A stretch of DNA of 64,000 bases from an uncultured virus (IMG/VR IMGVR_UViG_3300028393_000024). Its lineage: Duplodnaviria; Heunggongvirae; Uroviricota; Caudoviricetes. The DNA lies in the IMG/VR virus record IMGVR_UViG_3300028393_000024, one strand, 5' to 3'. Below are positions 1 through 64,000 of this stretch, piece after piece (position 1 is the first letter of the stretch; every line of letters starts with the position of its first letter). The notes beneath the pieces are model-generated. The model was given only the letters and a program-made list of their open reading frames with translations. It did not search any database and was not told the DNA's origin. The translations under genes and the position numbers were made by a program.

Positions 1-207
1 TATCTCGGTGGTTATATCACAATAGAAACTATGGTAATTTTAGATTCTTATACGAATTACATTGCAAGAATACCTTCGCAATTAAATTTGCTTTTGGGAG
101 AAGAATGCCGTAGAATAGATAAATGTAAGGGTTTCGTGAAGTTTAATACCGAACGACTCTTGCGTGTCTATGAGAATTTTAAACAGGAAATTTTAGAGTT
201 GCACTGA
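1..207 (+). CDS. gp59: C-terminal part of T4 gp59-like helicase loader (5' truncated by window)
   Basis: Frame 1 is open from base 1 to TGA at 205-207 (YLGGYITIETMVILDSY...RRIDKCKGFVKF). It resembles the gp59 C-terminus and lies in the usual position upstream of gp32. Confidence 0.7.
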   Translation, partial: YLGGYITIETMVILDSYTNYIARIPSQLNLLLGEECRRIDKCKGFVKFNTERLLRVYENFKQEILELH

Positions 208-208
208 T

Positions 209-412
209 ATGAATCGCAAGATAGATCTTCACTTCGAAGATGAAGTAGAGGTTACTGGTAAGTTTAAAAAAACTAAACATTCCAAGAACCAAAAAGGTAA
301 AGGTATGAAAGTACTAAATAGTTATGTTGAAGAATATTATGATGAGCAAGACTTAGATTATGATTTTGAAACATACGATGAAGACGATAATACTAATACA
401 AAAACATATTAA
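209..412 (+). CDS. Small hypothetical protein with basic N-half and acidic C-half
   Basis: 67-aa ORF filling the gap between gp59 and gp32. Confidence 0.6.
   Translation: MNRKIDLHFEDEVEVTGKFKKTKHSKNQKGKGMKVLNSYVEEYYDEQDLDYDFETYDEDDNTNTKTY
314..320 (+). promoter_or_regulatory. Putative T4-type late promoter (CTAAATA) upstream of gp32
   Basis: Variant of the TATAAATA late -10 element. The same CTAAATA form recurs at gene junctions in this window, and T4 gene 32 also has a late promoter. Confidence 0.4.
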
Positions 413-435
413 TACATTTATACAAAGGAAATACG
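371..435 (+). promoter_or_regulatory. Putative gp32 translational autoregulation operator and SD (AAGGA)
   Basis: A-rich, G-poor leader with repeated (TA)ATAC units directly before the gp32 ATG. Confidence 0.45.
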
Positions 436-1365
436 ATGGACATTCAAGCACTTCGCAAAATGCGTAACACAGATTTCGGTAAAATCACTTCCGAATTCGA
501 AAAAATTGCTAACCCCGAATCTGGCGGTGGCAAAAAATCCTACCAAGACGACAGAATGTGGAAACTAGAAGCCGATAAGGCTGGTAATGGTACAGCCACA
601 CTGCGTTTTCTACCTCGCGTAGAAGGTGACGAACTCCCATGGGTTCGTATCTTTAACCACTCCTTCCAGGGTCCAACTGGTAAGTGGTATATCGAGAACT
701 CTCTTACCACTCTTGGTGAGAAAGATCCTGTCGGTGAATTGAATTCTAAATTGTGGAATTCTGGTTCTGATGCCAACAAGGAAATTGCTCGTAAACAAAA
801 GCGTAAGTTATCTTACATCTGTAATGTTTTGATCGTTTCTGATCCAAAGCATCCAGAGAATGAAGGACAAGTTCGCTTGTTTAAGTTTGGTAAGAAAATC
901 TTTGATAAGATTATGGATAAGGCTCGCCCAACTTTTGAAGATGAGAAGCCAGTTAATGTCTTCGATCCATTCGAAGGTGCAGACTTTAAGTTGCGTATGC
1001 GTAAGGTAGATGGTTATGCTAATTATGACCAATCCACTTTTATGGATCCAACTGAGTTGGCAAGTGGTGATGAAGAAAAGATGGTTGAGATTCTAAACAA
1101 ATCTTACAAGTTGTCTGAGTTCTTAGATCGTAAAAACTTCAAATCTTTTGAAGAACTGACTAAAAAACTGTCAGATGTGTTAGATGGTGAAGGAACACCT
1201 GTTAAGTCAGCTGCTTCTTTGTCTGAAGACGACAACTATGTTGCTCCAAAGTCAACTGCCACTACTGTAGCATCAAAGCCAGTAACAGTTTCTAAAGCAG
1301 CTGAAGTTAATGATGATGACGAAGATGTCATGTCTTACTTTCAGAAAATTGCTGACGAAGCATAA
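436..1365 (+). CDS. gp32: Single-stranded DNA-binding protein (T4 gp32 family)
   Basis: Motifs DDRMWK, GNGTATLRFLP, HSFQGPTGKWYIENSLTTLG, FKFGKKIFDKI and NYDQSTF, plus an acidic tail ending MSYFQKIADEA. Confidence 0.97.
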   Translation: MDIQALRKMRNTDFGKITSEFEKIANPESGGGKKSYQDDRMWKLEADKAGNGTATLRFLPRVEGDELPWVRIFNHSFQGPTGKWYIENSLTTLGEKDPVGELNSKLWNSGSDANKEIARKQKRKLSYICNVLIVSDPKHPENEGQVRLFKFGKKIFDKIMDKARPTFEDEKPVNVFDPFEGADFKLRMRKVDGYANYDQSTFMDPTELASGDEEKMVEILNKSYKLSEFLDRKNFKSFEELTKKLSDVLDGEGTPVKSAASLSEDDNYVAPKSTATTVASKPVTVSKAAEVNDDDEDVMSYFQKIADEA

Positions 1366-1383
1366 TTAGTTTTAAACTAAAAG

Positions 1384-1409
1384 AAAAGGGATCTTCGGAT
1401 CCCTTTTTT
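1384..1409. terminator. Bidirectional rho-independent terminator with cUUCGg loop
   Basis: AAAAGGGATC-TTCG-GATCCCTTTTTT between the convergent gp32 and gp29-like genes. Confidence 0.92.
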
Positions 1410-1411
1410 CA

Positions 1412-3466
1412 TTAGTAGCGTGCATCAATATACTTACTTACGCTTGAGTCTTGATTTCTTGGTGGAGTTCTAATATCAGTTTTCCCTCCACCATTATTGT
1501 TAATTGTTGTTGATGGAGCATTAACAACATTTGTATTGGCACCAGATTTAGCTGTCTTTAATTCTTCATTGCCTTTAGATGCAGTTTGTAAATTTTCACC
1601 ACTGCTTGATGGACCAGGAGTTACTGTACTGGCCATTCCTTTCTTTAGACCCTCATTTTGTTTCTGATCTATCGCACGATCTATCAACTCAAGTTTGCTT
1701 TGAAACATTTCTTCTGAATCTGAATCGCCTGGAATTGATGGACCATCTTTTACTGTCTGTTTTTTAAATTTTTGTAAGTCATCAAGAGACATCTTTTTAA
1801 TCTCATCAGGTTTGACTTCATCTTTTTTCTTGTCATCTCCGCCACCGAAGAAACCTTTGATTGATTTGTATCCTGAGGTAAGTGCACCACCAACTTTTTC
1901 TCCGACTTTACTACCACCATAGTATCCTAAAGCACCACCAATCAGACCACCAACAGCAGTACCAACGATAGGTACTACTGAACCAATCGCTGCTCCTGCA
2001 GCAGCACCAGCAAGAGCACCACCTGCTCCACCGACACCACCTCCAACTGCTTCACCTTTCTTAACATCGGTCTTATCGCTGACTTCTGCTTTCATTTTCT
2101 TGGCATCGGCTTCGCTAATCTCACCTTTGGCAACTCTAGCATCAATTGCTTGATTTTGTTCACCCTCAGCAGCATTCGCATCTTGCCATCCTGAGTATGC
2201 TTCGTACGCACCCATACCAACAGCAGCCACTGAACCAAGCAATCTTCCACCGCCACCCTTTAAGAATCTTGCTGCTTTACTGCCTAGACTCTTTCCTCCT
2301 GCTTTTCCTGCAGCCTTACCACCTTCTTTTCCAGGTAAGTTATCTGCGATATCTAGAGCAGTGTCAACAACACTTGGACCACCAGCATCTGAACCACCAC
2401 CAGCACCACCAGACTCTGACATTTTAGTCAAAGCAGCAAGTTGTTGTTTTTGTATGTCTAGGGAAAGAGCAAGTGTTTTTCCAATTTCGTGTTCAGCATT
2501 TACTTGTTCAACATTTCCTTTAATATTTTCTGCTGATACTTTTGAAGATTTTTCTTTTTCTTCTTCAATTTGTGTATGTGGAACTTCTTTCGATTTAATG
2601 TCTATAACATTATTTTCTATTTCTTTCTTAGTAGCTCTGCGAGGTTTAGTTGTAACATCTTTCGCCTCAACATCTATAACATTATCTTTTATTTCTTTCT
2701 TAGTAGCTCTGCGAGGTTTTTTCGTATCTACTGCTGGTTCTTCTTTTATTGCTGCTTGTAATCTTGTATCAACTTTAACAAGTTCACCAGTTTTTTTGTC
2801 TAGATCTTCCTGGTCTTTCTTTAGCGGAGCAAACCCAGCTGCTTTAGCATCTTCAATTTTCTCATGCACTTTTGTTACAGCTGCTTCTTTTTCTTTGATT
2901 GTGTCGAATCTTTTCTCAGCTTCAGCTTTGGCAATTGCTCTGCCTTCAGGTGTTTTCATTCCACCAGCGAAGTTTGCTTTTCTTGCATAAATTGTTGGAT
3001 CATGCTTCATAGCATCTTCAACAAATGCCTTCTTTTCTTCTTTTAATGCTTTTTTATCTTCACGCTTTTTTAATTGGTTACTAATAAAACCAGTAAATCC
3101 AGTAACACTTGTACTTTGAACTTCTTCGTGGCTCTTTCCACCAAGAAGGAACTGTCTGAGCCCACTATTTGCTCCAGCACCCTTTGATCTTAGTTCATCA
3201 TCATTTTTAATTTTATTTCCAACGGCAGCACCGAGACCATTCTTAATTGCTTCTTTAAGTGTGGCATTTAACTTAGTTAAACTCTCAGTTACTTGTTCTT
3301 CACGTTTCTTTTTAAATTCTTCATCATTTGCTGCTTTAAGATTTTGCTCAGATAACTTCTTAACATCAAGGGATAAATTTTGAGTTGCCTGTGTATGTAC
3401 CTGAAGAGCAGACGTATTTTTCTTTGTCTGCTCAGCTTGTATCTTAAGAAGTTCTTGCATTGTCAT
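1412..3466 (-). CDS. Baseplate hub / tape-measure-like protein (gp29 position)
   Basis: 684-aa helical Lys/Glu-rich protein with a glycine-zipper hydrophobic segment (GGALAGAAAGAAIGSVVPIVGTAVGGLIGG) and an NVVNAPSTT C-terminal motif. It lies downstream of gp26/gp51. Confidence 0.65.
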   Translation of the reverse strand: MTMQELLKIQAEQTKKNTSALQVHTQATQNLSLDVKKLSEQNLKAANDEEFKKKREEQVTESLTKLNATLKEAIKNGLGAAVGNKIKNDDELRSKGAGANSGLRQFLLGGKSHEEVQSTSVTGFTGFISNQLKKREDKKALKEEKKAFVEDAMKHDPTIYARKANFAGGMKTPEGRAIAKAEAEKRFDTIKEKEAAVTKVHEKIEDAKAAGFAPLKKDQEDLDKKTGELVKVDTRLQAAIKEEPAVDTKKPRRATKKEIKDNVIDVEAKDVTTKPRRATKKEIENNVIDIKSKEVPHTQIEEEKEKSSKVSAENIKGNVEQVNAEHEIGKTLALSLDIQKQQLAALTKMSESGGAGGGSDAGGPSVVDTALDIADNLPGKEGGKAAGKAGGKSLGSKAARFLKGGGGRLLGSVAAVGMGAYEAYSGWQDANAAEGEQNQAIDARVAKGEISEADAKKMKAEVSDKTDVKKGEAVGGGVGGAGGALAGAAAGAAIGSVVPIVGTAVGGLIGGALGYYGGSKVGEKVGGALTSGYKSIKGFFGGGDDKKKDEVKPDEIKKMSLDDLQKFKKQTVKDGPSIPGDSDSEEMFQSKLELIDRAIDQKQNEGLKKGMASTVTPGPSSSGENLQTASKGNEELKTAKSGANTNVVNAPSTTINNNGGGKTDIRTPPRNQDSSVSKYIDARY
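2601..2719. repeat. Imperfect direct repeat (~47 bp, 72-nt period) encoding KPRRATKKEI twice
   Basis: TCTATAACATTAT...TTTCTTTCTTAGTAGCTCTGCGAGGTTT at 2601-2647 and 2673-2719. Confidence 0.85.
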
Positions 3467-3467
3467 G

Positions 3468-3650
3468 TTACTGTTTTCTCTCTAATCTTTGTTTTTCTTC
3501 TTCTAAGAATTCAACCAGCAAGGCAACATAAATCTCCCTTTCGAAAGGGATCATATCTTCAATCTCAGTCAGAGAATATTTGTGATATTGCATCAGGGCG
3601 AAGTTGGTTTTATAGTAATTACCCAACGACTCGTGACTGAGATTTACTAA
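3468..3650 (-). CDS. gp51: Baseplate hub assembly catalyst gp51-like; probably reached by a -1 frameshift from gp26 (missing from the ORF track)
   Basis: Manual translation: LVNLSHESLGNYYKTNFALMQYHKYSLTEIEDMIPFEREIYVALLVEFLEEEKQRLERKQ*. This matches short gp51 proteins of marine and freshwater T4-like phages. The first ATG (3593) lies inside the conserved region. Confidence 0.8.
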   Translation of the reverse strand, partial: LVNLSHESLGNYYKTNFALMQYHKYSLTEIEDMIPFEREIYVALLVEFLEEEKQRLERKQ

Positions 3651-4357
3651 AAAAAACTGGCTGTTCCCTCCAGAGTTGTTTTATTATGTGCTTTACAAGC
3701 AGGACAGTCGTATTCAATATCTTTTTTAAACTTTGGAATACTAACAAAGAACTCTTCAATCTTGTCGAATTGTTCTTTTGTTAAGTTTAATATAAACTCT
3801 TCAAGTTCTTGTCTTGTCTGTTCTTTGGCATGAAACAACTCATCGCCATTGTAAATTGAATCAATACAATCAATTATAACTTCCATAATTGCATTAATAT
3901 CTTCTTCCATACCTTCTGCCTTGTTAAAGGTGTCAAGATTAGGATAGTGCATAATTACACCACACTCATCAAAAAGATGTATTTTATTTGAGTGGGCTGG
4001 ATCTTTAATAACATCAATAGTAGTTAAATCAATTCCAAGTTTTACTTTATTCTTTTCTTGATCACAGTGCATGCAAGTAAAAATTAAGTCAACAGTTTCA
4101 CCAACTGACTTGGCTCTAATTTGTGTGAACAGATAATCAATATCAAAAATTGCCAAGGAATTAACATTAATTTCTTCTTGAACACAATTAGATATAATTT
4201 CTTTTAGTGTGCGTACCATAACTTCAGAGTTTTCGCTCTGCTGCGCAAGTAGTAGTGCTTTTTCTTCTCTAACCAAAAATGGTCTGAATGATACTTTCTT
4301 TTCTGTAGAAGGAATCTTTACAGAGTATAGTGCGGTTTTCATCATAGGTAATGACAT
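3647..4357 (-). CDS. gp26: Baseplate hub subunit / assembly protein gp26
   Basis: Motifs FRPFLVREEKALLLA and FDIDYLFTQIRAKSVGE, two CxxC pairs, and the C-terminus LEGTASFF. Confidence 0.9.
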   Translation of the reverse strand: MSLPMMKTALYSVKIPSTEKKVSFRPFLVREEKALLLAQQSENSEVMVRTLKEIISNCVQEEINVNSLAIFDIDYLFTQIRAKSVGETVDLIFTCMHCDQEKNKVKLGIDLTTIDVIKDPAHSNKIHLFDECGVIMHYPNLDTFNKAEGMEEDINAIMEVIIDCIDSIYNGDELFHAKEQTRQELEEFILNLTKEQFDKIEEFFVSIPKFKKDIEYDCPACKAHNKTTLEGTASFF

Positions 4358-4360
4358 AGT

Positions 4361-4777
4361 TCAATCTCCTTTATTCATTTTATCGATTAATTTGTTCAAT
4401 TCACTTGTGCTACCAACAAAGATAGCATTGTTTGTTACATTTTTAGCAGTAACTTTTGGTTCATCAATTTTCTGTTTCTGTTGATGTAGATCCATCAACT
4501 GACTATTGATATCTGCCACCTGTTTCATTAAGTTTCCAACTACCTCAAATGCTCTTGGGTGTTCAGATTGTTTTGCCACCGCAAGAGCATTTGTTAAAGC
4601 ATCTTCACCTTTTGTCAACAAGTTTAAAAGATTGGCTCTGGTTTTATCGTAATCAGATTCAATCTTTTGTTCTTGTGATTCTATAATTTCTCCAGTTTCG
4701 GCAACTATCAATTCACCTGTTACCTTTTCAATTGGAGTCATATTAAAGATCTCACTCAAGTTATCATCAATTTTCAT
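4361..4777 (-). CDS. gp16: Terminase small subunit (gp16-like)
   Basis: Motifs DYDKTRANL, SEHPRAFEV and VTNNAIFVGSTSEL. Start moved to ATG 4777 to avoid overlap with the holin. Confidence 0.85.
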   Translation of the reverse strand: MKIDDNLSEIFNMTPIEKVTGELIVAETGEIIESQEQKIESDYDKTRANLLNLLTKGEDALTNALAVAKQSEHPRAFEVVGNLMKQVADINSQLMDLHQQKQKIDEPKVTAKNVTNNAIFVGSTSELNKLIDKMNKGD

Positions 4778-4781
4778 TTTA

Positions 4782-5423
4782 TTATATTGTACCTTCAGAG
4801 TCGATTCCATCGCTTCTAGTATTTCTAGTAGGTGGATCATCAGGGTGTAAACCTAAGTCTACTGATGGGTTGGCAGCTGTGTTGGTAACTGGCGCAGCCA
4901 TTGCTGCTGGACTAGTTGCGCCTTGGCTGAAAGGTGCTGGACTTGCTCCGAAACTACCTGCGCCTGGAGTTGGTGAACTAAAACCACCACCTGCGAATCC
5001 TCCTGTTTGAGGTGCGCTAAATGCTGGTGCGCTGCCCATTGGTGAATTGAATCCGCCATTTCCTGCTCCTCCAAATCCACCTGTTGACATACCAGCTCCC
5101 ATTCCTGATGGAACACCAGTCATATTGGTATTTGTAGTTTGTGTAGTTGCTGTTGGATTAGCAGCTGTTCCTGCTAATTTTTCTTGAGTGCGACCGAACG
5201 CAGCGATACCAAGAACAGCACCCATGGCGATATGGAATAAACCAGCACCTTGAAGTGTTAGTGGATTCCACTGCACTAATTGTTGATGTGAAAGAGATTG
5301 AATTAATGCCCAAAGAATTGGGAAAATAACCATATCAAAGAAACATACTATCATGTACATCCATCCCATGGCTGGACGCCATTTCTTTTGCATCCAATCT
5401 TCGTCTTTTTTAATTTCTGCCAT
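4782..5423 (-). CDS. Holin-like membrane protein (GTA 3TM holin family) with Gly/Pro/Phe-rich disordered tail
   Basis: WRPAMGWMYMIVC motif, hydrophobic helices and MGAVLGIAAFGRTQEK. AAGGA SD precedes ATG 5423. Confidence 0.7.
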   Translation of the reverse strand: MAEIKKDEDWMQKKWRPAMGWMYMIVCFFDMVIFPILWALIQSLSHQQLVQWNPLTLQGAGLFHIAMGAVLGIAAFGRTQEKLAGTAANPTATTQTTNTNMTGVPSGMGAGMSTGGFGGAGNGGFNSPMGSAPAFSAPQTGGFAGGGFSSPTPGAGSFGASPAPFSQGATSPAAMAAPVTNTAANPSVDLGLHPDDPPTRNTRSDGIDSEGTI

Positions 5424-5433
5424 TTTGGTTCCT

Positions 5434-6270
5434 TTAAGAGAAATCGTTCCAAACATCAGTTAAAACATTTTGTGTTGTACCACGCAATGTGTTTAACCCC
5501 TCATCTCTTTTCGAGTTTATACTTGACATTAAATTCTGTTGAGCATTTGCTTGAAACGAATTAATATCAGAAAAGTATTCCTGTGGTATTTGTTGTATTT
5601 TGTAGATATCTGGTTGAATCGCTGCCATTTGATTTAATCCTCTACCAACAGCATCTGCTTGTTGTATTGGCTGACCATCTGCGCCTATTTGTTGCGCTGG
5701 TTGTAAACCAGATAGCAGAGTATTTTCATTACCAACAGGCGCATCAATTGCTACGTAATTCCAATACTTATACTGTAGAGTTACAGACAGTTTCATAATA
5801 TCTTTTCCAGCATAATCTAATTGTATTGAACCAACATTTTTTGGCCATACTTCATATAACGTAACTTGGTATCTTGATTGATCTAAAGTGTCTTGAACAA
5901 GAATCTGCATTTGTTTACATACATACTCATCATAGTATTTAAATGTTCTTTCGTTTCCATTCTGTATACTTGTAATCCAATTATCAAACCAAGACTTAAC
6001 ATGCATCTTTTGGTCTACATAAAACGATAGTGTTACTGGTTCATAATTGAACTCTGTAGGTGTTTCGCGAACCTCTCCAAAAATTCTAATTGGAGTAGCG
6101 TTGACTTGTAGTCCAGGAAGAGATGCCTGGTCACAGAATAACAGTAAAGTTTTAAATGGAGTAATACCATTAACTGCTCTTGCAGATGAAGGTATGTCCA
6201 TAACTACCGAGAACCTATTTGTTCTGGCCATTCCCGATGACATCGACGAAACGAAGTCGCTAATTTTCAT
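5434..6270 (-). CDS. gp54: Baseplate tail-tube initiator (gp54 / tube-fold protein)
   Basis: Tube-fold motifs ARTNRFSV, CDQASLPG, VTLSFYVD, LYEVWPKNVGSIQLDY and KLSVTLQYKYW. Confidence 0.7.
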   Translation of the reverse strand: MKISDFVSSMSSGMARTNRFSVVMDIPSSARAVNGITPFKTLLLFCDQASLPGLQVNATPIRIFGEVRETPTEFNYEPVTLSFYVDQKMHVKSWFDNWITSIQNGNERTFKYYDEYVCKQMQILVQDTLDQSRYQVTLYEVWPKNVGSIQLDYAGKDIMKLSVTLQYKYWNYVAIDAPVGNENTLLSGLQPAQQIGADGQPIQQADAVGRGLNQMAAIQPDIYKIQQIPQEYFSDINSFQANAQQNLMSSINSKRDEGLNTLRGTTQNVLTDVWNDFS

Positions 6271-6866
6271 ATCTTTTTCCTAGATTCTGACCAGACATAT
6301 TCTTTAGATGCCTTAGTAAATCTCTCTACAGGTAACATCATTGCTGTTGTCCAATCATCTGCTGGTACATTTACCATTGGAGATTTTAAGTGATTTGTTA
6401 GATATCTCTTTACACATGGTTTGGCTAAATTGAATTTAGACACACCATCTATCAGTGACCATGAATAACGCAACTTTGTTGTGGTATCCATTTTATCGTT
6501 GTTTGCGAATACCATTAATCTATCCATTAAAATTATTCTTAATCTGTGTGGAAGATAGTGCATATTCAAACCAATAAATCCATCTTCAGTTTTCCTGAAA
6601 GGAAATACCAGAGGAAATTTGTCATAGTATGGTAACTCTTTCTTTAACTTTGGATCATACAAAAACATGTATAATTTTCCTGGAGTTAAAGAGTTTGGAC
6701 TCTTAACATTGGCTGGATCATTGTTAATGATCATTTGTGGCGTGATCCGCTTCTTGCTCAGAAGCAGTGCCTGTTGTTCAAACCATGTCTTAGACTTTTT
6801 CGCTATCGAAGGATCGTAGCGATACTTGTCAAAGATATCCTGTAACTGTGATTTATTAGTAGCCAT
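6267..6866 (-). CDS. gp2: DNA end protector protein gp2
   Basis: Motifs PGKLYMFLYDPKLKKELPYYDKFPLV, GLNMHYLP and KPCVKRYL. Confidence 0.92.
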   Translation of the reverse strand: MATNKSQLQDIFDKYRYDPSIAKKSKTWFEQQALLLSKKRITPQMIINNDPANVKSPNSLTPGKLYMFLYDPKLKKELPYYDKFPLVFPFRKTEDGFIGLNMHYLPHRLRIILMDRLMVFANNDKMDTTTKLRYSWSLIDGVSKFNLAKPCVKRYLTNHLKSPMVNVPADDWTTAMMLPVERFTKASKEYVWSESRKKI

Positions 6867-6871
6867 AAGTA

Positions 6872-6879
6872 TATTTATA
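6872..6879 (-). promoter_or_regulatory. T4-type late promoter TATAAATA upstream of gp2
   Basis: Exact consensus on the minus strand, 6 nt before the gp2 ATG. Confidence 0.7.
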
Positions 6880-7309
6880 GTCCTAATTCATGTTCGGTCA
6901 GCTTTATAAACTCCCAACCTCTTTCTTTGGCATACTGTGTGGCAGCAGTCCACTTAGATTGATTTTTGATATAGGCAAATGACTCTTGAAGATAACGCTG
7001 AGTCTGCTTTCCAGGATATACAGGTGGGATTGTTTGTTTGTAAGGTTTAATCTCTACAAGGTATGTTTTTACATTTCCTGTAGTTTCTTTAACCTGTATC
7101 TTAAAATCAACAAAATAACGATGAATCTGATTATCCGTTCCACAACGATACGGAATAATGGTTTCCTCTGAGACCCACTTAATTACACTTGGATTTACAT
7201 CGCACCAGTTGGCAAATCTCGTCTCCCAACTGGATCTCATAATGATATTTGTTGGATCACCAGAGTATTTTTGTGGGGTTGTAGGTGTAAACTTTCTTTT
7301 ATGGAACAT
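6875..7309 (-). CDS. gp4: Head completion nuclease gp4
   Basis: Motifs KYSGDPTNIIMRSSWE, SEETIIPY, HRYFVDF, LVEIKP and NQSKWTAA. Start moved to ATG 7309. Confidence 0.92.
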   Translation of the reverse strand: MFHKRKFTPTTPQKYSGDPTNIIMRSSWETRFANWCDVNPSVIKWVSEETIIPYRCGTDNQIHRYFVDFKIQVKETTGNVKTYLVEIKPYKQTIPPVYPGKQTQRYLQESFAYIKNQSKWTAATQYAKERGWEFIKLTEHELGL

Positions 7310-7342
7310 AAATATACTATAACAATCTAATTCACTATTTAG
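7307..7342. promoter_or_regulatory. Divergent late promoters between gp4 and gp48
   Basis: CATAAATA (+, 7307-7314) points to gp48 and CTAAATA (-, 7336-7342) points to gp4. Confidence 0.55.
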
Positions 7343-7350
7343 AGAAAAAC

Positions 7351-8580
7351 ATGGCAGATAATTTGCAACCAAATAAACTGAATCCAACGATTGGCGCACC
7401 AAAAGACTTTTTGGCCAGTGCTTATAAAATCGATCAGTTTCAATACCCACAAGACCTATACTCAAATAATCGAGAGTATGGTGGGAATTATGTTATTTTC
7501 TATATCAATGTGGCTGAGGATTCAAGAATATTGAAAGTTAATAATGAACCGACTGTAGATCCTTCTCTAGTTCCACCAAGATATCGTGGCGATATTGCCG
7601 CAAGCGACTATAATTATCTTCAAACAGTTGCTGGCACTGCTGGTATGGCAGTGGCAACTGGAGCAGTTGCTGGTCTCGGTGCTGGTATTCTTAATGCTGG
7701 TTCAGCAGCAACAGCTGCCGCTGCCAATGCCCATGCCACAAATGCTGCAAACAAAAGAGCAGGAATTAGAAATGTATCTAAACAAAGTGGAACAAGAGCA
7801 GCCCTTGGAGCTGCTGCTCGTAGTGTTGTTGGTGGAACACTGAAAGGTGCTGCAGCAGTTGCGGGAACTGTTGGTGTGGCAGGCGCAATCGGTACTACGG
7901 CAGTTAGTGCCATGGTTGGTGGAAAACTTGGTCGTCAACAGAAAAGATTACAAAAAGCAATTGCACTTCATGTTCCGAATCAATTAAGTGTTAGATATAC
8001 AATGGATTGGTCGGCAGAAGATACTGCTGAATATCAAATGGGTGCCAGTGGTATAACTGATATGGTAAAAGCAGCTACTGGTGGTGGTATTGCCATGGCC
8101 ACGGGAACTGTCGGTGCTATTATTGGAGCACTTGCACTAACTAAAGGTCCAGGCGCAGCAGGTCTTTCAGCTGCTTCTGGCTTGGCAGCAAATCCAAAGA
8201 AAGAAAATCTATTCAAGTCTGTTCAGTTTAGATCGTTTACTTTTGATTATAAATTCTTTCCAAGAAATTCGTCAGAAGCACAAAATGTTCTAAACATTAT
8301 TCAGGAATTTAAAATGCATATGCACCCTGAATATAAAGACAGCAACAGTTTCGTGTTTATTTTTCCGTCTGAGTTTGATATTTCTTACTATAATGGTGGA
8401 ACAGAAAACATGAAATTACATCGCCATACTTCTTGTGTCTTAACAGATATGAATGTAAACTATACACCAAATAGTATGTTTAATGCATTTGATGATGGAA
8501 TGCCAACTCAAATTGATGTTCAGTTATCATTTAAAGAAATGGCTATTCTTACCAAACAACAAATTCAGGATGGATTCTAA
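7351..8580 (+). CDS. gp48: Baseplate tail tube cap gp48
   Basis: Motifs FQYPQDL, IALHVPNQL, NPKKENLFKSVQFRSFTFDYKFFPRN, FPSEFDI, CVLTDMNVNYTP and LSFKE. Confidence 0.9.
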   Translation: MADNLQPNKLNPTIGAPKDFLASAYKIDQFQYPQDLYSNNREYGGNYVIFYINVAEDSRILKVNNEPTVDPSLVPPRYRGDIAASDYNYLQTVAGTAGMAVATGAVAGLGAGILNAGSAATAAAANAHATNAANKRAGIRNVSKQSGTRAALGAAARSVVGGTLKGAAAVAGTVGVAGAIGTTAVSAMVGGKLGRQQKRLQKAIALHVPNQLSVRYTMDWSAEDTAEYQMGASGITDMVKAATGGGIAMATGTVGAIIGALALTKGPGAAGLSAASGLAANPKKENLFKSVQFRSFTFDYKFFPRNSSEAQNVLNIIQEFKMHMHPEYKDSNSFVFIFPSEFDISYYNGGTENMKLHRHTSCVLTDMNVNYTPNSMFNAFDDGMPTQIDVQLSFKEMAILTKQQIQDGF

Positions 8581-9080
8581 TGTACTTCGCAAGGATGCCC
8601 TTAATCTATTACGATTTCCAAGACAAAGATGGAAATCCAGTTGTAAGAGTCTTAAAAGATATTACAACAAATGTTCGTATTATTAAACAAGAATTACAAA
8701 ACATTTCCGTATATGACACATATGATATTGTTGACGACGAAACACCTGAAATAATTTCAACTAAAGTTTATGGTACTCCAAAGTATCACTGGGTTCTTAT
8801 GATTATGAATGATATCTATGATTACAGAAACGACCTACCATTAAATTACAACACTCTTACACAGTATGTTACAGACAAGTATGGTTCTGGTAATGCTTAC
8901 GCAATCCATCATTGGATTAATTCTGATGAGATGATTGTAAATTCTACTTATCCAGGCGCAACTTCTGTATCAAACTTTCAGTATGAAGAAAGTGTAAACG
9001 AATCTAAACGAAGAATAAGACTTTTATCTAAACCTGTCTTAGATACTGTAGTAAGACAATATAGTGCGATGTTTGCTTAA
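8580..9080 (+). CDS. gp53: Baseplate wedge subunit gp53
   Basis: Motifs MYFARMP, DETPEIISTKVYG..YHWVLMIMNDI and YEESVNESKRRIRLL. Confidence 0.9.
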   Translation: MYFARMPLIYYDFQDKDGNPVVRVLKDITTNVRIIKQELQNISVYDTYDIVDDETPEIISTKVYGTPKYHWVLMIMNDIYDYRNDLPLNYNTLTQYVTDKYGSGNAYAIHHWINSDEMIVNSTYPGATSVSNFQYEESVNESKRRIRLLSKPVLDTVVRQYSAMFA

Positions 9081-10408
9081 TGGAAAAAGAATTTGACAAT
9101 CCATCATCTGCCCAGATAAGGTTTGCAGGTGATGTAAATATTGAAAAAGTTGAGATGTACTCACTTGCGAGTGGTGCAGCGTTTGACATTAAAAACCAAG
9201 TTCTCGCAATACAAATTTATGAAGATCTGTTTAGTCCATTTATTACAGGATCAATAATTGTAAAAGATTCTTTGGACTTGATTAATAACTTACCCTTTGC
9301 TGGCCAAGAGTATGTTAATCTAAAAGTATTTACACCAACACTTGATATATCCTCACCAGAGGCTGGTGTCATTCAAGGAAATTTCTATGTATTTAAAATT
9401 TCCGATAGAGAGTACGTTGCTGAAAAATCTGTTATCTACAAGATTCACTTCATATCGACAGAAGCAGTTGTAGATTTAAACATGGCACAAAGTCGTGCCT
9501 TTGCTGGTAAAATTTCTGACATCGTTGGAATGTTAATGAAAGATCAAAATTTTATCGGAACAGAAAAAGATGTAACTGTTGAGACAACTAAAAACGAAAC
9601 AAAATTTATCTCTAACTTTTGGTCTCCGATTAAGTGTATAAATTATCTCTTACAACAAGCAACAAATCCCAATGGAAGCACGACCTATTTGTTTTTTGAA
9701 AACAGATCAGGATTTAACTTTGTTTCTTTGGATTATCTAAACGAAAAAGATGTTCATCAATCTTTTTCTTTTGGAGCTGCAACCAATGATATCAAAAAAC
9801 ATGGTGGTTCAACTCGTGTTCTTGACAGAGATTTTGGTAAAATTGTAGAGATTAATGTTCCGAACTCTTTTGATTATATTGATAGAGTTAGACATGGAAC
9901 ATACGCTTCAAAATTAACTGTACACGATTTTACGACAAAGAGATATAAAACTACTCACTATGATTATCTTAGAAAGTTTCTTGAAGGTAAAGAAGCGAGA
10001 TTAAATAACTTTCCAATTACCACAGATACAGTTGCTGCTAGTATTAATGCCTTGGGTCTTGTAAATGAAACATCGAATCAGTTGTTCACTGGATATGGTG
10101 TTGTTGATGCTACAAGAGCAATTCAAGATAGAATATCCCGAATGAAACAGGCTGAATCATTTAAGGTAACGATAAAAGTAAAGGGTAGAACAGATTATAC
10201 AGTTGGACAAGTTGTTTACTTAGATATCAATACACCATCTCCAACTCAAACTGATGATACTCCAGAAACTATGGTTGATAAAATGTTCAGTGGAAATTAC
10301 TTAGTCGCTGCAATTAACCACTATATTGATAGAGAAATGCATGAGTGTACAATGGAATTAATTAAAGATAGTTTAATATTTGATTTGACGACAGGTAAAA
10401 CAGCATGA
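9080..10408 (+). CDS. Baseplate hub protein (gp27 / late control D-like)
   Basis: Motifs IYEDLFSPFITGSIIVKDS, YLFFENRSGFNFVSL and FSGNYLVAAINH. It lies between gp53 and gp5. Confidence 0.7.
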   Translation: MEKEFDNPSSAQIRFAGDVNIEKVEMYSLASGAAFDIKNQVLAIQIYEDLFSPFITGSIIVKDSLDLINNLPFAGQEYVNLKVFTPTLDISSPEAGVIQGNFYVFKISDREYVAEKSVIYKIHFISTEAVVDLNMAQSRAFAGKISDIVGMLMKDQNFIGTEKDVTVETTKNETKFISNFWSPIKCINYLLQQATNPNGSTTYLFFENRSGFNFVSLDYLNEKDVHQSFSFGAATNDIKKHGGSTRVLDRDFGKIVEINVPNSFDYIDRVRHGTYASKLTVHDFTTKRYKTTHYDYLRKFLEGKEARLNNFPITTDTVAASINALGLVNETSNQLFTGYGVVDATRAIQDRISRMKQAESFKVTIKVKGRTDYTVGQVVYLDINTPSPTQTDDTPETMVDKMFSGNYLVAAINHYIDREMHECTMELIKDSLIFDLTTGKTA

Positions 10409-13215
10409 TAAGTTCAAATTTTTATACAGGTGTAGTTGAAAGTAGAGATGATCCATTAAAGATTGGTCGTTGTCAAGTTCGTATTGTTGGAATTCATACT
10501 GAAGATAAAACAAAATTAGCAACAGAAGATTTGCCTTGGGCAAGTCCTGTTCAATCTATTACCTCTGCTTCTATGAATGGTATTGGCTGGACACCTGTCG
10601 GTCCAGTAAATGGAACATGGGTTCTTGTTGTGTTCACTGATAAAGATCAACAACAACCTATTATGCTTGGTACTCTTGGTGGTATTCCTCAAAGTAAAGC
10701 AGCATCTATTGCTGTTGAAGAATCTGACAGCGATATGATTGCCACTGATGGTGGTGTTCTAGTTGATTCATCGGGAACAGAAGTAACCAATACTTCTGGT
10801 ATTCCTATTACTGTTGGATCTTCTGACGCACAAGCAAAACCAACTACATCATCAACTCCTTCAACTGAAGCAAGTCAACCAAATTTAACAGAACAGAAAA
10901 CTCCAAATAAACCTGCAGATACTGTTCTTAAACAAGATATACCAACTGATCCACCAAAGGGATCAACATCTAATCCCACTGTTGCTAAACAGAATATTCA
11001 GTATCTAATAGATGCTTGTGATAAAGTTGGATTAACAAGCAAGTATGCTAAGAGTGCTGTTCTTGGTATTTGTGGCGGAGAATCTTCTTGGTTGTGTGTT
11101 GAAGAAGGTTCATACTACACAAAAGCAAGTTCACTATCTGCAATCTTTAAGAGAACATTTCCAACAGAAGAATCTGCTGTACCTTATACTAAGTGGGCAG
11201 GTAGTAAAGCAGATTTCTTTAGAAAAATTTATAGTCCTACAGGTAATGGTGCTTTACTTGGGCATAAAGATGCTAATGATGGTGCTCTTTATTATGGTCG
11301 TGGTTTTAACCAGATAACAGGTAAATCTCTGTATATACAATTACAAAATTATCTAAAAGGTAAAGGTGTTGTTGTAGACTTTGTTAATAATCCAGGATCT
11401 TTAGTTTCTGACCCAGCAACTTCTGCTTTGGCCACTGCTGCTTTCTATGCGCTTAATGTTAAACACGATCAAAATGATCCAGGATATTTCATTGCTGCTT
11501 TGAAACGAACAGGTGCTGATGCCAACGGCACTGGTTATGCAAAGAAACAAAAGTTTTATGAGTATTTCCTTGGCACTGCAGTTGCTGTAAATTCAACTAA
11601 TAAACCTGCTGCCGATGATCAGAGAGTTTATACGAAAGAAGAAGTAAAAGATCTTTCACCTGCAAAACAAGCAGCACTACTTGAAGATCGTTCTGGTAAT
11701 GCTACCATGGGATTTACTGATCCAAAGGGTAAATATCCACTACGTAATCTACTAGATGAACCAGATACTAATCGTTTGGCACGTGGTGTTATAAAAGAAA
11801 CAGCCATTGAGTTTAAAGATTCTGTACGAACTAATGGAATTACTGCAGCGAATGGTGATGATTCGTGGAATCAACCTTTGGCACCGTTCGGTGGTATGTA
11901 TCCATACAGTAAAGTTTTTGAATCTGAATCTGGTCACTTATTTGTTCTCGATGACACACCTGAAAACGAAACAGTAAGTTTATATCACAAAAGTGGATCC
12001 TTTCTTGATATAGATGCTAATGGAACACAGGTAAATAAAATTATTGGTGATGGCTACACAATTTATGACAGGAACGGATTAATATACATTACTGGTAAAG
12101 CAAACCTAACTGTTGGTAATGGTATAAACATTTATGTACAAGGTGCCGCAGATATTCAAGTAGATGGAGCTGCAACTATTAATCTAAATAATAATGCCGA
12201 TATTGGTGTTGGTGGTGATTTAAATCTTGCAGTTGGTGGTGATTTTAATCTCAAAACAGGTGGATTGTTTAATGTTTCTGTCGGCGATAAATTTGCTGTT
12301 CAAGCAGGTGCTGAAGCAAGTATTAAGTCAGGTGCTGAGATGTTCTTGGGTTCTGATGGCACCATGCATATTGCTTCTTCTGGAAATGTTAATGTCGATG
12401 GCGCAGAGTTTCATGGTCAAGAAGGTGCGGCAAGTTCAGCGCCAGCAGTTTCAACTGGATTAACTGCCCCTGATTTTCAAGCAGGTCGTTCTAACCAGTT
12501 TAACTATCTAACAACACCTGTTAGACCTTCGCCACCTGTTCAAGTTAAGTACGCAATCGAAGAAGAAAACAATTCTTTAGTTGAAGATTACATTAATAAT
12601 CCAGACAAATATAAAAATCCTGAAGCAGCTGAAGGTGGTGTAAAAGAAAACTACGCTGGAACACCGAAAGACGATGGACAAGGTAAGAGTTTAATTGCAA
12701 GTAATACAACTGGTGATATTTACCTATTCTTACAGAAACAAGTACAGTTGGCTCAGTCTGGATATTGGTCAGAAACAGGTATGGGTGGTAAACCTTCAAA
12801 TGCTAATATTACTCGTATTTGGGCAGACCTTGGATATCCAAAATCTGGTTTATGGTTAACCGACCAAACTGCATGGTGTATGGGATTTGTTAACTGGACA
12901 TTGAAACAGTGTGGGTATCGTTATGTTCAGACTGCTTCCGCAGCTGAAATAACAACAAACACTGCTCGTTGGAATGCAACCAAAATATCAAATCTAGCAG
13001 ATGCTCAACCTGGAGATATTGCTTTCTGGAGTTATCGCCATGTTAACTTTGTTTATACAAATAACAATGGTAAATTGACATTCGTCGGTGGAAACCAAGC
13101 AGATAAAGCAGCGAACAATCCTTCTGGTGGTACAGTTAATAATTCTTGGCCATCTGGATATACTGTTCCAGGAAATGGTTCTTTAGTGGCAATATACAGA
13201 CCGAGTAAGACATAA
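10405..13215 (+). CDS. gp5: Baseplate central spike gp5 with inserted GH19 lysozyme-like domain and C-terminal CHAP/NlpC-P60-like domain
   Basis: OB-fold start GVVESRDDPLKIGRCQVRIVG; GH19-like YYGRGFNQITG; YPYSKVFESESGH followed by beta-helix repeats; AWCMGFVNW...HVNFV...GGNQ at the C-terminus. Confidence 0.9.
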   Translation: MISSNFYTGVVESRDDPLKIGRCQVRIVGIHTEDKTKLATEDLPWASPVQSITSASMNGIGWTPVGPVNGTWVLVVFTDKDQQQPIMLGTLGGIPQSKAASIAVEESDSDMIATDGGVLVDSSGTEVTNTSGIPITVGSSDAQAKPTTSSTPSTEASQPNLTEQKTPNKPADTVLKQDIPTDPPKGSTSNPTVAKQNIQYLIDACDKVGLTSKYAKSAVLGICGGESSWLCVEEGSYYTKASSLSAIFKRTFPTEESAVPYTKWAGSKADFFRKIYSPTGNGALLGHKDANDGALYYGRGFNQITGKSLYIQLQNYLKGKGVVVDFVNNPGSLVSDPATSALATAAFYALNVKHDQNDPGYFIAALKRTGADANGTGYAKKQKFYEYFLGTAVAVNSTNKPAADDQRVYTKEEVKDLSPAKQAALLEDRSGNATMGFTDPKGKYPLRNLLDEPDTNRLARGVIKETAIEFKDSVRTNGITAANGDDSWNQPLAPFGGMYPYSKVFESESGHLFVLDDTPENETVSLYHKSGSFLDIDANGTQVNKIIGDGYTIYDRNGLIYITGKANLTVGNGINIYVQGAADIQVDGAATINLNNNADIGVGGDLNLAVGGDFNLKTGGLFNVSVGDKFAVQAGAEASIKSGAEMFLGSDGTMHIASSGNVNVDGAEFHGQEGAASSAPAVSTGLTAPDFQAGRSNQFNYLTTPVRPSPPVQVKYAIEEENNSLVEDYINNPDKYKNPEAAEGGVKENYAGTPKDDGQGKSLIASNTTGDIYLFLQKQVQLAQSGYWSETGMGGKPSNANITRIWADLGYPKSGLWLTDQTAWCMGFVNWTLKQCGYRYVQTASAAEITTNTARWNATKISNLADAQPGDIAFWSYRHVNFVYTNNNGKLTFVGGNQADKAANNPSGGTVNNSWPSGYTVPGNGSLVAIYRPSKT

Positions 13216-13517
13216 TGCCGAAAATAATGCGTAAGGGAGATTTAAGTCGGGGATCTGATGGTGGAGCAGCGACTCCTTTGACTGCCTTAAACCAAGCCAC
13301 TAAATCTTACTGGGGTGGACAATTGGTCGGTTTGGTTGGAGATCAATTTCAATCTCATGTAGTTCCAATAGCAGTGGTTCACTCTGGATCACAGAGACAA
13401 ATAACAGCTGGATCTTCTACCATGTTTTTTGAAGGCAAGGCAGTTGCCAGAACTGGAGATCCTATTGCCGATGGTGATAGATGCGCCGAAGGATTAACTA
13501 CAGCATTTGCTGGATAA
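13215..13517 (+). CDS. PAAR-repeat spike tip protein (gp5.4-like)
   Basis: RKGD, VGLVGD and GKAVARTGD repeats directly after gp5. Confidence 0.85.
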   Translation: MPKIMRKGDLSRGSDGGAATPLTALNQATKSYWGGQLVGLVGDQFQSHVVPIAVVHSGSQRQITAGSSTMFFEGKAVARTGDPIADGDRCAEGLTTAFAG

Positions 13518-13519
13518 CA

Positions 13520-13527
13520 TATAAATA
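13520..13527 (+). promoter_or_regulatory. T4-type late promoter TATAAATA upstream of gp25
   Basis: Exact consensus in the intergenic gap. Confidence 0.75.
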
Positions 13528-13533
13528 GTAGAT

Positions 13534-14154
13534 ATGGCAAGAAACGCAAGAACATTCTCGGATCTGGATCTAAACTTTACCCCTTCACCAATCTCTTTGG
13601 TGGTAAACACAGGTAATGGGCTGCTGACCACATCAACAACAAGCGATATTATTGTTGGAACAAACACCACATTCTCAGCTGCAGATTTACTTTATCGTAA
13701 TATATTTGTTCTTGGAACTTTTGTTGGTAAAGTAAAAGAAACAATTGACGCAACTCATTTAAGGTTGTATCATAAGGCAAATACTACCTTTACTACAGCA
13801 AGTAGTTTTACCTATTCTAATCCAGCTGATTTGGTTAAAAGGTATGATGAGAACGCAATTAAAGCATCTGTTAGAAACCTTATTTTAACAACAAATTATG
13901 AACGAAAATTTCACCCTGAAATTGGATCTCAGGTAAGAGGATTGATGTTCGAACCAGCAACCCCTATGTTGGGTGCTGTTCTTGAACGAGCAATTAGACA
14001 AACAATAGACAACTTTGAGCCGAGAGTAACATTAGATCAAGTAGATTGTAAGATTAACCCAGACAACAACAGTGTTAGTGTTTCAATTTATTTTACTATT
14101 CTAAACACTCAAACACCTCAATTTCTTAATCTAGTATTAGAGAGAACACGATAA
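13534..14154 (+). CDS. gp25: Baseplate wedge subunit gp25 with an internal insertion
   Basis: FSDLDLNF at the start, then DENAIKASVRNLILTTNYERKFHPEIGS and NFEPRV. Confidence 0.9.
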   Translation: MARNARTFSDLDLNFTPSPISLVVNTGNGLLTTSTTSDIIVGTNTTFSAADLLYRNIFVLGTFVGKVKETIDATHLRLYHKANTTFTTASSFTYSNPADLVKRYDENAIKASVRNLILTTNYERKFHPEIGSQVRGLMFEPATPMLGAVLERAIRQTIDNFEPRVTLDQVDCKINPDNNSVSVSIYFTILNTQTPQFLNLVLERTR

Positions 14155-15992
14155 TGGCACTTACCAGCAACCGAATTAATGTAGCGGAATTAGATTTCGA
14201 TAATATCAAAGAAAACTTAAAAAACTTTTTTCGTGGTCAAGATCAGTTTAAAGACTACGACTTTGAAGGTGCTGGATTAAGTATTCTATTAGACGTTCTT
14301 GCTTATAATACTCACTATAATAATCTGTATACAAATCTTGCTGTAAATGAGATGTTTCTTGATTCAGCAGCAAAGCGTTCCAGTGTAGTTTCTCTTGCTA
14401 AAATGCTTGGTTATGTTCCTCGCTCTGCAACTTGTGCTCGCGCAATTGTTGATGTAAAAATAATCAACCCAACATCTACACCATCAATTACAACTCTACC
14501 AACATATCAACCATTTACAACAACTGTTGATGGTATCAATTTTACCTTTTATAATGTCGGTGATTATAGTACAAGAAATGGTGCTCTTGGATATGTTTTT
14601 TCAAATGTTACTTTGATTGAAGGTAATCCTTTAACATATAGTTATACTGTTACTGCTGGATCTAGATATGTTATTCCAAACGCAAATGTTGATTTATCAA
14701 CAGTTCGTGTAACTGTGCAAGACTCAGCAAATCTTGGTAATTTTACAACATATACTTATGCCAATAACATAATTTCAGCAATAGATTTAAACAGTAAAGT
14801 CTTTTTTATAAAAGAGATAGAAGGAAACTTGTTTGAGATATACTTTGGTGATGGTGTTCTTGGTACACAATTATTAAGTGGTAATGTTGTTACTATTGAT
14901 TACTTTGTTTCGAATTTAGCTGCACCAAATGGTGCTCGTTTGTTTAATTATACAGGTATTTCTTTGCTTGGTGGTTCAACAAATGTGTCAACAAAACTTG
15001 TAGCAACAGGTGGCGGTGAGCCAGAGGATATTGAGAGTATTCGATACAATGCACCAAGATCATATGCTGCTCAAAATCGTGCAGTTACTCCTGATGATTA
15101 TAGATCATTAATTCTTCAAGGATTTCCTCAGGCACGATCAGTTTCTGTTTGGGGTGGTGAAGTAAATTCTCCTCCAATTTATGGTAAAGTTTATCTTTGT
15201 ATTCTACCAACTGATGCAGATAAATTAACAACTATACAAAAGACATACATTTTAAATGAGATTCTGACAAATAAAAATATGGTTTCTATTATTCCAGAAA
15301 TTATAGATCCAGAATATATCAGTATAGCATTGAATGTAACTTCTAATTATGATCCAACAACAACAAAGAAAACTCCGAATCAACTACAACAGATTGTTAC
15401 TGGTACAGTTGTAAGTTATAACGAAGCTGATTTGAAAAGATTTGATGGAGTGTTTAGACATTCTAAGTTATCTCGTTTAATTGACACTGCTGATGTTTCT
15501 CTTGTAAATAACACAATTACAGTTCTATTAAAAAGAAAAATTATTGTTAAATATAATATTTCTGCTCAATATGTTATAAACATGATTAATCCACTATATT
15601 CTTCTGGTCAGGCTGATGGAAGTATTTACTCAAATGGATTTTATGTTAAAGGAAGTACTGATATTAATTATCTAGATGATGATGGACTTGGTTCAATTCG
15701 TTTATATACATTAGACAGTAATTATCAAAAAAACATTGTTAATCCAAGTATTGGAACTGTTAACTATGATACTGGATATATACAAATTAGTAATCTTTAT
15801 ATAACATCTCTTGTTGGTACATATTTTGAAATTTCAATGAAACCAAAATCGAATGATGTTGTATCAGCACTGCATCAGATTGCTCAAGTTGATTTGGATA
15901 ATTTAACTGTAAATGTTGTTGCCGATAAATCTGCTTCTGGAGATTTAAGCGCAGGATTTAATTATCAATTCTCTGATCTAAGACCAGCATAA
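14154..15992 (+). CDS. gp6: Baseplate wedge subunit gp6
   Basis: Motifs LDFDNIKENLK, DYDFEGAGLSILLDVLAYNTHYN, FGDGVLG and AQNRAVTPDDY. Confidence 0.95.
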   Translation: MALTSNRINVAELDFDNIKENLKNFFRGQDQFKDYDFEGAGLSILLDVLAYNTHYNNLYTNLAVNEMFLDSAAKRSSVVSLAKMLGYVPRSATCARAIVDVKIINPTSTPSITTLPTYQPFTTTVDGINFTFYNVGDYSTRNGALGYVFSNVTLIEGNPLTYSYTVTAGSRYVIPNANVDLSTVRVTVQDSANLGNFTTYTYANNIISAIDLNSKVFFIKEIEGNLFEIYFGDGVLGTQLLSGNVVTIDYFVSNLAAPNGARLFNYTGISLLGGSTNVSTKLVATGGGEPEDIESIRYNAPRSYAAQNRAVTPDDYRSLILQGFPQARSVSVWGGEVNSPPIYGKVYLCILPTDADKLTTIQKTYILNEILTNKNMVSIIPEIIDPEYISIALNVTSNYDPTTTKKTPNQLQQIVTGTVVSYNEADLKRFDGVFRHSKLSRLIDTADVSLVNNTITVLLKRKIIVKYNISAQYVINMINPLYSSGQADGSIYSNGFYVKGSTDINYLDDDGLGSIRLYTLDSNYQKNIVNPSIGTVNYDTGYIQISNLYITSLVGTYFEISMKPKSNDVVSALHQIAQVDLDNLTVNVVADKSASGDLSAGFNYQFSDLRPA

Positions 15993-15993
15993 T

Positions 15994-17814
15994 ATGCGTG
16001 CTTCAACGTCATCTTTAATTTCTTCTCAAGTTCCTGAATTCGTCAGGGCAGATTATCCAACATTCGTTGCTTTTGTTGAAGCATATTATGAGTATTTGGA
16101 TTCAAATGGTGTTGATTTAGAATCACTAAGAGATTTAGACACAACTCTTGACGATTTTGTTAAATATTTCAAGAAAGAACTGGCAGCAAATATGCCAGCC
16201 GATTTGCAAGTTGATGATAGATTTTTGCTGGAACACATCAAGAATCATTACTTAGCAAAGGGTAGTCAACAATCATTTAAATTATTATTCAAACTTCTGT
16301 ATAACAAGAATGTTGAACTTGTATATCCAGGAACTCAGATGCTTAGAGCATCTGATGGTAGATGGCAACAGGATACTTCTCTATTCATTAAAGTTTCCTC
16401 TGGATCACCAACAATGATTGAAGGTAAATTTGTAGATGTTATAAAACCAAATACAAACGCATCGTTCAAACTTTTAGTTAATCGTAGACAGGATGTTGAA
16501 ATTGAAGTTGATCGTATTGTTCAATTGAGTTCTGATACCTATGAAATTTTTATTGATAGAAAATACTATGGAAATCTTGAAGTAGGTGATGTAATTAGAT
16601 ATGTAGATTTTTCTGGAACTATCGTTTCTACAACATCAAAAGTTTCAATTGTTTCAGGTGGAACAGGATTTAAAGCTGGTCAACTGTTTGAAATTAAAAA
16701 TGGATCAGGTGTTAGATCTACATTAAAAATAACTCGTGTCAATTCAGTTGGAACTATTCTTGCCTGTGAATTTATTAAATTCGGAGTTGGATATCAAACT
16801 GATTTTACTCTTTCTATAAATTCTTCTCAAGATTATTTTGCAACTTCAACACAACCTTTACTTTCCACTGTTCTTGTAAATGATAAAAACATAACCATCA
16901 CAGAAACAACAAATGGAATGGCTGAACAGGGTTATATCTCTAGGTATGACTATGCGTATACTTTTGATAATAGCAATGTTCAACAAATATACATGGATGG
17001 AACTTATGTCGGTGCAGCACTTGGAACTTTTACAACTCAGGCGATTAGTCAGATTGTATCTTCTGTAGGTAAAGTTGCTGCAGTTTTAAAAATTAATCTT
17101 GGACCTCAGGCAAATTATCCAGGATACTATACATCAAACGCAGGGTTTCTGAGCGATTCAATTTATATTCAGGATAGTAAATACTATCAAGCGTTTTCAT
17201 ATGTTTTAAAAATTGATGAACGTCTTGATTCTTACAAAACTGCTGTAAGAACTATGGTGCATCCTGCAGGAACTGCGTTATTTGGCGAGTATCAAGTATC
17301 AAATTACTTTAATGTAGGTGCTGCTTTACAATCTCTCATAAAGATTTTGGCAGTAAGTTTGGCAGATTTAGTATTAACTTCTGACACTTCAATAATTTTT
17401 GATATATCAAAGGCATTAACTGAATCAGTGTTAATGTCAGAATCACCAACTTTTGCTATATCAAAAGCATTAACGGATTCTATCAATGCTCCAACTGATG
17501 CAGTATCCGCCATAGATTTCGGTAAAGCATTAACTGATTCAGTTAGTTCATCAGAGTCAATATCCAAATTTGATATTACTAAATTACTATCCGATTCAAC
17601 TGCGCCGACAGATTCTACGACTCTTGCTTCTAGTAAAGCATTAACTGAATCCGTCACTTCTTCTGATTCTTCTTCACTACTTACCACTAAATATCTTATA
17701 GAAACACTTACTGGCTCAGATTATGGTGTAGTGTTTAAAAATCCTTACAGTCAAGGTACATATTTTGATTATACCTCGACTATTTACTCCGATGAAGTCG
17801 TTCAAACATTCTAA
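15994..17814 (+). CDS. gp7: Baseplate wedge initiator gp7-like
   Basis: Motifs QVPEFVRADYPTFVAFVEAYYEYL, YLAKGSQQSFKLLFKLLY, IQDSKYYQAFSYVLK and VHPAGTALFG. Confidence 0.75.
   Translation: MRASTSSLISSQVPEFVRADYPTFVAFVEAYYEYLDSNGVDLESLRDLDTTLDDFVKYFKKELAANMPADLQVDDRFLLEHIKNHYLAKGSQQSFKLLFKLLYNKNVELVYPGTQMLRASDGRWQQDTSLFIKVSSGSPTMIEGKFVDVIKPNTNASFKLLVNRRQDVEIEVDRIVQLSSDTYEIFIDRKYYGNLEVGDVIRYVDFSGTIVSTTSKVSIVSGGTGFKAGQLFEIKNGSGVRSTLKITRVNSVGTILACEFIKFGVGYQTDFTLSINSSQDYFATSTQPLLSTVLVNDKNITITETTNGMAEQGYISRYDYAYTFDNSNVQQIYMDGTYVGAALGTFTTQAISQIVSSVGKVAAVLKINLGPQANYPGYYTSNAGFLSDSIYIQDSKYYQAFSYVLKIDERLDSYKTAVRTMVHPAGTALFGEYQVSNYFNVGAALQSLIKILAVSLADLVLTSDTSIIFDISKALTESVLMSESPTFAISKALTDSINAPTDAVSAIDFGKALTDSVSSSESISKFDITKLLSDSTAPTDSTTLASSKALTESVTSSDSSSLLTTKYLIETLTGSDYGVVFKNPYSQGTYFDYTSTIYSDEVVQTF
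17401..17665 (+). repeat. Five degenerate in-frame repeats (SKALT[D/E]S) at the gp7 C-terminus
   Basis: AAAGCATTAACTGA-like units near 17410, 17464, 17524, 17581 and 17635. Confidence 0.75.
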
Positions 17815-17855
17815 TTCGACTCATTATTTCTTAACTTATAGGAGATTTCATTAAA

Positions 17856-18311
17856 ATGAATATTCAAGAAAATTTAAAACCAACTGGGATGGTTTCCATC
17901 TCTCACTTCAATTCTAAAGGAGAACTTCTTAATCAATTTGAAGTACCAAATTTAGTAGTTACCACAGGTAAAAACTATATTGCTTCAAGGATTAAAGATA
18001 CAACTTTCGCTGCAATGACACATATGGCTGTTGGTACATCATCAACTGCAGCATCGGCAACTGATACAACTTTGGTGGCAGAAACTGGCACTCGTGCTAC
18101 TTTGTCTGCAACAACTGTTTCTACTAACACAATTACTTATACTGCTACTTTTGCAGCTGGTAATGCAACCTCAACTTCTCCTGGTATTCAAGAAGCAGGT
18201 ATTCTAAACCAATCTACTGGTGGAACATTATTGTGCCGTACAGTGTTTCCATCAGTTGCTAAAGCAGCTGGAGATTCGATTGCAATTACTTGGGTTGTAA
18301 CAGTATCTTAA
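17856..18311 (+). CDS. Virion structural protein (phage tail/baseplate associated)
   Basis: Motifs NLVVTTGKNYIASR, MTHMAVGT, IQEAGILN and LLCRTVF are typical of phage structural proteins. GGAG SD upstream. Confidence 0.65.
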   Translation: MNIQENLKPTGMVSISHFNSKGELLNQFEVPNLVVTTGKNYIASRIKDTTFAAMTHMAVGTSSTAASATDTTLVAETGTRATLSATTVSTNTITYTATFAAGNATSTSPGIQEAGILNQSTGGTLLCRTVFPSVAKAAGDSIAITWVVTVS

Positions 18312-18325
18312 TTTTCGGATAAAAA

Positions 18326-21300
18326 ATGGCGACATCATCTTCTCTAATAAAATCTCTTTTACATAAATCCATTGCGGAAGGTGTGTATAAAGAGATTCTG
18401 TCTAACTCATCAAGATATTACTATTTTTTAGGTAAGACGCTATCTTGGTCAGATGAAGCGTCGCCACCTTATCCAACAGATAGTCTAGCGTACGAGAGGG
18501 ACACTCGTAACAATATTATTACATTTAAACAAATTCAACAAAATGATGTGGCATTTATTGTGCCAAGAATTGATTGGAAAAGTGGAAATGTTTATGATAT
18601 TTACGATGATCAATATTCAACTTCAGTTCTCGGTGTAAATATTACAGCTGGAGGAACAAATTATTTGGTTGCTCCTACAGTTACTATTGACCCACCTGAT
18701 CTTCCAAATGGTATTCAAGCAACAGCTGTTGCTAATTTATATAATACTTCCATTGGTTCAATAACTATGGTAAACAATGGCTCTGGTTATACAAATCATC
18801 CGAATGTTACCTTTACTGCTGCACAAGGTTCTGGTGCTGCAGCAGTTGGTGTTATTGGTATGTCTGCAACTGGAGCAGCATCAATCGAACAGTCTCAGTT
18901 TTATGTTATGACAGATGAGTATAATGTATACAAATGTCTAGACAATAATAATGAAGCACTTTCTACAGCAAAACCAATCGGTTCTCAAGTTCTTCCAATA
19001 TCAATGTCCGATGGTTATGTTTGGAAGTATATGTTTAACGTGCCTTTGGCTTTAAGAACAAAGTTTTTAAATGATGAGTATTTTCCAATCGTAACTGCCT
19101 TGAGCCAACAATTCTATTCAAATGGTGGAATTGAAGCAGTTAAAATAAACTCTCGCGGAACAGGTTACTCTGCGATGACATTAAATGTTGATGGTGATGG
19201 TTACTTAGCAAGCGATCCTGTTTATCTGGGATCTGTTAATTTGTTTACTCGTGGTTATGGTTATACAGATGGAGATACAATATCCATCGTTCCTCCATAT
19301 ACTGCCGATGCATATTGGACAGCATCAAGTGCTGTCTTCCTTGGAAGCATCGTTTCAACATCAACAGGTAAATTATATAATGTCGTTCAGGCTGGAACAA
19401 CAGGTGTTTCTGAACCTTCTTTTAGAAGCGGAACAGTTTCTGATGGTACTTGTGCTTTAGAATTTATCGGAGAAACTGCTAAGGCATATCCTTCTTTTAA
19501 TTCCTTCACTGTTGCTGGAACAATTGCAATTACTGGAACTGCAGGTCAATTTTCCTGCGATGCTTCTTCCTTAGTAGTCGGAGATACTATAAAAGTAACT
19601 GGAACAAAAGGTGGGACTTCTACCTTTACTGGTTATCTAACAGGAAATATCTATAAGGTTTCTGCTGTTACTGGTACTTCGCCAAACGTAACTGCCTTTA
19701 CACTTACAACTACAACAGGAGCTGCACTAAGCACAGTTGCTGGAACATTGACAGGATTAACTTTTTCCTCTGGAGCAATAACTGCAGTGAATACTGTTGG
19801 TGGTATTAGAGAAATTACTCTAAACTCTTTTGGTTCTGGTTACACATCAAATCCAACAATTAATTTTACTGCTCCTACTATTACCTTTACCGCAACAGCA
19901 ACTTATGTTAATACTACAACAGAAGTTATAACCATAGGATCTCACTGGTTCGCAACAGGAGATAAGGTGGTTTATTCAACAGGTGGTGGAACTGCAATTA
20001 CTGGGTTGGTTAATAACACTAACTACTATATTATTAAATCTTCTTCTACTGCAGTTAAGTTGGCTTCTTCTTACGCCAATGCGACTGCTGGTACTGCAAT
20101 TAATTTAACTGCAGCTGGTGTTGGTACTGCCCATACTCTTGCGAATGCTTTAGATTTACCTACAGCAAGTGCTGTTCTCTCATCAACTGGTGTTGTTCAA
20201 AGAATTAAAATTACTGATTCTGGAGCAAACTTTCCAACAGCACCGACAGTAACTATCGGAACAGCTCTACCACTGTCAACTGCAGTAACACTTGGTCAAC
20301 AATATTTTGTTTCTTCGAAACTATATACAGTGACAACTGCAGGAACAACTGCTGCTTCTAATCCAACTACAACAGCTCTTGGTGATATAGTTACCAGTGG
20401 AACTGCTGCTCTTCAATGGGTAGGTTCAGCAGCTACTGGATCAGCAGTGTTAAGGTATGGTTATGGTTACTCAGGAAATCCAACGATTTCTATTACTACT
20501 ACAACTGGAACTGGTTTCTCTGCATCATTTCAATCAACTAAAACTAATGCTAAACTAATTCCACAGTTAGAGAATGGTCAGCTGGTCGGTGTTCAAATTG
20601 ATGATCCAGGAATTGGTTATAGTTCTGCTTCAATCAGTGTGACTGGTGATGGAACTGGTTGCAGCGTTGCTCCTGATATTTCTCTTGGTAATATTAATAG
20701 TTTACAAGCAAATAATGAACTACTCACAGTCGCAGGAACAATCAATAACATTCAAGTAGTTAGTGGTGGTTATGGTTATGGTGTCGCAACCATTAGTATA
20801 GCTGGTGACGGAACTGGCGCAACTGCAACTGCAACTGTATCAAATGGTGCTTTACAAAAGATTACAATAACAAATCAAGGGCAAGGTTATACTTACGCAG
20901 ATATTACTATTACTGGTAATGGAACTGCTGCTTCGGCAAGAGCAATCATTTCTCCCCATAATGGTCACGGAAAAGATTCCTTTGATGAGTTATATGCAAA
21001 CACTTTAATGTTTTACAGTAATGTGTCAAGGGATAAGAATCAAGGATTTGATGTAAATAATGACTATCGTCAGGTTGGTATTTTAAAGAATCCAAGATAC
21101 TATAACGCAACTACAAGATATTCTGAACCACTGGGATCAGGTTGTTTTACAATTTCTGCTACTTTCAGTACAGTTAATTTTGTGAAAGATATGATTCTTA
21201 CCATTCCAAGAACAGTTGATAATAATGCCGAATTAAAAAGATACTATGTTGTTTCAGTAAACAGCACTGGAACATCTATGTTGGTACAATCAATTGATGG

Positions 21301-21481
21301 TGATACTCCACTCGTTGGTGATCAAATGACAAATATTAATAGTCAGTTTTTTAGTGTAGCTGCAGTGGGTAATCCAACTGTTGATAAATATTCTGGAGAT
21401 ATATTGTTTATAGACAATAAAGCTGGTTTTACACCATCTGCTCAAGAAACAGTTACACTAAGAACTATTATAACATTCTAA
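18326..21481 (+). CDS. gp8: Baseplate wedge subunit gp8, expanded with accessory domains
   Basis: Motifs VPRIDWKSGNVYDIY, FYVMTDEYNVYKCLDNN, DGYVWKYMF, NDYRQVGILKNP and YSGDILFIDN. Confidence 0.85.
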   Translation: MATSSSLIKSLLHKSIAEGVYKEILSNSSRYYYFLGKTLSWSDEASPPYPTDSLAYERDTRNNIITFKQIQQNDVAFIVPRIDWKSGNVYDIYDDQYSTSVLGVNITAGGTNYLVAPTVTIDPPDLPNGIQATAVANLYNTSIGSITMVNNGSGYTNHPNVTFTAAQGSGAAAVGVIGMSATGAASIEQSQFYVMTDEYNVYKCLDNNNEALSTAKPIGSQVLPISMSDGYVWKYMFNVPLALRTKFLNDEYFPIVTALSQQFYSNGGIEAVKINSRGTGYSAMTLNVDGDGYLASDPVYLGSVNLFTRGYGYTDGDTISIVPPYTADAYWTASSAVFLGSIVSTSTGKLYNVVQAGTTGVSEPSFRSGTVSDGTCALEFIGETAKAYPSFNSFTVAGTIAITGTAGQFSCDASSLVVGDTIKVTGTKGGTSTFTGYLTGNIYKVSAVTGTSPNVTAFTLTTTTGAALSTVAGTLTGLTFSSGAITAVNTVGGIREITLNSFGSGYTSNPTINFTAPTITFTATATYVNTTTEVITIGSHWFATGDKVVYSTGGGTAITGLVNNTNYYIIKSSSTAVKLASSYANATAGTAINLTAAGVGTAHTLANALDLPTASAVLSSTGVVQRIKITDSGANFPTAPTVTIGTALPLSTAVTLGQQYFVSSKLYTVTTAGTTAASNPTTTALGDIVTSGTAALQWVGSAATGSAVLRYGYGYSGNPTISITTTTGTGFSASFQSTKTNAKLIPQLENGQLVGVQIDDPGIGYSSASISVTGDGTGCSVAPDISLGNINSLQANNELLTVAGTINNIQVVSGGYGYGVATISIAGDGTGATATATVSNGALQKITITNQGQGYTYADITITGNGTAASARAIISPHNGHGKDSFDELYANTLMFYSNVSRDKNQGFDVNNDYRQVGILKNPRYYNATTRYSEPLGSGCFTISATFSTVNFVKDMILTIPRTVDNNAELKRYYVVSVNSTGTSMLVQSIDGDTPLVGDQMTNINSQFFSVAAVGNPTVDKYSGDILFIDNKAGFTPSAQETVTLRTIITF

Positions 21482-21488
21482 CTAAATA
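21481..21488 (+). promoter_or_regulatory. Putative late promoter (ACTAAATA)
   Basis: Intergenic, directly upstream of the 2186-aa gene. Confidence 0.6.
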
Positions 21489-21513
21489 GTTAAGATTATA
21501 GAGAAGAGTAAAA

Positions 21514-24500
21514 ATGCTAGATTTCAATACCGAACCATACAATGATGACTACAGCGAAGATAGTAAATTCTATCGCATTTTGTTTCGCCCATCATTTGCG
21601 GTCCAAGCCAGAGAATTAACCCAACTACAGACTATTCTACAAAATCAGATTAGTCGTCAAGGTGGAGCACTTTATAAACAAGGTTCAATGGTTATTCCTG
21701 GTCAAGTATCAATAGATACAAACGCCAAATATGTCAAATTAGTTGCTGTATACAGTGGCGCATCTACTGAATCTTATATTACCTCTACAGCGTCAACTGG
21801 TAAATTTATTACTGGATCTAGTGGTGTCCAGGCTCAAATTATTAAAGTTGTTTCCGCAACTACATCAGATCCAACAACAATCTATGTTCGTTATCGTTCT
21901 TCAGACACTACTGCTGGGACGCAAAAAGTATTTGCCGATGGTGAAGTAATAACTTTTGACGATGGTAGCGGAACAACTCAAGCAGCTGCTTCTTCTGCAA
22001 CTGGAACTGGTTCTTTGGCAACTGTACAGCGTGGTGTTTACTACGTAAATGGTTTCTTTGTTCTTTGTGCAGATGCTCATAGTGCAGCTGATCAAACAAT
22101 TGTTCTAGACAAATATACAAATACACCATCGTATCGTGTTGGTTTAAGTATTCTAGAAACAACAATTACACCAGAAGATGATACAACATTACTGGATAAT
22201 GCGCAGACTTCATATAACTATGCTGCTCCAGGTGCTCATCGTTATCATATAGATTTAGTTCTTACTAAACTTCCACTTACCAGTGTTGATGATCAAAATT
22301 TTATTGAACTGTTAAAAGTTAGCAGTGGTACTATTATTCGTATCGTTAACAAAACAGAATATTCAGAATTAGAAAAAGAACTGGCTCGTCGTACTTATGA
22401 CGAATCTGGAAACTATACAGTTCGCCCATTCAATGTTGATGTTCGTGAGGCAAGAAATAATAGTCGTGGAACTTGGACAACAACACCTACCTCTTATTTG
22501 ATTGGTGATGTTATTTTATATAGCGGAAAAACTTACACCGCAAAAAATACTGCAACTTCTGCTTCCTCTGTTCCACCGACTCATACTACTGGAACTGTTT
22601 TTGATGGATCAGGAAATACTGGTGTTAAGTGGGAATACACACCATATCCAGTATATAATCGTGGTATCAGTTTAACTGGTTCCGATGATCAGCTTGCCAT
22701 TGCTCTTGATCCAGGTAAAGCATATGTTCAGGGACATGAGATTGAAAAAGTTTCAACTGAATATGTTTATGTCAATAAGTGTAGAGATTCTTCTCATCAA
22801 GTTCAAGTTATAAATGCTTTCTTACCAGCGACAGTTGGTAACTATGTTCTTGTTAACTCAGTAAATGCTGCACCTTTTGTAGATACTTTTGTTCAGGTTG
22901 CACTATACAATCAATTTACAACAACTGGCGTTGCTTCTCCTGTTCCTGGAACTGGTGTTGGCACTCAAGTTGGTACTGCTCGTGTTCGTTTTATTGAGTT
23001 AGACAGTGGGACTCAGTATAAAATTGGATTGTTTGATATTCAGATGTTTTCTGGATACGACTTCAAACGCAATGTAAAATCTTTTTACTATAACAATCCA
23101 GCTGGTGGTGCTGTTGTTGACTTCTCTGCTGATATTGCTCCAGTGGCAACTCGTTTAGTCGGTGCTGCTACAGCATCTGCTTCTACAACGATCACTGGTA
23201 CTGGTACTTCTTTTCAAACTGATTTGCTTGTTGGTGATTATATTTCTCTCGGTGGAACATATCGTCGTGTAACTGCTATCGCATCACAGAACTCTATAAC
23301 TGTTGACCAATCAACATCAGTAACTGGTGTTACTATTGATAGAGTTTCTACACAAATTCTTGAACCAGAAAATGAATCATTAATCTTTAGATTGCCTTAC
23401 TATGCAATCAAATCACTAAGATCTTCTGATTCTACAAACAGAACTACATACTACGCATATCAGAAATTTACAGCAACAGCTGGTGCAACAGGAAGTGGTG
23501 GTACTGGATATTGTACACTAACAGTTTCTGCTGCTTCTGGAACAATGGCTCCATCTGCTCAAACAAATAATTATCAATTAGTTGATAGTACAACTGGTAG
23601 TACGATTTCCTATGTTTCTGCTTCAATCTCTGGTTCTTCTGCTACTTTTACTTTATCAAATACTTACGCTTCAAGAGCATTTACGGTAATTGGTACTGTT
23701 GTAAAAACTCTTTCTTCAAGTACCGAAAAAACTAAAACTCTGACAACTGCCACTGTGACTTTTACAACTCAAGCAGCTGCTCAAGCACTGGCATTAAGTC
23801 TTGGAAAAGCCGATGGATATAGAGTTACCAGCGTATTAATGGATGCTGGTTCTTTTGCATCAGCAGCTGGAACATATACTCTTGATATCAGTGATCGATA
23901 TAACTTCAATGATGGCCAAACTTCATCATTCTATGGTCTTGCTAAGTTAGAATTAAAACCTTCCTACACTGTACCAAGTGGTCCAGTTCAGGTTACCTTT
24001 GAGTATTTTACTCATGGTATTGGAGATTACTTCTCTGTTAATTCTTATGCTGATGTTGACTATAAAAAGATTCCTTTCTTTAACTCTATATCTTTAAGAG
24101 ATTCTATTGACTTCCGTCCAAGAGTTGATGATACTGGTGTAACATTCTCTGGATCAGGTGGTTCTACTTCTTTGATTCCTAAGCGTGGTCAAGAAATTCA
24201 AACAGACTTTATTTACTATTTGGCAAGAACAGATAAGATTGCCATTGATGTTAATGGTAAGTTTTTCCAGATTGCAGGAAATCCATCATTAAATCCAGGA
24301 GATCCACCTGAGCCAAAACAAGGTATGGTTCTTTACACATTAAATCTTGAACCATATACATTCAGTACAACTTCTAACAGTGTTGCAGTTACTAAAGTCG
24401 AAAACAAGCGTTATACAATGCGTGACATTGGAACTCTTGAGAGAAGAATTACTAATCTTGAATACTACACTTCGTTGTCTTTATTAGAACAACAAACTGA

Positions 24501-27500
24501 AGCATTGACAATTACTGACTCAACAACTGGTTTAAATCGTTTCAAGAATGGTTTTGTTGTAGACAATTTCAGTGGACATAATGTTGGTGATGTTACCAGC
24601 GTAGATTATTACTGTTCTATTGATATGGGTGCAAATGAGTTGCGTGCGTTTTATTCAATGAAACATATCGGATTGATTGAAAAAGTTTCAACTGATGCTG
24701 CTCGTTCTTCTTCAAATTATAAACTAACTGGTGAGTTGATTACTCTTCCAATAATTGCAACACCTGCTCTTATTACACAACCATATGCATCTCGTTTGGA
24801 AAATATTAATCCATTCGCTATTTTTACTTTCCTTGGTCAAGTTAATTTAAACCCACCAAATGATACTTGGTTTGAAACTGATCGTCGTCCAGATATTGTT
24901 CAAAACCAAGAAGGCGATTTCAATACTATCGCAACACTGGCTGAAAAAGCAGGTGTTCTTGGAACTGTTTGGAACGCATGGCAAACTCAATGGACAGGCG
25001 AACCAGTAACATCTACTCAAACATATGTCGGTGACCAACGTGGACTTGGAACTGTAGGTTGGAGAGATGGTCTCGCTGCCAATACTCCTGCTGATCAATT
25101 GAATGCAATGTTCGGAGATGTTCAAGGACAAGGTTGGGCACATCGTGTTGTTACGGCACAAACTTCAGCTGTTACTTCTGGTCTATCAAGAACTGGTATT
25201 AATACTCAGGTCGTTGCTAAAATTGACACACAGTTGGTTGAAGATCGTGTTCTTTCAACTGCTGTTATTCCTTATATTCGTTCAAGAAATATTCTTATTC
25301 AAGCAACAGGATTAAAACCAAACACAACATTCTACCCATTCTTTGATAATGTTAATGTTGCTGCCTACTGTACTCCTGCAACTAAGATTACCTTTACTGG
25401 TGCTGTAAATTTTGATTCTACATCAAATGTTGGAGCCAATACAACTCAAACTGCTCGTTTAATTAATGGTGATTCTCAGAGTTGTTTAAGTAGCGGAGAT
25501 GTAATAACTGGTGCTTCTTCTGGAGCAACTGCTATTTGTGTTGGATCTGAACAGGTATTAAATACAAGCGGTGTTGTATCAACAAGAAACCTTTATGTTG
25601 TTAACATCAAGGGAACTTTTACAAATGGTGAATCAATTTCTGGTTCAATCAGTGGAGTAACTGCAGTAATTTCTGCAATTGAAACTACTCAGACTGCTGG
25701 CGGTTCTCTTGGAACTGATGTCAACGGTAAAGTTCAATTATTGTTTGCTGTTCCAAATAGCGACACCGCAAGATTCCGTATTGGTCAGCGTCAATTCACT
25801 CTTACAGACTCTACAACTAATGATGCAACTTTTACTTCTAGAGGTAATGGACAGTATTTTGCTCAAGGTGTTCTTGAAACTAAACAAGCGACATATATGT
25901 CTACCAGAAATGGTATCCTTGTTCAGAATCAAGTTGACCCACAGTTTAAAACAATCACACAAACATCATCTCGTGTAGTTTCTGATACTGGTTGGTATGA
26001 TCCACTTGCTCAAACCTTTATGGTAAATTCAAGAGGTGGTGCATTCTTGACAGCAGTTGATTTATTCTTTGCTACCAAGGATAGAAGTATTCCTGTTCAT
26101 ATTGAGATTAGAGAAGTTGTTAATGGTAATCCAGGAAAAACAATTCTACCCTTCTCTCAGGTTGCATTGAATCCTGAGCAGGTAAATATTTCAACAAGTA
26201 CTGTTACACTTCCTGATGGAACTATCGTTCCAAGTTATGACACAGCAACTACCTTTACTTTCCCATCTCCTGTTTATGTTCAGGATGCCACTGAGTATGC
26301 TTTAGTTGTTGCTTCTGATTCTAATGGATATAAAACATGGATCTCTAACATGGGAGATGCTATTCCAGGATCAAACAGAACTATTTCTGACCAACCATAT
26401 GCTGGTGTGTTATTTAAATCGCAGAACGGATCTACTTGGACTGCTGATCAAGATCAAGACTTGAAGTTTACAATTTATCGTGCTCAGTTTGATGTAAATG
26501 CAGTGGGAACTGTTCAATTTGTTAATACTATTATTCCAAAGGTAACTCTTGATAAGGATCCCTTTGAGACAAATATTGGATCAGCTTTTGTTCGTGTCTT
26601 CCATAGAAACCATGGACTTTCAACAAACTCATATGTAACAATTTCTAACTCTGATACTACAAAGATTTATGGATCTACTCCAACATCTGGAACTATAACA
26701 TGTTCAACAGGTAGTGTAACTGTTACTGGTTCGTCAACTGTGTTTAATACAGATATTGGAACAACGACAGTTGGCCAAGGTGCTGTTCTTTATACTAATG
26801 AAGCAACTCCAAGATATATTGGTGTAGTTGCATCAGTAGCAAGTAATACTTCTTTAACTTTAGTTGCAAATGCTGCGATCACTTTGAGTTCAGCAACTAC
26901 TTTTACAATCGCACCTTCGATTAATGGTATACCAGTTACAGAGATTTATAAGTTATCAACTGTAACAACAGTGACTGATAACGATTCTTATGTATTGACA
27001 ACAACTACAACTGGTAAGAAATTTGGTTACGCAGGTGGTCAAACTGCAACTGCCATTGGAAATTATCAGTATAATGCTTTACAACCAATCGCGCAAGTTC
27101 AAACTTTTGCTGATACAAATGCTTTGTTCTCTCTTAAGACAACAACTGGTAAATCAATAAATGGTTCAGAAACTCCGTATACACTAGACTCTAGTTTTTC
27201 TGGTGCAGTTGCAAATGATACCAATTATTTCTCAGCACCAAGAGTTGTTGCATCTCAACAGAATGAAAACACTTTAATGAGTGGAAATAAATCAGTTACC
27301 ATTCAATGTCAAATGACAACTACGAATGATGCGGTTTCTCCAGTTCTTGATTCTAAAAGAATGGGACTTGTTGCTATTAGTAATACATTGAACGCACCAA
27401 GCGAAACAGTTATTAATTACGGTAGTTTGGATCAAATTACTTTGACTTCAGCAAATACTAATATTGCTTTTACAAGCACTGGTATAGCATCAGCTGATGG

Positions 27501-28074
27501 TCCAACTAAAGCACTATTGGCAACTCTACAGGTTGGTAAATATATTACCATTTCTGGTTCTGGTACTGCCACAAACAACGGAACATATTTAATTACTGGT
27601 GTTGCTTCTGATGGCGCAACAGTGACAATCGCTAACACAAATGGTTCGACAATTGTTTCTGCAGGAACTGCAATTACCATAGTGTTTAGAAACTCTTACA
27701 TTGATGAGATTTCTCCGTCGGGTAGCTCTACTCACAGTAAGTACGTTACTAAACAGATTAGTTTGGCAACACCAGCTACTTCAATGAAGATTCGTCTTTC
27801 AATAAATTCACCAACAGCATCTAATGTTGCAGTTTATTATAGAACTTCTCCAGTTGGATCTAAGAACTCTTATGGAACAATTAATTATATTCTTGCAACT
27901 CAAGATGGTGTGTTCCCTAAAGTTCAATATGGTGATAATTCCTTCAAAGATGTTGACTATACAATAACTGGTTTGACTGCTTTTGATTCCTTTAATGTTA
28001 AGTTGGTATTTACTTCAACCAACACATCGGAAGTTACTAGAGTTAAAGACCTTAGAGTTATAGCAACAACATAA
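21514..28074 (+). CDS. Large virion structural protein, VrlC / DUF4815-like
   Basis: Motifs PYNDDY, RILFRPSFAVQARELTQLQTILQNQI, APGAHRY, LARRTYDESGNYTV, RYTMRDIG and WYDPLAQTF. Confidence 0.85.
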   Translation: MLDFNTEPYNDDYSEDSKFYRILFRPSFAVQARELTQLQTILQNQISRQGGALYKQGSMVIPGQVSIDTNAKYVKLVAVYSGASTESYITSTASTGKFITGSSGVQAQIIKVVSATTSDPTTIYVRYRSSDTTAGTQKVFADGEVITFDDGSGTTQAAASSATGTGSLATVQRGVYYVNGFFVLCADAHSAADQTIVLDKYTNTPSYRVGLSILETTITPEDDTTLLDNAQTSYNYAAPGAHRYHIDLVLTKLPLTSVDDQNFIELLKVSSGTIIRIVNKTEYSELEKELARRTYDESGNYTVRPFNVDVREARNNSRGTWTTTPTSYLIGDVILYSGKTYTAKNTATSASSVPPTHTTGTVFDGSGNTGVKWEYTPYPVYNRGISLTGSDDQLAIALDPGKAYVQGHEIEKVSTEYVYVNKCRDSSHQVQVINAFLPATVGNYVLVNSVNAAPFVDTFVQVALYNQFTTTGVASPVPGTGVGTQVGTARVRFIELDSGTQYKIGLFDIQMFSGYDFKRNVKSFYYNNPAGGAVVDFSADIAPVATRLVGAATASASTTITGTGTSFQTDLLVGDYISLGGTYRRVTAIASQNSITVDQSTSVTGVTIDRVSTQILEPENESLIFRLPYYAIKSLRSSDSTNRTTYYAYQKFTATAGATGSGGTGYCTLTVSAASGTMAPSAQTNNYQLVDSTTGSTISYVSASISGSSATFTLSNTYASRAFTVIGTVVKTLSSSTEKTKTLTTATVTFTTQAAAQALALSLGKADGYRVTSVLMDAGSFASAAGTYTLDISDRYNFNDGQTSSFYGLAKLELKPSYTVPSGPVQVTFEYFTHGIGDYFSVNSYADVDYKKIPFFNSISLRDSIDFRPRVDDTGVTFSGSGGSTSLIPKRGQEIQTDFIYYLARTDKIAIDVNGKFFQIAGNPSLNPGDPPEPKQGMVLYTLNLEPYTFSTTSNSVAVTKVENKRYTMRDIGTLERRITNLEYYTSLSLLEQQTEALTITDSTTGLNRFKNGFVVDNFSGHNVGDVTSVDYYCSIDMGANELRAFYSMKHIGLIEKVSTDAARSSSNYKLTGELITLPIIATPALITQPYASRLENINPFAIFTFLGQVNLNPPNDTWFETDRRPDIVQNQEGDFNTIATLAEKAGVLGTVWNAWQTQWTGEPVTSTQTYVGDQRGLGTVGWRDGLAANTPADQLNAMFGDVQGQGWAHRVVTAQTSAVTSGLSRTGINTQVVAKIDTQLVEDRVLSTAVIPYIRSRNILIQATGLKPNTTFYPFFDNVNVAAYCTPATKITFTGAVNFDSTSNVGANTTQTARLINGDSQSCLSSGDVITGASSGATAICVGSEQVLNTSGVVSTRNLYVVNIKGTFTNGESISGSISGVTAVISAIETTQTAGGSLGTDVNGKVQLLFAVPNSDTARFRIGQRQFTLTDSTTNDATFTSRGNGQYFAQGVLETKQATYMSTRNGILVQNQVDPQFKTITQTSSRVVSDTGWYDPLAQTFMVNSRGGAFLTAVDLFFATKDRSIPVHIEIREVVNGNPGKTILPFSQVALNPEQVNISTSTVTLPDGTIVPSYDTATTFTFPSPVYVQDATEYALVVASDSNGYKTWISNMGDAIPGSNRTISDQPYAGVLFKSQNGSTWTADQDQDLKFTIYRAQFDVNAVGTVQFVNTIIPKVTLDKDPFETNIGSAFVRVFHRNHGLSTNSYVTISNSDTTKIYGSTPTSGTITCSTGSVTVTGSSTVFNTDIGTTTVGQGAVLYTNEATPRYIGVVASVASNTSLTLVANAAITLSSATTFTIAPSINGIPVTEIYKLSTVTTVTDNDSYVLTTTTTGKKFGYAGGQTATAIGNYQYNALQPIAQVQTFADTNALFSLKTTTGKSINGSETPYTLDSSFSGAVANDTNYFSAPRVVASQQNENTLMSGNKSVTIQCQMTTTNDAVSPVLDSKRMGLVAISNTLNAPSETVINYGSLDQITLTSANTNIAFTSTGIASADGPTKALLATLQVGKYITISGSGTATNNGTYLITGVASDGATVTIANTNGSTIVSAGTAITIVFRNSYIDEISPSGSSTHSKYVTKQISLATPATSMKIRLSINSPTASNVAVYYRTSPVGSKNSYGTINYILATQDGVFPKVQYGDNSFKDVDYTITGLTAFDSFNVKLVFTSTNTSEVTRVKDLRVIATT

Positions 28075-28304
28075 TGGAAAATATATTACAGGTTGAAGGA
28101 AATCCATCTCTAGTACGAGACTTGGCATCTAACGCAATTATTAATACGAATATATCAGAGTTTGAAACCTATCTTAGAAATAGAGATATTATGTCTGCTA
28201 GAGTTAATCAATTACAGACTCAGAACGAAAAGATAAATAGACTTGAAAATGATATCAACGACATAAAAACTATGTTACAACTGTTGATCAATAAGGAAAA
28301 TTAA
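28074..28304 (+). CDS. Small conserved T4-like phage protein with coiled-coil C-terminus
   Basis: VEGNPSLVRD..SNAIINTN motif; coupled to both neighbours by TAATG overlaps. Confidence 0.7.
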   Translation: MENILQVEGNPSLVRDLASNAIINTNISEFETYLRNRDIMSARVNQLQTQNEKINRLENDINDIKTMLQLLINKEN

Positions 28305-29602
28305 TGGCATCTATCACGCTACGCACTGTTAAAGGAAGTCCTCTTACCAATCAAGAGATGGACGACAACCTTAATAATATCAATGCTCAATTAAATCTTA
28401 CTTTACCTGCAGCGTCATATACCGCAGCCGATGTGCTAACGAAACTTAAAACAGTTGACGGAGTTGGTTCTGGTTTAGATGCAGATTTGTTGGATGGTTA
28501 TAATTCAGCAACAACTGCAACGGCAAACACAATTGTTCTTAGAGATGCCAATACAGATATTGCCGCAGGAGTGGTTCGTGCCACAACAGTAATTGCCAAT
28601 GTAACAGGTAATGTCACAGGTAATGTAACAGGAACTCTTACTGGAAATGCAACCAATGTTTCTGGCACTGTTGCTATTAATAATGGTGGCACTGGTGGTA
28701 GTGATGCAACTTCTGCTCGCTCAAACCTTGGACTTGGATCAATGGCAACTCAGAATAATTCTGGTGTTACTATTGTCGGTGGAACTATTACTGGTTTAAC
28801 AACTGCATTACCAATTGCATCTGGCGGTACAGGCGCAACATCAGCAACTGCAGTAAGAACAAACCTTGGTCTTGCCATTGGTACTGATGTTCAGCCTTTC
28901 TCAAACGAATTAACAGGTATCGCAGCAGCAACTAACACTGGTATCTATGTTCGTATTGGTGCTGCTTCAGTTACACAAAGATCAGTAGTTACTAATGGAA
29001 ATGGTATAGTTGTTACAAATGGCAGCGGAGTCGGTGGTAATATTTCAGTTGACTTACCTAGTTCTGGTTCAGTAACACTTTCATCTCTACAACTTAATGC
29101 TGGTTTAACTGTTGGAACAACAGGAACTTTCTCTGGCGCTGTTACACTTCCATCTATTTCAAAATCTGGTGGTAATGGTTCAGGTGATATTGGCCAAGAC
29201 GGAAATCGTTTCGGAACAATTTTTGGAACAGCTTCTACTGCTAAGTATGCCGACTTGGCAGAAAAATATCTTGCCGACGATACCTATGAAACAGGAACTG
29301 TTATTGTAGTTGGTGGCGAAAAAGAAGTTACTCAATCTTTCTTTGGAGACAAAGCAATCGGTGTTGTTTCTGCTGCTCCTGCTTACTGTATGAATGATGA
29401 GTTGAAAGACGGAACAAAGATAGCACTAAAAGGTCGTGTCCCAGTTAAAGTTGTTGGAGCAATTACCAAAGGCAAAAGTATTACTGCTGGTGATAATGGA
29501 ACTGCTGTTCAATGTGAACATCACTTCTATGGAGCGTTTGGCGTGGCTCTTGAATCCAGCGATACTGAAACTGTTAAATTAATTGAATGTGTGATTTTAT
29601 AA
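28304..29602 (+). CDS. Tail fibre-like protein with C-terminal intramolecular chaperone (peptidase G2/IMC-like)
   Basis: N-terminal LRTVKGSPLTNQEMDDN; SGLDADLLDG; GGTGATSA repeats; C-terminal YADLAEKY...IALKGRVPVKV. Confidence 0.7.
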   Translation: MASITLRTVKGSPLTNQEMDDNLNNINAQLNLTLPAASYTAADVLTKLKTVDGVGSGLDADLLDGYNSATTATANTIVLRDANTDIAAGVVRATTVIANVTGNVTGNVTGTLTGNATNVSGTVAINNGGTGGSDATSARSNLGLGSMATQNNSGVTIVGGTITGLTTALPIASGGTGATSATAVRTNLGLAIGTDVQPFSNELTGIAAATNTGIYVRIGAASVTQRSVVTNGNGIVVTNGSGVGGNISVDLPSSGSVTLSSLQLNAGLTVGTTGTFSGAVTLPSISKSGGNGSGDIGQDGNRFGTIFGTASTAKYADLAEKYLADDTYETGTVIVVGGEKEVTQSFFGDKAIGVVSAAPAYCMNDELKDGTKIALKGRVPVKVVGAITKGKSITAGDNGTAVQCEHHFYGAFGVALESSDTETVKLIECVIL

Positions 29603-29608
29603 TGTTTT

Positions 29609-30688
29609 TTGATGCATGTACAGCCGATAACATTCTATAAGACAGCAGCTGTCTCTAGTATACTCAAACCAAAAGATTTAGTAGTCTATCTAAAGACAAC
29701 TGAAACTTGCCAACTCAACTGCAAACACTGTTTCACTAATGGTGTCAACGGCAGAAAAGTTTACTTCAATCCCCAAGCAACAATAGACTGGTTTCACAAA
29801 CTCCATGCGGAATGTGAAACATTTGGATCAGGCGCAATTATATTTCATGGTGGAGAACCTTTTCTTGCACCACTTGAAGATATGTATAAAGTTTGGGAAG
29901 AAGTATCACCCCTTTGGCCAAATCTTGGTTGGTCATGTTCAACGAATCTCTGTTTCGCACTGACAGAGGAACATTTAAAATTCTTCTCAACTGTATTAAA
30001 GAATGGTTTCTGCACCAGCTGGGACAAGAACATTCGTTTTGAAAATGATAAACAAGAAGCACTTTGGAGAAAGAACCTTAGAACTCTTGTTGATCTTGGT
30101 CACAATATAACTTTGAACATTAGTCTAAACAAAGACTTGATGAAAATGGATACTCTTGAGTTGGTTACTTGGTTAAACACTCTTGGTGTAAACTATGTTC
30201 AGTTTGAGCGACTTACCCATGATGGAAGCGCAAATATAAACACTGACATCTTTCCCGAGAATAAAGAGATAGATGATTGGTTTCTTAGAATGCATGAAAC
30301 TTATCAATCAGTAAAGCCAGAGTACCATGATGTTTTGTTGGAAGGTGTATATTCCTCTGTCCTAAAAGGTGTTCATGGTGGTGTTCGTTGCAGAGACTGT
30401 GAGCAAAAGATCTTTACAATCAATGGCGATGGAACAATATCAGGTTGCCCAAATTCCGCTGTTGGTAACAGTTTTGGGGATATTGGGCAGTCTATAAATA
30501 GTTTATTAAGTGCTCCAGGAAGAATAAATAATATTACATGTGAGGTAGCTCGCGATCCTCGTTGTTACACCTGTAATGTTTTTGACATCTGTAATAGCGA
30601 CTGTCACCAATTGAGTTGGCAAGGCGATGTTTGTGCAGCACCAAGAACACTAATGCAAAGGTTAAAACATGACAACAGCTGGAACTAA
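29609..30688 (+). CDS. Radical SAM / SPASM domain enzyme (1)
   Basis: CQLNCKHC (CxxxCxxC) and FHGGEP, then a Cys-rich C-terminus CRDC...GCPN...CYTC..FDICNSDC...C. Start is TTG 29609 or ATG 29612. Confidence 0.92.
   Translation: MMHVQPITFYKTAAVSSILKPKDLVVYLKTTETCQLNCKHCFTNGVNGRKVYFNPQATIDWFHKLHAECETFGSGAIIFHGGEPFLAPLEDMYKVWEEVSPLWPNLGWSCSTNLCFALTEEHLKFFSTVLKNGFCTSWDKNIRFENDKQEALWRKNLRTLVDLGHNITLNISLNKDLMKMDTLELVTWLNTLGVNYVQFERLTHDGSANINTDIFPENKEIDDWFLRMHETYQSVKPEYHDVLLEGVYSSVLKGVHGGVRCRDCEQKIFTINGDGTISGCPNSAVGNSFGDIGQSINSLLSAPGRINNITCEVARDPRCYTCNVFDICNSDCHQLSWQGDVCAAPRTLMQRLKHDNSWN
30493..30500 (+). promoter_or_regulatory. Possible internal late promoter TATAAATA upstream of the CHxx-repeat gene
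   Basis: Exact consensus inside rSAM-1, about 170 nt before ATG 30669. It could be a chance match in AT-rich DNA. Confidence 0.35.
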
Positions 30689-31187
30689 TATAACAAAGGC
30701 AAACATCGTTGCCTCAATGGAAGCAGTTAGAAATACCTACAACTCAGGTATTGTTTGGGGTAGCAATGCTCAACCATTTCAATCAGATATTACTGGTGGA
30801 TCCACTTCTGGATATTCTACTCAATCTTTTGCTGGTGATATTTCCGACACAAACATAACTGCATCTACAATAACAAATAACTTTAGATCCTATGCTACCC
30901 TGCTATCGAGGATTCGTAATGTTCGTTTATTGAAGTGGTATCAGATTCAAGGCGATGTAAGAAATAGATTAGATTACGATGCCACAAATCTTACAAACTT
31001 AAATTCAAATTACCAGTGGAATGCTGATAACAGCGTTAACTCTGGAGAAACTGTTAATGCTGGAAATCTTGATGCCTTTGTAAACTATCTGTCAGCTAAC
31101 ATTAGTTCATACAGACAAACAACAGTGACAGTTGAAGAATTCTACTGCCACAGTAATTGCCATAGTAACTGCCACGGAAGTATTTGA
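30669..31187 (+). CDS. Putative rSAM substrate / precursor protein with C-terminal CHSN-CHSN-CHGS repeat
   Basis: 172-aa Ser/Thr/Asn-rich protein. Its only Cys and His residues are in the terminal YCHSNCHSNCHGSI. It overlaps the rSAM-1 stop. Confidence 0.7.
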   Translation: MTTAGTNITKANIVASMEAVRNTYNSGIVWGSNAQPFQSDITGGSTSGYSTQSFAGDISDTNITASTITNNFRSYATLLSRIRNVRLLKWYQIQGDVRNRLDYDATNLTNLNSNYQWNADNSVNSGETVNAGNLDAFVNYLSANISSYRQTTVTVEEFYCHSNCHSNCHGSI

Positions 31188-31948
31188 TGTATACTGTACC
31201 ATTTGATTCTGATACTTTGAAGAAAATTATAGTTGGAGAAATAACTTCTCCTGATATTGATTATGTTCAATCAAAGATCAAGGGTAAAAACTTCATAACA
31301 TATCTCAGCAATCTCAAGTATGAGAATCTTAATATCGATTTCTCAGATGTATCGCTTGATGAAAGAATAGAATTAGTTTCTGAGTATATTAGACACAATT
31401 CAACTTGTCACATTGAGCAGTTGGAAGCAACAGTTATTAAAGCACTGTTTCACTACAGAGGATATGAGTTATCTCTGGTTGACCAATCAGAAGATGACAA
31501 ACCATTTTTACACAAGTCTATATTATCGAATGATGAAATACAAGAGTTCGTTAAGATTGATATCAAATTAATTAAACAACTTGCAGATTTACTTGATGGT
31601 GTTCTTTTGTATGCAATTAAAAATCTAAACGATTACAAAGAAGAACTTGGCGATTTTGTAACGACCAATGTTATTGTAGAGAAACAAGAAGTTGGAAAAA
31701 CTTTTGTAAACTTCTTTGATAATCCAACATTTAATTGTCACTACTATGGAGCGATCCCTAAATTTGATGACATCAAGTATTTTGACCATTACTTTGACAG
31801 ACCAATTTACTCTGGTAGAACATTGATTAGTTACATAACAGTACCACAGTGTGTTATATTTCCACTATTGAAAATGATTATAGATGTAAAATTTACACCT
31901 GAACAATTAAACTCAATATTCAAAGAAGCCGATGCTACACTTATTTAA
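31184..31948 (+). CDS. Hypothetical protein in the rSAM cluster
   Basis: 254-aa ORF overlapping both neighbours; ATG at 31187. Confidence 0.75.
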   Translation: MMYTVPFDSDTLKKIIVGEITSPDIDYVQSKIKGKNFITYLSNLKYENLNIDFSDVSLDERIELVSEYIRHNSTCHIEQLEATVIKALFHYRGYELSLVDQSEDDKPFLHKSILSNDEIQEFVKIDIKLIKQLADLLDGVLLYAIKNLNDYKEELGDFVTTNVIVEKQEVGKTFVNFFDNPTFNCHYYGAIPKFDDIKYFDHYFDRPIYSGRTLISYITVPQCVIFPLLKMIIDVKFTPEQLNSIFKEADATLI

Positions 31949-32798
31949 TTCTTGCTATGTATATCCGTACATATTGTTTGATCCAACAAATAATTATTTG
32001 GTGGTAGGTGAAGACCATCTGAATCATCAGATAATTTCAAATAGTTTTTTCTACAATAATTCTACACCAAGAGAACCTTTTGCCAGATTAGATTCTTTTG
32101 AAACCTTTGCTGGATGTAACTTGCTAGATGCAACTGTCAACAACAAAGATAGATTTTTGATTTATACCGATGATGATAATTTCATTAAATTCTTCACGGC
32201 AAAAATGAAAACTCAAGTGGCAAACTTGAGCGAAGACTTCTTTCTTACAACGGCAAAGTTGTTTGCAGTTAAATTAAAAACAAGGGCAAAGTTACTTGCA
32301 ACTGATGACGCAAAACTAGAATTAAATAATCTTGCCGATAAATTCTTGGCACTAACTTCAATACCAGAAGTTGATGCTTTCTCACTCACACGTGCATGGG
32401 TCACTGCCAATGCTGGTATTGAGTGGAAATTTGCCAATGGTATTCTTGATAATATTCATGACATTGTTAATCGTAATGTGTACTCGTACTTTGATGAAGC
32501 AAAGGCACTTTATCTTTCCAGAAAACAAGGTGGCTGGGCTCTTGAAGAAACCAATCAGAAATATAAAACTTGTGCATCTATTGAAGATCTTTATTCGCAG
32601 ATGCGTAAAGAGATTATGATATTCACGGATTCTCTAATTTTACAGTACTACTACGATAGAGAAATGTTTAAGGATCCAAAGTTCTTACTACTACTTGCAT
32701 CCAATAAAGACATGGGTGATAAGATTGACCTTTGGTTGATTAGATGGTTTATGAAAATGTCTCAAGAACAAATTAAAGAATTGGACATAGTAGCATGA
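31932..32798 (+). CDS. Hypothetical protein in the rSAM cluster (paralogue of the next gene)
   Basis: 288-aa ORF starting MLHLFNSCYV with a later FLIYTD motif. Confidence 0.75.
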   Translation: MLHLFNSCYVYPYILFDPTNNYLVVGEDHLNHQIISNSFFYNNSTPREPFARLDSFETFAGCNLLDATVNNKDRFLIYTDDDNFIKFFTAKMKTQVANLSEDFFLTTAKLFAVKLKTRAKLLATDDAKLELNNLADKFLALTSIPEVDAFSLTRAWVTANAGIEWKFANGILDNIHDIVNRNVYSYFDEAKALYLSRKQGGWALEETNQKYKTCASIEDLYSQMRKEIMIFTDSLILQYYYDREMFKDPKFLLLLASNKDMGDKIDLWLIRWFMKMSQEQIKELDIVA

Positions 32799-33748
32799 TA
32801 TATCTTTTCGATAACTGTTATCTGTCAACAAAAAACATAATAGTTGAAACTGCCAAACAAGTATGGATCGGTTCTTTTGAGAATTTTGATGAGAAGTCTC
32901 TTGACATTTACAAGACATATACCGATATTACTCCAAAGAAATTAGACGACTTGTTTGCAGATATTCATAAGAATTTCTCAGATAAGAAAACTATTATATA
33001 CTGTGATGTTGATTATTTCCAGTATGTATATTCTATTTTCTTCAATGGTATTTTCAGTAAGGCAACTGTTCTTGAGTTGTATCAATACGATGCTCTCAAG
33101 GAAAACTATGGTCTTGCCGATACATATGGTCTGGTTGTAACTGGGCTCAGAGATATTAATCGTGTTACTTTGCCAGAAGAATTAAATTGGACCAGTGGTT
33201 CTTCAAAGTTCTCTGCTGATCTTGATACTCAAAGAGTTGAGATAGCATTTGCCAATGCGATTCAAGGTAACAAAAAGTCTTTGGCATTTTGTGTTGACAG
33301 AATTGATCAAATGTATGATGGCAGTCCAGGATTCTGGTCTAAGTTTGCAGAGCAAACTCTCCCTGGAATTATGTCCGATGAAGAATATACTATCGAGCAT
33401 TTATTGGACACCGAGTATATGGAAACATACCTTGATCAATTTAAGGTAAACGAGTTCCTTCCAAACAAGATTGTTCCAATCATCAATGATAAGTTTGGAT
33501 ATGATTATCATAAGCATTTCTTCACTGTTTTAAATAATGATGAAAACTATGAGGAATTCTTAAAACCTATACTAAAGATGAGCAAGAAACAGTTTATCGA
33601 GAAACGAATCCTAGATCCAAAGATTGCGGTAAATTACAACTTCATCTTTCCAAACATTTCCAACTTTGATTCTGTGAATCCAATTTTCTGGAATGCGATA
33701 TTAAAGAACCAAGACAATATAGAATGGCTCAAAAAGTATAAAGTGTAA
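32795..33748 (+). CDS. Hypothetical protein in the rSAM cluster (paralogue of the previous gene)
   Basis: 317-aa ORF starting MIYLFDNCYL with a later TIIYCD motif; ATGA overlap. Confidence 0.75.
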   Translation: MIYLFDNCYLSTKNIIVETAKQVWIGSFENFDEKSLDIYKTYTDITPKKLDDLFADIHKNFSDKKTIIYCDVDYFQYVYSIFFNGIFSKATVLELYQYDALKENYGLADTYGLVVTGLRDINRVTLPEELNWTSGSSKFSADLDTQRVEIAFANAIQGNKKSLAFCVDRIDQMYDGSPGFWSKFAEQTLPGIMSDEEYTIEHLLDTEYMETYLDQFKVNEFLPNKIVPIINDKFGYDYHKHFFTVLNNDENYEEFLKPILKMSKKQFIEKRILDPKIAVNYNFIFPNISNFDSVNPIFWNAILKNQDNIEWLKKYKV

Positions 33749-34800
33749 TGGAATTAATAATTAAACCAACTGAACTTTGTAATTTTAAATGTACCTTTTG
33801 CTCATCAACTAAACTTGTAGAAGATAGTGCCAGCACTCTTGACTTACAGCATGTTTTTGATTTTCTAAAGAGATTTCCAAATACAAATACAATAATTGTC
33901 AATGGTGGAGATCCACTAATGATGAAACCAGAGTATTACTTTAATATTCTTGCGTACATTGAAGAACACAAACTCCCAACAACTCTTGGATTCACAACTA
34001 ACCTTTGGGCATTCTACAAGAAACCAGAGATGTGGACTCCGCTGTTTAGACACCCAAGAGTTGGTGTTACTACAAGTTTTCAGTATGGGTTCGGTCGCAA
34101 GATTAATGAAAACAGAGTTTATACTGAAGCCGACTTTTGGAAAGTCAGTGATTTGTTTCTCAAAGAAGTTGGTTATCGTCCAGGGTTTATTGCTGTTATC
34201 TCTGAAGAGAATGAACATCATGCAATTAAACATGTTGAACTTGCCAAGAAAATGGATGTTCAGTGTAAGTTAAACTATGCCATGGCTTCTGGCGAACAGG
34301 ATAAACCATATCGCCTAAGTAAGATATATGAAGCATACCTAGAAGTGTATGAGAGAGACCTTTGGCACTGGGAATTTAACACAAAGCAGATGATGAGTCG
34401 TTTGAATAACATTGCCAATGTTTGTCCTCAAGCAAGAAACTGCGATGATCATATAAGAGCATTGAACCCAGAGGGAGATTACTACTCCTGTGGTTCTATG
34501 GGTGATGACAGAGAATATCCAATTAACTTTGTAAAGGAAGTTAAAGAAGGTGGTTTCTCTACTCCACTTCAAGATGCTCCAGAATTATATTCGCTGAAAG
34601 ATGAGTGTATTGGTTGCCCAATGTTTGCGATTTGTAATGGGTGTAAGAAAACAATTAAAGATTTAAAGAAACATGATATGGTTGAAGAGCACTGCTCACA
34701 TATGAAGCAGTTGGCTCCAAGAATTATTAAGATAAACAGTGAAATAGATTATGTCGAAGCAACTCAAAGAATCCATCAAATTCTCGTTCCTGAATATTGA
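33748..34800 (+). CDS. Radical SAM / SPASM domain enzyme (2)
   Basis: IIKPTELCNFKCTFC and NGGDP, then C-terminal CPQARNC...YSC...CIGCPMFAICNGC...HC. Confidence 0.92.
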   Translation: MELIIKPTELCNFKCTFCSSTKLVEDSASTLDLQHVFDFLKRFPNTNTIIVNGGDPLMMKPEYYFNILAYIEEHKLPTTLGFTTNLWAFYKKPEMWTPLFRHPRVGVTTSFQYGFGRKINENRVYTEADFWKVSDLFLKEVGYRPGFIAVISEENEHHAIKHVELAKKMDVQCKLNYAMASGEQDKPYRLSKIYEAYLEVYERDLWHWEFNTKQMMSRLNNIANVCPQARNCDDHIRALNPEGDYYSCGSMGDDREYPINFVKEVKEGGFSTPLQDAPELYSLKDECIGCPMFAICNGCKKTIKDLKKHDMVEEHCSHMKQLAPRIIKINSEIDYVEATQRIHQILVPEY

Positions 34801-36643
34801 TCTTCGTGTACCGATTCAAAGGTTACCAATTAATTGGTTGAACTTTAAGAATTACTACACGAAACATGGTAAATATTCAGACCGAGTAGTTTGGCAGAAA
34901 CCAATTCTCAATCTAGAAGGTTGGACATTTGAACAGATTGTGACTTACTATGACGAGCAGGATTCTGACATCTATGCTTTCTCTAGTTATCTCTGGAGTC
35001 ACATGGCTATTATGGCAGTTGCTCAAGAATTAAAAAAGCGTAATCCAAACAGAATTATTTTACTTGGTGGTCCACATCTTAATATTACTCATAATAATCT
35101 AGGATGGTTCATTAAGAATAAGTTTATCGATGCGATTTGCGAACCTACAAGTTATGGTGAGTGGTTCATTACTGATATTTTGAATCAGTTTGTAGAGGGT
35201 GATATAAACTACAAAGAAGTTTCCTTTGCGATCTATAAAAGTGGACGTGGCACAAGTCCTAATAAGATTGGGTTTGACTTTCCTGCAAGTTTAATTGCTG
35301 GCAATGAAGATATACTGTTTGAGTGCAAGAACATAGCACTTGACAGAAATGTACCTTTGGTTTTACCAATTGAGTTAACTCGTGGTTGTCCCTATGAGTG
35401 TGTCTTTTGCGAGTGGGGTGGTGGTATTGGTGGTAAGGTTATTCGTAAACCACTAGATATGATCAAGGAAGATCTAGACTGGATACCGCAGATCGGTATT
35501 GAGCAAGTTCAAATTCTTGATGCAAATTACGGAATATATCTGGAAGATGAGGATGTTTCCAAATATATAGAAACGATCAAAGATTATTCAGGTTTACCAA
35601 ACCATGTAGAGATATATGGAATGACAAAGTCCAAGCAAGAAAGACGCTGGGCAACCATTGAACCACTGGCACGAGCAAAGGTAGTTGAGCGATACAAGTT
35701 AAGTTTACAAACACTGAACAATGAAGTGTTAAAGAATATTAAACGAACAGATATTCCTCGCGAAAAAGACTTTGAGTTTGCTCAGTATCTGTTTGATACC
35801 TATGGTATTCGTTCTGACTTTGAATTTATGATGGGACTGCCTGGATATACCAGACAAGACTTCTATGATGAAGTAGATATACAGTACGAGTATGGTTATA
35901 ACCTTGAGAGATATCTTTGGTTATTCCTACCAGACTCACCTGCCTACTCACCTGACTATATCAAAGAACATAATATTAAAACTGAAAAGATATGTATCGG
36001 TAAGTCAAGAATGAATAGTTATGCTTTTGATGACGTAAATCTTTTCGGTGATTATCATATTTCCTCTGATCCAGCTTTTACCTCAGATGTTGAGTTTGTT
36101 GTTGAAGCCAATGGGTTTACAAGAAAAGACTTTACTGAGTTCTTTTTTATGAATTACTGGATCGTGAACAATATTGTTGAAGTTACCTTTACCGATGATA
36201 TTATAAAGCATAATGTAAATACTGGTAAACTTAAAACTCCATCTTTGGTGTTTAAGAAAATCTACGAAAAGATAAGTGAGCCAACAGAAAATAAATATGT
36301 GTTGGCAATGCAAGACTTAAATGCTCAGATGTATGATTTAATTGCTGGAAACAGAAAAGAAGTTGCAGACTACAAAGAATTTAATCTACCTAATACAACA
36401 GTATCAGTGGATTTTAAATATATTTACAAGTCTTGTATATATGTTTTTGAACAGGAATATATTGATTTTCTTTGTTCAGTCGGTGAGGAGTTGGGACTTG
36501 AGATTCCAAACGATATCGTTGAACAATTTACAACTGTTCTAAATAAGTACAGAGAATCTATTTCTCCAAAGTATGATAAGACCTATCAGATAAGAACCTA
36601 CTACGAAAATTTTATTAATGAGAAATATACAACAGTTACTTGA
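34751..36643 (+). CDS. Cobalamin-binding-domain (class B-like) radical SAM enzyme
   Basis: N-terminal YAFSSYLWS and IILLGGPH of the B12-binding fold, then ELTRGCPYECVFCEWG, ILDANYG, SLQT and MMGLPG. Confidence 0.85.
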   Translation: MSKQLKESIKFSFLNIDLRVPIQRLPINWLNFKNYYTKHGKYSDRVVWQKPILNLEGWTFEQIVTYYDEQDSDIYAFSSYLWSHMAIMAVAQELKKRNPNRIILLGGPHLNITHNNLGWFIKNKFIDAICEPTSYGEWFITDILNQFVEGDINYKEVSFAIYKSGRGTSPNKIGFDFPASLIAGNEDILFECKNIALDRNVPLVLPIELTRGCPYECVFCEWGGGIGGKVIRKPLDMIKEDLDWIPQIGIEQVQILDANYGIYLEDEDVSKYIETIKDYSGLPNHVEIYGMTKSKQERRWATIEPLARAKVVERYKLSLQTLNNEVLKNIKRTDIPREKDFEFAQYLFDTYGIRSDFEFMMGLPGYTRQDFYDEVDIQYEYGYNLERYLWLFLPDSPAYSPDYIKEHNIKTEKICIGKSRMNSYAFDDVNLFGDYHISSDPAFTSDVEFVVEANGFTRKDFTEFFFMNYWIVNNIVEVTFTDDIIKHNVNTGKLKTPSLVFKKIYEKISEPTENKYVLAMQDLNAQMYDLIAGNRKEVADYKEFNLPNTTVSVDFKYIYKSCIYVFEQEYIDFLCSVGEELGLEIPNDIVEQFTTVLNKYRESISPKYDKTYQIRTYYENFINEKYTTVT

Positions 36644-37331
36644 ACACGTAAATAGAATTCCCCATCTGCCATTAAATTTTAACTATGACGCAGAAAGAAT
36701 TGAACGTGAAGTTCGTGAGTGTCCCTTTCCGCTTATGCCCTATGAAGCAACCATGCAAGAAAATCATGGACATGAAAAGAGTAAGTGGAACAACTTGTCA
36801 CTGTTCAGCTACAATGGTGAAATCTTTTGCGATCGTTTAGAAGGTGCTGGTCCAGGAGAACTAGAAAGAATTTGGGGCAAAGTTCAACAGACTGGATTGT
36901 CTGAGTATATGCCCTATACCTATGAGGTTCTTGAACACCTTGGTGGTGGTAAAGCACTGGCAAGGATTGAAGAAATACTTCCTGGAACTGTGATGGGTTG
37001 GCATAATCATGTGTTTGAATTGTTTCATCCAGAAACAATGATGATTGTTCAGTTGCCCATAACTATACCTCAAAAATTTAAATACTCTGTGATGGCAAAC
37101 AAAGATTACAGAGGAATGGACTTTGGACTTTATACACCAAAGGTATATGAGTCTACTTACAATCCAGGAACACCAGTTATTTTTAATGCGCATCACTATC
37201 ATAATGTGTTTAACTTTGACAAAACAGGTGTTCGTTTAACGATTCGTTTCTTTGCTGATCTACGAGATGATAGAGTATATGATTTAGTACAGGATGCAGT
37301 GAATAATTATAAGGGAGATTACATTGAATAA
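36618..37331 (+). CDS. Cupin / Asp-Asn beta-hydroxylase-like Fe(II) oxygenase (1)
   Basis: WNNLSL, ARIEEILPGTVMGWHNH and FNAHHYHNVFN....RLTI follow a double-stranded beta-helix pattern. Confidence 0.7.
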   Translation: MRNIQQLLEHVNRIPHLPLNFNYDAERIEREVRECPFPLMPYEATMQENHGHEKSKWNNLSLFSYNGEIFCDRLEGAGPGELERIWGKVQQTGLSEYMPYTYEVLEHLGGGKALARIEEILPGTVMGWHNHVFELFHPETMMIVQLPITIPQKFKYSVMANKDYRGMDFGLYTPKVYESTYNPGTPVIFNAHHYHNVFNFDKTGVRLTIRFFADLRDDRVYDLVQDAVNNYKGDYIE

Positions 37332-38022
37332 TATTGCACATCTTCCTCTTGGTATAGATTTTGATCATAAAAAAATTCTAACAGAGATAGAGAATTTACC
37401 TCATTCGCTACGCAAATATCGTAGTGCACTATCAAATGGTAAAACCATGGAAATTCATGATGAGGAAAGATGGGATTCGTTGGCACTTTATAGCATTGAC
37501 GGAAAATCTGAATCTAATCCTGCAGAACCATGGACAGGGGACTTTATTAAAACTGAAGCACTTTATATGTGTCCTTACTTGGACAGTGTTTTACACTCTG
37601 TCGGTGGTGGTAAATTACTTGGAAGAATTGAGATATTTAACAAGAATGGATCTGCTGGCTGGCACAGTCATGTTATGGAAGCGGGACAACCAGAGTGGAT
37701 CTCTGTTTGGAATCTTCCACTTATTATGCCCAAGGAATCTAAGTTTAGTGTGCTTTCCTACATGGATTACAGAGGTTCAGATTACAACAAACCGATTAAA
37801 ATATATGAGCAGTGGTATGAACCTGGAAAGATGTACTGTTTAAACAGTTATCACTATCATAATGCCTTTAATTATGGTGATATGTCAATGATTATGATTC
37901 GATTCTATGTTGATACAAGAGACGAAAAAGTTAAAGAAATATTACAAAAAGCCATGGATAACTACACTGGAGAGTACATTCAGTCTTATGAAGAGTATAT
38001 AATCTCCACTGCAGTTACCTAA
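37324..38022 (+). CDS. Cupin / Asp-Asn beta-hydroxylase-like Fe(II) oxygenase (2)
   Basis: WDSLAL, CPYL, GRIEIF...GWHSH and LNSYHYHNAFN. Clear paralogue of the preceding gene; TTG start after GGGAG. Confidence 0.7.
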   Translation: MNNIAHLPLGIDFDHKKILTEIENLPHSLRKYRSALSNGKTMEIHDEERWDSLALYSIDGKSESNPAEPWTGDFIKTEALYMCPYLDSVLHSVGGGKLLGRIEIFNKNGSAGWHSHVMEAGQPEWISVWNLPLIMPKESKFSVLSYMDYRGSDYNKPIKIYEQWYEPGKMYCLNSYHYHNAFNYGDMSMIMIRFYVDTRDEKVKEILQKAMDNYTGEYIQSYEEYIISTAVT

Positions 38023-38032
38023 ATAATAAATA
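38019..38032 (+). promoter_or_regulatory. Tandem putative late promoters (CTAAATA, ATAAATA) restarting structural genes after the enzyme cluster
   Basis: CCTAAATAATAAATA at the cluster's 3' boundary. Confidence 0.55.
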
Positions 38033-38053
38033 TAGCTGATAATAGGAACGTAA

Positions 38054-38680
38054 ATGACCACAGCACTCACTACCAGAGTTTCCACCAACGCAACATTTGC
38101 TCCCACAGTAAAGGGATCGCCGATTTCAAGCGCAGAAATTGATAACAACTTTATCAGTTTGGCCACAAACAAACTAGAAATTGCCAATAACCTTGCTGAT
38201 TTACAGGATCCACCAACAGCAGCTACTAACCTTAGTGTTGGAACTTCTTCTCAGGCGCAGTTTGGATCGCTTGGTGTTGGTACTACAGGTTCTGCAACAA
38301 CTGGTGAGATTAGAGCAACCAATCAAATTACTTCTTACTACTCTGATGCTCGTTTAAAAACAAACATCAAAACAATCCCCAATGCTTTAGAAAAAGTAAT
38401 GCAAATTACAGGTGTTACCTACACAGGTAACAAACTGGCAGAATCTTTTGGGTTTGATCCAAACCAAAAACAAGTCGGTGTTCTTTCTCACGAAATTGAG
38501 GCAGTACTGCCTGAAGCAGTGAAGTCGGCACCCTTTGATATTATGCTTTTTGAACACACTGAGATGTCAAAATCTGGTCAAAATTTTAAAACTGTTCAAT
38601 ACGAGAAGCTGGTTCCTCTTCTTATAGAGGCAATAAAAGAACTAAATATAGAAGTAAAGAAATTAAAGGAGATTAAATAA
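38054..38680 (+). CDS. Short fibre protein with peptidase S74 intramolecular chaperone domain
   Basis: YYSDARLKTNI...GVLSHEIEAVLPEAV...VQYEKLVPLLIEAIKEL; N-terminal TVKGSPISSAEIDNNF. Confidence 0.85.
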   Translation: MTTALTTRVSTNATFAPTVKGSPISSAEIDNNFISLATNKLEIANNLADLQDPPTAATNLSVGTSSQAQFGSLGVGTTGSATTGEIRATNQITSYYSDARLKTNIKTIPNALEKVMQITGVTYTGNKLAESFGFDPNQKQVGVLSHEIEAVLPEAVKSAPFDIMLFEHTEMSKSGQNFKTVQYEKLVPLLIEAIKELNIEVKKLKEIK

Positions 38681-38877
38681 TGGCAACAGATGGCTCCCTA
38701 CTAGGGCAGAAAGCGGTAACGCTACCCTCTGACACCACTGCGAACAGACCAACTGCTGTTCAAGGTATGTTTAGATTTAATACATCACTAAATCAACTAG
38801 AGTACTATGATGGTACAGCCTGGACTCAGCTTGATGCTGGTGGTACAGCTGTTGCGTTATCAGTTGCGCTGGGTTAA
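38680..38877 (+). CDS. Small fibre-associated protein
   Basis: TTANRP...GMFRFNT...LEYYDGTAW, a common phage fibre module. Confidence 0.7.
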   Translation: MATDGSLLGQKAVTLPSDTTANRPTAVQGMFRFNTSLNQLEYYDGTAWTQLDAGGTAVALSVALG

Positions 38878-38888
38878 AGGAAAACTAA

Positions 38889-39215
38889 ATGGCAAATACA
38901 TTCACTCGATATGTCGCTAAAGGTGTAGGAACTTCTGCTTCTACTCTGCTAACAGCTGGCGCATCTACTCAAACTACTGTTATTGGTTTAACAGTGGCAA
39001 ACACTACATCCTCACCGATCAGCGTTAGCGTACTTGTTACTGCTTCTGCCGTTGACTACTATATTGTTAGTCAGGCAACTGTTCCTGTCGGCGGATCCTT
39101 GGCATTATTTGGAGGAGACGGTAAACTTGTGTTAAACACCAGTGATGCATTTAAAGTTCTTTCCAGTGTAGCTTCTTCGGCAGATGCCATTGTATCAGTG
39201 CTGCAAATTACATAA
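38889..39215 (+). CDS. Small beta-rich virion protein
   Basis: 108-aa ORF with an AAGGA SD, starting MANTF and containing TVIGLTVAN and KLVL. Confidence 0.7.
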   Translation: MANTFTRYVAKGVGTSASTLLTAGASTQTTVIGLTVANTTSSPISVSVLVTASAVDYYIVSQATVPVGGSLALFGGDGKLVLNTSDAFKVLSSVASSADAIVSVLQIT

Positions 39216-39225
39216 GGAGTAGACC

Positions 39226-40515
39226 ATGGCTTACCTTGGTAATACACCAACTTCGCAAAGTTTTACTTCCAATATAGATTACTACAGTGGAACAGGTTCA
39301 GCTACAGCGTTTACACTGTCACGTTCAGTGGCCACGATCAATGATATTTTGGTTGTTGTTGATAACGTGGTTCAACGACCAACTGATGCTTATACACTGA
39401 GCGGAAGTGTTATCACCTTTACTTCTGCTCCACTGAGCGGAACTAACAATATCTATGTTCGTTATATGGCAACAACTACTCAGGTTGTTGCTCCTGCCGC
39501 AAACAGCGTTTCCTATTCTTCTTTGACCTCAGATATGCAAAGTAATATCTATGGGTTCAAGAATCGTATTATGAATGGTGGTATGGGTATTTGGCAAAGA
39601 GGTACTAGTTTTACTGTCGCTGGTTCTACTTTTGCATATACTGCAGATCGCTGGGTTGTATATTCTGCAAATAGTTCAACTACGGTATCAAGAAATTCAA
39701 GCATTCCAACTGGTACTGGATTTCCATATAGCGCACAAGTACAGCGCACTGCTTCAAACACAGGAACAAGTGCTGTATTTTTCCAACAAATAATTGAATC
39801 AAATAATATGCTTGATCTAGCAGGTCAAACAATAACATTAACATTCTGGGCAAAAGCAGGTGCCAATTTTTCATCAGGAAGCACTGGTGTATACATTAAT
39901 ACAGGAACTGTTGCTGATCAAGGAACCGCAGCTTCTCTTGGTAGTTGGACTGGATACACTTCTGCTGCTACATATACTTTTACGCCAACAACAACTTGGA
40001 CAAAATATACTGTAACTGCTAATTTAAGTTCAATTGCTTTAGAATTATCAACATTATTTTTCTATAACCCAACAGGTACTGCTGGAGCAGATGATTCTCT
40101 TTATATCACTGGTCTTCAGTTAGAAAAAGGCGCAACAGCAACTAACTTTGATTACAGACCTTATGGTGCTGAAAAACTTTTGTGTATGAGATATTATGAA
40201 AAAACATATCAAGATGATGAAGCACCTAATAGAGTTAATCCAAATACAGCTAATGCATTAACTGGTGTTGCAACAAGTACTACTAACATTGCTTGTCATT
40301 GGAAATTTTCAGTACCTAAGAGAACATCAGCAACAGTACAATATTATTCTTGGAATGGAACTGGTGCTGGTAAGTGGGCAAATTTAAGTAATACTGATGT
40401 TACAGTTTCAACACCGTGGGGTGCTGGTTATACTGGATTTGCTAGACTCGATAGTACGGGTCTTACTGCTGGTGCTTTTTATTGGGGCTTTGCGGCTGCA
40501 GATGCGGAGTTATAA
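39226..40515 (+). CDS. Putative receptor-binding / adhesin protein (CBM-like domain family, copy 1)
   Basis: MAYLGNTP anchor, KNRIMNG..IWQRGT, GLQLEKG..AT.FDYRPYG...CMRYY; ends AEL. Confidence 0.7.
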   Translation: MAYLGNTPTSQSFTSNIDYYSGTGSATAFTLSRSVATINDILVVVDNVVQRPTDAYTLSGSVITFTSAPLSGTNNIYVRYMATTTQVVAPAANSVSYSSLTSDMQSNIYGFKNRIMNGGMGIWQRGTSFTVAGSTFAYTADRWVVYSANSSTTVSRNSSIPTGTGFPYSAQVQRTASNTGTSAVFFQQIIESNNMLDLAGQTITLTFWAKAGANFSSGSTGVYINTGTVADQGTAASLGSWTGYTSAATYTFTPTTTWTKYTVTANLSSIALELSTLFFYNPTGTAGADDSLYITGLQLEKGATATNFDYRPYGAEKLLCMRYYEKTYQDDEAPNRVNPNTANALTGVATSTTNIACHWKFSVPKRTSATVQYYSWNGTGAGKWANLSNTDVTVSTPWGAGYTGFARLDSTGLTAGAFYWGFAAADAEL

Positions 40516-40517
40516 AA

Positions 40518-40679
40518 ATGTATAAATTATCAACACCTTGGAATGGTAAGTCTCTAGTTATTATTAGACTTAGTGACAATGCTTGTATTCCTATTGACAA
40601 TAATAACAGAGATTATAGGGAATACCTTAAATGGCTTGCTGAAGGTAATACACCACTCCCAGCAGATACGGAGAAATAA
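40518..40679 (+). CDS. Small fibre partner / chaperone (IPxDxxNxDY family)
   Basis: MYKL...IPIDNNNRDYREYLKWLAEGNTPLPAD; ATG follows the GGAG in the upstream stop region. Confidence 0.7.
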   Translation: MYKLSTPWNGKSLVIIRLSDNACIPIDNNNRDYREYLKWLAEGNTPLPADTEK

Positions 40680-41851
40680 TGGCAGTTACACAACTTGGTT
40701 CCAATGGACTTGCCGATAGCGCAATAACAACTACAAAGATTGCGTCAAGTGCAGTGGCAACTGCTTCACATGCTGATGCCAGTATTACTCCAGCCAAGAT
40801 GGCAAACTCTGGTAGAGAGTTGGGTATGCGCAATATGTTTATCAATGGCAACTTTGATATTTGGCAACGTGGAACATCCTACACATATCCAGGTGGTATT
40901 TGGCTTTATGGTCATGCTGATCGTTGGGGTGGTCACTTTGATGCTAGCATTGCTGGATCTTGGTCAAGAAGTACCAATGTGCCGAATAGTAATTCTACAT
41001 ACTCAATGCGTGTTGCTGGACAAACAAGTGGATCTTCTGCGTATCTAGATCAAAGAGTTGAGGCTGTTAATGGTAGAGCAGCACTTGCCGCTGGTTCCAT
41101 AACTGTAAGTGGTTGGATTAAACGAACAGGAAATGCTGCTTCTTCAGTTTCTTTAAATTTAATTACACCAACTGCTCTTGATAACTACGCATCCTATAAT
41201 TCGCTCGGTGCTATTTTCACTGCAAATAATACTATCAGTGGTAATGGTACTGCATCTGCCAGCACTTTAACACTTACAACAGCAGATACATGGTACTACT
41301 TTACTTTGACTGATACCAGCTGGGCATCGAGAACTGGTGTTGCCAATGGTGCTCAGGTTTTCTTTTCTTTTGGTGGACTATCAACTACTGGCAGCTACTA
41401 CGAAGTTTCTCAGATGCAACTAGAAGCTGGTCCAACAGCAACTCCTTTTGAGTATCGTTCATATGGTGCTGAGTTGGTACTATGTCAGAGGTATTATTCA
41501 AAATCTTATAACGACAATGTTGTTCCAGGCACAGCAACACAAGTTGGAATGGAAGTTGCTGGATTTCAAGGTGCTTCTGGACTTGGTGGTGCTTATGGAA
41601 ATGTTAAATTTCCTGTTAAAATGAGAACAACTCCAGGAACAATTAATATTTGGGATGGCGCAGGAACAGCAAATACACATTCATACACATATGGTGGTGC
41701 TGGTTCAGCGCAAGGAATTTCTAATGGAGGTAGTTGGTGGGGTTCTGGTACACCATTTAATACAAGTCATAGTGGTTTTTTTATGCGGCCAACAGGCAGC
41801 CAAGCAAGTGCTTGGAATTATGTTCACTATACGGCTGATGCGGAGTTATAA
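40679..41851 (+). CDS. Putative receptor-binding / adhesin protein (copy 2)
   Basis: RNMFINGNFDIWQRGT...QLEAGPTATPFEYRSYGAELVLCQRYY; ends AEL. Confidence 0.7.
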   Translation: MAVTQLGSNGLADSAITTTKIASSAVATASHADASITPAKMANSGRELGMRNMFINGNFDIWQRGTSYTYPGGIWLYGHADRWGGHFDASIAGSWSRSTNVPNSNSTYSMRVAGQTSGSSAYLDQRVEAVNGRAALAAGSITVSGWIKRTGNAASSVSLNLITPTALDNYASYNSLGAIFTANNTISGNGTASASTLTLTTADTWYYFTLTDTSWASRTGVANGAQVFFSFGGLSTTGSYYEVSQMQLEAGPTATPFEYRSYGAELVLCQRYYSKSYNDNVVPGTATQVGMEVAGFQGASGLGGAYGNVKFPVKMRTTPGTINIWDGAGTANTHSYTYGGAGSAQGISNGGSWWGSGTPFNTSHSGFFMRPTGSQASAWNYVHYTADAEL

Positions 41852-42046
41852 ATGTATAAATTAATAGGATATTATGATTACGATAACCACTTAAATAAAG
41901 TTGGTGAACTTAAAGTGGAAAAAAATGCTGTTCTCAGATTAAGAGACACCGCATATGTGTACTTCAATGAAGATAGTAAAGATTATCAAGCATACCTAAC
42001 ATGGGTCGAAGCAGGCAACGATCCTGAACCAGCGGACGAGGAATAA
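41852..42046 (+). CDS. Small fibre partner / chaperone
   Basis: KDYQAYLTWVEAGNDPEPAD. Confidence 0.7.
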   Translation: MYKLIGYYDYDNHLNKVGELKVEKNAVLRLRDTAYVYFNEDSKDYQAYLTWVEAGNDPEPADEE

Positions 42047-42047
42047 T

Positions 42048-43073
42048 ATGGCAATCTCAACAATAGGTACTAATGCTCTTGCCGATGGTACAGTTGGCAC
42101 TGCTGATATTCAAGACACAAGTATCACTCCAGCAAAGATGGCAAATAGTGGTGCAGAGTTTGGAATGCGCAATCGCCTTATCAATGGTGCGATTGGAATT
42201 TGGCAGAGAGGCACTTCTTTTACAAGTAGCGGTGTTTCAACATATACAGCCGATAGATTTTATGGTAATGCATCTTCAGGAACAATAACACGTTCTACTG
42301 ATGTTCCAGCGGGATTTACATATTCATTTAGCAATGCTGCTTCGTCTACCGCATATCCTGGAATTACTCAACGCATTGAGTCTGTCAATATTGCAGACTG
42401 CGCTAGTCAGGCAATAACTGTTTCATTTTATGTAAAACAAACTTCTGGTACTTCTAGTGCGCTTAATATTAATTTGGCTTATCCAACTGCAGTGGACAAT
42501 TATACATCTAGCACAACTATTGTTGAAACAAATGTTGTCGCCACCATGCCTGCATCATGGACTCGTTACACATTTACATACACATTACCTTCTAATGTTA
42601 CAAATGGAATGTCAATTGTTTTATTCATACCGTCTGCTTCGGTAACAGCAACATTCTTAATTACAGGAATACAACTAGAAAAAGGCAGTACCGCAACACC
42701 CTTTGAGTATCGTCCTTACGGTACTGAGTTGGCTTTGTGTCAGAGGTATTATTGGAAAACAACTGGTGGTTATGGAATTCCTTCAGTAGGAGCTGGAATG
42801 GCATATAATTCTTATACAGCAAGAATTCACATACAAAATCCTGTTCAAATGAGAGCTTCTCCTTCTTATAGTTTTTCAGGAAATTTATACATATTGCAAA
42901 GTAATGCGAACGGAATATTATTGAATGCTTTAGCTACAACTTATGCTGGATTATTATCATCAATGATTGATGTTAATGTTAGCGGCACTGGTTATTTTAA
43001 TGCTGGATATGCAACTCTCCTTTGTGTAGATAATTCAGGTAGTTATTATTTTGCTGGTTCTGCGGAGTTATAA
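42048..43073 (+). CDS. Putative receptor-binding / adhesin protein (copy 3)
   Basis: RNRLINGAIGIWQRGT...GIQLEKGSTATPFEYRPYGTELALCQRYY; ends AEL. Confidence 0.7.
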   Translation: MAISTIGTNALADGTVGTADIQDTSITPAKMANSGAEFGMRNRLINGAIGIWQRGTSFTSSGVSTYTADRFYGNASSGTITRSTDVPAGFTYSFSNAASSTAYPGITQRIESVNIADCASQAITVSFYVKQTSGTSSALNINLAYPTAVDNYTSSTTIVETNVVATMPASWTRYTFTYTLPSNVTNGMSIVLFIPSASVTATFLITGIQLEKGSTATPFEYRPYGTELALCQRYYWKTTGGYGIPSVGAGMAYNSYTARIHIQNPVQMRASPSYSFSGNLYILQSNANGILLNALATTYAGLLSSMIDVNVSGTGYFNAGYATLLCVDNSGSYYFAGSAEL

Positions 43074-43074
43074 A

Positions 43075-43230
43075 ATGACATATAAATTATATAAAGATTT
43101 TTTGGGAAATGAATGTTGTGTTGTATTAGATGGAAAAATGTCCATTCCATTTGACCCAGCTAACACTGATTACCAAGCATACCTAGCATGGGTTGCAGAA
43201 GGTAATGAACCACTTCCTGCCGACGAATAA
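43075..43230 (+). CDS. Small fibre partner / chaperone (below ORF-track cutoff)
   Basis: Manual translation, 51 aa: MTYKLYKDFLG...SIPFDPANTDYQAYLAWVAEGNEPLPADE*. Confidence 0.75.
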   Translation: MTYKLYKDFLGNECCVVLDGKMSIPFDPANTDYQAYLAWVAEGNEPLPADE

Positions 43231-43258
43231 ATACTAAAGAAACCTAAAGAGACTATCA

Positions 43259-44620
43259 ATGGCATATATTGGCTCAAGTCCAACCTCTACAGCATTCGTT
43301 ACGGATTCCTTTAATGGTAATGCGTCAACCACAGTATTCACAATGTCTGTGGCACCTGCCAATCCTTCCTCTGCGCTTGTTGCTATCTCAGGTGTTCTTC
43401 AGGATCCAACAACCTATGCTGTTAGCGGAACATCACTGACATTCTCTTCAGCACCACCACTTGGTACTGGTAATATTTCTGTTCGTTATCTAGGCATACC
43501 TGCTTCTGGTATAACAACAACAGCGTACCGAACTCTTACTGAGTTCACTGCCACTGCTGGTCAAACAACTTTCTCACCACCATCTTACACTGTTGGATAC
43601 ATTAATGTGTATCGCAATGGGTCACGACTTGGCACTGCTGACTTTACAGCAACCAATGGAACTTCTGTTGTGCTGAACAACGCAGCAGGTGTCAGCGATT
43701 TAGTTGCCATTGAATCTTTCTATATAACTTCAGTTACTAATGCGTTACCACAAACTGGTGGTGTAATTAATGCACCTTCAGGTGCTGTTGCGCTACAAGT
43801 TCAAAGCAATAGTGCTGTTGGTATATATCAAGACTCAAGTGCCAATGTGGGTATTGGTACTGCTTCACCTTTACAGAAACTTCATGTTGCAAGTGCTGCA
43901 AGTGCAGGTAATGTTTATCAATTAATTGATAGTAGTGCAACCACCAATGGATATAATGCTGCCACTCTATATAAGAACTCAGATCGTATGTTTAGGGTCG
44001 GTGCTCTTGGTGGTGTTCAAGGATTTACTGGTGGATACTTTGTTATCTATGATGAAACTGCTGGCGCATGGCGCATGGTTATTGATAACAGTGGTCGAAT
44101 GCTTGTTGGATTGAATTCAGCAAATGCTAGTGGTTCAAACTTTCAAGTTTCCCAAGGTGTTACATTCCCAGCTACTCAATCTGCATCTGCTGATGCGAAT
44201 ACGCTAGATGATTATGAAGAAGGTACATGGACACCATTTTGGAGTCCTGCGACAACTAATTTTGGTTCTATAACATATGCAGCAGACACTGGTGGAAGAT
44301 ACACAAAAATAGGAAGAATGGTATATGTTCAGTTTTTTATTCAAGTATCTGCTTATTCTGGTGGAAGCGGGTTTTTAAGACTGCAAGGATTTCCATTCAA
44401 TACAGATGGTGTGTCAAATCAAAATCAAGGAGTTACTGTTCATTTGGCAGGGTCATGGGGAACTAATACAATTAACAGTTTAGACCTTGGTGGTACATCA
44501 GCTAATGCTAAATATCGTACTGCTGCAAATGGTACTCTTGATAATGGTAATTTAAATGTAACTGATATGGCAACTAATTGTTTCGTGAGAGCATGTTTTT
44601 GCTATCAAACATCAACTTAA
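43259..44620 (+). CDS. Tail fibre / adhesin protein with DDYEEGTWTP domain
   Basis: MAYIGSSP anchor, NVGIGTASP repeat and ANTLDDYEEGTWTP...YTKIGRMV. AATAAATA late-promoter-like element at about 43226. Confidence 0.7.
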   Translation: MAYIGSSPTSTAFVTDSFNGNASTTVFTMSVAPANPSSALVAISGVLQDPTTYAVSGTSLTFSSAPPLGTGNISVRYLGIPASGITTTAYRTLTEFTATAGQTTFSPPSYTVGYINVYRNGSRLGTADFTATNGTSVVLNNAAGVSDLVAIESFYITSVTNALPQTGGVINAPSGAVALQVQSNSAVGIYQDSSANVGIGTASPLQKLHVASAASAGNVYQLIDSSATTNGYNAATLYKNSDRMFRVGALGGVQGFTGGYFVIYDETAGAWRMVIDNSGRMLVGLNSANASGSNFQVSQGVTFPATQSASADANTLDDYEEGTWTPFWSPATTNFGSITYAADTGGRYTKIGRMVYVQFFIQVSAYSGGSGFLRLQGFPFNTDGVSNQNQGVTVHLAGSWGTNTINSLDLGGTSANAKYRTAANGTLDNGNLNVTDMATNCFVRACFCYQTST

Positions 44621-44665
44621 ATTAACTAATCTGGATTGATTAGTCGGACACAAAAGGAAAATGAA

Positions 44666-44917
44666 ATGAGTTTAACAAAAGAACAAGCAATTGATAAAAT
44701 CGAAATTGTGGAAAATGGTATTCTACAAGTTCGTGAAATAACACGCATCATGGAAGATGGTAAGCAATTATCTTCTTCCTATCATCGCTGGTCATTCGCT
44801 CCAGGTAGCGATGTTTCATCAATGCCAGCAAATGTTCAAGCGATTGCTGCAGCTGCATGGACTACAGAAGTCATCGCTGCCTATGAAGCACAGGTTGCTG
44901 AACAAGCACCTAAATAA
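44666..44917 (+). CDS. Small fibre partner protein
   Basis: MSLTKEQAIDKIEIVENGILQVRE...SYHRW...VQAIAAAAWT, preceded by an AAGGA SD. Confidence 0.7.
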   Translation: MSLTKEQAIDKIEIVENGILQVREITRIMEDGKQLSSSYHRWSFAPGSDVSSMPANVQAIAAAAWTTEVIAAYEAQVAEQAPK

Positions 44918-44941
44918 TAGAGAATAATAAAGAGACCATAA

Positions 44942-46630
44942 ATGTCATATATTGGATCAAGTCCGACTACCGCTGCATTCGTAACTGATTCTTTCAGCGG
45001 AAATGCTTCAACCACAGCATTTACAATGTCGGTTGCTCCAGCAAACACTTCATCGGCACTTGTTGCTATCTCTGGTGTTCTTCAGGATCCAACAACATAC
45101 GCAGTTAATGGAACAACACTTACCTTTTCATCGGCACCTCCGCTGGGCACTGGTAATATTTCCATTCGTTACCTTGGCATACCTGCTTCTGGTGTAACAA
45201 CCACTGCTTATCGTACAGTGACTGAGTTCACTGCTACACAAAACCAAACAACTTTCTCAACTCCATCCTATACTGTTGGTTACATTAATGTATACCGCAA
45301 TGGTATTCGTTTGGCCAGCGGAGACTACACAGCATCAAGCGGAACTTCTGTTATACTAAACAACTCTTGCTCACTAAGCGATCTAGTAACTGTTGAGTCG
45401 CTATCAGTTAGTTCTGTGAGCAATGCGATTCCGCAAACTGGTGGTATCATTAACTCGCCATCTGGTGCGACACCACTACAAGTTCAAAGTAATAATATTC
45501 TTGGACTGTATCAAGATGCCAGTGCCAATATTGGTATCGGCACTGCTTCACCATCGTCAAAATTGCATGTTGCTGGTGGTGCTGGTTCTACTATTAGAAA
45601 TACAGCATCTTCTGGATCATCGTGGTTTGTTGGTAGTAATGTAGATTCATATATTTTACATAATGAATCAAATACACCAATGGTACTTACAACTAATGCC
45701 ACAGAACGTATGCGTATCACTGCTGCTGGTAATGTTGGAATTAATTCCGCTGCACCTGGCAGAAGATTTGTAACTAATTCACCTTCTGCAATGAAATTAT
45801 CCACTGCGCAAGGTGGATTATTTGCTGACGTAGGAAATGATGGTGGTGTATTAATTGGTAGTGATTTCGCTGTTGGTAGTATTCAAGGTTGTAACGCAGC
45901 AGGAACATCTGCCAAGAATTTAATGCTTCAACCAGAAGGTGGTGGTGTATTAATTGGTACAACTACATTATCTGGTAAATTCACTGTGGTTGGTGGTCGT
46001 TCATTCTTTGCCGCTTCCAGTGAAGTTTATGCTGTTGGTGCTAGATATTCTGAAAGTGGTGGAACAGTATATTTTGGTGCGACAGATGCAACCTCCACAC
46101 CTGGAGTTCAGATATCTTCTGCTGGCGGTGGTGCTCTTGTATCAATTCTCGCTACTGGTCAAATTGGCATGGGTGCCGCAAGTCCAGGTACAGGAAACAC
46201 TCTAAAGGTATTTGGAATCGGTACTGATAATGCAGTTCAGTTTGGAAATGCTTCTTCTGGTGTTTACTTACCATATGCATCACCAACATCATGGTCTTCA
46301 TATTCAGACGCAAGATTAAAAGATATTGTTGGTGATTACGAAAATCCACTGGATCATATTTTACAACTTAATCCTGTTAAGTATACTTTTAAATCTGATG
46401 AAAATAAAAAAGTTCACATAGGTCTTTTGGCGCAAAATGTTTTAGAAGTTATTCCTGAGATTGTTGACGAGAATACTTTACCAGATGATAGCGTTGATAA
46501 AACTAAGTATCTTGCTTTAAGATACACTGATATTATTCCAGTATTAATTGGCGCAATCAAAGAACTCAAAGCAGACCTTGACGCAACCAAAGCAGAATTA
46601 GCTGCTCTTAAAACTAAGGTAGGTAACTAA
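44942..46630 (+). CDS. Tail fibre protein with C-terminal peptidase S74 chaperone
   Basis: N-terminal ~200 aa closely paralogous to 43259..44620; TERMRITAAGNVGI repeat; SDARLKDI...GLLAQ...YTDIIPVLIGAIKEL. Confidence 0.8.
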   Translation: MSYIGSSPTTAAFVTDSFSGNASTTAFTMSVAPANTSSALVAISGVLQDPTTYAVNGTTLTFSSAPPLGTGNISIRYLGIPASGVTTTAYRTVTEFTATQNQTTFSTPSYTVGYINVYRNGIRLASGDYTASSGTSVILNNSCSLSDLVTVESLSVSSVSNAIPQTGGIINSPSGATPLQVQSNNILGLYQDASANIGIGTASPSSKLHVAGGAGSTIRNTASSGSSWFVGSNVDSYILHNESNTPMVLTTNATERMRITAAGNVGINSAAPGRRFVTNSPSAMKLSTAQGGLFADVGNDGGVLIGSDFAVGSIQGCNAAGTSAKNLMLQPEGGGVLIGTTTLSGKFTVVGGRSFFAASSEVYAVGARYSESGGTVYFGATDATSTPGVQISSAGGGALVSILATGQIGMGAASPGTGNTLKVFGIGTDNAVQFGNASSGVYLPYASPTSWSSYSDARLKDIVGDYENPLDHILQLNPVKYTFKSDENKKVHIGLLAQNVLEVIPEIVDENTLPDDSVDKTKYLALRYTDIIPVLIGAIKELKADLDATKAELAALKTKVGN

Positions 46631-47751
46631 TGACACAAGCAGTTGTTACAGCGCAAAATGGTGGAGCAGATTACTCTGGCACCTTTCGTAACAAAATAAT
46701 CAATGGTGACATGCGTATTGATCAGCGCAATGCTGGTGCAAGTATTTCAGCTGGTTTAAGCACTTTCACTGTTGATAGATGGCCAGTGTATGCTTCGGTA
46801 GCAAGCAAAGGAACAGCAGGTCAAAACCTCAACGCAGTTACACCACCAACTGGTTTTTCAAATTATCTTGGATTTCAAACTGGTGGCAGTGCATATAGTG
46901 TAACAAGTAGCGACCTGTTCTTTTTCTATCAAAACATTGAAGGATATAACACTTCTGAATTAAATTATGGAACTGCAAATGCTAAAACAGTTACAGTATC
47001 CTTTTGGGTAAATAGTTCATTAACTGGAACATTTGGTGCGCTATTAACAAACAGTGCATACAATAGAGCATATGGATTTACTTATACTATTTCTGCTGCC
47101 AATACTTGGACATATATTTCTGTTCCAGTTCCTGGAGATACAAGCGGAACATGGGTCGGTGGTACCAATGGTATAGGAATGACATTAAGAATTAATCTTG
47201 GTTGTGGTTCTAGTTCTAATGTGACAGCTGGTTCTTGGCAATCTGCTTCTGCTTCTGGTGTAACAGGAACAGTTAGCGTTTTAGGAACAGCCAATGCTAC
47301 TTTCTACTTTACTGGTGTTCAGTTAGAAGTCGGAACTCAAGCAACACCCTTTGAGCGTCGTCCTTACGGTATGGAGTTGGCACAGTGCCAAAGATATTAC
47401 TATAGAACACCAGCGCAAGGAGATGGTGCTCAACACTACAACATAATGGGTCGTATAACAGGATTAAATCAAAGTGTTTTCACTTCAAATTTACCTGTTA
47501 GTATGAGGACATATCCTGCAATATCATTAACTCCAGCATATAATACTGGATCGGGGTGGCAAACTAATTTAGCAGGAGTCTCCAATGCAGCTTGGACAAG
47601 TGCTCCTACTCAGTTGTCTCCAGAGTTAAATAAGTTTTGTTTTTATGTTGGTACAGCAACATGGTCTGGTACATATGTAGGTACATCTGTTCAACCATAT
47701 ACACCTACTGGTGTCGCTGCCAACTACATAGAATTAAATGCGGAGTTATAA
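46630..47751 (+). CDS. Putative receptor-binding / adhesin protein (copy 4)
   Basis: FRNKIINGDMRIDQRNAG...GVQLEVGTQATPFERRPYGMELAQCQRYY; ends AEL. Confidence 0.7.
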   Translation: MTQAVVTAQNGGADYSGTFRNKIINGDMRIDQRNAGASISAGLSTFTVDRWPVYASVASKGTAGQNLNAVTPPTGFSNYLGFQTGGSAYSVTSSDLFFFYQNIEGYNTSELNYGTANAKTVTVSFWVNSSLTGTFGALLTNSAYNRAYGFTYTISAANTWTYISVPVPGDTSGTWVGGTNGIGMTLRINLGCGSSSNVTAGSWQSASASGVTGTVSVLGTANATFYFTGVQLEVGTQATPFERRPYGMELAQCQRYYYRTPAQGDGAQHYNIMGRITGLNQSVFTSNLPVSMRTYPAISLTPAYNTGSGWQTNLAGVSNAAWTSAPTQLSPELNKFCFYVGTATWSGTYVGTSVQPYTPTGVAANYIELNAEL

Positions 47752-47752
47752 A

Positions 47753-47986
47753 GTGAATACATATAAAATTCAATTAGAACCAGATAGAGCTGATGGTGGT
47801 GTTAGACAACCATGTGCTGTTTTGCGTTCCGATGGTTGGAGTATTCCACTACATCCAGACAATACTGACTTTCAAACTTTTGTAAAAGAATTAACAGTTG
47901 ACTTTACAATACTTCAGGATGCTGATGGTAAGCAAGCTGATCAAGGAACTATCAAAGCAATATTAAAGATTAGGAATAATCAATGA
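47753..47986 (+). CDS. Small fibre partner / chaperone
   Basis: GTG start after the GGAG motif; SIPLHPDNTDFQTF. Confidence 0.6.
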   Translation: MNTYKIQLEPDRADGGVRQPCAVLRSDGWSIPLHPDNTDFQTFVKELTVDFTILQDADGKQADQGTIKAILKIRNNQ

Positions 47987-49101
47987 CACAATCAGCTGTT
48001 ATAGCCCAGCAAGGTGCATCAGATTACTCTGGCACCTTCAGAAATAAAATAATCAATGGCGATATGCGTATCGACCAAAGGAATGCTGGCGCATCTGTAA
48101 CTAACACAAGTGATGCAATTTACTGTATTGATAGATGGCAGATGTATGGCTATCCTCAAAACACAAGTGCTATTTCTGCGCAGCAAGTTTCCACCCCAAC
48201 ACTTTCTGGATATACTAATTCGGTAAAAATAACTTCACTTGCTGCAGCAACTGTTGGTTCTTTATCGTATACAAGTTTATGTCAACAAATTGAAGGATAT
48301 AATATTCATGATTTGGCATGGGGAACAGCTTCTGCTAAAACAGTTACACTATCTTTCTGGGTTTACTCATCAATAACAGGTGTGTTTGGTGGGTCTTTAC
48401 AAAATAGTGCAAGAAATCGTTGTTATCCATTCACTTATACTATTTCTTCTGCTAATACTTGGACTTATATTTCTTTAAGTATTCCTGGTTGTACTGATGG
48501 AACATGGTTAGTAAATAATGCAGTTGGTATTCAACTTGCATTTCAACTAGGAATAGGTTCAACATATTCTGGAACTGCTGGTTCTTGGTCTACCAGTAAT
48601 CTTTGGGGTGCAACTGGCGCAACCAATATTATAACAACCAATGGCGCAACATGGTATGTTACTGGTGTTCAGTTAGAAACTGGATCATCGGCAACTGCGT
48701 TTGAGCGTCGTCCTTTTGGTTTAGAATTATCGCTGTGTCAACGATATTACATAAAATCATATAACATAGAAACTGCTCCAGGAACAAATCAAAGTGGTGC
48801 TGGTATAGGTAACACATCATATAGAAACCAAGATTATAGTAGTACTAGATCAACATTTTCTTCTCCTGTTTATTTTCCAGTACAAATGAGAGCAACGCCC
48901 ACTGTAACAATATATTCTCTCCCTGGGACTTCTGGAAATTATAGCATTGGATCTCAACCACAATTGAATGATGGTACTGGTTCTGCTGCAGCAACAACAA
49001 TTTACTCTACAGGAACAAGAGGGTTTGCTGGAGTTGAAACTGGCGGTATTACTGCTGGGCAATTTTTTAATTTCCACTATACTGCAGTGTCGGAGTTATA
49101 A
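47983..49101 (+). CDS. Putative receptor-binding / adhesin protein (copy 5)
   Basis: FRNKIINGDMRIDQRNAG...GVQLETG...FERRPFGLELSLCQRYY; ends SEL. Confidence 0.7.
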   Translation: MTQSAVIAQQGASDYSGTFRNKIINGDMRIDQRNAGASVTNTSDAIYCIDRWQMYGYPQNTSAISAQQVSTPTLSGYTNSVKITSLAAATVGSLSYTSLCQQIEGYNIHDLAWGTASAKTVTLSFWVYSSITGVFGGSLQNSARNRCYPFTYTISSANTWTYISLSIPGCTDGTWLVNNAVGIQLAFQLGIGSTYSGTAGSWSTSNLWGATGATNIITTNGATWYVTGVQLETGSSATAFERRPFGLELSLCQRYYIKSYNIETAPGTNQSGAGIGNTSYRNQDYSSTRSTFSSPVYFPVQMRATPTVTIYSLPGTSGNYSIGSQPQLNDGTGSAAATTIYSTGTRGFAGVETGGITAGQFFNFHYTAVSEL

Positions 49102-49102
49102 C

Positions 49103-49399
49103 ATGTATAAATTAATAGAAATAACAAAAGAAGACGGATCAAAATATAAAGTTACTGATTCTGTTCAAAGAATATCTGATTTAGCATTTATTCCTTTCGA
49201 TCCATCTAATAGAGACTTTCAAGAATTCATCAGACTGCTTCATGAGTCAAGAGTAAATAAAGCAACTGGTAAAGCAGACAATGGATTTAAACTTTTCAAT
49301 GCCGATGATGACACAGAAGTTGATATAGATATACTGAAGCAGTTAGAACAAAAATATTTCTTAGGTCCACGTGAGTGGGTCAATGCTCAACAATTTTAA
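49103..49399 (+). CDS. Small fibre partner / chaperone
   Basis: MYKLIE...FIPFDPSNRDFQEF; start moved to ATG 49103. Confidence 0.65.
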   Translation: MYKLIEITKEDGSKYKVTDSVQRISDLAFIPFDPSNRDFQEFIRLLHESRVNKATGKADNGFKLFNADDDTEVDIDILKQLEQKYFLGPREWVNAQQF

Positions 49400-49411
49400 A
49401 GGAAAAAAGAT

Positions 49412-49591
49412 ATGGCAATTTTAAAAGTTCAACCAGCAATGAACGCTGGTCCATTCTTTGAGAATATTCAAACTATTAGCACCAGCTACACAATTAGTGC
49501 TAATAGCAACGCAGTTTCCGCTGGTCCAGTGACAATTGCCTCAGGCATTACTGTTACTATTCCATCGGGCAGTCGTTGGATTATTCTATAA
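49412..49591 (+). CDS. Small beta-strand virion protein (below ORF-track cutoff)
   Basis: Manual translation, 59 aa: MAILKVQP...FFENIQTISTSYTI..NSNAVSAGPVTIASGITVTIPSGSRWIIL*; AAGGA SD. Confidence 0.7.
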   Translation: MAILKVQPAMNAGPFFENIQTISTSYTISANSNAVSAGPVTIASGITVTIPSGSRWIIL

Positions 49592-49594
49592 ATA
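49587..49594 (+). promoter_or_regulatory. T4-type late promoter TATAAATA
   Basis: Exact consensus overlapping the stop codon, upstream of ATG 49618. Confidence 0.65.
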
Positions 49595-49617
49595 GAAAAA
49601 GATAAGGATAAACTATA

Positions 49618-50148
49618 ATGGCTGTGACTATCAATGCCACCACAACGCAAGGTTTACTGGTAACACCAGATAACAGTGGACTACTTCAATTTCAATTGAA
49701 TGGTGTTAATCTACCACAACCAACTGTTATGCCATGTTTCAGTGTTACTAGATCCGCTGATCAAAGTGTTACTCAAAATGCATACACAAGAATAAACTGG
49801 GATGTAAAAAACTTTGACACAAATAATAATTTTGATGCATCTACAAATTATAGATATACTCCAACTGTAGCTGGATATTATATATTTCACTGTGGGTTTT
49901 TCAATAATCCAGGTGGAGCGGGACAGTTTGTTACAGCAGTTAGAAAGAATGGTGGCAATCAATCCCCAGTTGGAAATTTGGTGATTGGTGGTACAGCAGT
50001 CGGTGGCGGTACAATGGTATCAACGACTGTTTTACTATTTGCAAATGGAAGTACTGATTATTTTGATACTGCAATTTATGCATCAACTGCATCGCCAACT
50101 ATCCAAGCATCTTCTACATTCTATGGTTATTTTGTGAGAGGTGTATAA
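49618..50148 (+). CDS. C1q/TNF-like jelly-roll fibre head protein (1)
   Basis: PCFSV...FDTNNNFD...RYTPTVAGYYIF...NGSTDYF. Confidence 0.65.
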   Translation: MAVTINATTTQGLLVTPDNSGLLQFQLNGVNLPQPTVMPCFSVTRSADQSVTQNAYTRINWDVKNFDTNNNFDASTNYRYTPTVAGYYIFHCGFFNNPGGAGQFVTAVRKNGGNQSPVGNLVIGGTAVGGGTMVSTTVLLFANGSTDYFDTAIYASTASPTIQASSTFYGYFVRGV

Positions 50149-50327
50149 TGACATTATACCAAAAAATTATTAGACTATACCCAGAACTTGAGACATATGA
50201 TTTTGCTTTTGGTGCTATTCGTTTAGAAAACAACTCTGATGGTGATGGTGAGTTCATTGCCAAGTGGGAACACCCAACTTTAAAACAACCAACTCGTGCG
50301 CAATTAAATGCGGTTAAGGATAAGTAA
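50148..50327 (+). CDS. XkdW-like small tail protein (below ORF-track cutoff)
   Basis: Manual translation, 59 aa: MTLYQKIIRLYPEL...LENNSDGDGEFIAKWEHPTLKQPT. Confidence 0.65.
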   Translation: MTLYQKIIRLYPELETYDFAFGAIRLENNSDGDGEFIAKWEHPTLKQPTRAQLNAVKDK

Positions 50328-50878
50328 TGGCTGTAACTTTTAATGCTACAACAACTCAGGGAATGATTGTTACTCCAGATAACAGCGGAACATTTCAGTT
50401 TCAGTCTAATGGCGCAAACATCGCAACACTCACTGCTGCTCCTGCGTTTAGTGCTTATTCATCATCGACTCAAATTGTTTCTTCTGGGGTAACCACAAAA
50501 GTAATTTTTGGTACAGAGTCATATGACACCAACTCTAATTACGACACCACATTATCTAGATTTACACCAACTGTAGCGGGTTATTACCAAATGAATGTTT
50601 CAATTGCAACGGCTGCAGATACTAGTATTTCCAGTTCTAGATTTTATATAGCAAAGAACGGCTCTGGTCAATATGTCCCCTCAATTGAAAATACAGGATT
50701 GACTGGTACTGGATATTACACACCAGCATTTGCTGCTCTAGTTTATGCAAATGGAACAACTGATTATTTTGAAGTTTATGGTTTTGTTGAAGGTACTGGG
50801 ACAAACAGATACTTTTTTTCTTCTAGTACTGGAATACACGCAACAGTATTTCAAGGTATATTGGTAAGGAGCGCATAA
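50327..50878 (+). CDS. C1q/TNF-like jelly-roll fibre head protein (2)
   Basis: PAFSAY...YDTNSNYD...RFTPTVAGYYQM...NGTTDYFEV; paralogue of 49618..50148. Confidence 0.65.
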   Translation: MAVTFNATTTQGMIVTPDNSGTFQFQSNGANIATLTAAPAFSAYSSSTQIVSSGVTTKVIFGTESYDTNSNYDTTLSRFTPTVAGYYQMNVSIATAADTSISSSRFYIAKNGSGQYVPSIENTGLTGTGYYTPAFAALVYANGTTDYFEVYGFVEGTGTNRYFFSSSTGIHATVFQGILVRSA

Positions 50879-50879
50879 C

Positions 50880-51062
50880 ATGACATTGCCAGAAAAAATT
50901 AAAGCACTTTATCCAGAATTAGTAGATGCTGATTTTATGGGACGAAACGCAACCATACATCTTCAAAACGATTCAGACGGAAAAGGCGACTACATCGCTG
51001 AGTGGAAACACCCTACCTTGGCCAAGCCAACACAAGAACAATTAGATGCAGTTAAGGAATAA
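50880..51062 (+). CDS. XkdW-like small tail protein
   Basis: LQNDSDGKGDYIAEWKHPTLAKPT. Confidence 0.65.
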   Translation: MTLPEKIKALYPELVDADFMGRNATIHLQNDSDGKGDYIAEWKHPTLAKPTQEQLDAVKE

Positions 51063-51065
51063 TAA

Positions 51066-52196
51066 ATGCTAGTACTAAGCGGTAATGACAATGTTGTAAC
51101 TGTTCCAGCACTATCTGGTAGTACTGGTGGTACAACAACTGGTCTGTACTATCCAACAAGCAATCAAGTAGCACTGGCCACTAATGGTTCAGAAGCAATA
51201 CGCATCGATAACAATCAAAATGTATTGGTTGGGTCTGGAAGCAGTAATCCATTCAATAGCAAATTTTATCTAACTGGAACACCCACTGCAAATGCACCTA
51301 TTGCTAGTTTTTATAGTCAAGGTAATTCAAGCACAGCAGGTATTGGTTTATATAACGATTCAGCAAGCGTTGGAATTTGGTCATCCTCTGGAAATTTAAT
51401 ATTTAGAACAAATGGAAATTTAGCGTCTGGCTCAGAAACAATGCGTATCGACTCCTCAGGTTTTGTTGGTATCGGCACAAATTCTCCATCTAGTTATGGA
51501 AAATTATCAGTTACTGGAACAACATCATTGGGTGTTGATCAAACCAGTTTCATATCTGTACTCGGTGGTGGTGGAACTGCAAGACTTGAAGGAAATGGTT
51601 CTGATACAAACATTAATGTTTCCTTATCTACAAAAGGTACTGGTGCACATTATTTTTGGCGTGGTGGTTATGGTGGAAGTATTACAGCACTTTTTGATGG
51701 TAGTGGTAAAGTAGGAATCGGTACAACAAACACCACTGCCAGTGTTCACTTATTTAACTCAAGTTCCGCTGGTTTTAGAATGACTGGTGGTATTGCTGAT
51801 AGTGATATCTGGCAAAGACAAGTTGTTCAGTTCGTGAATGTATTTACTTGGGCAACTGTTCTTTCCATAACTCCATCCACTGCAGGTAATACTTGGATGC
51901 GTGGGTATGTGAAGGCAAGTATTTCTGGACACAACTCTGGTAACTATAATGCAGCTTTAATTGATGCCATTTGGTATCTAGATTTAAATGGCGGTTCTGG
52001 TGCAACTTCAGCGCAGGTTTCTGCAGGTACGGCAACTGGAGGTGGTACTCCTGGATTTAGAGTAAATATGTCTGGTAATGTGTGGCAGATTCAAGTGCAG
52101 GCTCCTGTTACAGCACAACGATATGATGGCTGCGTTGCTCTTGAAATTGTACTATCACATGGTGCTGGTACTACCGCAACATTCACTATCGCTTAA
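51066..52196 (+). CDS. Tail fibre-like protein
   Basis: EAIRIDNNQNV, ETMRIDSSGFVGIGT and GKVGIGTT fibre repeats. Confidence 0.65.
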   Translation: MLVLSGNDNVVTVPALSGSTGGTTTGLYYPTSNQVALATNGSEAIRIDNNQNVLVGSGSSNPFNSKFYLTGTPTANAPIASFYSQGNSSTAGIGLYNDSASVGIWSSSGNLIFRTNGNLASGSETMRIDSSGFVGIGTNSPSSYGKLSVTGTTSLGVDQTSFISVLGGGGTARLEGNGSDTNINVSLSTKGTGAHYFWRGGYGGSITALFDGSGKVGIGTTNTTASVHLFNSSSAGFRMTGGIADSDIWQRQVVQFVNVFTWATVLSITPSTAGNTWMRGYVKASISGHNSGNYNAALIDAIWYLDLNGGSGATSAQVSAGTATGGGTPGFRVNMSGNVWQIQVQAPVTAQRYDGCVALEIVLSHGAGTTATFTIA

Positions 52197-52203
52197 GGAA
52201 ATT

Positions 52204-52413
52204 ATGGAATATAATTTATCCCCAGAACAAGTCCTATTCAGTAAGTGGATGGATATTCGTCGACAAAGAAATCGTTTGTTGGCAGAAACAGATTGGTGGG
52301 CAGTATCTGACAGAGTTATGTCTGACGATGAAAAACAATATCGTCAGGATCTAAGAGATTTGCCAAGCAAGTTTAATACTCCTGAAGATGTAGTGTTTCC
52401 TGAAAACCCTTAA
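52204..52413 (+). CDS. Phage tail assembly chaperone-like protein
   Basis: IRRQRNRLLAETDW...YRQDLRDLP...FP motif; ATG 52204 after AAGGA. Confidence 0.75.
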   Translation: MEYNLSPEQVLFSKWMDIRRQRNRLLAETDWWAVSDRVMSDDEKQYRQDLRDLPSKFNTPEDVVFPENP

Positions 52414-52432
52414 TATAAAGTAGAGAAAATAA

Positions 52433-53047
52433 ATGGCAATCATACTAGACGGATCACTGGGAGAATCCAATGCTTCTTGGACAACTTCAGGTCGCCCATC
52501 AAGTCCATCAGCTGGGCAGATGGGTTTCAATACGACACTGGGTGCCATTGAAACATATAATGGCAGTGCTTGGTATCAGGCAGGTAGAGCAGGGAATGTA
52601 ATACAGGTAGTTCAATATTCTACTGGTTCAAGTTATTCAGTCACCTCTACAACTTTTACAGCTACTGGATGGACGGGATCAATTACTCCACAGTTTTCAA
52701 CTAGTAAAATTCTAGTTAGTATTAGTGCTGGTCAATGGAGAATTACTACAAATGCCCTTCAAGAAGGATGGGCTCAATTGTGGAGAAGTATTGGTGGTGG
52801 GGCATATTCAGCACTAGGTCAAACTGGTGGAGCTGCTGGTGGTAGTGGTGATATCCACGAGATTCTAATACCGCCTGCTAATAATCCATTTGCAGTTTCT
52901 CATAGTGTTTTGTATTTAGATAGTCCAAATACAACTTCTCAAGTAACTTACCAACCATATGCTAAAACTAATAGTAGTGGTACGACAATTTATTATAACA
53001 TGTCCAGCCCTGTTATGCTTATGACTTTAATGGAGATTGCAGCATGA
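52433..53047 (+). CDS. Short fibre / adhesin protein
   Basis: GQMGFNTT..AIETYNGSAW, GNVIQVVQ, ITPQFSTSKILV, LDSPNTTSQVTY and TLMEIAA. Confidence 0.65.
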   Translation: MAIILDGSLGESNASWTTSGRPSSPSAGQMGFNTTLGAIETYNGSAWYQAGRAGNVIQVVQYSTGSSYSVTSTTFTATGWTGSITPQFSTSKILVSISAGQWRITTNALQEGWAQLWRSIGGGAYSALGQTGGAAGGSGDIHEILIPPANNPFAVSHSVLYLDSPNTTSQVTYQPYAKTNSSGTTIYYNMSSPVMLMTLMEIAA

Positions 53048-53307
53048 TTCTTAAACATGAAGCGATTTATGCAACACATCCTAATGTGGTTAATATCCGT
53101 GGCGATGTTGCGTATGACCAAAACGAAAATATCGTTGAATATGATGAGGCAGTTGTTCAAGCACATATCGACGCAAATGAATATAAAGAACTTCGCCGAG
53201 CAGAATATCCATCCTACGCAGATCAATTTGATACAATTTTCCATGACGGAATTGATGCGTGGAAAGCAAAGATTCAAGCAGTGAAAACTAAATATCCAAA
53301 AGGATAA
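53044..53307 (+). CDS. Small fibre partner protein
   Basis: RRAEYPSYADQFD...WKAKIQAVKTKYPK; ATGA overlap. Confidence 0.65.
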   Translation: MILKHEAIYATHPNVVNIRGDVAYDQNENIVEYDEAVVQAHIDANEYKELRRAEYPSYADQFDTIFHDGIDAWKAKIQAVKTKYPKG

Positions 53308-53310
53308 TAA

Positions 53311-54378
53311 ATGGCATACGGTAATCTAGCAGTTGACACAATAACAACAAGTACGGGACAAATCATTGGTGCTTCTTCATCAGCCACGATGAAGAATCGT
53401 ATCATCAATGGTGATATGCGTATTGATCAAAGATATGCTGGCTCTGCAACTGCCAACAGTATTAATTCATATACTGTTGATAGATGGGAAGTGTGGCAAA
53501 CTACAACTGGAAAACTTGTGGCACAACAAGTTACTGATGCGCCAACTGGTTTTATAAATTCGTTGAAAGTCACATCACAATCAGCATATTCAATGTCTAC
53601 TGGTGAATTGTTTAGAATATTACAATTTATTGAGGGTTATAATGTCGCCGATTTCGCCTATGGAACTGCCTCTGCTGTAACAGTTACATTATCATTTTGG
53701 GCTAAATCGTCTTTAACTGGAACATTCGGTGGCGCATATGGTAGAAATGATGGTCTAAGAACTTACCCATTCGTTTATACAATAAATCAAGCAAATACTT
53801 GGGAATATAAAACTATTGTAATTCCTGGCGATACATCAGGAACATACGCTAAAGATAATACTGCAGCAATTGCTTTACAATTTTGTTTAGGTATTGGTAC
53901 TGCTGCTATTGGCGGAACTGCATTTACATGGGGTACTTCAGCAGTTGGTGCTTCTGTGGTAGGAACATCAGTTGTCGGTACATCTGGTGCTACATATCAA
54001 ATAACTGGTGTTCAGTTAGAAGTTGGTTCAACTGCAACTACTTTTGACTATCGTCACTATGGTCAAGAGTTACAGTTGTGTCAACGCTACTATCAGTCTC
54101 TAGGAAATGTTGGTCTATCATCTTATAATGCTTCAGGAGTAATTGGGTTTGTTTTTCCAACTGCAATGAGAGCAACACCAACAATTACATGGAGTTATAA
54201 CGGCACAAGTAATGCAATTTATAGATTTGCCGATGCTGTAGTATCAACACTATCATCGCCTACTGTAATTGCTACTAATACTGGAATGCAAACTATGTAC
54301 GCTTTTAGTCCAGCAAGTTGGGCAGGGGCATCTGGATATGGATATCAAGCAGCATTTGTTCTTAATGCGGAGTTATAA
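53311..54378 (+). CDS. Putative receptor-binding / adhesin protein (copy 6)
   Basis: KNRIINGDMRIDQR...GVQLEVG..ATTFDYRHYGQELQLCQRYY; ends AEL. Confidence 0.7.
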   Translation: MAYGNLAVDTITTSTGQIIGASSSATMKNRIINGDMRIDQRYAGSATANSINSYTVDRWEVWQTTTGKLVAQQVTDAPTGFINSLKVTSQSAYSMSTGELFRILQFIEGYNVADFAYGTASAVTVTLSFWAKSSLTGTFGGAYGRNDGLRTYPFVYTINQANTWEYKTIVIPGDTSGTYAKDNTAAIALQFCLGIGTAAIGGTAFTWGTSAVGASVVGTSVVGTSGATYQITGVQLEVGSTATTFDYRHYGQELQLCQRYYQSLGNVGLSSYNASGVIGFVFPTAMRATPTITWSYNGTSNAIYRFADAVVSTLSSPTVIATNTGMQTMYAFSPASWAGASGYGYQAAFVLNAEL

Positions 54379-54379
54379 A

Positions 54380-54577
54380 ATGACAAATTATGTTTCAGGT
54401 CCAATGTATAAAATAGTTTTAGGTAGAATTGAAAAAAATATCTGTGGTATTATTAGATTAACAGATGATGCGTTTATTCCAATGGATCCAGCAAACAGAG
54501 ATTATGCAGAGTATTTAAAGTGGATCGACGCAGGAAATGTGCCACAGTTACCTGACCTTCCTCAAGAAAACACATAG
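54380..54577 (+). CDS. Small fibre partner / chaperone
   Basis: FIPMDPANRDYAEYLKWIDAGN; start moved to ATG 54380. Confidence 0.7.
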   Translation: MTNYVSGPMYKIVLGRIEKNICGIIRLTDDAFIPMDPANRDYAEYLKWIDAGNVPQLPDLPQENT

Positions 54578-54586
54578 GAATAATAA

Positions 54587-55567
54587 ATGGCATACGGTAA
54601 TTTAGCAGTTGATACGATAACAACCAGCACTGGTCAAGTGGTCGGTGCATCTTCTGCTTCTAGCATGAAGAATCGTCTTATCAATGGCGCCATGACATTT
54701 TGGCAGCGTGGTACAAGTTCATCTTCGACAGGTTATCTTGCTGATCGTTGGAATTTCTATGCTGACTCATCAAGAACTTTTGCTCGTTCAACTGATGTAC
54801 CATCTGGATTTCAATATTCTTCTTCCTTGACTGGAACAGGTAGCACTGGACTTACACAATACATTGAGTCTGTTAACTGTGCCGATCTTGGTGCGCAAAC
54901 AATCACTGTTTCTTTTTGGTTGAAACAAACTTCAGGCGCAGGTACTAACGCAATCGCACTAAACCTTTACTACGCAAGCACTACAGATGCTACCTATTCA
55001 ACTAGAATCGGCACTCAGCAACAATTCAATACAACTTCTTCATGGCAACAATATAGTGCTACTTTCACAGCACTTCCATCTTCTGTTGCCAATGGTATTC
55101 AGGTAACAATAGTAACAACAAGTGGATCGGCAGTGACTTTCCTTGTTACTGGTGTTCAGGTAGAACTCGGTGCTTCGCCAACTTCCTATGAGTACAGACA
55201 CTATGGACAAGAGTTGAGATTATGTCTAAGATACTATGAGATTATGAATGATCAATATTATCCACTACATATTCCTTATGGATATTCACTATATGCTGCT
55301 GGATATTGGAGATTTTTAGAACCAAAAAGAGCAACACCAACAGTATCAGATGCAAGAAGTGTAACTGGTACAACATTTGCTAGTGCTGTTGATCAATTTG
55401 GTCAAGGATCTTTTACACCGACCAGCATGCAAATTGATAGTCCTACACAATATGGTTGTCGCATTGCTTTAATTTTTACTGGTTCTCTTGGAACAGCAGG
55501 AACTACCCATGGTGATATGATTAATATACAAAAATCTGGTTTCTTCCAAGCAAGTGCGGAGTTATAA
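54587..55567 (+). CDS. Putative receptor-binding / adhesin protein (copy 7)
   Basis: KNRLINGAMTFWQRGT...GVQVELG...YEYRHYGQELRLCLRYY; ends AEL. Confidence 0.7.
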   Translation: MAYGNLAVDTITTSTGQVVGASSASSMKNRLINGAMTFWQRGTSSSSTGYLADRWNFYADSSRTFARSTDVPSGFQYSSSLTGTGSTGLTQYIESVNCADLGAQTITVSFWLKQTSGAGTNAIALNLYYASTTDATYSTRIGTQQQFNTTSSWQQYSATFTALPSSVANGIQVTIVTTSGSAVTFLVTGVQVELGASPTSYEYRHYGQELRLCLRYYEIMNDQYYPLHIPYGYSLYAAGYWRFLEPKRATPTVSDARSVTGTTFASAVDQFGQGSFTPTSMQIDSPTQYGCRIALIFTGSLGTAGTTHGDMINIQKSGFFQASAEL

Positions 55568-55752
55568 TGTACAAATTTTACAAAAAGATGGATAGTACAA
55601 TTGATGATACTGGTATCATTCGTATGTTCAATTCGTGGAATGAACCAACACCGAACCCTGCTTATGTTCCCTTTGATCCAAAGAACAGAGACTATCAAGA
55701 GTATCTTAAGTGGCTTGCCATTGGAAATACACCACTTCCTGCTGATGATTAA
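55567..55752 (+). CDS. Small fibre partner / chaperone
   Basis: YVPFDPKNRDYQEYLKWLAIGNTPLPADD. Confidence 0.7.
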   Translation: MYKFYKKMDSTIDDTGIIRMFNSWNEPTPNPAYVPFDPKNRDYQEYLKWLAIGNTPLPADD

Positions 55753-55757
55753 TTAGA

Positions 55758-55780
55758 GACCCCACTGCGGTGGGGTTTTA
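55758..55780 (+). terminator. Rho-independent terminator closing the adhesin cassette array
   Basis: ACCCCAC-TGCG-GTGGGGT followed by TTT. Confidence 0.8.
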
Positions 55781-55799
55781 TCTTTGCATTCTCCAGTTT

Positions 55800-55807
55800 T
55801 ATAAATA
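55800..55807 (+). promoter_or_regulatory. T4-type late promoter TATAAATA
   Basis: Exact consensus immediately after the terminator and before GAGG-ATG 55833. Confidence 0.8.
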
Positions 55808-55832
55808 TAGATATAACAGTCTGAGGATATTG

Positions 55833-56168
55833 ATGGCGACAATAAGTAATTTAGTGGTTGATCAAGGTACTACCTTTAGTAGCATCATTTCGCTCACAAA
55901 TCAAGATGGAACAGCAATGAATTTGACAAGTTACACTGTTAAGTCGCAGTTCCGTAAGTCGTATCAATCTTCATCAGCAACAAATTTTACAGCATCTGTT
56001 TTTAATGCCACAGCTGGACAGATTAGATTACAACTTAGTCCGACAGATACTTCTGGTCTTCAAGCAGGTAGATACTTGTACGATATTGAGTTAACTTCAC
56101 CGACAGGCGAGAAATCTCGTGCGTTGGAAGGGTTAGTTATACTTACTCCAGAAATTACTAAGACATGA
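55833..56168 (+). CDS. Conserved small virion protein (Ig-like / BppU N-terminal-like)
   Basis: NLVVDQGTTF...NLTSYTVKSQFRKSY...GRYLYDIEL...LEG...TPEIT; start moved to ATG 55833. Confidence 0.7.
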   Translation: MATISNLVVDQGTTFSSIISLTNQDGTAMNLTSYTVKSQFRKSYQSSSATNFTASVFNATAGQIRLQLSPTDTSGLQAGRYLYDIELTSPTGEKSRALEGLVILTPEITKT

Positions 56169-56416
56169 GTGATATAACAGCAACTGTAATTACTGGTTCA
56201 AATATCAATGCGTCAATTGATGTGCAATCGATACCAACTGTATATGCGGTTGGTATCCAAGGTCTATCCGCAACACAAATTGGCATTGCTGGAATAGCTG
56301 ATGTTGATGCGCTTGGTGCCAGCGATGGATCAGTTTTGGTTTATAAAGCAGCAACAAATAAATGGACAGCAACCACAGTACTAGACTCTCAAGATGTAAC
56401 TGGTGGACAATATTAA
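56165..56416 (+). CDS. Small hypothetical virion protein
   Basis: ADVD...DGSVLVY...KW...GGQY; ATGA overlap. Confidence 0.65.
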   Translation: MSDITATVITGSNINASIDVQSIPTVYAVGIQGLSATQIGIAGIADVDALGASDGSVLVYKAATNKWTATTVLDSQDVTGGQY

Positions 56417-56434
56417 TATTCGGAGAAATAAAAG

Positions 56435-59224
56435 ATGGCATCAATAATTAGAATAAAGCGTTCACCAAGTGCTGGTAATCCAACAACACTGGGTGCTGGT
56501 GAATTAGCGTATTCTGCGCTGACAGGCACCCAATCGAATGGTGGTGATCGTTTATATATTGGTTTCGGTACGGAGACCTCAGGTGATGCAGCTAACCACT
56601 ATATTATCGGTGGTAAATATTTCACTGACATGTTGGATCATGTCACTGGTACACTGACAGCAAGTTCTGCTATTCTTGTAGATTCAAATAGTAAAATTGA
56701 TGTTCTTAAAACAACGAATTTACAAATTGGTGGTTCAGGTGTAACGAACTATATTCAATCTACTGATACCAATGGTAATATTGTTTTAGATCCAAATGGC
56801 ACTGGTTATGTTTCAATTATTGGAACTAATGCTTTAGTAATTCCATCGGGAACAACTGCTCAACAAGCACCTTCAGTTACTGGTGCTATTCGTTTCAATA
56901 GTGATAACACTGCCTTTGAGGGTTATAATGGCAGTGCTTGGACATCTCTTGGTGGCGTTCGTTCTGTTGATGGTTTAACATATATTCGTGCTGAATCTTC
57001 TTCTGGTGCATCTAATGACGAATTAGAATTCTTTGCTGCAGCAGCAGATAATACAACTTCCACAAAGTACCTTGGTTTAAACAGAACTCGTTTAGCAGTT
57101 CTTCCAACAACTACTTCAACAAGCACTTCTACTGGTGCTTTAGTTGTTAGTGGTGGCGCAGGTATCGCAGAAAACTTATGGGTCGGTGGTACTACTAACC
57201 TTGCTGGTGCATTAACTTATGGTGGTGTCACTTTAAGTAATGCTGTCACTGGTACAGGTAATATGGTATTAAGTGCTTCTCCAACATTCACTGGTACTAT
57301 TGTTGCTCCTAACGCAAATAGTATTTCTGTTGGAACTCCTGCTCTGGGTACGCTAACTGGCGCTGCGACATTTACTACATCAACTAGCGTAACTGACGGA
57401 ATCGCAATCTTGAACCAAGTACTAAGCAAACTCGTTCCTGCTCAACCAAACAGTTTCCCTAATGCAGTTTCTCTAACAGTAAGTGGTACGGCTTCTTATC
57501 GTATTGCTGTTGTTCAAGCATCTCAAACACTTAATAGTAACACTGGTCTTCAGGTTGCCGCTGGTTCTACTGTCTCAACGCTAAGAGCAGCGACTTTCTC
57601 AACTAATACTTTCTCAACGATGGGTCCAGGCGACTCTGGTACAGTTAGTGTTTATAGAAATACTTCACTGGCAACTAGCCATGTGATGACTGTTGGTAAT
57701 ACGACAGCCACTGTTGTTACTGCAACTGTTACTGCTACTACTAATACTAGCGCAACAGTTACTATTTCTGCTGTTACTGGTGTTGTTCAGGCTGGTCATA
57801 AATTCTTGGCATCTGGTACTGGTTTTGGTGGTTTAACTTCTGGTTCTTACTACTATGTTCAGTCAATTGCTGGAACTCAAGCAGTGTTAAAATTATACGA
57901 TAACACAACTGGTGTTATTGGAGCAAACTTTGCTGCAACATCTACTGCCACTGGCACTGTAACATTCACTGCTTCTAGTGATGCGGGTACTTATACTGCA
58001 AACAATACTTCTTTAGTAATTGCCAACAATATTGCTTACCCAACTGGCACTCCAGGATTCTGGGAAACAGTTGATATTTCAGCAAGCGGAACTTCTGTTC
58101 CAGCTGGTTGGAACACTGTTCAAATTCAACATAGTGGCGCAAGTAATACTGGTACCACTGCTTGGTACTATGACTCAAGTGCTCCAGGAACTCCTGTTGT
58201 TACTCCAACTGCTATTACTGCGCCAGTATCTCCTACTTACAAATATAGTAGTACTATTCCTCACTATGATGGAAGTGCTGCCAACGCATTTACACTATCA
58301 GCAACTGCTACTCGTTTGAGTGGTGACTGCTATCCAACTTCTGACACTTTCGCGACTGGTACTGCTGGTGGCGCATTTGCTGCTCCTGCTTCAGTAACAT
58401 ACTCTGGCGCAAGTGTAACAACTCCTCTGGCAGCTAACTTATATGTTGCTTCTGGTAGCGCAACTATTCCTACTACTTCACAGATTATTACTGGTTTCGG
58501 TTCTAGTGCAACTGGTCCAACACTAACTGTGGCAAACAGTTATGCCAACGGATCTTCAGCGTTTACTACACTACTCGCAGCCACTGTTCTTTATAAGTCA
58601 ACTACAACTGGTTCTACCACTGTTCTTGACGAAGGTAGTATCTTCTTTAACAGTGCTGTTGGTGGTTCAACAACTGCTGGTTATCGTGTTCCAAATCCAG
58701 GATCTGCTGATACTCCTGCTTTCACTGCTGGTCAGACTGCATTTAATAGCCAGTCTGGAACTTTACAAACCTACGATGCTAAAGTCGTAGCGAACATACT
58801 TAAATATGATGTAACAAATTACTCCACTGGATATTTACCAGCTGGTCCTAATTTCTCGTCTCATGGTGCTAGTCAGTATTTCACTTTTGTGTTTATTAGA
58901 ACTGGCGTATCCAAATTTAATATTACATATACCACTTCGACTGGAATTGCTGGTATGTGGGTTGCGATGCCAGGAACTGGCGGAACAAGCGGAACAACTT
59001 CTACACTGAATAAGTGGCTGAACCTTGCTATCGATAACTCGTTGGCGGATGGTGCTGCTCTCGGTGGAAACTTAGCCATTGCTACTACTGGCACTGTTTC
59101 TCAGAATGCTTCTTTCGGCACTTTAAGTTCTACTAATTCAACTAATAATGAAATTTGGGTCAGAATCAAGTTAACAAGTGCACAATCAATCAGTGCCTTA
59201 TATCTTGGTGCCTCTACAGTCTAA
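56435..59224 (+). CDS. Long Thr/Ser/Gly-rich tail fibre / virion protein
   Basis: N-terminal IIRIKRS...LGAGELAY...RLYIG anchor, GAIRFNS..FEGYNG and STSTGALVVSGGAGIA fibre modules. Confidence 0.7.
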   Translation: MASIIRIKRSPSAGNPTTLGAGELAYSALTGTQSNGGDRLYIGFGTETSGDAANHYIIGGKYFTDMLDHVTGTLTASSAILVDSNSKIDVLKTTNLQIGGSGVTNYIQSTDTNGNIVLDPNGTGYVSIIGTNALVIPSGTTAQQAPSVTGAIRFNSDNTAFEGYNGSAWTSLGGVRSVDGLTYIRAESSSGASNDELEFFAAAADNTTSTKYLGLNRTRLAVLPTTTSTSTSTGALVVSGGAGIAENLWVGGTTNLAGALTYGGVTLSNAVTGTGNMVLSASPTFTGTIVAPNANSISVGTPALGTLTGAATFTTSTSVTDGIAILNQVLSKLVPAQPNSFPNAVSLTVSGTASYRIAVVQASQTLNSNTGLQVAAGSTVSTLRAATFSTNTFSTMGPGDSGTVSVYRNTSLATSHVMTVGNTTATVVTATVTATTNTSATVTISAVTGVVQAGHKFLASGTGFGGLTSGSYYYVQSIAGTQAVLKLYDNTTGVIGANFAATSTATGTVTFTASSDAGTYTANNTSLVIANNIAYPTGTPGFWETVDISASGTSVPAGWNTVQIQHSGASNTGTTAWYYDSSAPGTPVVTPTAITAPVSPTYKYSSTIPHYDGSAANAFTLSATATRLSGDCYPTSDTFATGTAGGAFAAPASVTYSGASVTTPLAANLYVASGSATIPTTSQIITGFGSSATGPTLTVANSYANGSSAFTTLLAATVLYKSTTTGSTTVLDEGSIFFNSAVGGSTTAGYRVPNPGSADTPAFTAGQTAFNSQSGTLQTYDAKVVANILKYDVTNYSTGYLPAGPNFSSHGASQYFTFVFIRTGVSKFNITYTTSTGIAGMWVAMPGTGGTSGTTSTLNKWLNLAIDNSLADGAALGGNLAIATTGTVSQNASFGTLSSTNSTNNEIWVRIKLTSAQSISALYLGASTV

Positions 59225-59248
59225 TTAAAATAATAATAGGAATAACAA

Positions 59249-62200
59249 ATGGCAATTTCAGACTCAATCAAAACAGACTTACTTTATAAGAAGCTGTTTG
59301 GTGTTACCAAGACTGACACGGCAGCAAATAAAAGTCCATCAAACGAAGCTACTGCAAGCCCATTCTTAAATCGTGGTGATAAAACTTGGACTCAGGCAAG
59401 TTTAATTCCAACTACTGCAGCTGCTGTTACTGGTGTTGTTCAAGCATATACAACTACTTCTAAAATAGAAACTACTGGAGATGCCACTACAACTAAAATT
59501 GGTGGAACTGCATATCCTACTTGGAACACTGGTTTAACTGATTGGATTCCACCCGAATTTGATACAGCCAACGTATCTAACACTTATCGTGTTCAAGTTT
59601 ACTATGGTTTAACAGGTGTTTCTAATCCTGCTTCTACTGGTGGTACTCAGATTTTTGCTGACGGATCTGGTGGTACTGGCGAATGGTATTTTGATTATCA
59701 GTCTGGTGTTCTAAACTTTATCGGTGGTACTCTACCGAGTGGTATGACATCATCAAGTGTAATCTATATCTACGGATATCGTTACATTGGTACCAAAGGT
59801 TTTGCTGGCTCCACTGTTCCAGTTAACGCACTTAGAACTGCTTATACAACTACTGCCACTGCAGCTGGTACAACTACTCTAACTGCAACAAGCACTCAGA
59901 ATCAATTCTTCACTGGTACAACAACTCAAACTGTTGTTCTTCCTGTTGCCAGCACTCTGGTTCTTGGTGATCGATACTATATTCAAAATAACAGTACTGG
60001 TATCGTAACTGTTCAATCATCTGGGGCAAATACTGTTCTGGCAATTGCCGCTGGAACATCGGCAGAATTTACTTGTATTCTTGCTTCTGGTACTACCGCT
60101 GCATCATGGGATGCAGATTATGTTGGCTTCGCTGCAATCAGCGGTACTGGTGCTGTTATTCTAGCCACTGGTGCAACACTTAACCAACCATCGTTTGCTG
60201 GTCCAAGTTTTTCTTCTATCTCAAACAGTGGTGTACTAACACTACCAAATGGTAGTAATGATACTTTAGTTGCTAGAAATACAACTGATACTCTTACTAA
60301 TAAAACACTTACTAGCCCAGTATTAACAACTCCAACATTGGGTGTTGCTTCTGCCACTAGTATTAACAAGGTAGCAATTACTGCTCCAGCAACAGGTTCT
60401 ACTTTAACCATTGCTGATGGTAAAACACTTACTGCTTCTAATACATTAACCTTCACTGGCACTGATTCTTCTTCAGTAGCATTCGGTGCTGGTGGTACTG
60501 TTCTTTATTCTGGTGGTGCTCTTGGAACACCATCTTCAGCTACCTTAACTAACGCTACTGGTCTTCCAGTTGCAACTGGTATCTCTGGTCTTGGAACTGG
60601 TGTTGCCACTGCTCTTGCTGTAAATATTGGTTCTGCTGGTGCTTTTGTTACATTCAATGGCGCATTAGGAACTCCTTCTTCTGGAACACTTACTAATGCC
60701 ACTGGTCTTCCAGTTGCAACTGGTATCTCTGGTCTTGGCACTGGTATTGCTACATTCTTGGCAACTCCAAACTCAGCAAACTTTGCTGCTGCTTTGACTG
60801 ATGAAACTGGTTCTAGTACTATTGTATTTTCGAACAGTCCAACTCTTGTAACACCTACTCTTGGTGCTGCAACAATAACCAGCATCACTGGTTCTACTGG
60901 TAACTTTGTTGTCACTGCTGCAGCTGGTAATAATAGTATTTCTCTTACTCCAACAGGCACTGGTACTGTTGATGTTAATAGTAAGAGAATTACTTCTGTT
61001 GCTGATCCTACTCAAGCACAAGACGCTGCAACTAAAGCATATGTTGACTCTGTAAAAACTGGTTTAGATCCTAAAGATTCAGTTCGTGCTGCAACTACTG
61101 CTGCATTAACTGTTACATATTCTAATGGCACTTCTGGTGTTGGAGCCACTCTTACCAATGCTGGCGCACAAGCTGCAATTACTCTTGATGGTATTACTCT
61201 TGTTTCTGGAGATCGTGTCCTTGTTAAAGATCAAGCCACTGCTTTACAGAATGGTATTTACTCTGTAACTACTGTTGGTAGCGTTTCTACTAACTGGGTA
61301 TTGACTCGTACAGTTGATGCTGACCAAGCATCCGAAGTTACTACTGGCGCATTTACTTTTGTTGAAGAAGGTACTGCTAACGGTAGCAATGGTTTTGTGT
61401 GTACAACTATTATGCCGATTACTATCGGCACTACTTCAATCAGCTGGGTTCAGTTCTCTGGTGCTGGACAAGTTATTGCTGGTGCTGGTTTAACTAAAAC
61501 TGGTAATACACTTGACGTAGTTGGTACCACTAATAGAATTTTAGTTAATGCTGACTCTATCGACATTTCTGCAAGTTATGTTGGTCAGTCTTCAATTACT
61601 ACTCTTGGTACTATCGGTACTGGTACTTGGAATGGTTCATTAATTGGTGCTACTTATGGTGGTACTGGTGTAAACAACGGATCGAATACTATCACTCTTG
61701 GTGGTAATATTTCTACTTCTGGCGCAGTTACTCACGCTGGTTCGTTTACTCAAACATTTACTGCTACTGGTAATACTTCTGTTACTCTGCCAACTACTGG
61801 TACTCTAGCAACACTTGCTGGTTCTGAAGCATTAACAAATAAAACAGTTAATGGTTTAACAATTTCATCTACAACTGGTACTTTAACTCTTGTAAACGGA
61901 TCTACATTAGCAACTGCTGGTGCTTACAGTACAACTCTTACTGCTACTGGTGCTACTAACGTAACATTACCAACTACTGGCACTCTTGCTACTTTAGCTG
62001 GAACAGAAACTCTTACTAACAAAACAATTAACTTAGCGAACAATACGCTAACTGCAACTTCTGCTCAACTGGCTACTGCTATTTCTGACGAAACTGGTAC
62101 TGGTGTTTTAGTATTCGGTACTGCTCCAACGATTTCTTTACCAGTTATCGATAACATTAAGATGGGTTACAGTACAACTGTAACTGCAGCTGGTACTACT

Positions 62201-62962
62201 ACTCTAACTGCTTCAAGTAACTATCGTCAATTCTTTACTGGTACAACTACTCAAACTATTCAGCTACCAGTAACCAGCACTTTAGTTGTTGGTATGGCTT
62301 ATGAGATTGAGAATAATTCAACAGGATTATTAACAGTTAACTCTTCAGGTGGTAATGCAGTAGGAACAATTCCTGCAGGTGTTAGTGCCCATGTGATTTG
62401 TATTGGAACAACACTAACTACTGCTGCAGATTGGGACTGGGATTATATCTCTTTCAATGCAATCACTGGTACTGGTTCTGCTGTTCTTGCCACTAGCCCA
62501 ACTCTTGTTACACCAGTATTAGGTGTTGCAACTGCCACTAGTATTAATGGTTTAACAGTAACAACTACAACTGGCATTTTAACTCTTGCAAATAGTTCTA
62601 CTTTAGCAACTTCTGGTGCTAATAGTATTACATTAACTTCTACTGGTTCAACCAACGTAACATTACCAACTACTGGCACTCTTGCTACTTTAGCTGGTTC
62701 TGAAACATTCACTAACAAGACTTTAACAACACCAACTATTAATGGTGCATCACTATCAGGAACATTCTCTGGTGCTCACACTATGTCTGGTGTTGCAACA
62801 TTCTCCAATACGACTGATGCAACTAGCACTTCTGCTGCTGCTGTTATTTTGTCTGGTGGTTTTGCTGTTGCAAAAACAATCTATGTTGGACTAAATATCA
62901 CAGGTGCTGGTGCAGCAACTTCAACTTTGGATGGATTCCAGATTGATGGTGGTACTTACTAA
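59249..62962 (+). CDS. Long repetitive tail fibre / virion protein
   Basis: TLTNKTLTSP repeats, DAATKAYVD..KTGLDPKDSVRAAT and GDRVLVKDQ...NGIY; ends IDGGTY. Confidence 0.75.
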   Translation: MAISDSIKTDLLYKKLFGVTKTDTAANKSPSNEATASPFLNRGDKTWTQASLIPTTAAAVTGVVQAYTTTSKIETTGDATTTKIGGTAYPTWNTGLTDWIPPEFDTANVSNTYRVQVYYGLTGVSNPASTGGTQIFADGSGGTGEWYFDYQSGVLNFIGGTLPSGMTSSSVIYIYGYRYIGTKGFAGSTVPVNALRTAYTTTATAAGTTTLTATSTQNQFFTGTTTQTVVLPVASTLVLGDRYYIQNNSTGIVTVQSSGANTVLAIAAGTSAEFTCILASGTTAASWDADYVGFAAISGTGAVILATGATLNQPSFAGPSFSSISNSGVLTLPNGSNDTLVARNTTDTLTNKTLTSPVLTTPTLGVASATSINKVAITAPATGSTLTIADGKTLTASNTLTFTGTDSSSVAFGAGGTVLYSGGALGTPSSATLTNATGLPVATGISGLGTGVATALAVNIGSAGAFVTFNGALGTPSSGTLTNATGLPVATGISGLGTGIATFLATPNSANFAAALTDETGSSTIVFSNSPTLVTPTLGAATITSITGSTGNFVVTAAAGNNSISLTPTGTGTVDVNSKRITSVADPTQAQDAATKAYVDSVKTGLDPKDSVRAATTAALTVTYSNGTSGVGATLTNAGAQAAITLDGITLVSGDRVLVKDQATALQNGIYSVTTVGSVSTNWVLTRTVDADQASEVTTGAFTFVEEGTANGSNGFVCTTIMPITIGTTSISWVQFSGAGQVIAGAGLTKTGNTLDVVGTTNRILVNADSIDISASYVGQSSITTLGTIGTGTWNGSLIGATYGGTGVNNGSNTITLGGNISTSGAVTHAGSFTQTFTATGNTSVTLPTTGTLATLAGSEALTNKTVNGLTISSTTGTLTLVNGSTLATAGAYSTTLTATGATNVTLPTTGTLATLAGTETLTNKTINLANNTLTATSAQLATAISDETGTGVLVFGTAPTISLPVIDNIKMGYSTTVTAAGTTTLTASSNYRQFFTGTTTQTIQLPVTSTLVVGMAYEIENNSTGLLTVNSSGGNAVGTIPAGVSAHVICIGTTLTTAADWDWDYISFNAITGTGSAVLATSPTLVTPVLGVATATSINGLTVTTTTGILTLANSSTLATSGANSITLTSTGSTNVTLPTTGTLATLAGSETFTNKTLTTPTINGASLSGTFSGAHTMSGVATFSNTTDATSTSAAAVILSGGFAVAKTIYVGLNITGAGAATSTLDGFQIDGGTY
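60557..60738 (+). repeat. Identical 38-bp direct repeat (144-nt period) within the fibre gene
   Basis: ACTGGTCTTCCAGTTGCAACTGGTATCTCTGGTCTTGG at 60557 and 60701. Confidence 0.85.
61958..62697 (+). repeat. Identical 44-bp direct repeat within the fibre gene
   Basis: AACGTAACATTACCAACTACTGGCACTCTTGCTACTTTAGCTGG at 61958 and 62654. Confidence 0.85.
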
Positions 62963-62968
62963 AATGAA

Positions 62969-62975
62969 CTAAATA
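62969..62975 (+). promoter_or_regulatory. Putative late promoter CTAAATA
   Basis: Intergenic; followed by the hairpin GCTGGGAT-TCTT-ATCTCAGC (62984-63003) and an AGGA SD. Confidence 0.55.
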
Positions 62976-63025
62976 CATGAGTCGCTGGGATTCTTATCTC
63001 AGCTTTAACCTTTTTAGGAATATGA

Positions 63026-63457
63026 ATGAGTAATCAAGTTCTACTCAAGAAATCATCAGTTGGCGCAAGAGTCCCTCAGACAACTGACTTGGCATATGGC
63101 GAAGTCGCATTAAATTATGCTGATGGATTACTGTATTTCAAAGATTCCTCGAACGTCATTCGGTCTTTTGCTTCCTTAAATGCGACAGCAACTGAAACAA
63201 ATAAAACATTAACATCACCTACTATTAATAGTGGTGCATTGTCTGGCACTTTTACAGGTGCTCCAACTCTTTCTGATACAACAGCTTCTACATCTAGCAC
63301 TACTGGTTCATTAAAACTTGGTGGTGGATTGGGTGTTGTTGGTAACATTTATGTTGGCTCAGCAAGCAAAGTAGGTTTCGTAAACGCAAGTAACGTAAGC
63401 GCAGTATATCAAGTATATAATTCTACTACAAATAGTTTAGATACAATTTTTGGATAA
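63026..63457 (+). CDS. Short fibre-anchor protein
   Basis: LKKSSV..RVP..DLAYGEVALNYADGLLYFKD anchor and STTTGSLKLGGGLGV module. Confidence 0.7.
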   Translation: MSNQVLLKKSSVGARVPQTTDLAYGEVALNYADGLLYFKDSSNVIRSFASLNATATETNKTLTSPTINSGALSGTFTGAPTLSDTTASTSSTTGSLKLGGGLGVVGNIYVGSASKVGFVNASNVSAVYQVYNSTTNSLDTIFG

Positions 63458-63463
63458 CAAATT

Positions 63464-64000
63464 ATGGCACCAGCAGCAGGCGTAACCCTTACTTCAGTTC
63501 CTACCAGTATCACAAAAGGCTCTACAGGAACATTTAATACCAGCTCAACTGGTTCATTAGCAAATGGTACCCTGTACTGGGTCATCAACAATGGCACCAC
63601 CACCAACAGCAATTTCTCTGCGGTCACTGGATCATACACAGCCACAGGCGGCACTGGTTCATTCTCAATTGTCACCGTAACAGATGGCATTTCACAAGCT
63701 GATTTGACTTTTACTGTTAGTATATGGACTGGAGCAGGCGGTACTGGGCTACTTAAAACCACCAGTAGTACAGTAAATTTGGCCAGCCCCTCAAGATATT
63801 GGGTAGGAGGCACAGGTGACTGGGATGGAGTTTCCACTGCAAATTGGTCAACCACATCTGGTGGTTCTTCTGGTGCGTCTGTTCCGACGACGGGCGACAA
63901 GGTGTTTTTTGATGCCAACTCTGGTGGTGGTACGGTCACAATCACCTACAACTATACAGGTGTCACCCCACAGTGTGCCAACTTAACCTGCACAGGTTTT
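63464..64000 (+). CDS. Large adhesin-like virion protein (3' truncated by window)
   Basis: Open frame from ATG 63464 to the window end: MAPAAGVTLTSVP...RYWVGGTGDWD...ANWSTTSGGSSGASVPTTGDKVFFDANSG. Confidence 0.7.
   Translation, partial: MAPAAGVTLTSVPTSITKGSTGTFNTSSTGSLANGTLYWVINNGTTTNSNFSAVTGSYTATGGTGSFSIVTVTDGISQADLTFTVSIWTGAGGTGLLKTTSSTVNLASPSRYWVGGTGDWDGVSTANWSTTSGGSSGASVPTTGDKVFFDANSGGGTVTITYNYTGVTPQCANLTCTGF

What the first reader, a model, noticed from the sequence alone, without database searches (positions are those of the whole stretch)
29609..38022. Phage-encoded RiPP-like modification cluster (3 radical SAM enzymes, 2 oxygenases, Cys/His-repeat substrate) inside the tail module
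Seen: nine consecutive co-oriented genes, each overlapping the next. They are rSAM/SPASM-1, a 172-aa protein ending CHSNCHSNCHGSI, three unknown proteins, rSAM/SPASM-2, a B12-domain rSAM and two cupin oxygenases. The block sits between fibre genes and contains no recognisable protease or transporter. Established: SPASM rSAMs typically crosslink or otherwise modify peptides and proteins; class B rSAMs methylate unactivated carbons; Fe(II) DSBH oxygenases hydroxylate side chains. Inference: this is a dedicated post-translational modification line whose product is a modified virion protein or phage peptide rather than a secreted antibiotic. I know of no characterised phage system with this composition, but I could not search for one.
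Basis: partly seen in the sequence, partly recalled or inferred. Interest (0 to 1): 0.95.

Follow-up and report, generated by a model that had tools for sequence, protein, structure and literature searches.

The report
Enzyme cassette maturing a phage virion protein
A widespread gene cassette in large phages and some predatory bacteria pairs several radical-SAM enzymes with a small protein ending in an invariant Cys-His repeat; in one cultured phage that protein is in the virus particle, so phages may chemically modify one of their own structural proteins.

Summary
In detail: nine co-oriented genes, all eight junctions overlapping, between two fibre genes in a T4-like baseplate/fibre module.

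Confirmed gene identities:
- Two radical-SAM/SPASM enzymes.
- A TokK/CysS-like B12 radical-SAM enzyme.
- A 172-aa protein ending CHSNCHSNCHGSI.
The two "cupin oxygenases" are only weakly supported. The three unknowns stay unknown; one, X3, has a confident fold with no solved relative.

The cassette is not a one-off. The tail protein defines a family of 155 representative clusters. Nearly all end in (C-H-x-S/N/A)x3, usually followed by RxRR at the C-terminus. In both search directions it sits beside radical-SAM enzymes in phage contigs, in 15 of 15 matching GenBank jumbo-phage records, and in chromosomes of Bdellovibrionota.

Published virion proteomics of Agrobacterium phage Atu_ph07 lists the tail protein (gp170) in the particle, running far above its mass. 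The neighbouring enzymes are not listed.

Best reading: an intracellular maturation line modifies the C-terminal tail of a baseplate- or fibre-associated virion protein. The chemistry (probably cross-links) and the role of the tail are inferred, not shown.

The closest known analogue is the bacterial HXS defence system, but this cassette is not a member of it. I found no publication describing it. Novel and of high interest.

The parts
29609..30688 (+). O1, rSAM-A: radical-SAM/SPASM enzyme, core member of the cassette
   Evidence: CX3CX2C (C34, C38, C41) and seven further Cys (C264, C280, C319, C322, C328, C332, C342) are invariant in 49 relatives. phrog_1802 2e-55. NCBIfam best hits are DynA 3.4e-8, DarE and PapB, all far below cut-offs. 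Orthologues sit next to the CH gene in pPa_SNUABM_DT01, RSF1 and Atu_ph07.
30669..31187 (+). O2, CH-tail protein: compact alpha/beta domain (residues 1-160) plus a flexible C-terminal tail CHSNCHSNCHGSI; the proposed substrate and virion protein
   Evidence: Translation. AF2 pLDDT 87.8 with the tail at pLDDT 50-60. Family of 155 representative clusters. Only C160, H161, C164, H165 and H169 are invariant in 121 diverse members. The Atu_ph07 homologue gp170 is in the virion proteome. No Pfam, NCBIfam or PHROG family. No solved fold relative: Foldseek found none and the best VIA Z is 5.1.
31184..31948 (+). O3, 'X3': conserved unknown protein directly downstream of the CH gene; core member
   Evidence: phrog_20767 1.9e-29. 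Homologues in all three jumbo-phage cassettes examined. Present in 62 of 80 viral and 29 of 37 genome loci. AF2 pLDDT 89.3. No fold relative: Foldseek best E 0.15, VIA best Z 3.3.
31932..32798 (+). O4: unknown protein, clade-variable accessory
   Evidence: No family hit. Weak similarity (1e-5) to pPa_SNUABM_DT01 PA10_00063. 42-57% identical among window-clade loci.
32795..33748 (+). O5: unknown protein, accessory
   Evidence: No family hit. Weak similarity (3e-4) to the same pPa_SNUABM_DT01 protein as O4. Atlas search gave noise only, score 0.81.
33748..34800 (+). O6, rSAM-B: radical-SAM/SPASM enzyme, the most conserved gene of the cassette
   Evidence: Pfam radical SAM 8.7e-9. NCBIfam DynA 1.3e-14, anSME 6.1e-8, HxsC 1.4e-7 (N-terminus only), SPASM 6e-5. 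87-92% identical in window-clade loci where the neighbouring fibre gene is about 50%. 50-60% identical to jumbo-phage proteins.
34751..36643 (+). O7: cobalamin-dependent (class B) radical-SAM enzyme, probable C-methyltransferase; accessory
   Evidence: Pfam radical SAM 4.6e-12 and B12-binding 1.6e-5. KedN5 family 5.6e-35. TokK 2.8e-27 and CysS 1.2e-23. A B12-rSAM occurs in many but not all cassettes.
36618..37331 (+). O8: cupin/AspH-like putative metal-dependent oxygenase; accessory
   Evidence: PF05118 4.6e-4, 20.5 bits against cut-off 22.6. Invariant W128, H129, H131, E134, H193, H195, N196 in 10 relatives. 4 of 10 relatives hit PF05118. No PDB sequence match.
37324..38022 (+). O9: paralogue of O8; absent from some relatives
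   Evidence: O8/O9 2e-45. Missing in L006 and L011, which carry one cupin gene.
28304..29602 (+). Fibre protein (432 aa) immediately upstream; a conserved neighbour of the cassette in phages
   Evidence: PHROG tail-fibre families. A homologue lies upstream of the cassette in 55 of 80 viral loci. Its C-terminal domain matches Atu_ph07 gp176 at 9e-24, and gp176 is a virion protein.
21514..28074 (+). Giant DUF4815 structural protein; frequently upstream of the fibre gene and cassette
   Evidence: PF16075 1.5e-51 and phrog_358. Found upstream in 28 of 80 viral loci. Giant structural proteins also precede the cassette in Atu_ph07 and Phosso.
38054..38680 (+). S74-chaperone fibre protein immediately downstream
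   Evidence: Peptidase_S74 1.6e-14. S74 fibre-like genes also adjoin the cassette in 5 of 8 Bdellovibrionota loci scanned.

Best explanation
The cassette is a maturation line for a virion protein.

O2 is a small structural protein: a compact alpha/beta domain with a flexible C-terminal tail of three C-H-x-(S/N/A) units. It is made late, together with the baseplate and fibre genes.

Proposed steps, all inferred:
1. Inside the infected cell the two SPASM radical-SAM enzymes (O1 and O6) abstract hydrogen atoms in the tail and install covalent cross-links. The most likely link joins the His ring or the Cys sulfur to the beta (or alpha) carbon of the small residue at position 4 of each unit.
2. Clade-specific tailoring enzymes decorate the product. 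In this window these are a B12 radical-SAM methylase and two cupin-type oxygenases. Jumbo phages and Bdellovibrionota use further radical-SAM paralogues and 2OG oxygenases.
3. X3 (O3) is an obligatory non-catalytic or novel partner.
4. The enzymes stay behind, and the matured protein is built into the particle near the baseplate or fibres. There the rigid, possibly metal-binding Cys/His tail acts at the host envelope.

What is shown:
- The gene content.
- The invariance of the motif.
- Two-way co-occurrence of tail gene and enzymes.
- The family affinities of the enzymes.
- Virion location of the Atu_ph07 homologue, from a published table.

What is inferred:
- That the tail is the substrate.
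- The type of chemistry.
- The position in the virion.
- The function of the tail.
For: 1. Motif. All 120 listed close homologues and 123 of the 150 listed representatives of 155 clusters end in CHxxCHxxCH. About 20 of the other 27 have CHxxCHxxH. In 121 sequences at 24-74% identity, only C160, H161, C164, H165 and H169 are invariant.

2. Position 4 of the unit is S, N or A in 569 of 585 cases and never Gly. Position 3 is free, with Gly in 114 of 585. This is what an acceptor carbon would require.

3. Co-occurrence starting from the motif. 80 of 80 viral loci and 36 of 37 genome loci with a CH ORF have radical-SAM genes of the cassette families beside it.

4. Co-occurrence starting from the enzyme O6, for 80 loci:
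- 54 have a CH tail within 10 kb.
- 3 have it further along the record.
- 2 have a degenerate tail.
- 21 are cut by contig ends on the expected side.
- None is a clean counterexample.
In addition, 15 of 15 GenBank phage records with an O6 homologue have the CH protein.

5. The enzymes resemble peptide/protein cross-linking maturases: DynA, DarE, anSME, PapB and the cyclophane synthases YhhB, FxsB, GrrM and XyeB. They carry intact SPASM cysteines.

6. The enzymes are more conserved than their structural neighbours: O6 87-92% against about 50% for the fibre gene.

7. Attai et al. 2018 (PMC6102473), Supplementary Table S5, read:
- Atu_ph07 gp170 (31.9 kDa) is in virions with 8 unique peptides and 35% coverage.
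- It is most abundant in band 1. Proteins of 87-139 kDa peak there, whereas roughly 30 kDa proteins usually peak in band 8.
- gp165-169, gp171 and gp172 (the enzymes, X3 and the cupin) are not listed.

8. The tail is modelled as a flexible extension of a folded domain, so it would be accessible to enzymes.

9. All junctions overlap, and the cassette abuts the fibre genes.
Against: - No mass shift or cross-link has been seen for any family member. The Atu_ph07 table gives no peptide-level data for the tail.
- The high-mass migration of gp170 could come from an SDS-resistant oligomer or from disulfides. The loading buffer described in the Methods passage I read names no reducing agent.
- Cys/His tails can bind metals without any modification.
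- Virion location is known for one phage only, which is distant from the window's clade (24% identity).
- The oxygenase assignment is below Pfam thresholds.
- In RSF1 two dihydrofolate reductase genes and an HNH gene lie inside the cassette.
- In one Bdellovibrionota locus an ABC exporter pair lies nearby.
Confidence: 0.6

Rival explanations
1. The Cys/His tail is an unmodified metal-binding or iron-sulfur/sulfur-handling motif. The radical-SAM enzymes act on a different substrate, such as another structural protein or a small molecule. The CH protein would then be a metallochaperone, a cluster or sulfur donor, or simply a metal-capped structural tip.
For: Cys and His are classic metal ligands, and only these residues are invariant. 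No modification has been observed. Phage fibre and spike tips are known to hold metal ions on His motifs (recalled, not tested here). Fibre genes are conserved neighbours in 55 of 80 viral loci.
Against: - A chaperone for the enzymes would not be expected in virions while the enzymes are absent from them.
- Metal binding alone does not explain why position 4 is restricted to S/N/A and is never Gly.
- The cassette occurs with the CH protein in Bdellovibrionota loci that lack the phage fibre and DUF4815 genes.
- The enzymes' nearest relatives modify peptides or proteins.
Confidence: 0.17
2. It is a true RiPP or peptide-derived cofactor pathway, of the PQQ or mycofactocin type. The folded domain would be a large leader or scaffold. 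The modified C-terminal Cys/His segment would be cut off and act as a free small molecule, such as a metallophore, redox cofactor or toxin.
For: - The core motif is at the extreme C-terminus, as in several peptide-derived cofactors (recalled).
- The cassette holds many redox tailoring enzymes.
- The RxRR end could be a recognition or cleavage signal.
- One Bdellovibrionota locus has ABC exporters and a DsbA-like gene nearby.
Against: - No protease or exporter is recognisable in the window cassette. I saw none travelling with the cassette in the loci I annotated.
- The N-terminal domain is conserved and confidently folded, and the homologue is a virion component.
- Some members fuse the domain to a glycine-rich domain: P0203, Gly_rich_2 7e-11.
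Confidence: 0.12
3. The enzymes are auxiliary metabolic or DNA-hypermodification genes, unrelated to the CH protein and merely parked in the structural region.
For: Radical-SAM enzymes take part in phage thymidine hypermodification (PMC8989533, search listing and abstract only). RSF1 has DHFR genes inside the cassette. Authors of jumbo-phage and Campylobacter-phage genome papers treated such radical-SAM genes as accessory or metabolic.
Against: - Two-way co-occurrence with the CH gene holds across very distant phages and bacteria.
- No nucleotide-metabolism gene is shared among the cassettes.
- The best family matches are peptide maturases, not nucleotide enzymes.
Confidence: 0.05

Closest known systems
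HXS anti-phage system (HxsA-D; Li et al., Nat Commun 2026, PMC13128918; abstract, Results section 9 and Discussion read)
   Same: A roughly 200-aa protein, not a short peptide, carries tandem His-Xaa-Ser units and basic residues and is matured by two radical-SAM enzymes plus a small or unknown partner. The modification in HxsA (+8 Da) maps to an S-H-R-S-S unit and needs both the His and the Ser. Here the unit is C-H-x-S in 77% of cases, and most tails end in RxRR. Both systems concern the phage-envelope and DNA-entry interface.
   Different: - The enzymes are not orthologues: HxsC scores 30.7 bits against a cut-off of 267.9, and HxsB 25.4 against 370.
- No HxsD was found, and there is no peptidoglycan-binding domain or export signal.
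- The repeat has period 4 with an invariant Cys and sits at the C-terminus.
- The system is encoded by phages, where the protein is a virion component, and by Bdellovibrionota. It is not a bacterial defence island.
SPASM radical-SAM cross-linking maturases of RiPPs (DynA/DarE of dynobactin and darobactin; the three-residue cyclophane synthases YhhB, FxsB, GrrM and XyeB; the ranthipeptide maturase PapB) and the anaerobic sulfatase-maturing enzyme
   Same: These are the best NCBIfam matches of rSAM-A, A' and B over nearly full length, with DynA between 3.4e-8 and 2.2e-19. The full seven-Cys SPASM signature is present. A short repeated motif with an aromatic or His donor and a small residue two positions on fits the three-residue cyclophane logic. 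The details of that chemistry are recalled, not read here.
   Different: - All scores lie far below the family cut-offs, for example 53.9 bits against 450.
- The substrate is a folded protein with no cleavable leader.
- No RiPP recognition element was detected.
- Up to six or seven radical-SAM paralogues occur per cassette.
- The product stays on a virion protein.
Cobalamin-dependent radical-SAM methylases TokK, CysS and KedN5
   Same: O7 aligns over about 340 residues with TokK (2.8e-27) and CysS (1.2e-23) and matches the KedN5 family at 5.6e-35.
   Different: Those enzymes methylate small-molecule or carrier-bound intermediates. Here the context suggests a protein side chain. The score is far below the KedN5 cut-off (120.6 against 700).
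Radical-SAM-rich modules noted in phage genome papers (RSF1/RSL2-like jumbo phages; FLC6; SURPRISE13; Campylobacter phages CP220 and CPt10)
   Same: These are the same genes in the Chiangmaivirus-like phages. They are listed there as cupin, Fe-S oxidoreductase, radical SAM and 2OG oxygenase, described as accessory or of unknown function (passages read).
   Different: None of the passages I read mentions the CH-tail protein or a function. The CP220/CPt10 module could not be linked: tblastn with a short CH protein found nothing in GenBank phages.

Membership tests
Radical SAM / SPASM subfamily (O1, O6) | CX3CX2C motif for the SAM-binding 4Fe-4S cluster | tested here: met
   C34, C38 and C41 are invariant in 49 rSAM-A sequences. 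CNFKCTFC is present in O6. Pfam PF04055 is 8.7e-9 for O6 and weak (1.9e-3) for O1.
Radical SAM / SPASM subfamily (O1, O6) | C-terminal seven-Cys SPASM signature (C..Gx4C, CX2CX5CX3C, C) | tested here: met
   C264, G275, C280, C319, C322, C328, C332 and C342 are invariant in alignment A4. TIGR04085 hits score 21.6 and 23.4 bits for O1 and O6, below the 27-bit cut-off. The Bdellovibrionota orthologues score 29.5 and 28.1 bits, above it.
RiPP pathway (strict sense) | Precursor gene adjacent to its maturase genes | tested here: met
   The CH gene lies beside rSAM-A in 23 of 23 close loci. Radical-SAM genes flank it in 116 of 117 motif-found loci.
RiPP pathway (strict sense) | Leader removal by a dedicated protease and release or export of a small product | tested here: not met
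   No protease or transporter domain was found in the nine ORFs. The homologous full-length protein is found in virions at 35% coverage.
RiPP pathway (strict sense) | RiPP recognition element (PqqD-like) in a maturase or a partner protein | tested here: inconclusive
   No such domain was reported by Pfam or NCBIfam. X3 has no recognisable fold relative.
HXS system | Effector protein with tandem His-Xaa-Ser repeats | tested here: inconclusive
   The units are C-H-x-S in 449 of 585 cases, but with period 4, an added Cys and only three units. O2 has no NCBIfam hit at E 0.05 or better.
HXS system | HxsB and HxsC equivalog radical-SAM enzymes, plus HxsD | tested here: not met
   HxsC scores 30.7 and 29.0 bits against a cut-off of 267.9, over the N-terminal 80 residues only. 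HxsB scores 25.4 against 370, for RSF1 rSAM-C. No other cassette protein gave a hit.
Class B (cobalamin) radical-SAM methyltransferases (O7) | N-terminal B12-binding domain followed by a radical-SAM core; similarity to characterised members | tested here: met
   PF02310 1.6e-5 (25.2 bits, below the 32.1 cut-off) and PF04055 4.6e-12. TokK 2.8e-27 and CysS 1.2e-23. Membership holds at superfamily level only: the KedN5 family scores 120.6 against 700.
Cupin / Asp-Asn beta-hydroxylase-like oxygenases (O8, O9) | Family HMM match above threshold | tested here: not met
   PF05118 scores 20.5 bits against 22.6 for O8, and O9 has no hit. 4 of 10 relatives hit weakly, best 1e-4. A family profile finds no PDB match.
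Cupin / Asp-Asn beta-hydroxylase-like oxygenases (O8, O9) | Conserved metal-binding His/Glu residues in a double-stranded beta-helix | tested here: inconclusive
   H129, H131, E134, H193 and H195 are invariant in 10 sequences.
Three-residue cyclophane (triceptide-type) or thioether cross-linked peptides | Covalent link between an aromatic, His or Cys donor and the C-alpha or C-beta of a nearby residue | not testable with these tools
   Only indirect evidence exists: the constraint on position 4 and the enzyme affinities. This needs mass spectrometry or NMR.

The most novel reading that the evidence does not exclude
Large phages and predatory Bdellovibrionota share a previously unrecognised device: a small structural protein whose C-terminal (Cys-His-x-Ser)x3 tail is turned by a battery of radical-SAM enzymes into a cross-linked, metal-binding or reactive 'warhead'. 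The protein would be mounted with fibre or baseplate proteins and would work during attack on the Gram-negative envelope, in penetration, channel formation or DNA entry. It would be the attacker-side mirror of the bacterial HXS defence protein. That would make it the first radical-SAM-matured virion component and a new class of protein-borne cofactor.
Probability: 0.3. Interest if true: 0.92.

Novelty: new variant of a known kind. Interest (0 to 1): 0.82.

Why it matters
- Radical-SAM maturation is known for secreted peptides, for a few enzyme cofactors and, since 2026, for one bacterial anti-phage effector. If this reading is right, the same chemistry is used to finish a virus particle.
- The family is large and clean. 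It spans hundreds of phage contigs, several cultured jumbo phages of plant-associated and clinical bacteria, and predatory bacteria. It has an easily recognised signature, (CHxS)x3 followed by RxRR at the C-terminus.
- The question is directly testable on cultured phages.
- The reading would give a function to radical-SAM, cupin and 2OG genes that jumbo-phage papers list as accessory or of unknown function.
- It defines two new protein families (the CH domain and X3) with no solved relative.
- It suggests a shared piece of machinery between phage infection and bacterial predation.

Tried and rejected
- Complex prediction of O1 + O3 with O2 as the partner gave no verdict: score 0.01 against a mark of 0.32, and the controls were not run. 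It says nothing either way.
- Fold searches for O2 found only uncharacterised members of its own family or noise. Foldseek against PDB and BFVD and VIA wide were used, with best Z 5.1. Several TssK, IglD and phage-baseplate rows at Z 3.2-4.7 are within noise.
- Fold searches for X3 found nothing. The Foldseek best E was 0.15 and the VIA best Z was 3.3.
- The Atlas search for O5 gave noise, score 0.81.
- The Atlas search for O3 pointed to 'Upx-like' clusters at 0.93. PADLOC, Pfam on 46 X3 members and the fold searches gave no support. Upx is described as a dual PD-(D/E)XK nuclease (title and abstract in the listing). I rejected this as unsupported.
- The search for related loci with the diverse alignment A2 failed because it had no conserved stretch. 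I replaced it with a degenerate DNA pattern for the motif.
- Megablast of the block and tblastn of O7 against GenBank phages found nothing.
- A link to the radical-SAM modules of Campylobacter phages CP220/CPt10 was not found.
- The sigma-70 promoter and terminator scan was not above shuffles. The T4 late-promoter word TATAAATA was not enriched, with 5 matches against 5.67 expected.
- The intein reading of P0227 was not confirmed by Pfam.
- Literature searches for a described function were run. None found a paper on this cassette. The library omits most subscription-journal papers, so a description elsewhere cannot be excluded.
- Earlier scan notes held nothing relevant.

Full report
**The observation**

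The window is the baseplate and tail-fibre module of a T4-like myovirus. It comes from an IMG/VR record of 64.5 kb, estimated 41% complete. PHROG matches run from gp32, through the baseplate hub, gp5-, gp25-, gp6-, gp7- and gp10-like genes, to a 2186-aa DUF4815 protein and a long series of fibre genes.

Between a 432-aa fibre gene (28304-29602) and an S74-chaperone fibre gene (38054-38680) lie nine + strand ORFs. All eight junctions overlap, by 1 to 50 nt.

Gene identities:
- O1 and O6 are radical-SAM/SPASM enzymes. The CX3CX2C motif and seven further cysteines in the SPASM pattern are invariant in 49 O1 relatives. Both match phrog_1802 near 1e-55.
- O7 is a cobalamin-type radical-SAM enzyme. 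It matches TokK at 2.8e-27, CysS at 1.2e-23 and the KedN5 family at 5.6e-35.
- O2 is a 172-aa protein ending CHSNCHSNCHGSI.
- O8 and O9 are paralogues. Their assignment as cupin oxygenases is weak. PF05118 scores 20.5 bits against a cut-off of 22.6, 4 of 10 relatives hit it, and no PDB sequence matches. Conserved H-x-H-x2-E and H-x-H-N residues fit a cupin metal site.
- O3, O4 and O5 have no Pfam or NCBIfam family.
- No protease or transporter is recognisable.

**The tail protein defines a large family**

A word-indexed search found 263 homologues. All 120 that were listed end in CHxxCHxxCH.

An exhaustive phmmer search over 1.84 billion representatives found 155 clusters at E of 1e-3 or better. 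Of the best 150:
- 123 carry CHxxCHxxCH near the C-terminus.
- 97 of those are followed by two residues and then RxRR at the C-terminus.
- 12 end as in the window clade, with a single I or L.
- A few have four or six units.
- About 20 of the 27 without the strict motif have CHxxCHxxHSSRxRR.

In an alignment of 121 members at 24-74% identity to O2, the only invariant residues are C160, H161, C164, H165 and H169. C168 is conserved in at least 90%.

Across 195 distinct tails, position 4 of the unit is Ser 449, Asn 91 and Ala 29 times out of 585, and never Gly. Position 3 is free, with Gly 114 times. The unit is therefore C-H-x-(S/N/A), a His-Xaa-Ser type repeat preceded by Cys.

AlphaFold2 with this alignment gives a confident compact alpha/beta domain (pLDDT 87.8). 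The tail is a low-confidence, flexible extension. The fold has no annotated relative in PDB or BFVD.

**The cassette is conserved and widespread**

Window clade:
- 23 of 23 IMG/VR loci keep the order DUF4815, a 76-aa gene, fibre, O1, O2, O3, O4, O5, O6, O7, O8(, O9), S74 fibre, as far as each contig reaches. One of them is essentially identical to the window.
- 7 loci reach past O8. All 7 have O3 to O8, and 5 have O9.
- O6 is 87-92% identical where the fibre gene is about 50%.

GenBank phages:
- O6 has 50-60% identical homologues in 15 records: RSF1, RSL2, FLC4/6/8, SURPRISE13, RsoM3USA, Atu_ph07, Phosso and pPa_SNUABM_DT01.
- All 15 carry a CH-tail protein.
- The order there is small cupin, rSAM-A, CH, X3, further radical-SAM paralogues (C, B, D, E) and 2OG oxygenases.
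- The cross-lineage core is rSAM-A, CH, X3 and rSAM-B.

Search by motif. A degenerate DNA pattern for the motif found at least 123 viral contigs, of which 80 were fetched, and 47 genome contigs.
- All 80 viral loci have a CH ORF with cassette radical-SAM genes beside it.
- 55 have the fibre homologue upstream and 28 the DUF4815 protein.
- Of the 47 genome loci, 37 have a CH ORF, and 36 of those have radical-SAM neighbours.
- Nine of the 47 are chance matches in high-GC genomes, and one is cut at the contig end.

Search by enzyme. In the reverse direction I took the best 80 viral loci found with O6.
- 54 have a CH tail within 10 kb.
- 3 have it further along the record.
- 2 have a degenerate tail (CHYSCFTSSCHFSRGRR).
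- 21 are truncated on the side where the gene is expected.
- None is a clean counterexample.

**Predatory bacteria**

By record title, 27 of the 38 cassette-bearing genome loci are Bdellovibrionota or Bacteriovoracia. Some lie on contigs of 1.3 to 2.8 Mb.

The flanks hold housekeeping genes: NrdR, NusB, serine dehydratase, LspA, LolA, SMC and FabH. The loci therefore look chromosomal and not prophage-borne. In 5 of 8 loci scanned, an S74-chaperone fibre-like gene with a roughly 200-aa partner adjoins the cassette. The CH proteins there show no obvious signal peptide.

The trait is patchy. It was found in 9 of 301 sampled genomes of the phylum.

**Virion location**

Attai et al. 2018 (PMC6102473) report ESI-MS/MS of Atu_ph07 particles. 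I read passages of the main text and part 3 of the supplementary data sheet.
- gp170, the CH-tail protein (31.9 kDa), is listed with 8 unique peptides and 35% coverage. It appears in gel bands 1 to 9 and is most abundant in band 1.
- In the same table, proteins of 87-139 kDa peak in band 1, and roughly 30 kDa proteins mostly peak in band 8.
- gp176, whose C-terminal domain resembles the window's 432-aa fibre protein, is also listed.
- gp165-169, gp171 and gp172 (the enzymes, X3 and the cupin) are not listed.

The loading buffer named in the Methods passage contains SDS but no reducing agent. The high-mass species may therefore be a disulfide-linked or SDS-resistant oligomer and not necessarily a novel covalent adduct.

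**Mechanism**

rSAM-A, its Bdellovibrionota paralogue and rSAM-B all match cross-link-forming SPASM maturases best. The hits are DynA (3.4e-8 to 2.2e-19), anSME, DarE, PapB and the cyclophane synthases YhhB, FxsB, GrrM and XyeB. All scores lie far below family cut-offs.

The relevant facts are a flexible tail, invariant Cys and His, and a position-4 residue that always has a beta carbon. Taken together, the most economical reading is that these enzymes link the His ring and/or the Cys sulfur to the carbon skeleton of the position-4 residue in each unit. Methylation by O7 and oxygenation by O8 and O9 would be clade-specific tailoring.

X3 is an obligatory partner of unknown role. It has a confident fold with no solved relative.

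These steps are inference. No modification has been measured.

**Comparison with known systems**

The nearest known system in logic is HXS (PMC13128918). There a roughly 214-aa effector with five His-Xaa-Ser repeats is matured by two radical-SAM enzymes plus HxsD. It acquires +8 Da on an SHRSS unit and blocks phage DNA entry in the periplasm.

The present cassette is not an HXS system:
- The HxsB and HxsC models score 25-31 bits against cut-offs of 268-370.
- There is no HxsD.
- There is no peptidoglycan-binding domain.

It is also not a RiPP pathway in the strict sense, because nothing indicates leader cleavage or export.

Genome papers on the jumbo phages list these genes as accessory or of unknown function. 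My ten literature searches found no description of the CH-tail family or of the cassette's role. The library lacks most subscription journals.

**Verdict**

The system is best filed as a new variant of radical-SAM protein maturation: phage- and predator-encoded, acting on a structural protein. It involves two new protein families and an easily testable prediction.

Noticed in passing
protein P0227 (family representative): A roughly 140-residue insertion sits exactly inside the CH motif (CHSS|C...SN|CHSSCHGSRSRR). It begins with Cys and ends in Asn followed by Cys, like a mini-intein, and splicing would restore a normal tail. Pfam gave no intein hit, so this is by eye only.
   Followed up: partly
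proteins P0203 and P0246: Some family members are fused to a glycine-rich domain. P0203 matches Gly_rich_2 (PF21722) at 7e-11 at its N-terminus. P0246 has a Gly-rich stretch inserted mid-protein.
   Followed up: partly
L075, L100, L108, L113, L141, L149, L152, L154 and others: A variant architecture has a fibre gene, then two tandem short CH proteins (about 125-140 aa), then up to five paralogous radical-SAM genes of family E, with C, D and B on the opposite strand. The number of tail proteins and enzymes scales up together.
   Followed up: partly
window 30493-30500 (+): A T4 late-promoter-like TATAAATA lies inside O1, 169 nt upstream of the O2 start. Three of the other four copies in the window (6872, 13520, 49587) lie within 25 nt upstream of gene starts. 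The word is not enriched overall, with 5 matches against 5.67 expected.
   Followed up: partly
window 39226-55567: This is an array of at least seven paralogous fibre genes (phrog_4492 C-terminal domains). At least two are followed by small 64-65-aa ORFs with similar acidic C-termini (40482-40679 and 41852-42046). They may be fibre chaperones or a diversification cassette.
   Followed up: no
L003 (RSF1) 7688-8977: An HNH endonuclease gene and two dihydrofolate reductase genes are inserted between rSAM-C and rSAM-B of the RSF1 cassette. They are absent from pPa_SNUABM_DT01, Atu_ph07 and Phosso, so they look like a mobile insertion.
   Followed up: no
L041, L032, L064, L048, L058 (Bdellovibrionota loci): S74-chaperone fibre-like proteins of 345-413 aa, each with an adjacent unknown of about 200 aa, lie next to the cassette. 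L058 also has clostripain-like and transglutaminase-elicitor-like genes nearby.
   Followed up: partly
L230 / L233 4748-5437: A CH-family protein has a degenerate tail, CHYSCFTSSCHFSRGRR, in which the second unit has lost its His, inside an otherwise complete cassette.
   Followed up: partly
Atu_ph07 supplementary Table S5: The giant 'T4-like structural protein' gp180 (13.35 kb gene), just upstream of the cassette region, is not in the listed virion proteome, although gp170, gp176, gp177 and gp181 are.
   Followed up: no

Follow-up and report, generated by a model that had tools for sequence, protein, structure and literature searches.

A conserved (Cys-His-x-Ser/Asn)3 protein tail as a candidate substrate of SPASM radical SAM enzymes in the tail-fibre region of a T4-like phage

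Introduction

Radical SAM enzymes of the SPASM class act on peptides and proteins; most of the substrates they are known to mature are small secreted peptides, along with a few cofactor subunits of enzymes. In PapB/PapA (freyrasin) and other ranthipeptide or sactipeptide systems, a SPASM enzyme is encoded beside a substrate whose Cys units are short and evenly spaced, and PapB forms a small thioether ring at each repeat of the unit. Triceptides (Xye, Grr, Fxs), a class that includes His-containing motifs and cyclophane chemistry, carry three aromatic/His-x-X repeats near the C-terminus, again beside a SPASM enzyme. His-x-Ser units accompanied by two radical SAM enzymes characterize the His-Xaa-Ser system (HxsA with HxsB/HxsC). 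QhpD, which acts on QhpC of quinohaemoprotein amine dehydrogenase, and the anaerobic sulfatase-maturing enzymes (anSME) install a modification on Cys that is retained in the functional protein. Finally, NCBIfam TIGR04117 and Pfam PF27846 (tSAM_targ_Cxxx_rpt) describe predicted radical SAM targets with Cys at every fourth residue; to our knowledge, both are predictions without known chemistry.

The locus described here resembles all of these in the features just named, the modification of a protein's Cys by a SPASM enzyme being a prediction in our case. It lies in a 64,000-nucleotide stretch of DNA (the whole of which we call the window) from an uncultured virus of the Caudoviricetes, IMG/VR record IMGVR_UViG_3300028393_000024. 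The candidate substrate is a folded 172-aa protein, hereafter the tail protein, apparently kept, in a phage, whereas PapA is a small secreted peptide. Its units read C-H-x-[S/N] and contain no Asp, unlike the C-x3-D units of ranthipeptide PapA, and a conserved Cys precedes every His, whereas triceptides need no Cys at that place. An earlier model-generated note on this DNA had remarked that the spacing differs from that of the HxsA repeat, and indeed the units repeat every 4 residues, each of them containing a Cys. In many related loci the tail has an RxRR end, C-H-x-S-R, that loosely resembles the sulfatase motif C-x-P-x-R; the window's tail, CHGSI, has no Arg. We found no paper that describes the tail or gives these cassettes a role: radical SAM is nowhere mentioned in an overview of jumbo phages (PMC7824862), and the radical SAM gene in a cyanophage paper (PMC12801897) is unrelated.

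Results

The tail protein and its C-terminal repeat

The tail protein ends in CHSNCHSNCHGSI, the longer terminal stretch being ...TVEEFYCHSNCHSNCHGSI. It contains three Cys and three His in all, and, as the earlier note had pointed out, they cluster at the C-terminus, every one of them within residues 160-169 (nt 31146-31175). By our own arithmetic, the odds of six residues all falling in the last 13 of 172 are (13/172)^6, about 2e-7, before a strict period of 4 is required. A (CHxx)n run is unique to this protein among the window's ORFs of at least 40 aa. The DNA units read TGCCACAGTAAT TGCCATAGTAAC TGCCACGGAAGT, and repeats 1 and 2 differ by two synonymous changes only, which bears out the synonymous divergence that the same note had seen. 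Start and stop codons overlap on both flanks of the gene; the most likely start of the following gene, unkA, is the ATG at 31187, which shares one base with the TGA stop. The coordinates of the module are collected in Table 1.

Table 1 Features of the module and its flanks in the window
Feature	Position	Strand	Remarks
Tail-fibre-like protein	28304..29602	+	Directly 5' of module; PHROG tail-fibre families
Radical SAM enzyme 1, SPASM type	29609..30688	+	phrog_1802, E 2.1e-55; 20-nt overlap with start of tail protein gene
Tail protein gene	30669..31187	+	ORF, 172 aa; predicted folded alpha/beta body (residues 1-160) and flexible C-terminal tail
Tail C-H-S-N-C-H-S-N-C-H-G-S-I	31146..31184	+	Three C-H-small-[S/N] units
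unkA, conserved protein	31187..31948	+	phrog_20767; start overlaps stop codon of tail protein gene
unkB	31932..32798	+	Order conserved in related loci
unkC	32795..33748	+	Common to unkB only an N-terminal M-x-x-L-F-[ND]-x-C-Y motif
Radical SAM enzyme 2, SPASM type	33748..34800	+	Pfam Radical_SAM, 8.7e-09; phrog_1802, 5.5e-55
B12-binding radical SAM enzyme, C-methyltransferase-like	34751..36643	+	Pfam Radical_SAM and B12-binding
hydA, cupin protein, Asp/Asn beta-hydroxylase-like	36618..37331	+	PF05118, E 4.6e-4, narrowly under cut-off
hydB, hydA paralogue	37324..38022	+	35% identity to hydA (tblastn)
Short fibre protein, S74 intramolecular chaperone domain	38054..38680	+	Directly 3' of module; PF13884, E 1.6e-14

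Scans of Pfam, PHROGs and NCBIfam assigned the tail protein to no family. Its AlphaFold2 model is confident overall (pLDDT 86.2, pTM 0.79), with pLDDT dropping to 57/44 in tail residues 161-172. The model shows the tail as a flexible extension beyond the final strand of a well-predicted fold, which speaks for its being accessible to an enzyme. No solved fold in the PDB matched at E<=0.001 (Foldseek); the wide VIA-align search gave a best Z of 5.4, with TssK/baseplate rows at just Z 4.2-4.7, and a BFVD search returned only uncharacterised phage proteins. Ser, Thr and Asn make up 36.6% of the residues. The body motifs AGTNITKANI, DTNITASTI and GETVNAGNL, which had been taken as related to each other and to the neighbouring structural proteins, are present, each just ahead of a helix in the model, but we found no support for that relatedness.

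C-H-S-N-C-H can be read as CX3CH, and variant haem attachment motifs exist, so we considered whether the overlapping C-x3-C-H motifs could be covalent c-type haem attachment sites. The N-termini carry no signal peptide, a haem-lyase gene is absent from the module, and haem attachment accounts neither for the S/N conserved at position 4 nor for the first His in a unit; we rejected this reading as barely conceivable.

Conservation of the tail across a divergent family

Searches with the tail protein yielded 263 homologues (E<=0.01) and 155 family clusters (E<=0.001), and we surveyed the tails of 150 representatives of the family, taken at 50% identity. The earlier note had named a lack of conservation of the repeat in homologues as an outcome that would refute its proposal; what we observe is clearly the opposite. 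The CH tail is present in all 120 close homologues listed, and CHxxCHxxCH occurs in 123/150 representatives. The third Cys is absent from 26/150 tails, so not all three Cys are essential. The emphasis that had been placed on His-x-Ser/Asn proved well chosen: three H-x-[S/N] triads are found in 122/150 tails and two in 26/150, so that 148/150 have two or three, and Ser or Asn occupies the fourth place of each unit in 109-115 of 117 tails. H-x-[S/N] is retained even in tails that lack the third Cys and is the most persistent part of the tail. In alignment A1, C160, H161, C164, H165, C168 and H169 are invariant, with body identity as low as 24%. Among 22 related loci there are 14 distinct DNA versions of the tail, with TGC/TGT and CAC/CAT variation that is entirely synonymous; the six Cys/His codons show zero amino-acid changes. 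In this highly divergent family, no other part is as well conserved as the tail. A Cys/His tail is entirely lacking in one member (P0264), and another relative (P0225) carries five repeats.

This pattern also bears on an alternative in which the tail is an unmodified metal- or Fe-S-binding site (Zn, Fe, Ni or Cu), and the radical SAM enzymes act on another substrate, such as the fibre proteins. Six soft ligands lie invariant within 10 residues, and a Cys/His run is a classical metal-binding motif. Metal sites occur in T4 gp37 and in P2-type spikes, and by analogy with the His-x-His sites of phage fibres and spikes, such a site might possibly be formed by several chains on an oligomer axis. However, S and N are poor metal ligands, so the strict S/N at position 4 is not explained by a metal site, nor is the retention of H-x-[S/N] after loss of Cys.

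The tail is not confined to one type of body but is shared by unrelated ones. It also occurs on bodies missed by a body-only profile (46/100 ORFs), and the tail-bearing bodies differ and reach 453 aa, a distribution that fits a portable enzyme-recognition module. In size, the system reaches no fewer than 155 clusters (50% identity) and 123 or more viral stretches whose tail is of the RxRR type.

The SPASM enzymes and their distance from known maturases

Enzyme 1 has the CxxxCxxC motif of radical SAM enzymes together with a C-terminal seven-Cys SPASM motif. Across 62 sequences, Cys 34, 38 and 41 of the former and 264, 280, 319, 322, 328, 332 and 342 of the latter are invariant; a Cys at 261 is present in 90% or more. 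Its match to the SPASM domain model TIGR04085 (E 2.2e-4, 21.6 bits) falls slightly under the cut-off of 27. Enzyme 2 is the most conserved gene of the module, with 87-92% identity in related loci and 50-60% to the jumbo-phage copies.

We then compared these enzymes with curated maturase models. Enzyme 1 matches the DynA, DarE, PapB and anSME models weakly and far under all of their cut-offs; the PapB match, one of its weak full-length ones, reaches 25.1 bits against a cut-off of 340. The repeated aromatic/His-x-x feature of triceptide substrates is found here as the threefold H-x-[S/N] of those 122 tails. The triceptide maturase models YhhB, FxsB and AmcB, in contrast, score 18.7-21.7 bits against cut-offs of 370-445. 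Enzyme 2 scores 30.7 bits with HxsC (cut-off 267.9), through the radical SAM core only, and no module gene matched HxsA, HxsB or HxsD in NCBIfam. The anSME model gives 19-32 bits with the enzymes here (cut-off 349), and no amine dehydrogenase or sulfatase gene lies nearby. Since the scores are far under every curated maturase cut-off, no known chemistry can be transferred to either SPASM enzyme.

On the substrate side, TIGR04117 did not match the 172-aa protein at E<=0.1, and its score with the five-repeat relative was 14.5 bits against a cut-off of 50. Atlas clusters near the tail protein are mostly viral and carry PF27846 on 25-40% of members; with a feature score of 0.83 and a TM of 0.41, we treat this as a lead only. 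The complex prediction for enzyme 1 and the tail protein, each supplied as an alignment, scored 0.01 ('no answer'), a result that is neutral on binding.

The B12-binding radical SAM enzyme matches the NCBIfam KedN5 family at E 5.6e-35, under the cut-off. The AlphaFold2 model of unkA has a pLDDT of 87.5, with no fold found by Foldseek, a best VIA Z of 3.2 and only low-feature-count neighbours in the Atlas search. unkB has no family in the Pfam, PHROGs and NCBIfam scans. Paralogy of unkB and unkC was considered and discarded, the BLASTP match covering the 10-residue N-terminal motif alone (E 0.11).

Linkage of the tail to the enzymes

The whole module sits within the tail-fibre region of a T4-like myovirus, where it takes up about 8 kb of the DNA devoted to host recognition. 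Three metatranscriptomic libraries labelled as lake water contain contigs that match parts of the module, the tail protein gene among them, with 99% identity or more; this is not proof of transcription, and no meaning attaches to the parts left uncovered.

Related loci were also sought with a degenerate DNA pattern. In the window's subfamily, whose tail has no RxRR end, the tail protein gene is immediately preceded by, and translationally coupled to, a SPASM radical SAM gene in 23/23 loci. Among 77 distinct RxRR-tail loci, it is directly upstream in 55 and elsewhere in the locus in 8. The remaining 14 have no enzyme gene within 6 kb, a point in favour of the unmodified metal site. We searched 5 of these 14 records whole: in 3 the enzyme is more than 10 kb away, and the other 2 are only 11% and 22% complete. 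The metal site would leave this near-universal coupling to a SPASM enzyme unexplained, and the core module offers no other conserved candidate for a substrate. A point against modification of the tail is that no leader-binding domain is recognisable in the enzymes. The same gene order recurs in Pseudomonas, Ralstonia and Agrobacterium jumbo phages, and unkA follows the tail protein gene directly in 52/77 RxRR-tail loci and is present in 20/23 loci of the window's subfamily. In addition, the same module was found in 27 loci from records titled Bdellovibrionota; phage-like fibre genes, of the same kind as the S74 fibre gene of the window, flank it in 2/5 of those examined.

The accompanying oxygenase genes divide between the two groups. 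A JmjC_2/Cupin_2 gene, directly before enzyme 1 in jumbo phages, is present in 52/77 RxRR-tail loci versus 0/23 loci of the window's subfamily, which has hydA-type genes instead (7/23 versus 0/77). This division favours a reading in which the tail is modified mainly by oxygenases (JmjC-like cupin, Asp/Asn-hydroxylase-like and 2OG enzymes) on His, Asn or Arg, with the radical SAM enzymes serving another step or substrate. The distribution is weak support, however, because it is essentially one phylogenetic split, and the SPASM enzymes are linked to the tail protein gene more tightly and widely than any oxygenase. Oxygenases are also compatible with radical SAM maturation of the tail, as an added step. 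As the main modifiers of the tail, we regard them as improbable.

A C-terminal core beside SPASM enzymes is found in many RiPP clusters, and the tail protein could by the same token be a classical precursor, whose 160-residue body acts as an extended leader and whose 13-residue core is cut off to give a small peptide with bioactivity or metal-binding capacity. Against this, none of the module genes belongs to a protease or transporter/exporter family (Pfam, PHROGs and NCBIfam), the body is predicted with confidence to be globular, several different bodies, of up to 453 aa, bear the tail, and a homologue is found in phage particles, as described below. Release of the core is thus very unlikely.

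A homologue in phage particles

The Agrobacterium phage Atu_ph07 encodes a homologue of the tail protein, gp170, with 24% identity (we checked the identity of the gene by mass). In the published virion proteome of this phage (Table S5), gp170 is represented by 8 peptides covering 35% of the protein, so that one distant relative of the tail protein has been found in purified particles. The enzymes gp171, gp168 and gp165, encoded adjoining gp170, are not in the virion table. The C-terminal part of the tail-fibre-like protein 5' of the module also matches an Atu_ph07 virion protein, gp176.

The gel behaviour of gp170 is anomalous. Its peak lies in band 1, together with those of the largest proteins, whereas other proteins of about 30 kDa peak in bands 7-8. 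We count this, with the presence in particles, among the evidence for maturation of the tail on a structural protein, but such migration may have other causes, such as stable oligomers or aggregation. The association with particles and the high apparent mass would also fit a very stable oligomer and thereby the metal site. We consider an unmodified metal site unlikely, but it is the main rival.

Discussion

The reading that we favour is a RiPP-like maturation on the scale of a whole protein, in which the enzymes would probably crosslink or otherwise modify the tail, and the tail would stay on a structural protein. The tail protein itself is probably a structural or accessory component of the apparatus by which the phage adsorbs. 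The earlier note had proposed a particle-type body with a tail that serves as substrate of the neighbouring radical SAM enzymes; that proposal is well supported by comparison, through the conservation of the tail, the gene linkage and the virion homologue. Modification of the tail, the acting enzyme, the chemistry and the role in the particle are all points that we infer.

In the proposed mechanism, the tail protein would be co-translated with enzyme 1 during infection, and its exposed C-terminal tail would become a substrate of the phage's own SPASM radical SAM enzymes. These would probably abstract hydrogen from the Ser/Asn position of each unit. The carbon at that position would then probably bond to Cys sulfur, giving a thioether like those of ranthipeptides or sactipeptides, and/or to the ring of His, giving a three-residue cyclophane. 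Additional modifications may come from the B12 radical SAM enzyme and the hydroxylases. Once matured, the tail would be kept on the protein, which is then presumably built into the particle, where it may form a rigid, protease-resistant end that is possibly metal-binding or covalently linking.

On a broader scale, and more tentatively, T4-like phages, jumbo phages and predatory Bdellovibrionota may share a widespread protein-tail maturation system. In it, SPASM enzymes, with help from hydroxylases and a B12 methylase, would convert a portable C-terminal tag, (Cys-His-x-Ser/Asn)3, into a crosslink structure of a new kind that might also carry metal or form covalent links, and the proteins so equipped would belong to the apparatus for attachment to another cell. 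Viruses and predatory bacteria would then both build their host-binding machinery with chemistry of the peptide-antibiotic type.

If the reading that we favour is right, radical SAM/SPASM enzymes would mature a structural component of a virus particle via a C-H-x-S/N tail, which could reveal a new type of crosslink and could explain the radical SAM cassettes of pelagimyophage and jumbo-phage genomes. It would also tie protein chemistry to adsorption in a directly testable way.

The terminal Cys-His repeat is invariant and looks exposed

The 172-residue product of the ORF at 30669-31187, here called the tail protein, has the C-terminus EEFYCHSNCHSNCHGSI. Its only three Cys and three His all lie within residues 160-169, in the C-terminal repeat here called the "tail", and CHSN repeats 1 and 2 differ by two synonymous bases; the ORF and its DNA thus confirm the earlier note's observation that Cys and His are confined to a C-terminal repeat with synonymous divergence. 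No other ORF of at least 40 aa in the 64-kb window contains a (CHxx)n run. An AlphaFold2 model from a 144-sequence alignment shows a confident alpha/beta body (pLDDT 86.2, pTM 0.79). Because pLDDT drops to 57 and 44 in the tail, just after the last strand, the tail looks like a flexible, exposed end. Fold searches gave no convincing match of the body to solved structures, and BFVD matches were uncharacterised phage proteins only, including the homologue from phage Atu_ph07.

A word-indexed search returned 263 homologues at E<=0.01, and an exhaustive search of 50%-identity representatives gave 155 family clusters at E<=0.001. The terminal repeat, whose conservation the earlier note had proposed to check, is indeed conserved: the 120 listed homologues, at 62-96% identity, all terminate in C-H-x-x-C-H-x-x-C-H-G-S-[I/L], and 123 of the best 150 of the 155 clusters contain CHxxCHxxCH. 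A further 26 of these 150 are without the third Cys or differ in some other way, and the representative P0264 is the sole member without a Cys/His tail. The majority of the family ends in C-H-G-S-R-G-R-R (RxRR type), and the window's subfamily in C-H-G-S-[I/L]. Across 117 canonical tails, every unit has a small residue (S, A, T or G) at position 3, and S or N occupies position 4 of the three units in 115, 112 and 109 tails, respectively. Three H-x-[S/N] triads are present in 122 of 150 tails and two in 26, and the triad is kept where a Cys is lost. When three jumbo-phage homologues at 24-30% identity are included in the alignment, only 11 columns are invariant, and all six Cys/His are among them. 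At the DNA level, 22 loci of the window's subfamily hold 14 distinct tails, in which the Cys/His codons vary synonymously only.

The tail gene travels with radical SAM enzymes

The window is T4-like myovirus DNA, from the region of the baseplate and tail fibres; it encodes a gp32-like SSB, the tail tube, proteins of the baseplate hub and wedge, a 2186-aa phrog_358 protein and numerous fibre proteins. The tail gene sits in a block of overlapping genes, all in one direction. Elsewhere in the window, seven paralogous fibre genes share a phrog_4492 C-terminal domain; after at least two of them come small ORFs with a MYKL start and a DY-x-x-YL-x-W-x-x-x-GN-x-P-x-PAD motif, which may act as factors in fibre assembly. 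Three metatranscriptomic libraries labelled lake water contain contigs that match parts of 28304-38680 at 99% identity or more; DNA can also occur in such libraries, so these contigs are not proof of transcription.

Features of the tail-gene block and related loci
Feature	Position	Strand	Remark
Tail-fibre-like protein	28304-29602	+	first gene of block
SPASM radical SAM enzyme 1	29609-30688	+	20-nt overlap with tail gene start
Tail protein	30669-31187	+	directly after enzyme 1
unkA (function not known)	31187-31948	+	phrog_20767; start overlaps tail gene's stop codon
unkB, then unkC (functions not known)	downstream of unkA	+	
SPASM radical SAM enzyme 2	after unkC	+	
B12-binding radical SAM enzyme	after enzyme 2	+	
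Two Asp/Asn-hydroxylase-like cupins	36618-37331 and 37324-38022, after B12 enzyme	+	
Short fibre with S74 chaperone domain	last in block	+	
Seven phrog_4492 fibre genes	39226, 40679, 42048, 46630, 47983, 53311, 54587 (within 39226-55567)		
Small MYKL ORFs	~40518-40679, ~41852-42046		
RSL2 ORF071	L003:13005-13964		related locus, jumbo phage
Short tandem-pair loci	L027:2523-3286, L052, L060, L061, L065, L081, L086, L090, L093, L101, L104, L106		related loci
Bdellovibrionota-titled tail loci	within L153-L199, e.g. L163:5001-5648, L175:5001-5690, L196:5001-5699		genome contigs

In all 23 viral contig loci that represent the window's subfamily, the window's own record among them, enzyme 1 lies directly upstream of the tail gene, and the block order, from the fibre gene through to the S74 fibre, is preserved as far as the DNA extends. 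Homologues of enzyme 1 at 39-50% identity were found in 15 jumbo-phage records. In the three inspected (Pseudomonas pPa_SNUABM_DT01, Ralstonia RSL2 and Agrobacterium Atu_ph07), the gene after enzyme 1 codes for a protein with the C-terminus ICHTSCHTSCHSARGRR, VCHSSCHTSCHGSRGRR or FCHSSCHASCHNSRSRR, with a JmjC-like cupin upstream and an unkA homologue downstream. The RSL2 module also encodes "hypothetical" ORF071, whose C-terminal C-x2-C-x5-C resembles a SPASM remnant; it lacks a radical SAM motif and may represent a degenerate enzyme.

A degenerate DNA pattern for (CHxx)3-xx-RxRR-stop matched at least 123 stretches of viral contigs, and DNA of 80 loci yielded 77 distinct RxRR-tail loci. The tail gene directly follows enzyme 1 in 55 of these; 8 have the enzyme gene at another place in the locus, and 14 have none within 6 kb. 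unkA directly follows the tail gene in 52/77. At 13 of the 14 loci lacking a nearby enzyme, the tail proteins are short (~125-140 aa), and 12 of these loci carry them as tandem pairs. Five of the 14 records were searched whole: in three, a cupin and three radical SAM genes lie over 10 kb from the tandem-pair genes, and the remaining two are 11% and 22% complete. The linkage of unkA to the tail gene is as tight as that of enzyme 1; its fold model is confident (pLDDT 87.5) and matched no solved structure (best Z 3.2).

Of 100 ORFs that bear the tail (three contigs counted twice), a body-only profile picks up 54; it misses all short tandem proteins, tandem pairs of 247-309 aa and single proteins of 217-434 aa. 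One 453-aa representative carries a Gly-rich N-terminal extension before body and tail. By these sequence comparisons, the tail is portable. The short tandem proteins have a different body, with a QLRTFD motif near the N-terminus, and the same CHxSCHxSCHxSRGRR end.

The same DNA pattern matched 47 stretches in one-genome-per-species contigs; 8 lack an ORF and seem to be chance matches, and 39 encode tail proteins, 27 of them in records whose titles name lineages of the predatory Bdellovibrionota, where the contigs reach 2.84 Mb. Genes for enzyme 1, unkA and enzyme 2 are close by in most of these 27, and the body profile matched 34/42 proteins. In five loci examined, the module is flanked by S74-chaperone fibre genes in two (L163, L183) and by a signal peptidase II gene in two others (L175, L196), with no capsid or baseplate families within 5 kb.

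The enzymes and their co-occurring oxygenases

The CxxxCxxC motif and SPASM Cys set of enzyme 1 are invariant across 62 sequences. Enzymes 1 and 2 matched the DynA, DarE, PapB, anSME and HxsC models weakly, far below cut-offs, and both fall outside every catalogued maturase family. The third, B12-binding enzyme is similar to B12-dependent C-methyltransferases. A JmjC-like cupin (JmjC_2/Cupin_2) precedes enzyme 1 in 52/77 RxRR-tail loci but in 0/23 of the window's subfamily, whereas Asp/Asn-hydroxylase-like genes occur in 0/77 and 7/23, respectively. Tail type and oxygenase type are thus distributed complementarily, which hints at oxygenases acting on the residues after the repeats, but the pattern reflects essentially one phylogenetic split.

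A homologue of the tail protein is listed in the Atu_ph07 virion

Supplementary Table S5 for Atu_ph07 lists gp170 (31.89 kDa) as a virion protein, identified from 8 unique peptides that cover 35% of it (PMC6102473). The gene adjoining the enzyme 1 homologue translates to a computed 31,894 Da; gp170 is therefore the tail protein homologue. In that table, gp170 spans gel bands 1-9 with top abundance in band 1; bands 1-2 hold the peaks of the largest proteins, and bands 7-8 those of other proteins of 29-32 kDa (PMC6102473). From these band peaks we infer that gp170 migrates far above its own mass; this is compatible with covalent linkage or with a highly stable oligomer and is proof of neither. 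The radical SAM enzymes gp171, gp168 and gp165, as well as gp169 and gp172, do not appear in the same table, which does list gp176 (PMC6102473). The C-terminus of gp176 matches the window's upstream fibre-like protein.

Interpretation

The window's tail protein is not matched by NCBIfam TIGR04117 ('Cys-Xaa-Xaa-Xaa repeat radical SAM target protein'), and the five-repeat relative P0225, with 14.5 bits, stays well below the cut-off of 50; Atlas neighbours of the tail protein carry Pfam PF27846 ('tSAM_targ_Cxxx_rpt'). Literature searches turned up no publication that treats this tail or explains what these phage cassettes do. The main rival explanation, that the tail is an unmodified metal site, seems to us rather unlikely. 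The best reading, and a reasonably probable one, is that the tail is a substrate of the adjacent enzymes and is retained on a structural protein, because four lines of evidence converge: the tail is invariant, apparently exposed and portable; it is tightly coupled to a class of peptide- and protein-modifying enzymes; there is no other candidate substrate; and, by the Atu_ph07 table, the homologue is in the virion and its neighbouring enzymes are not. Since S/N is strict at position 4, that residue is suggested to supply the attacked carbon, which, by analogy with ranthipeptides and triceptides, would form a bond with the Cys sulfur, the His ring or both.
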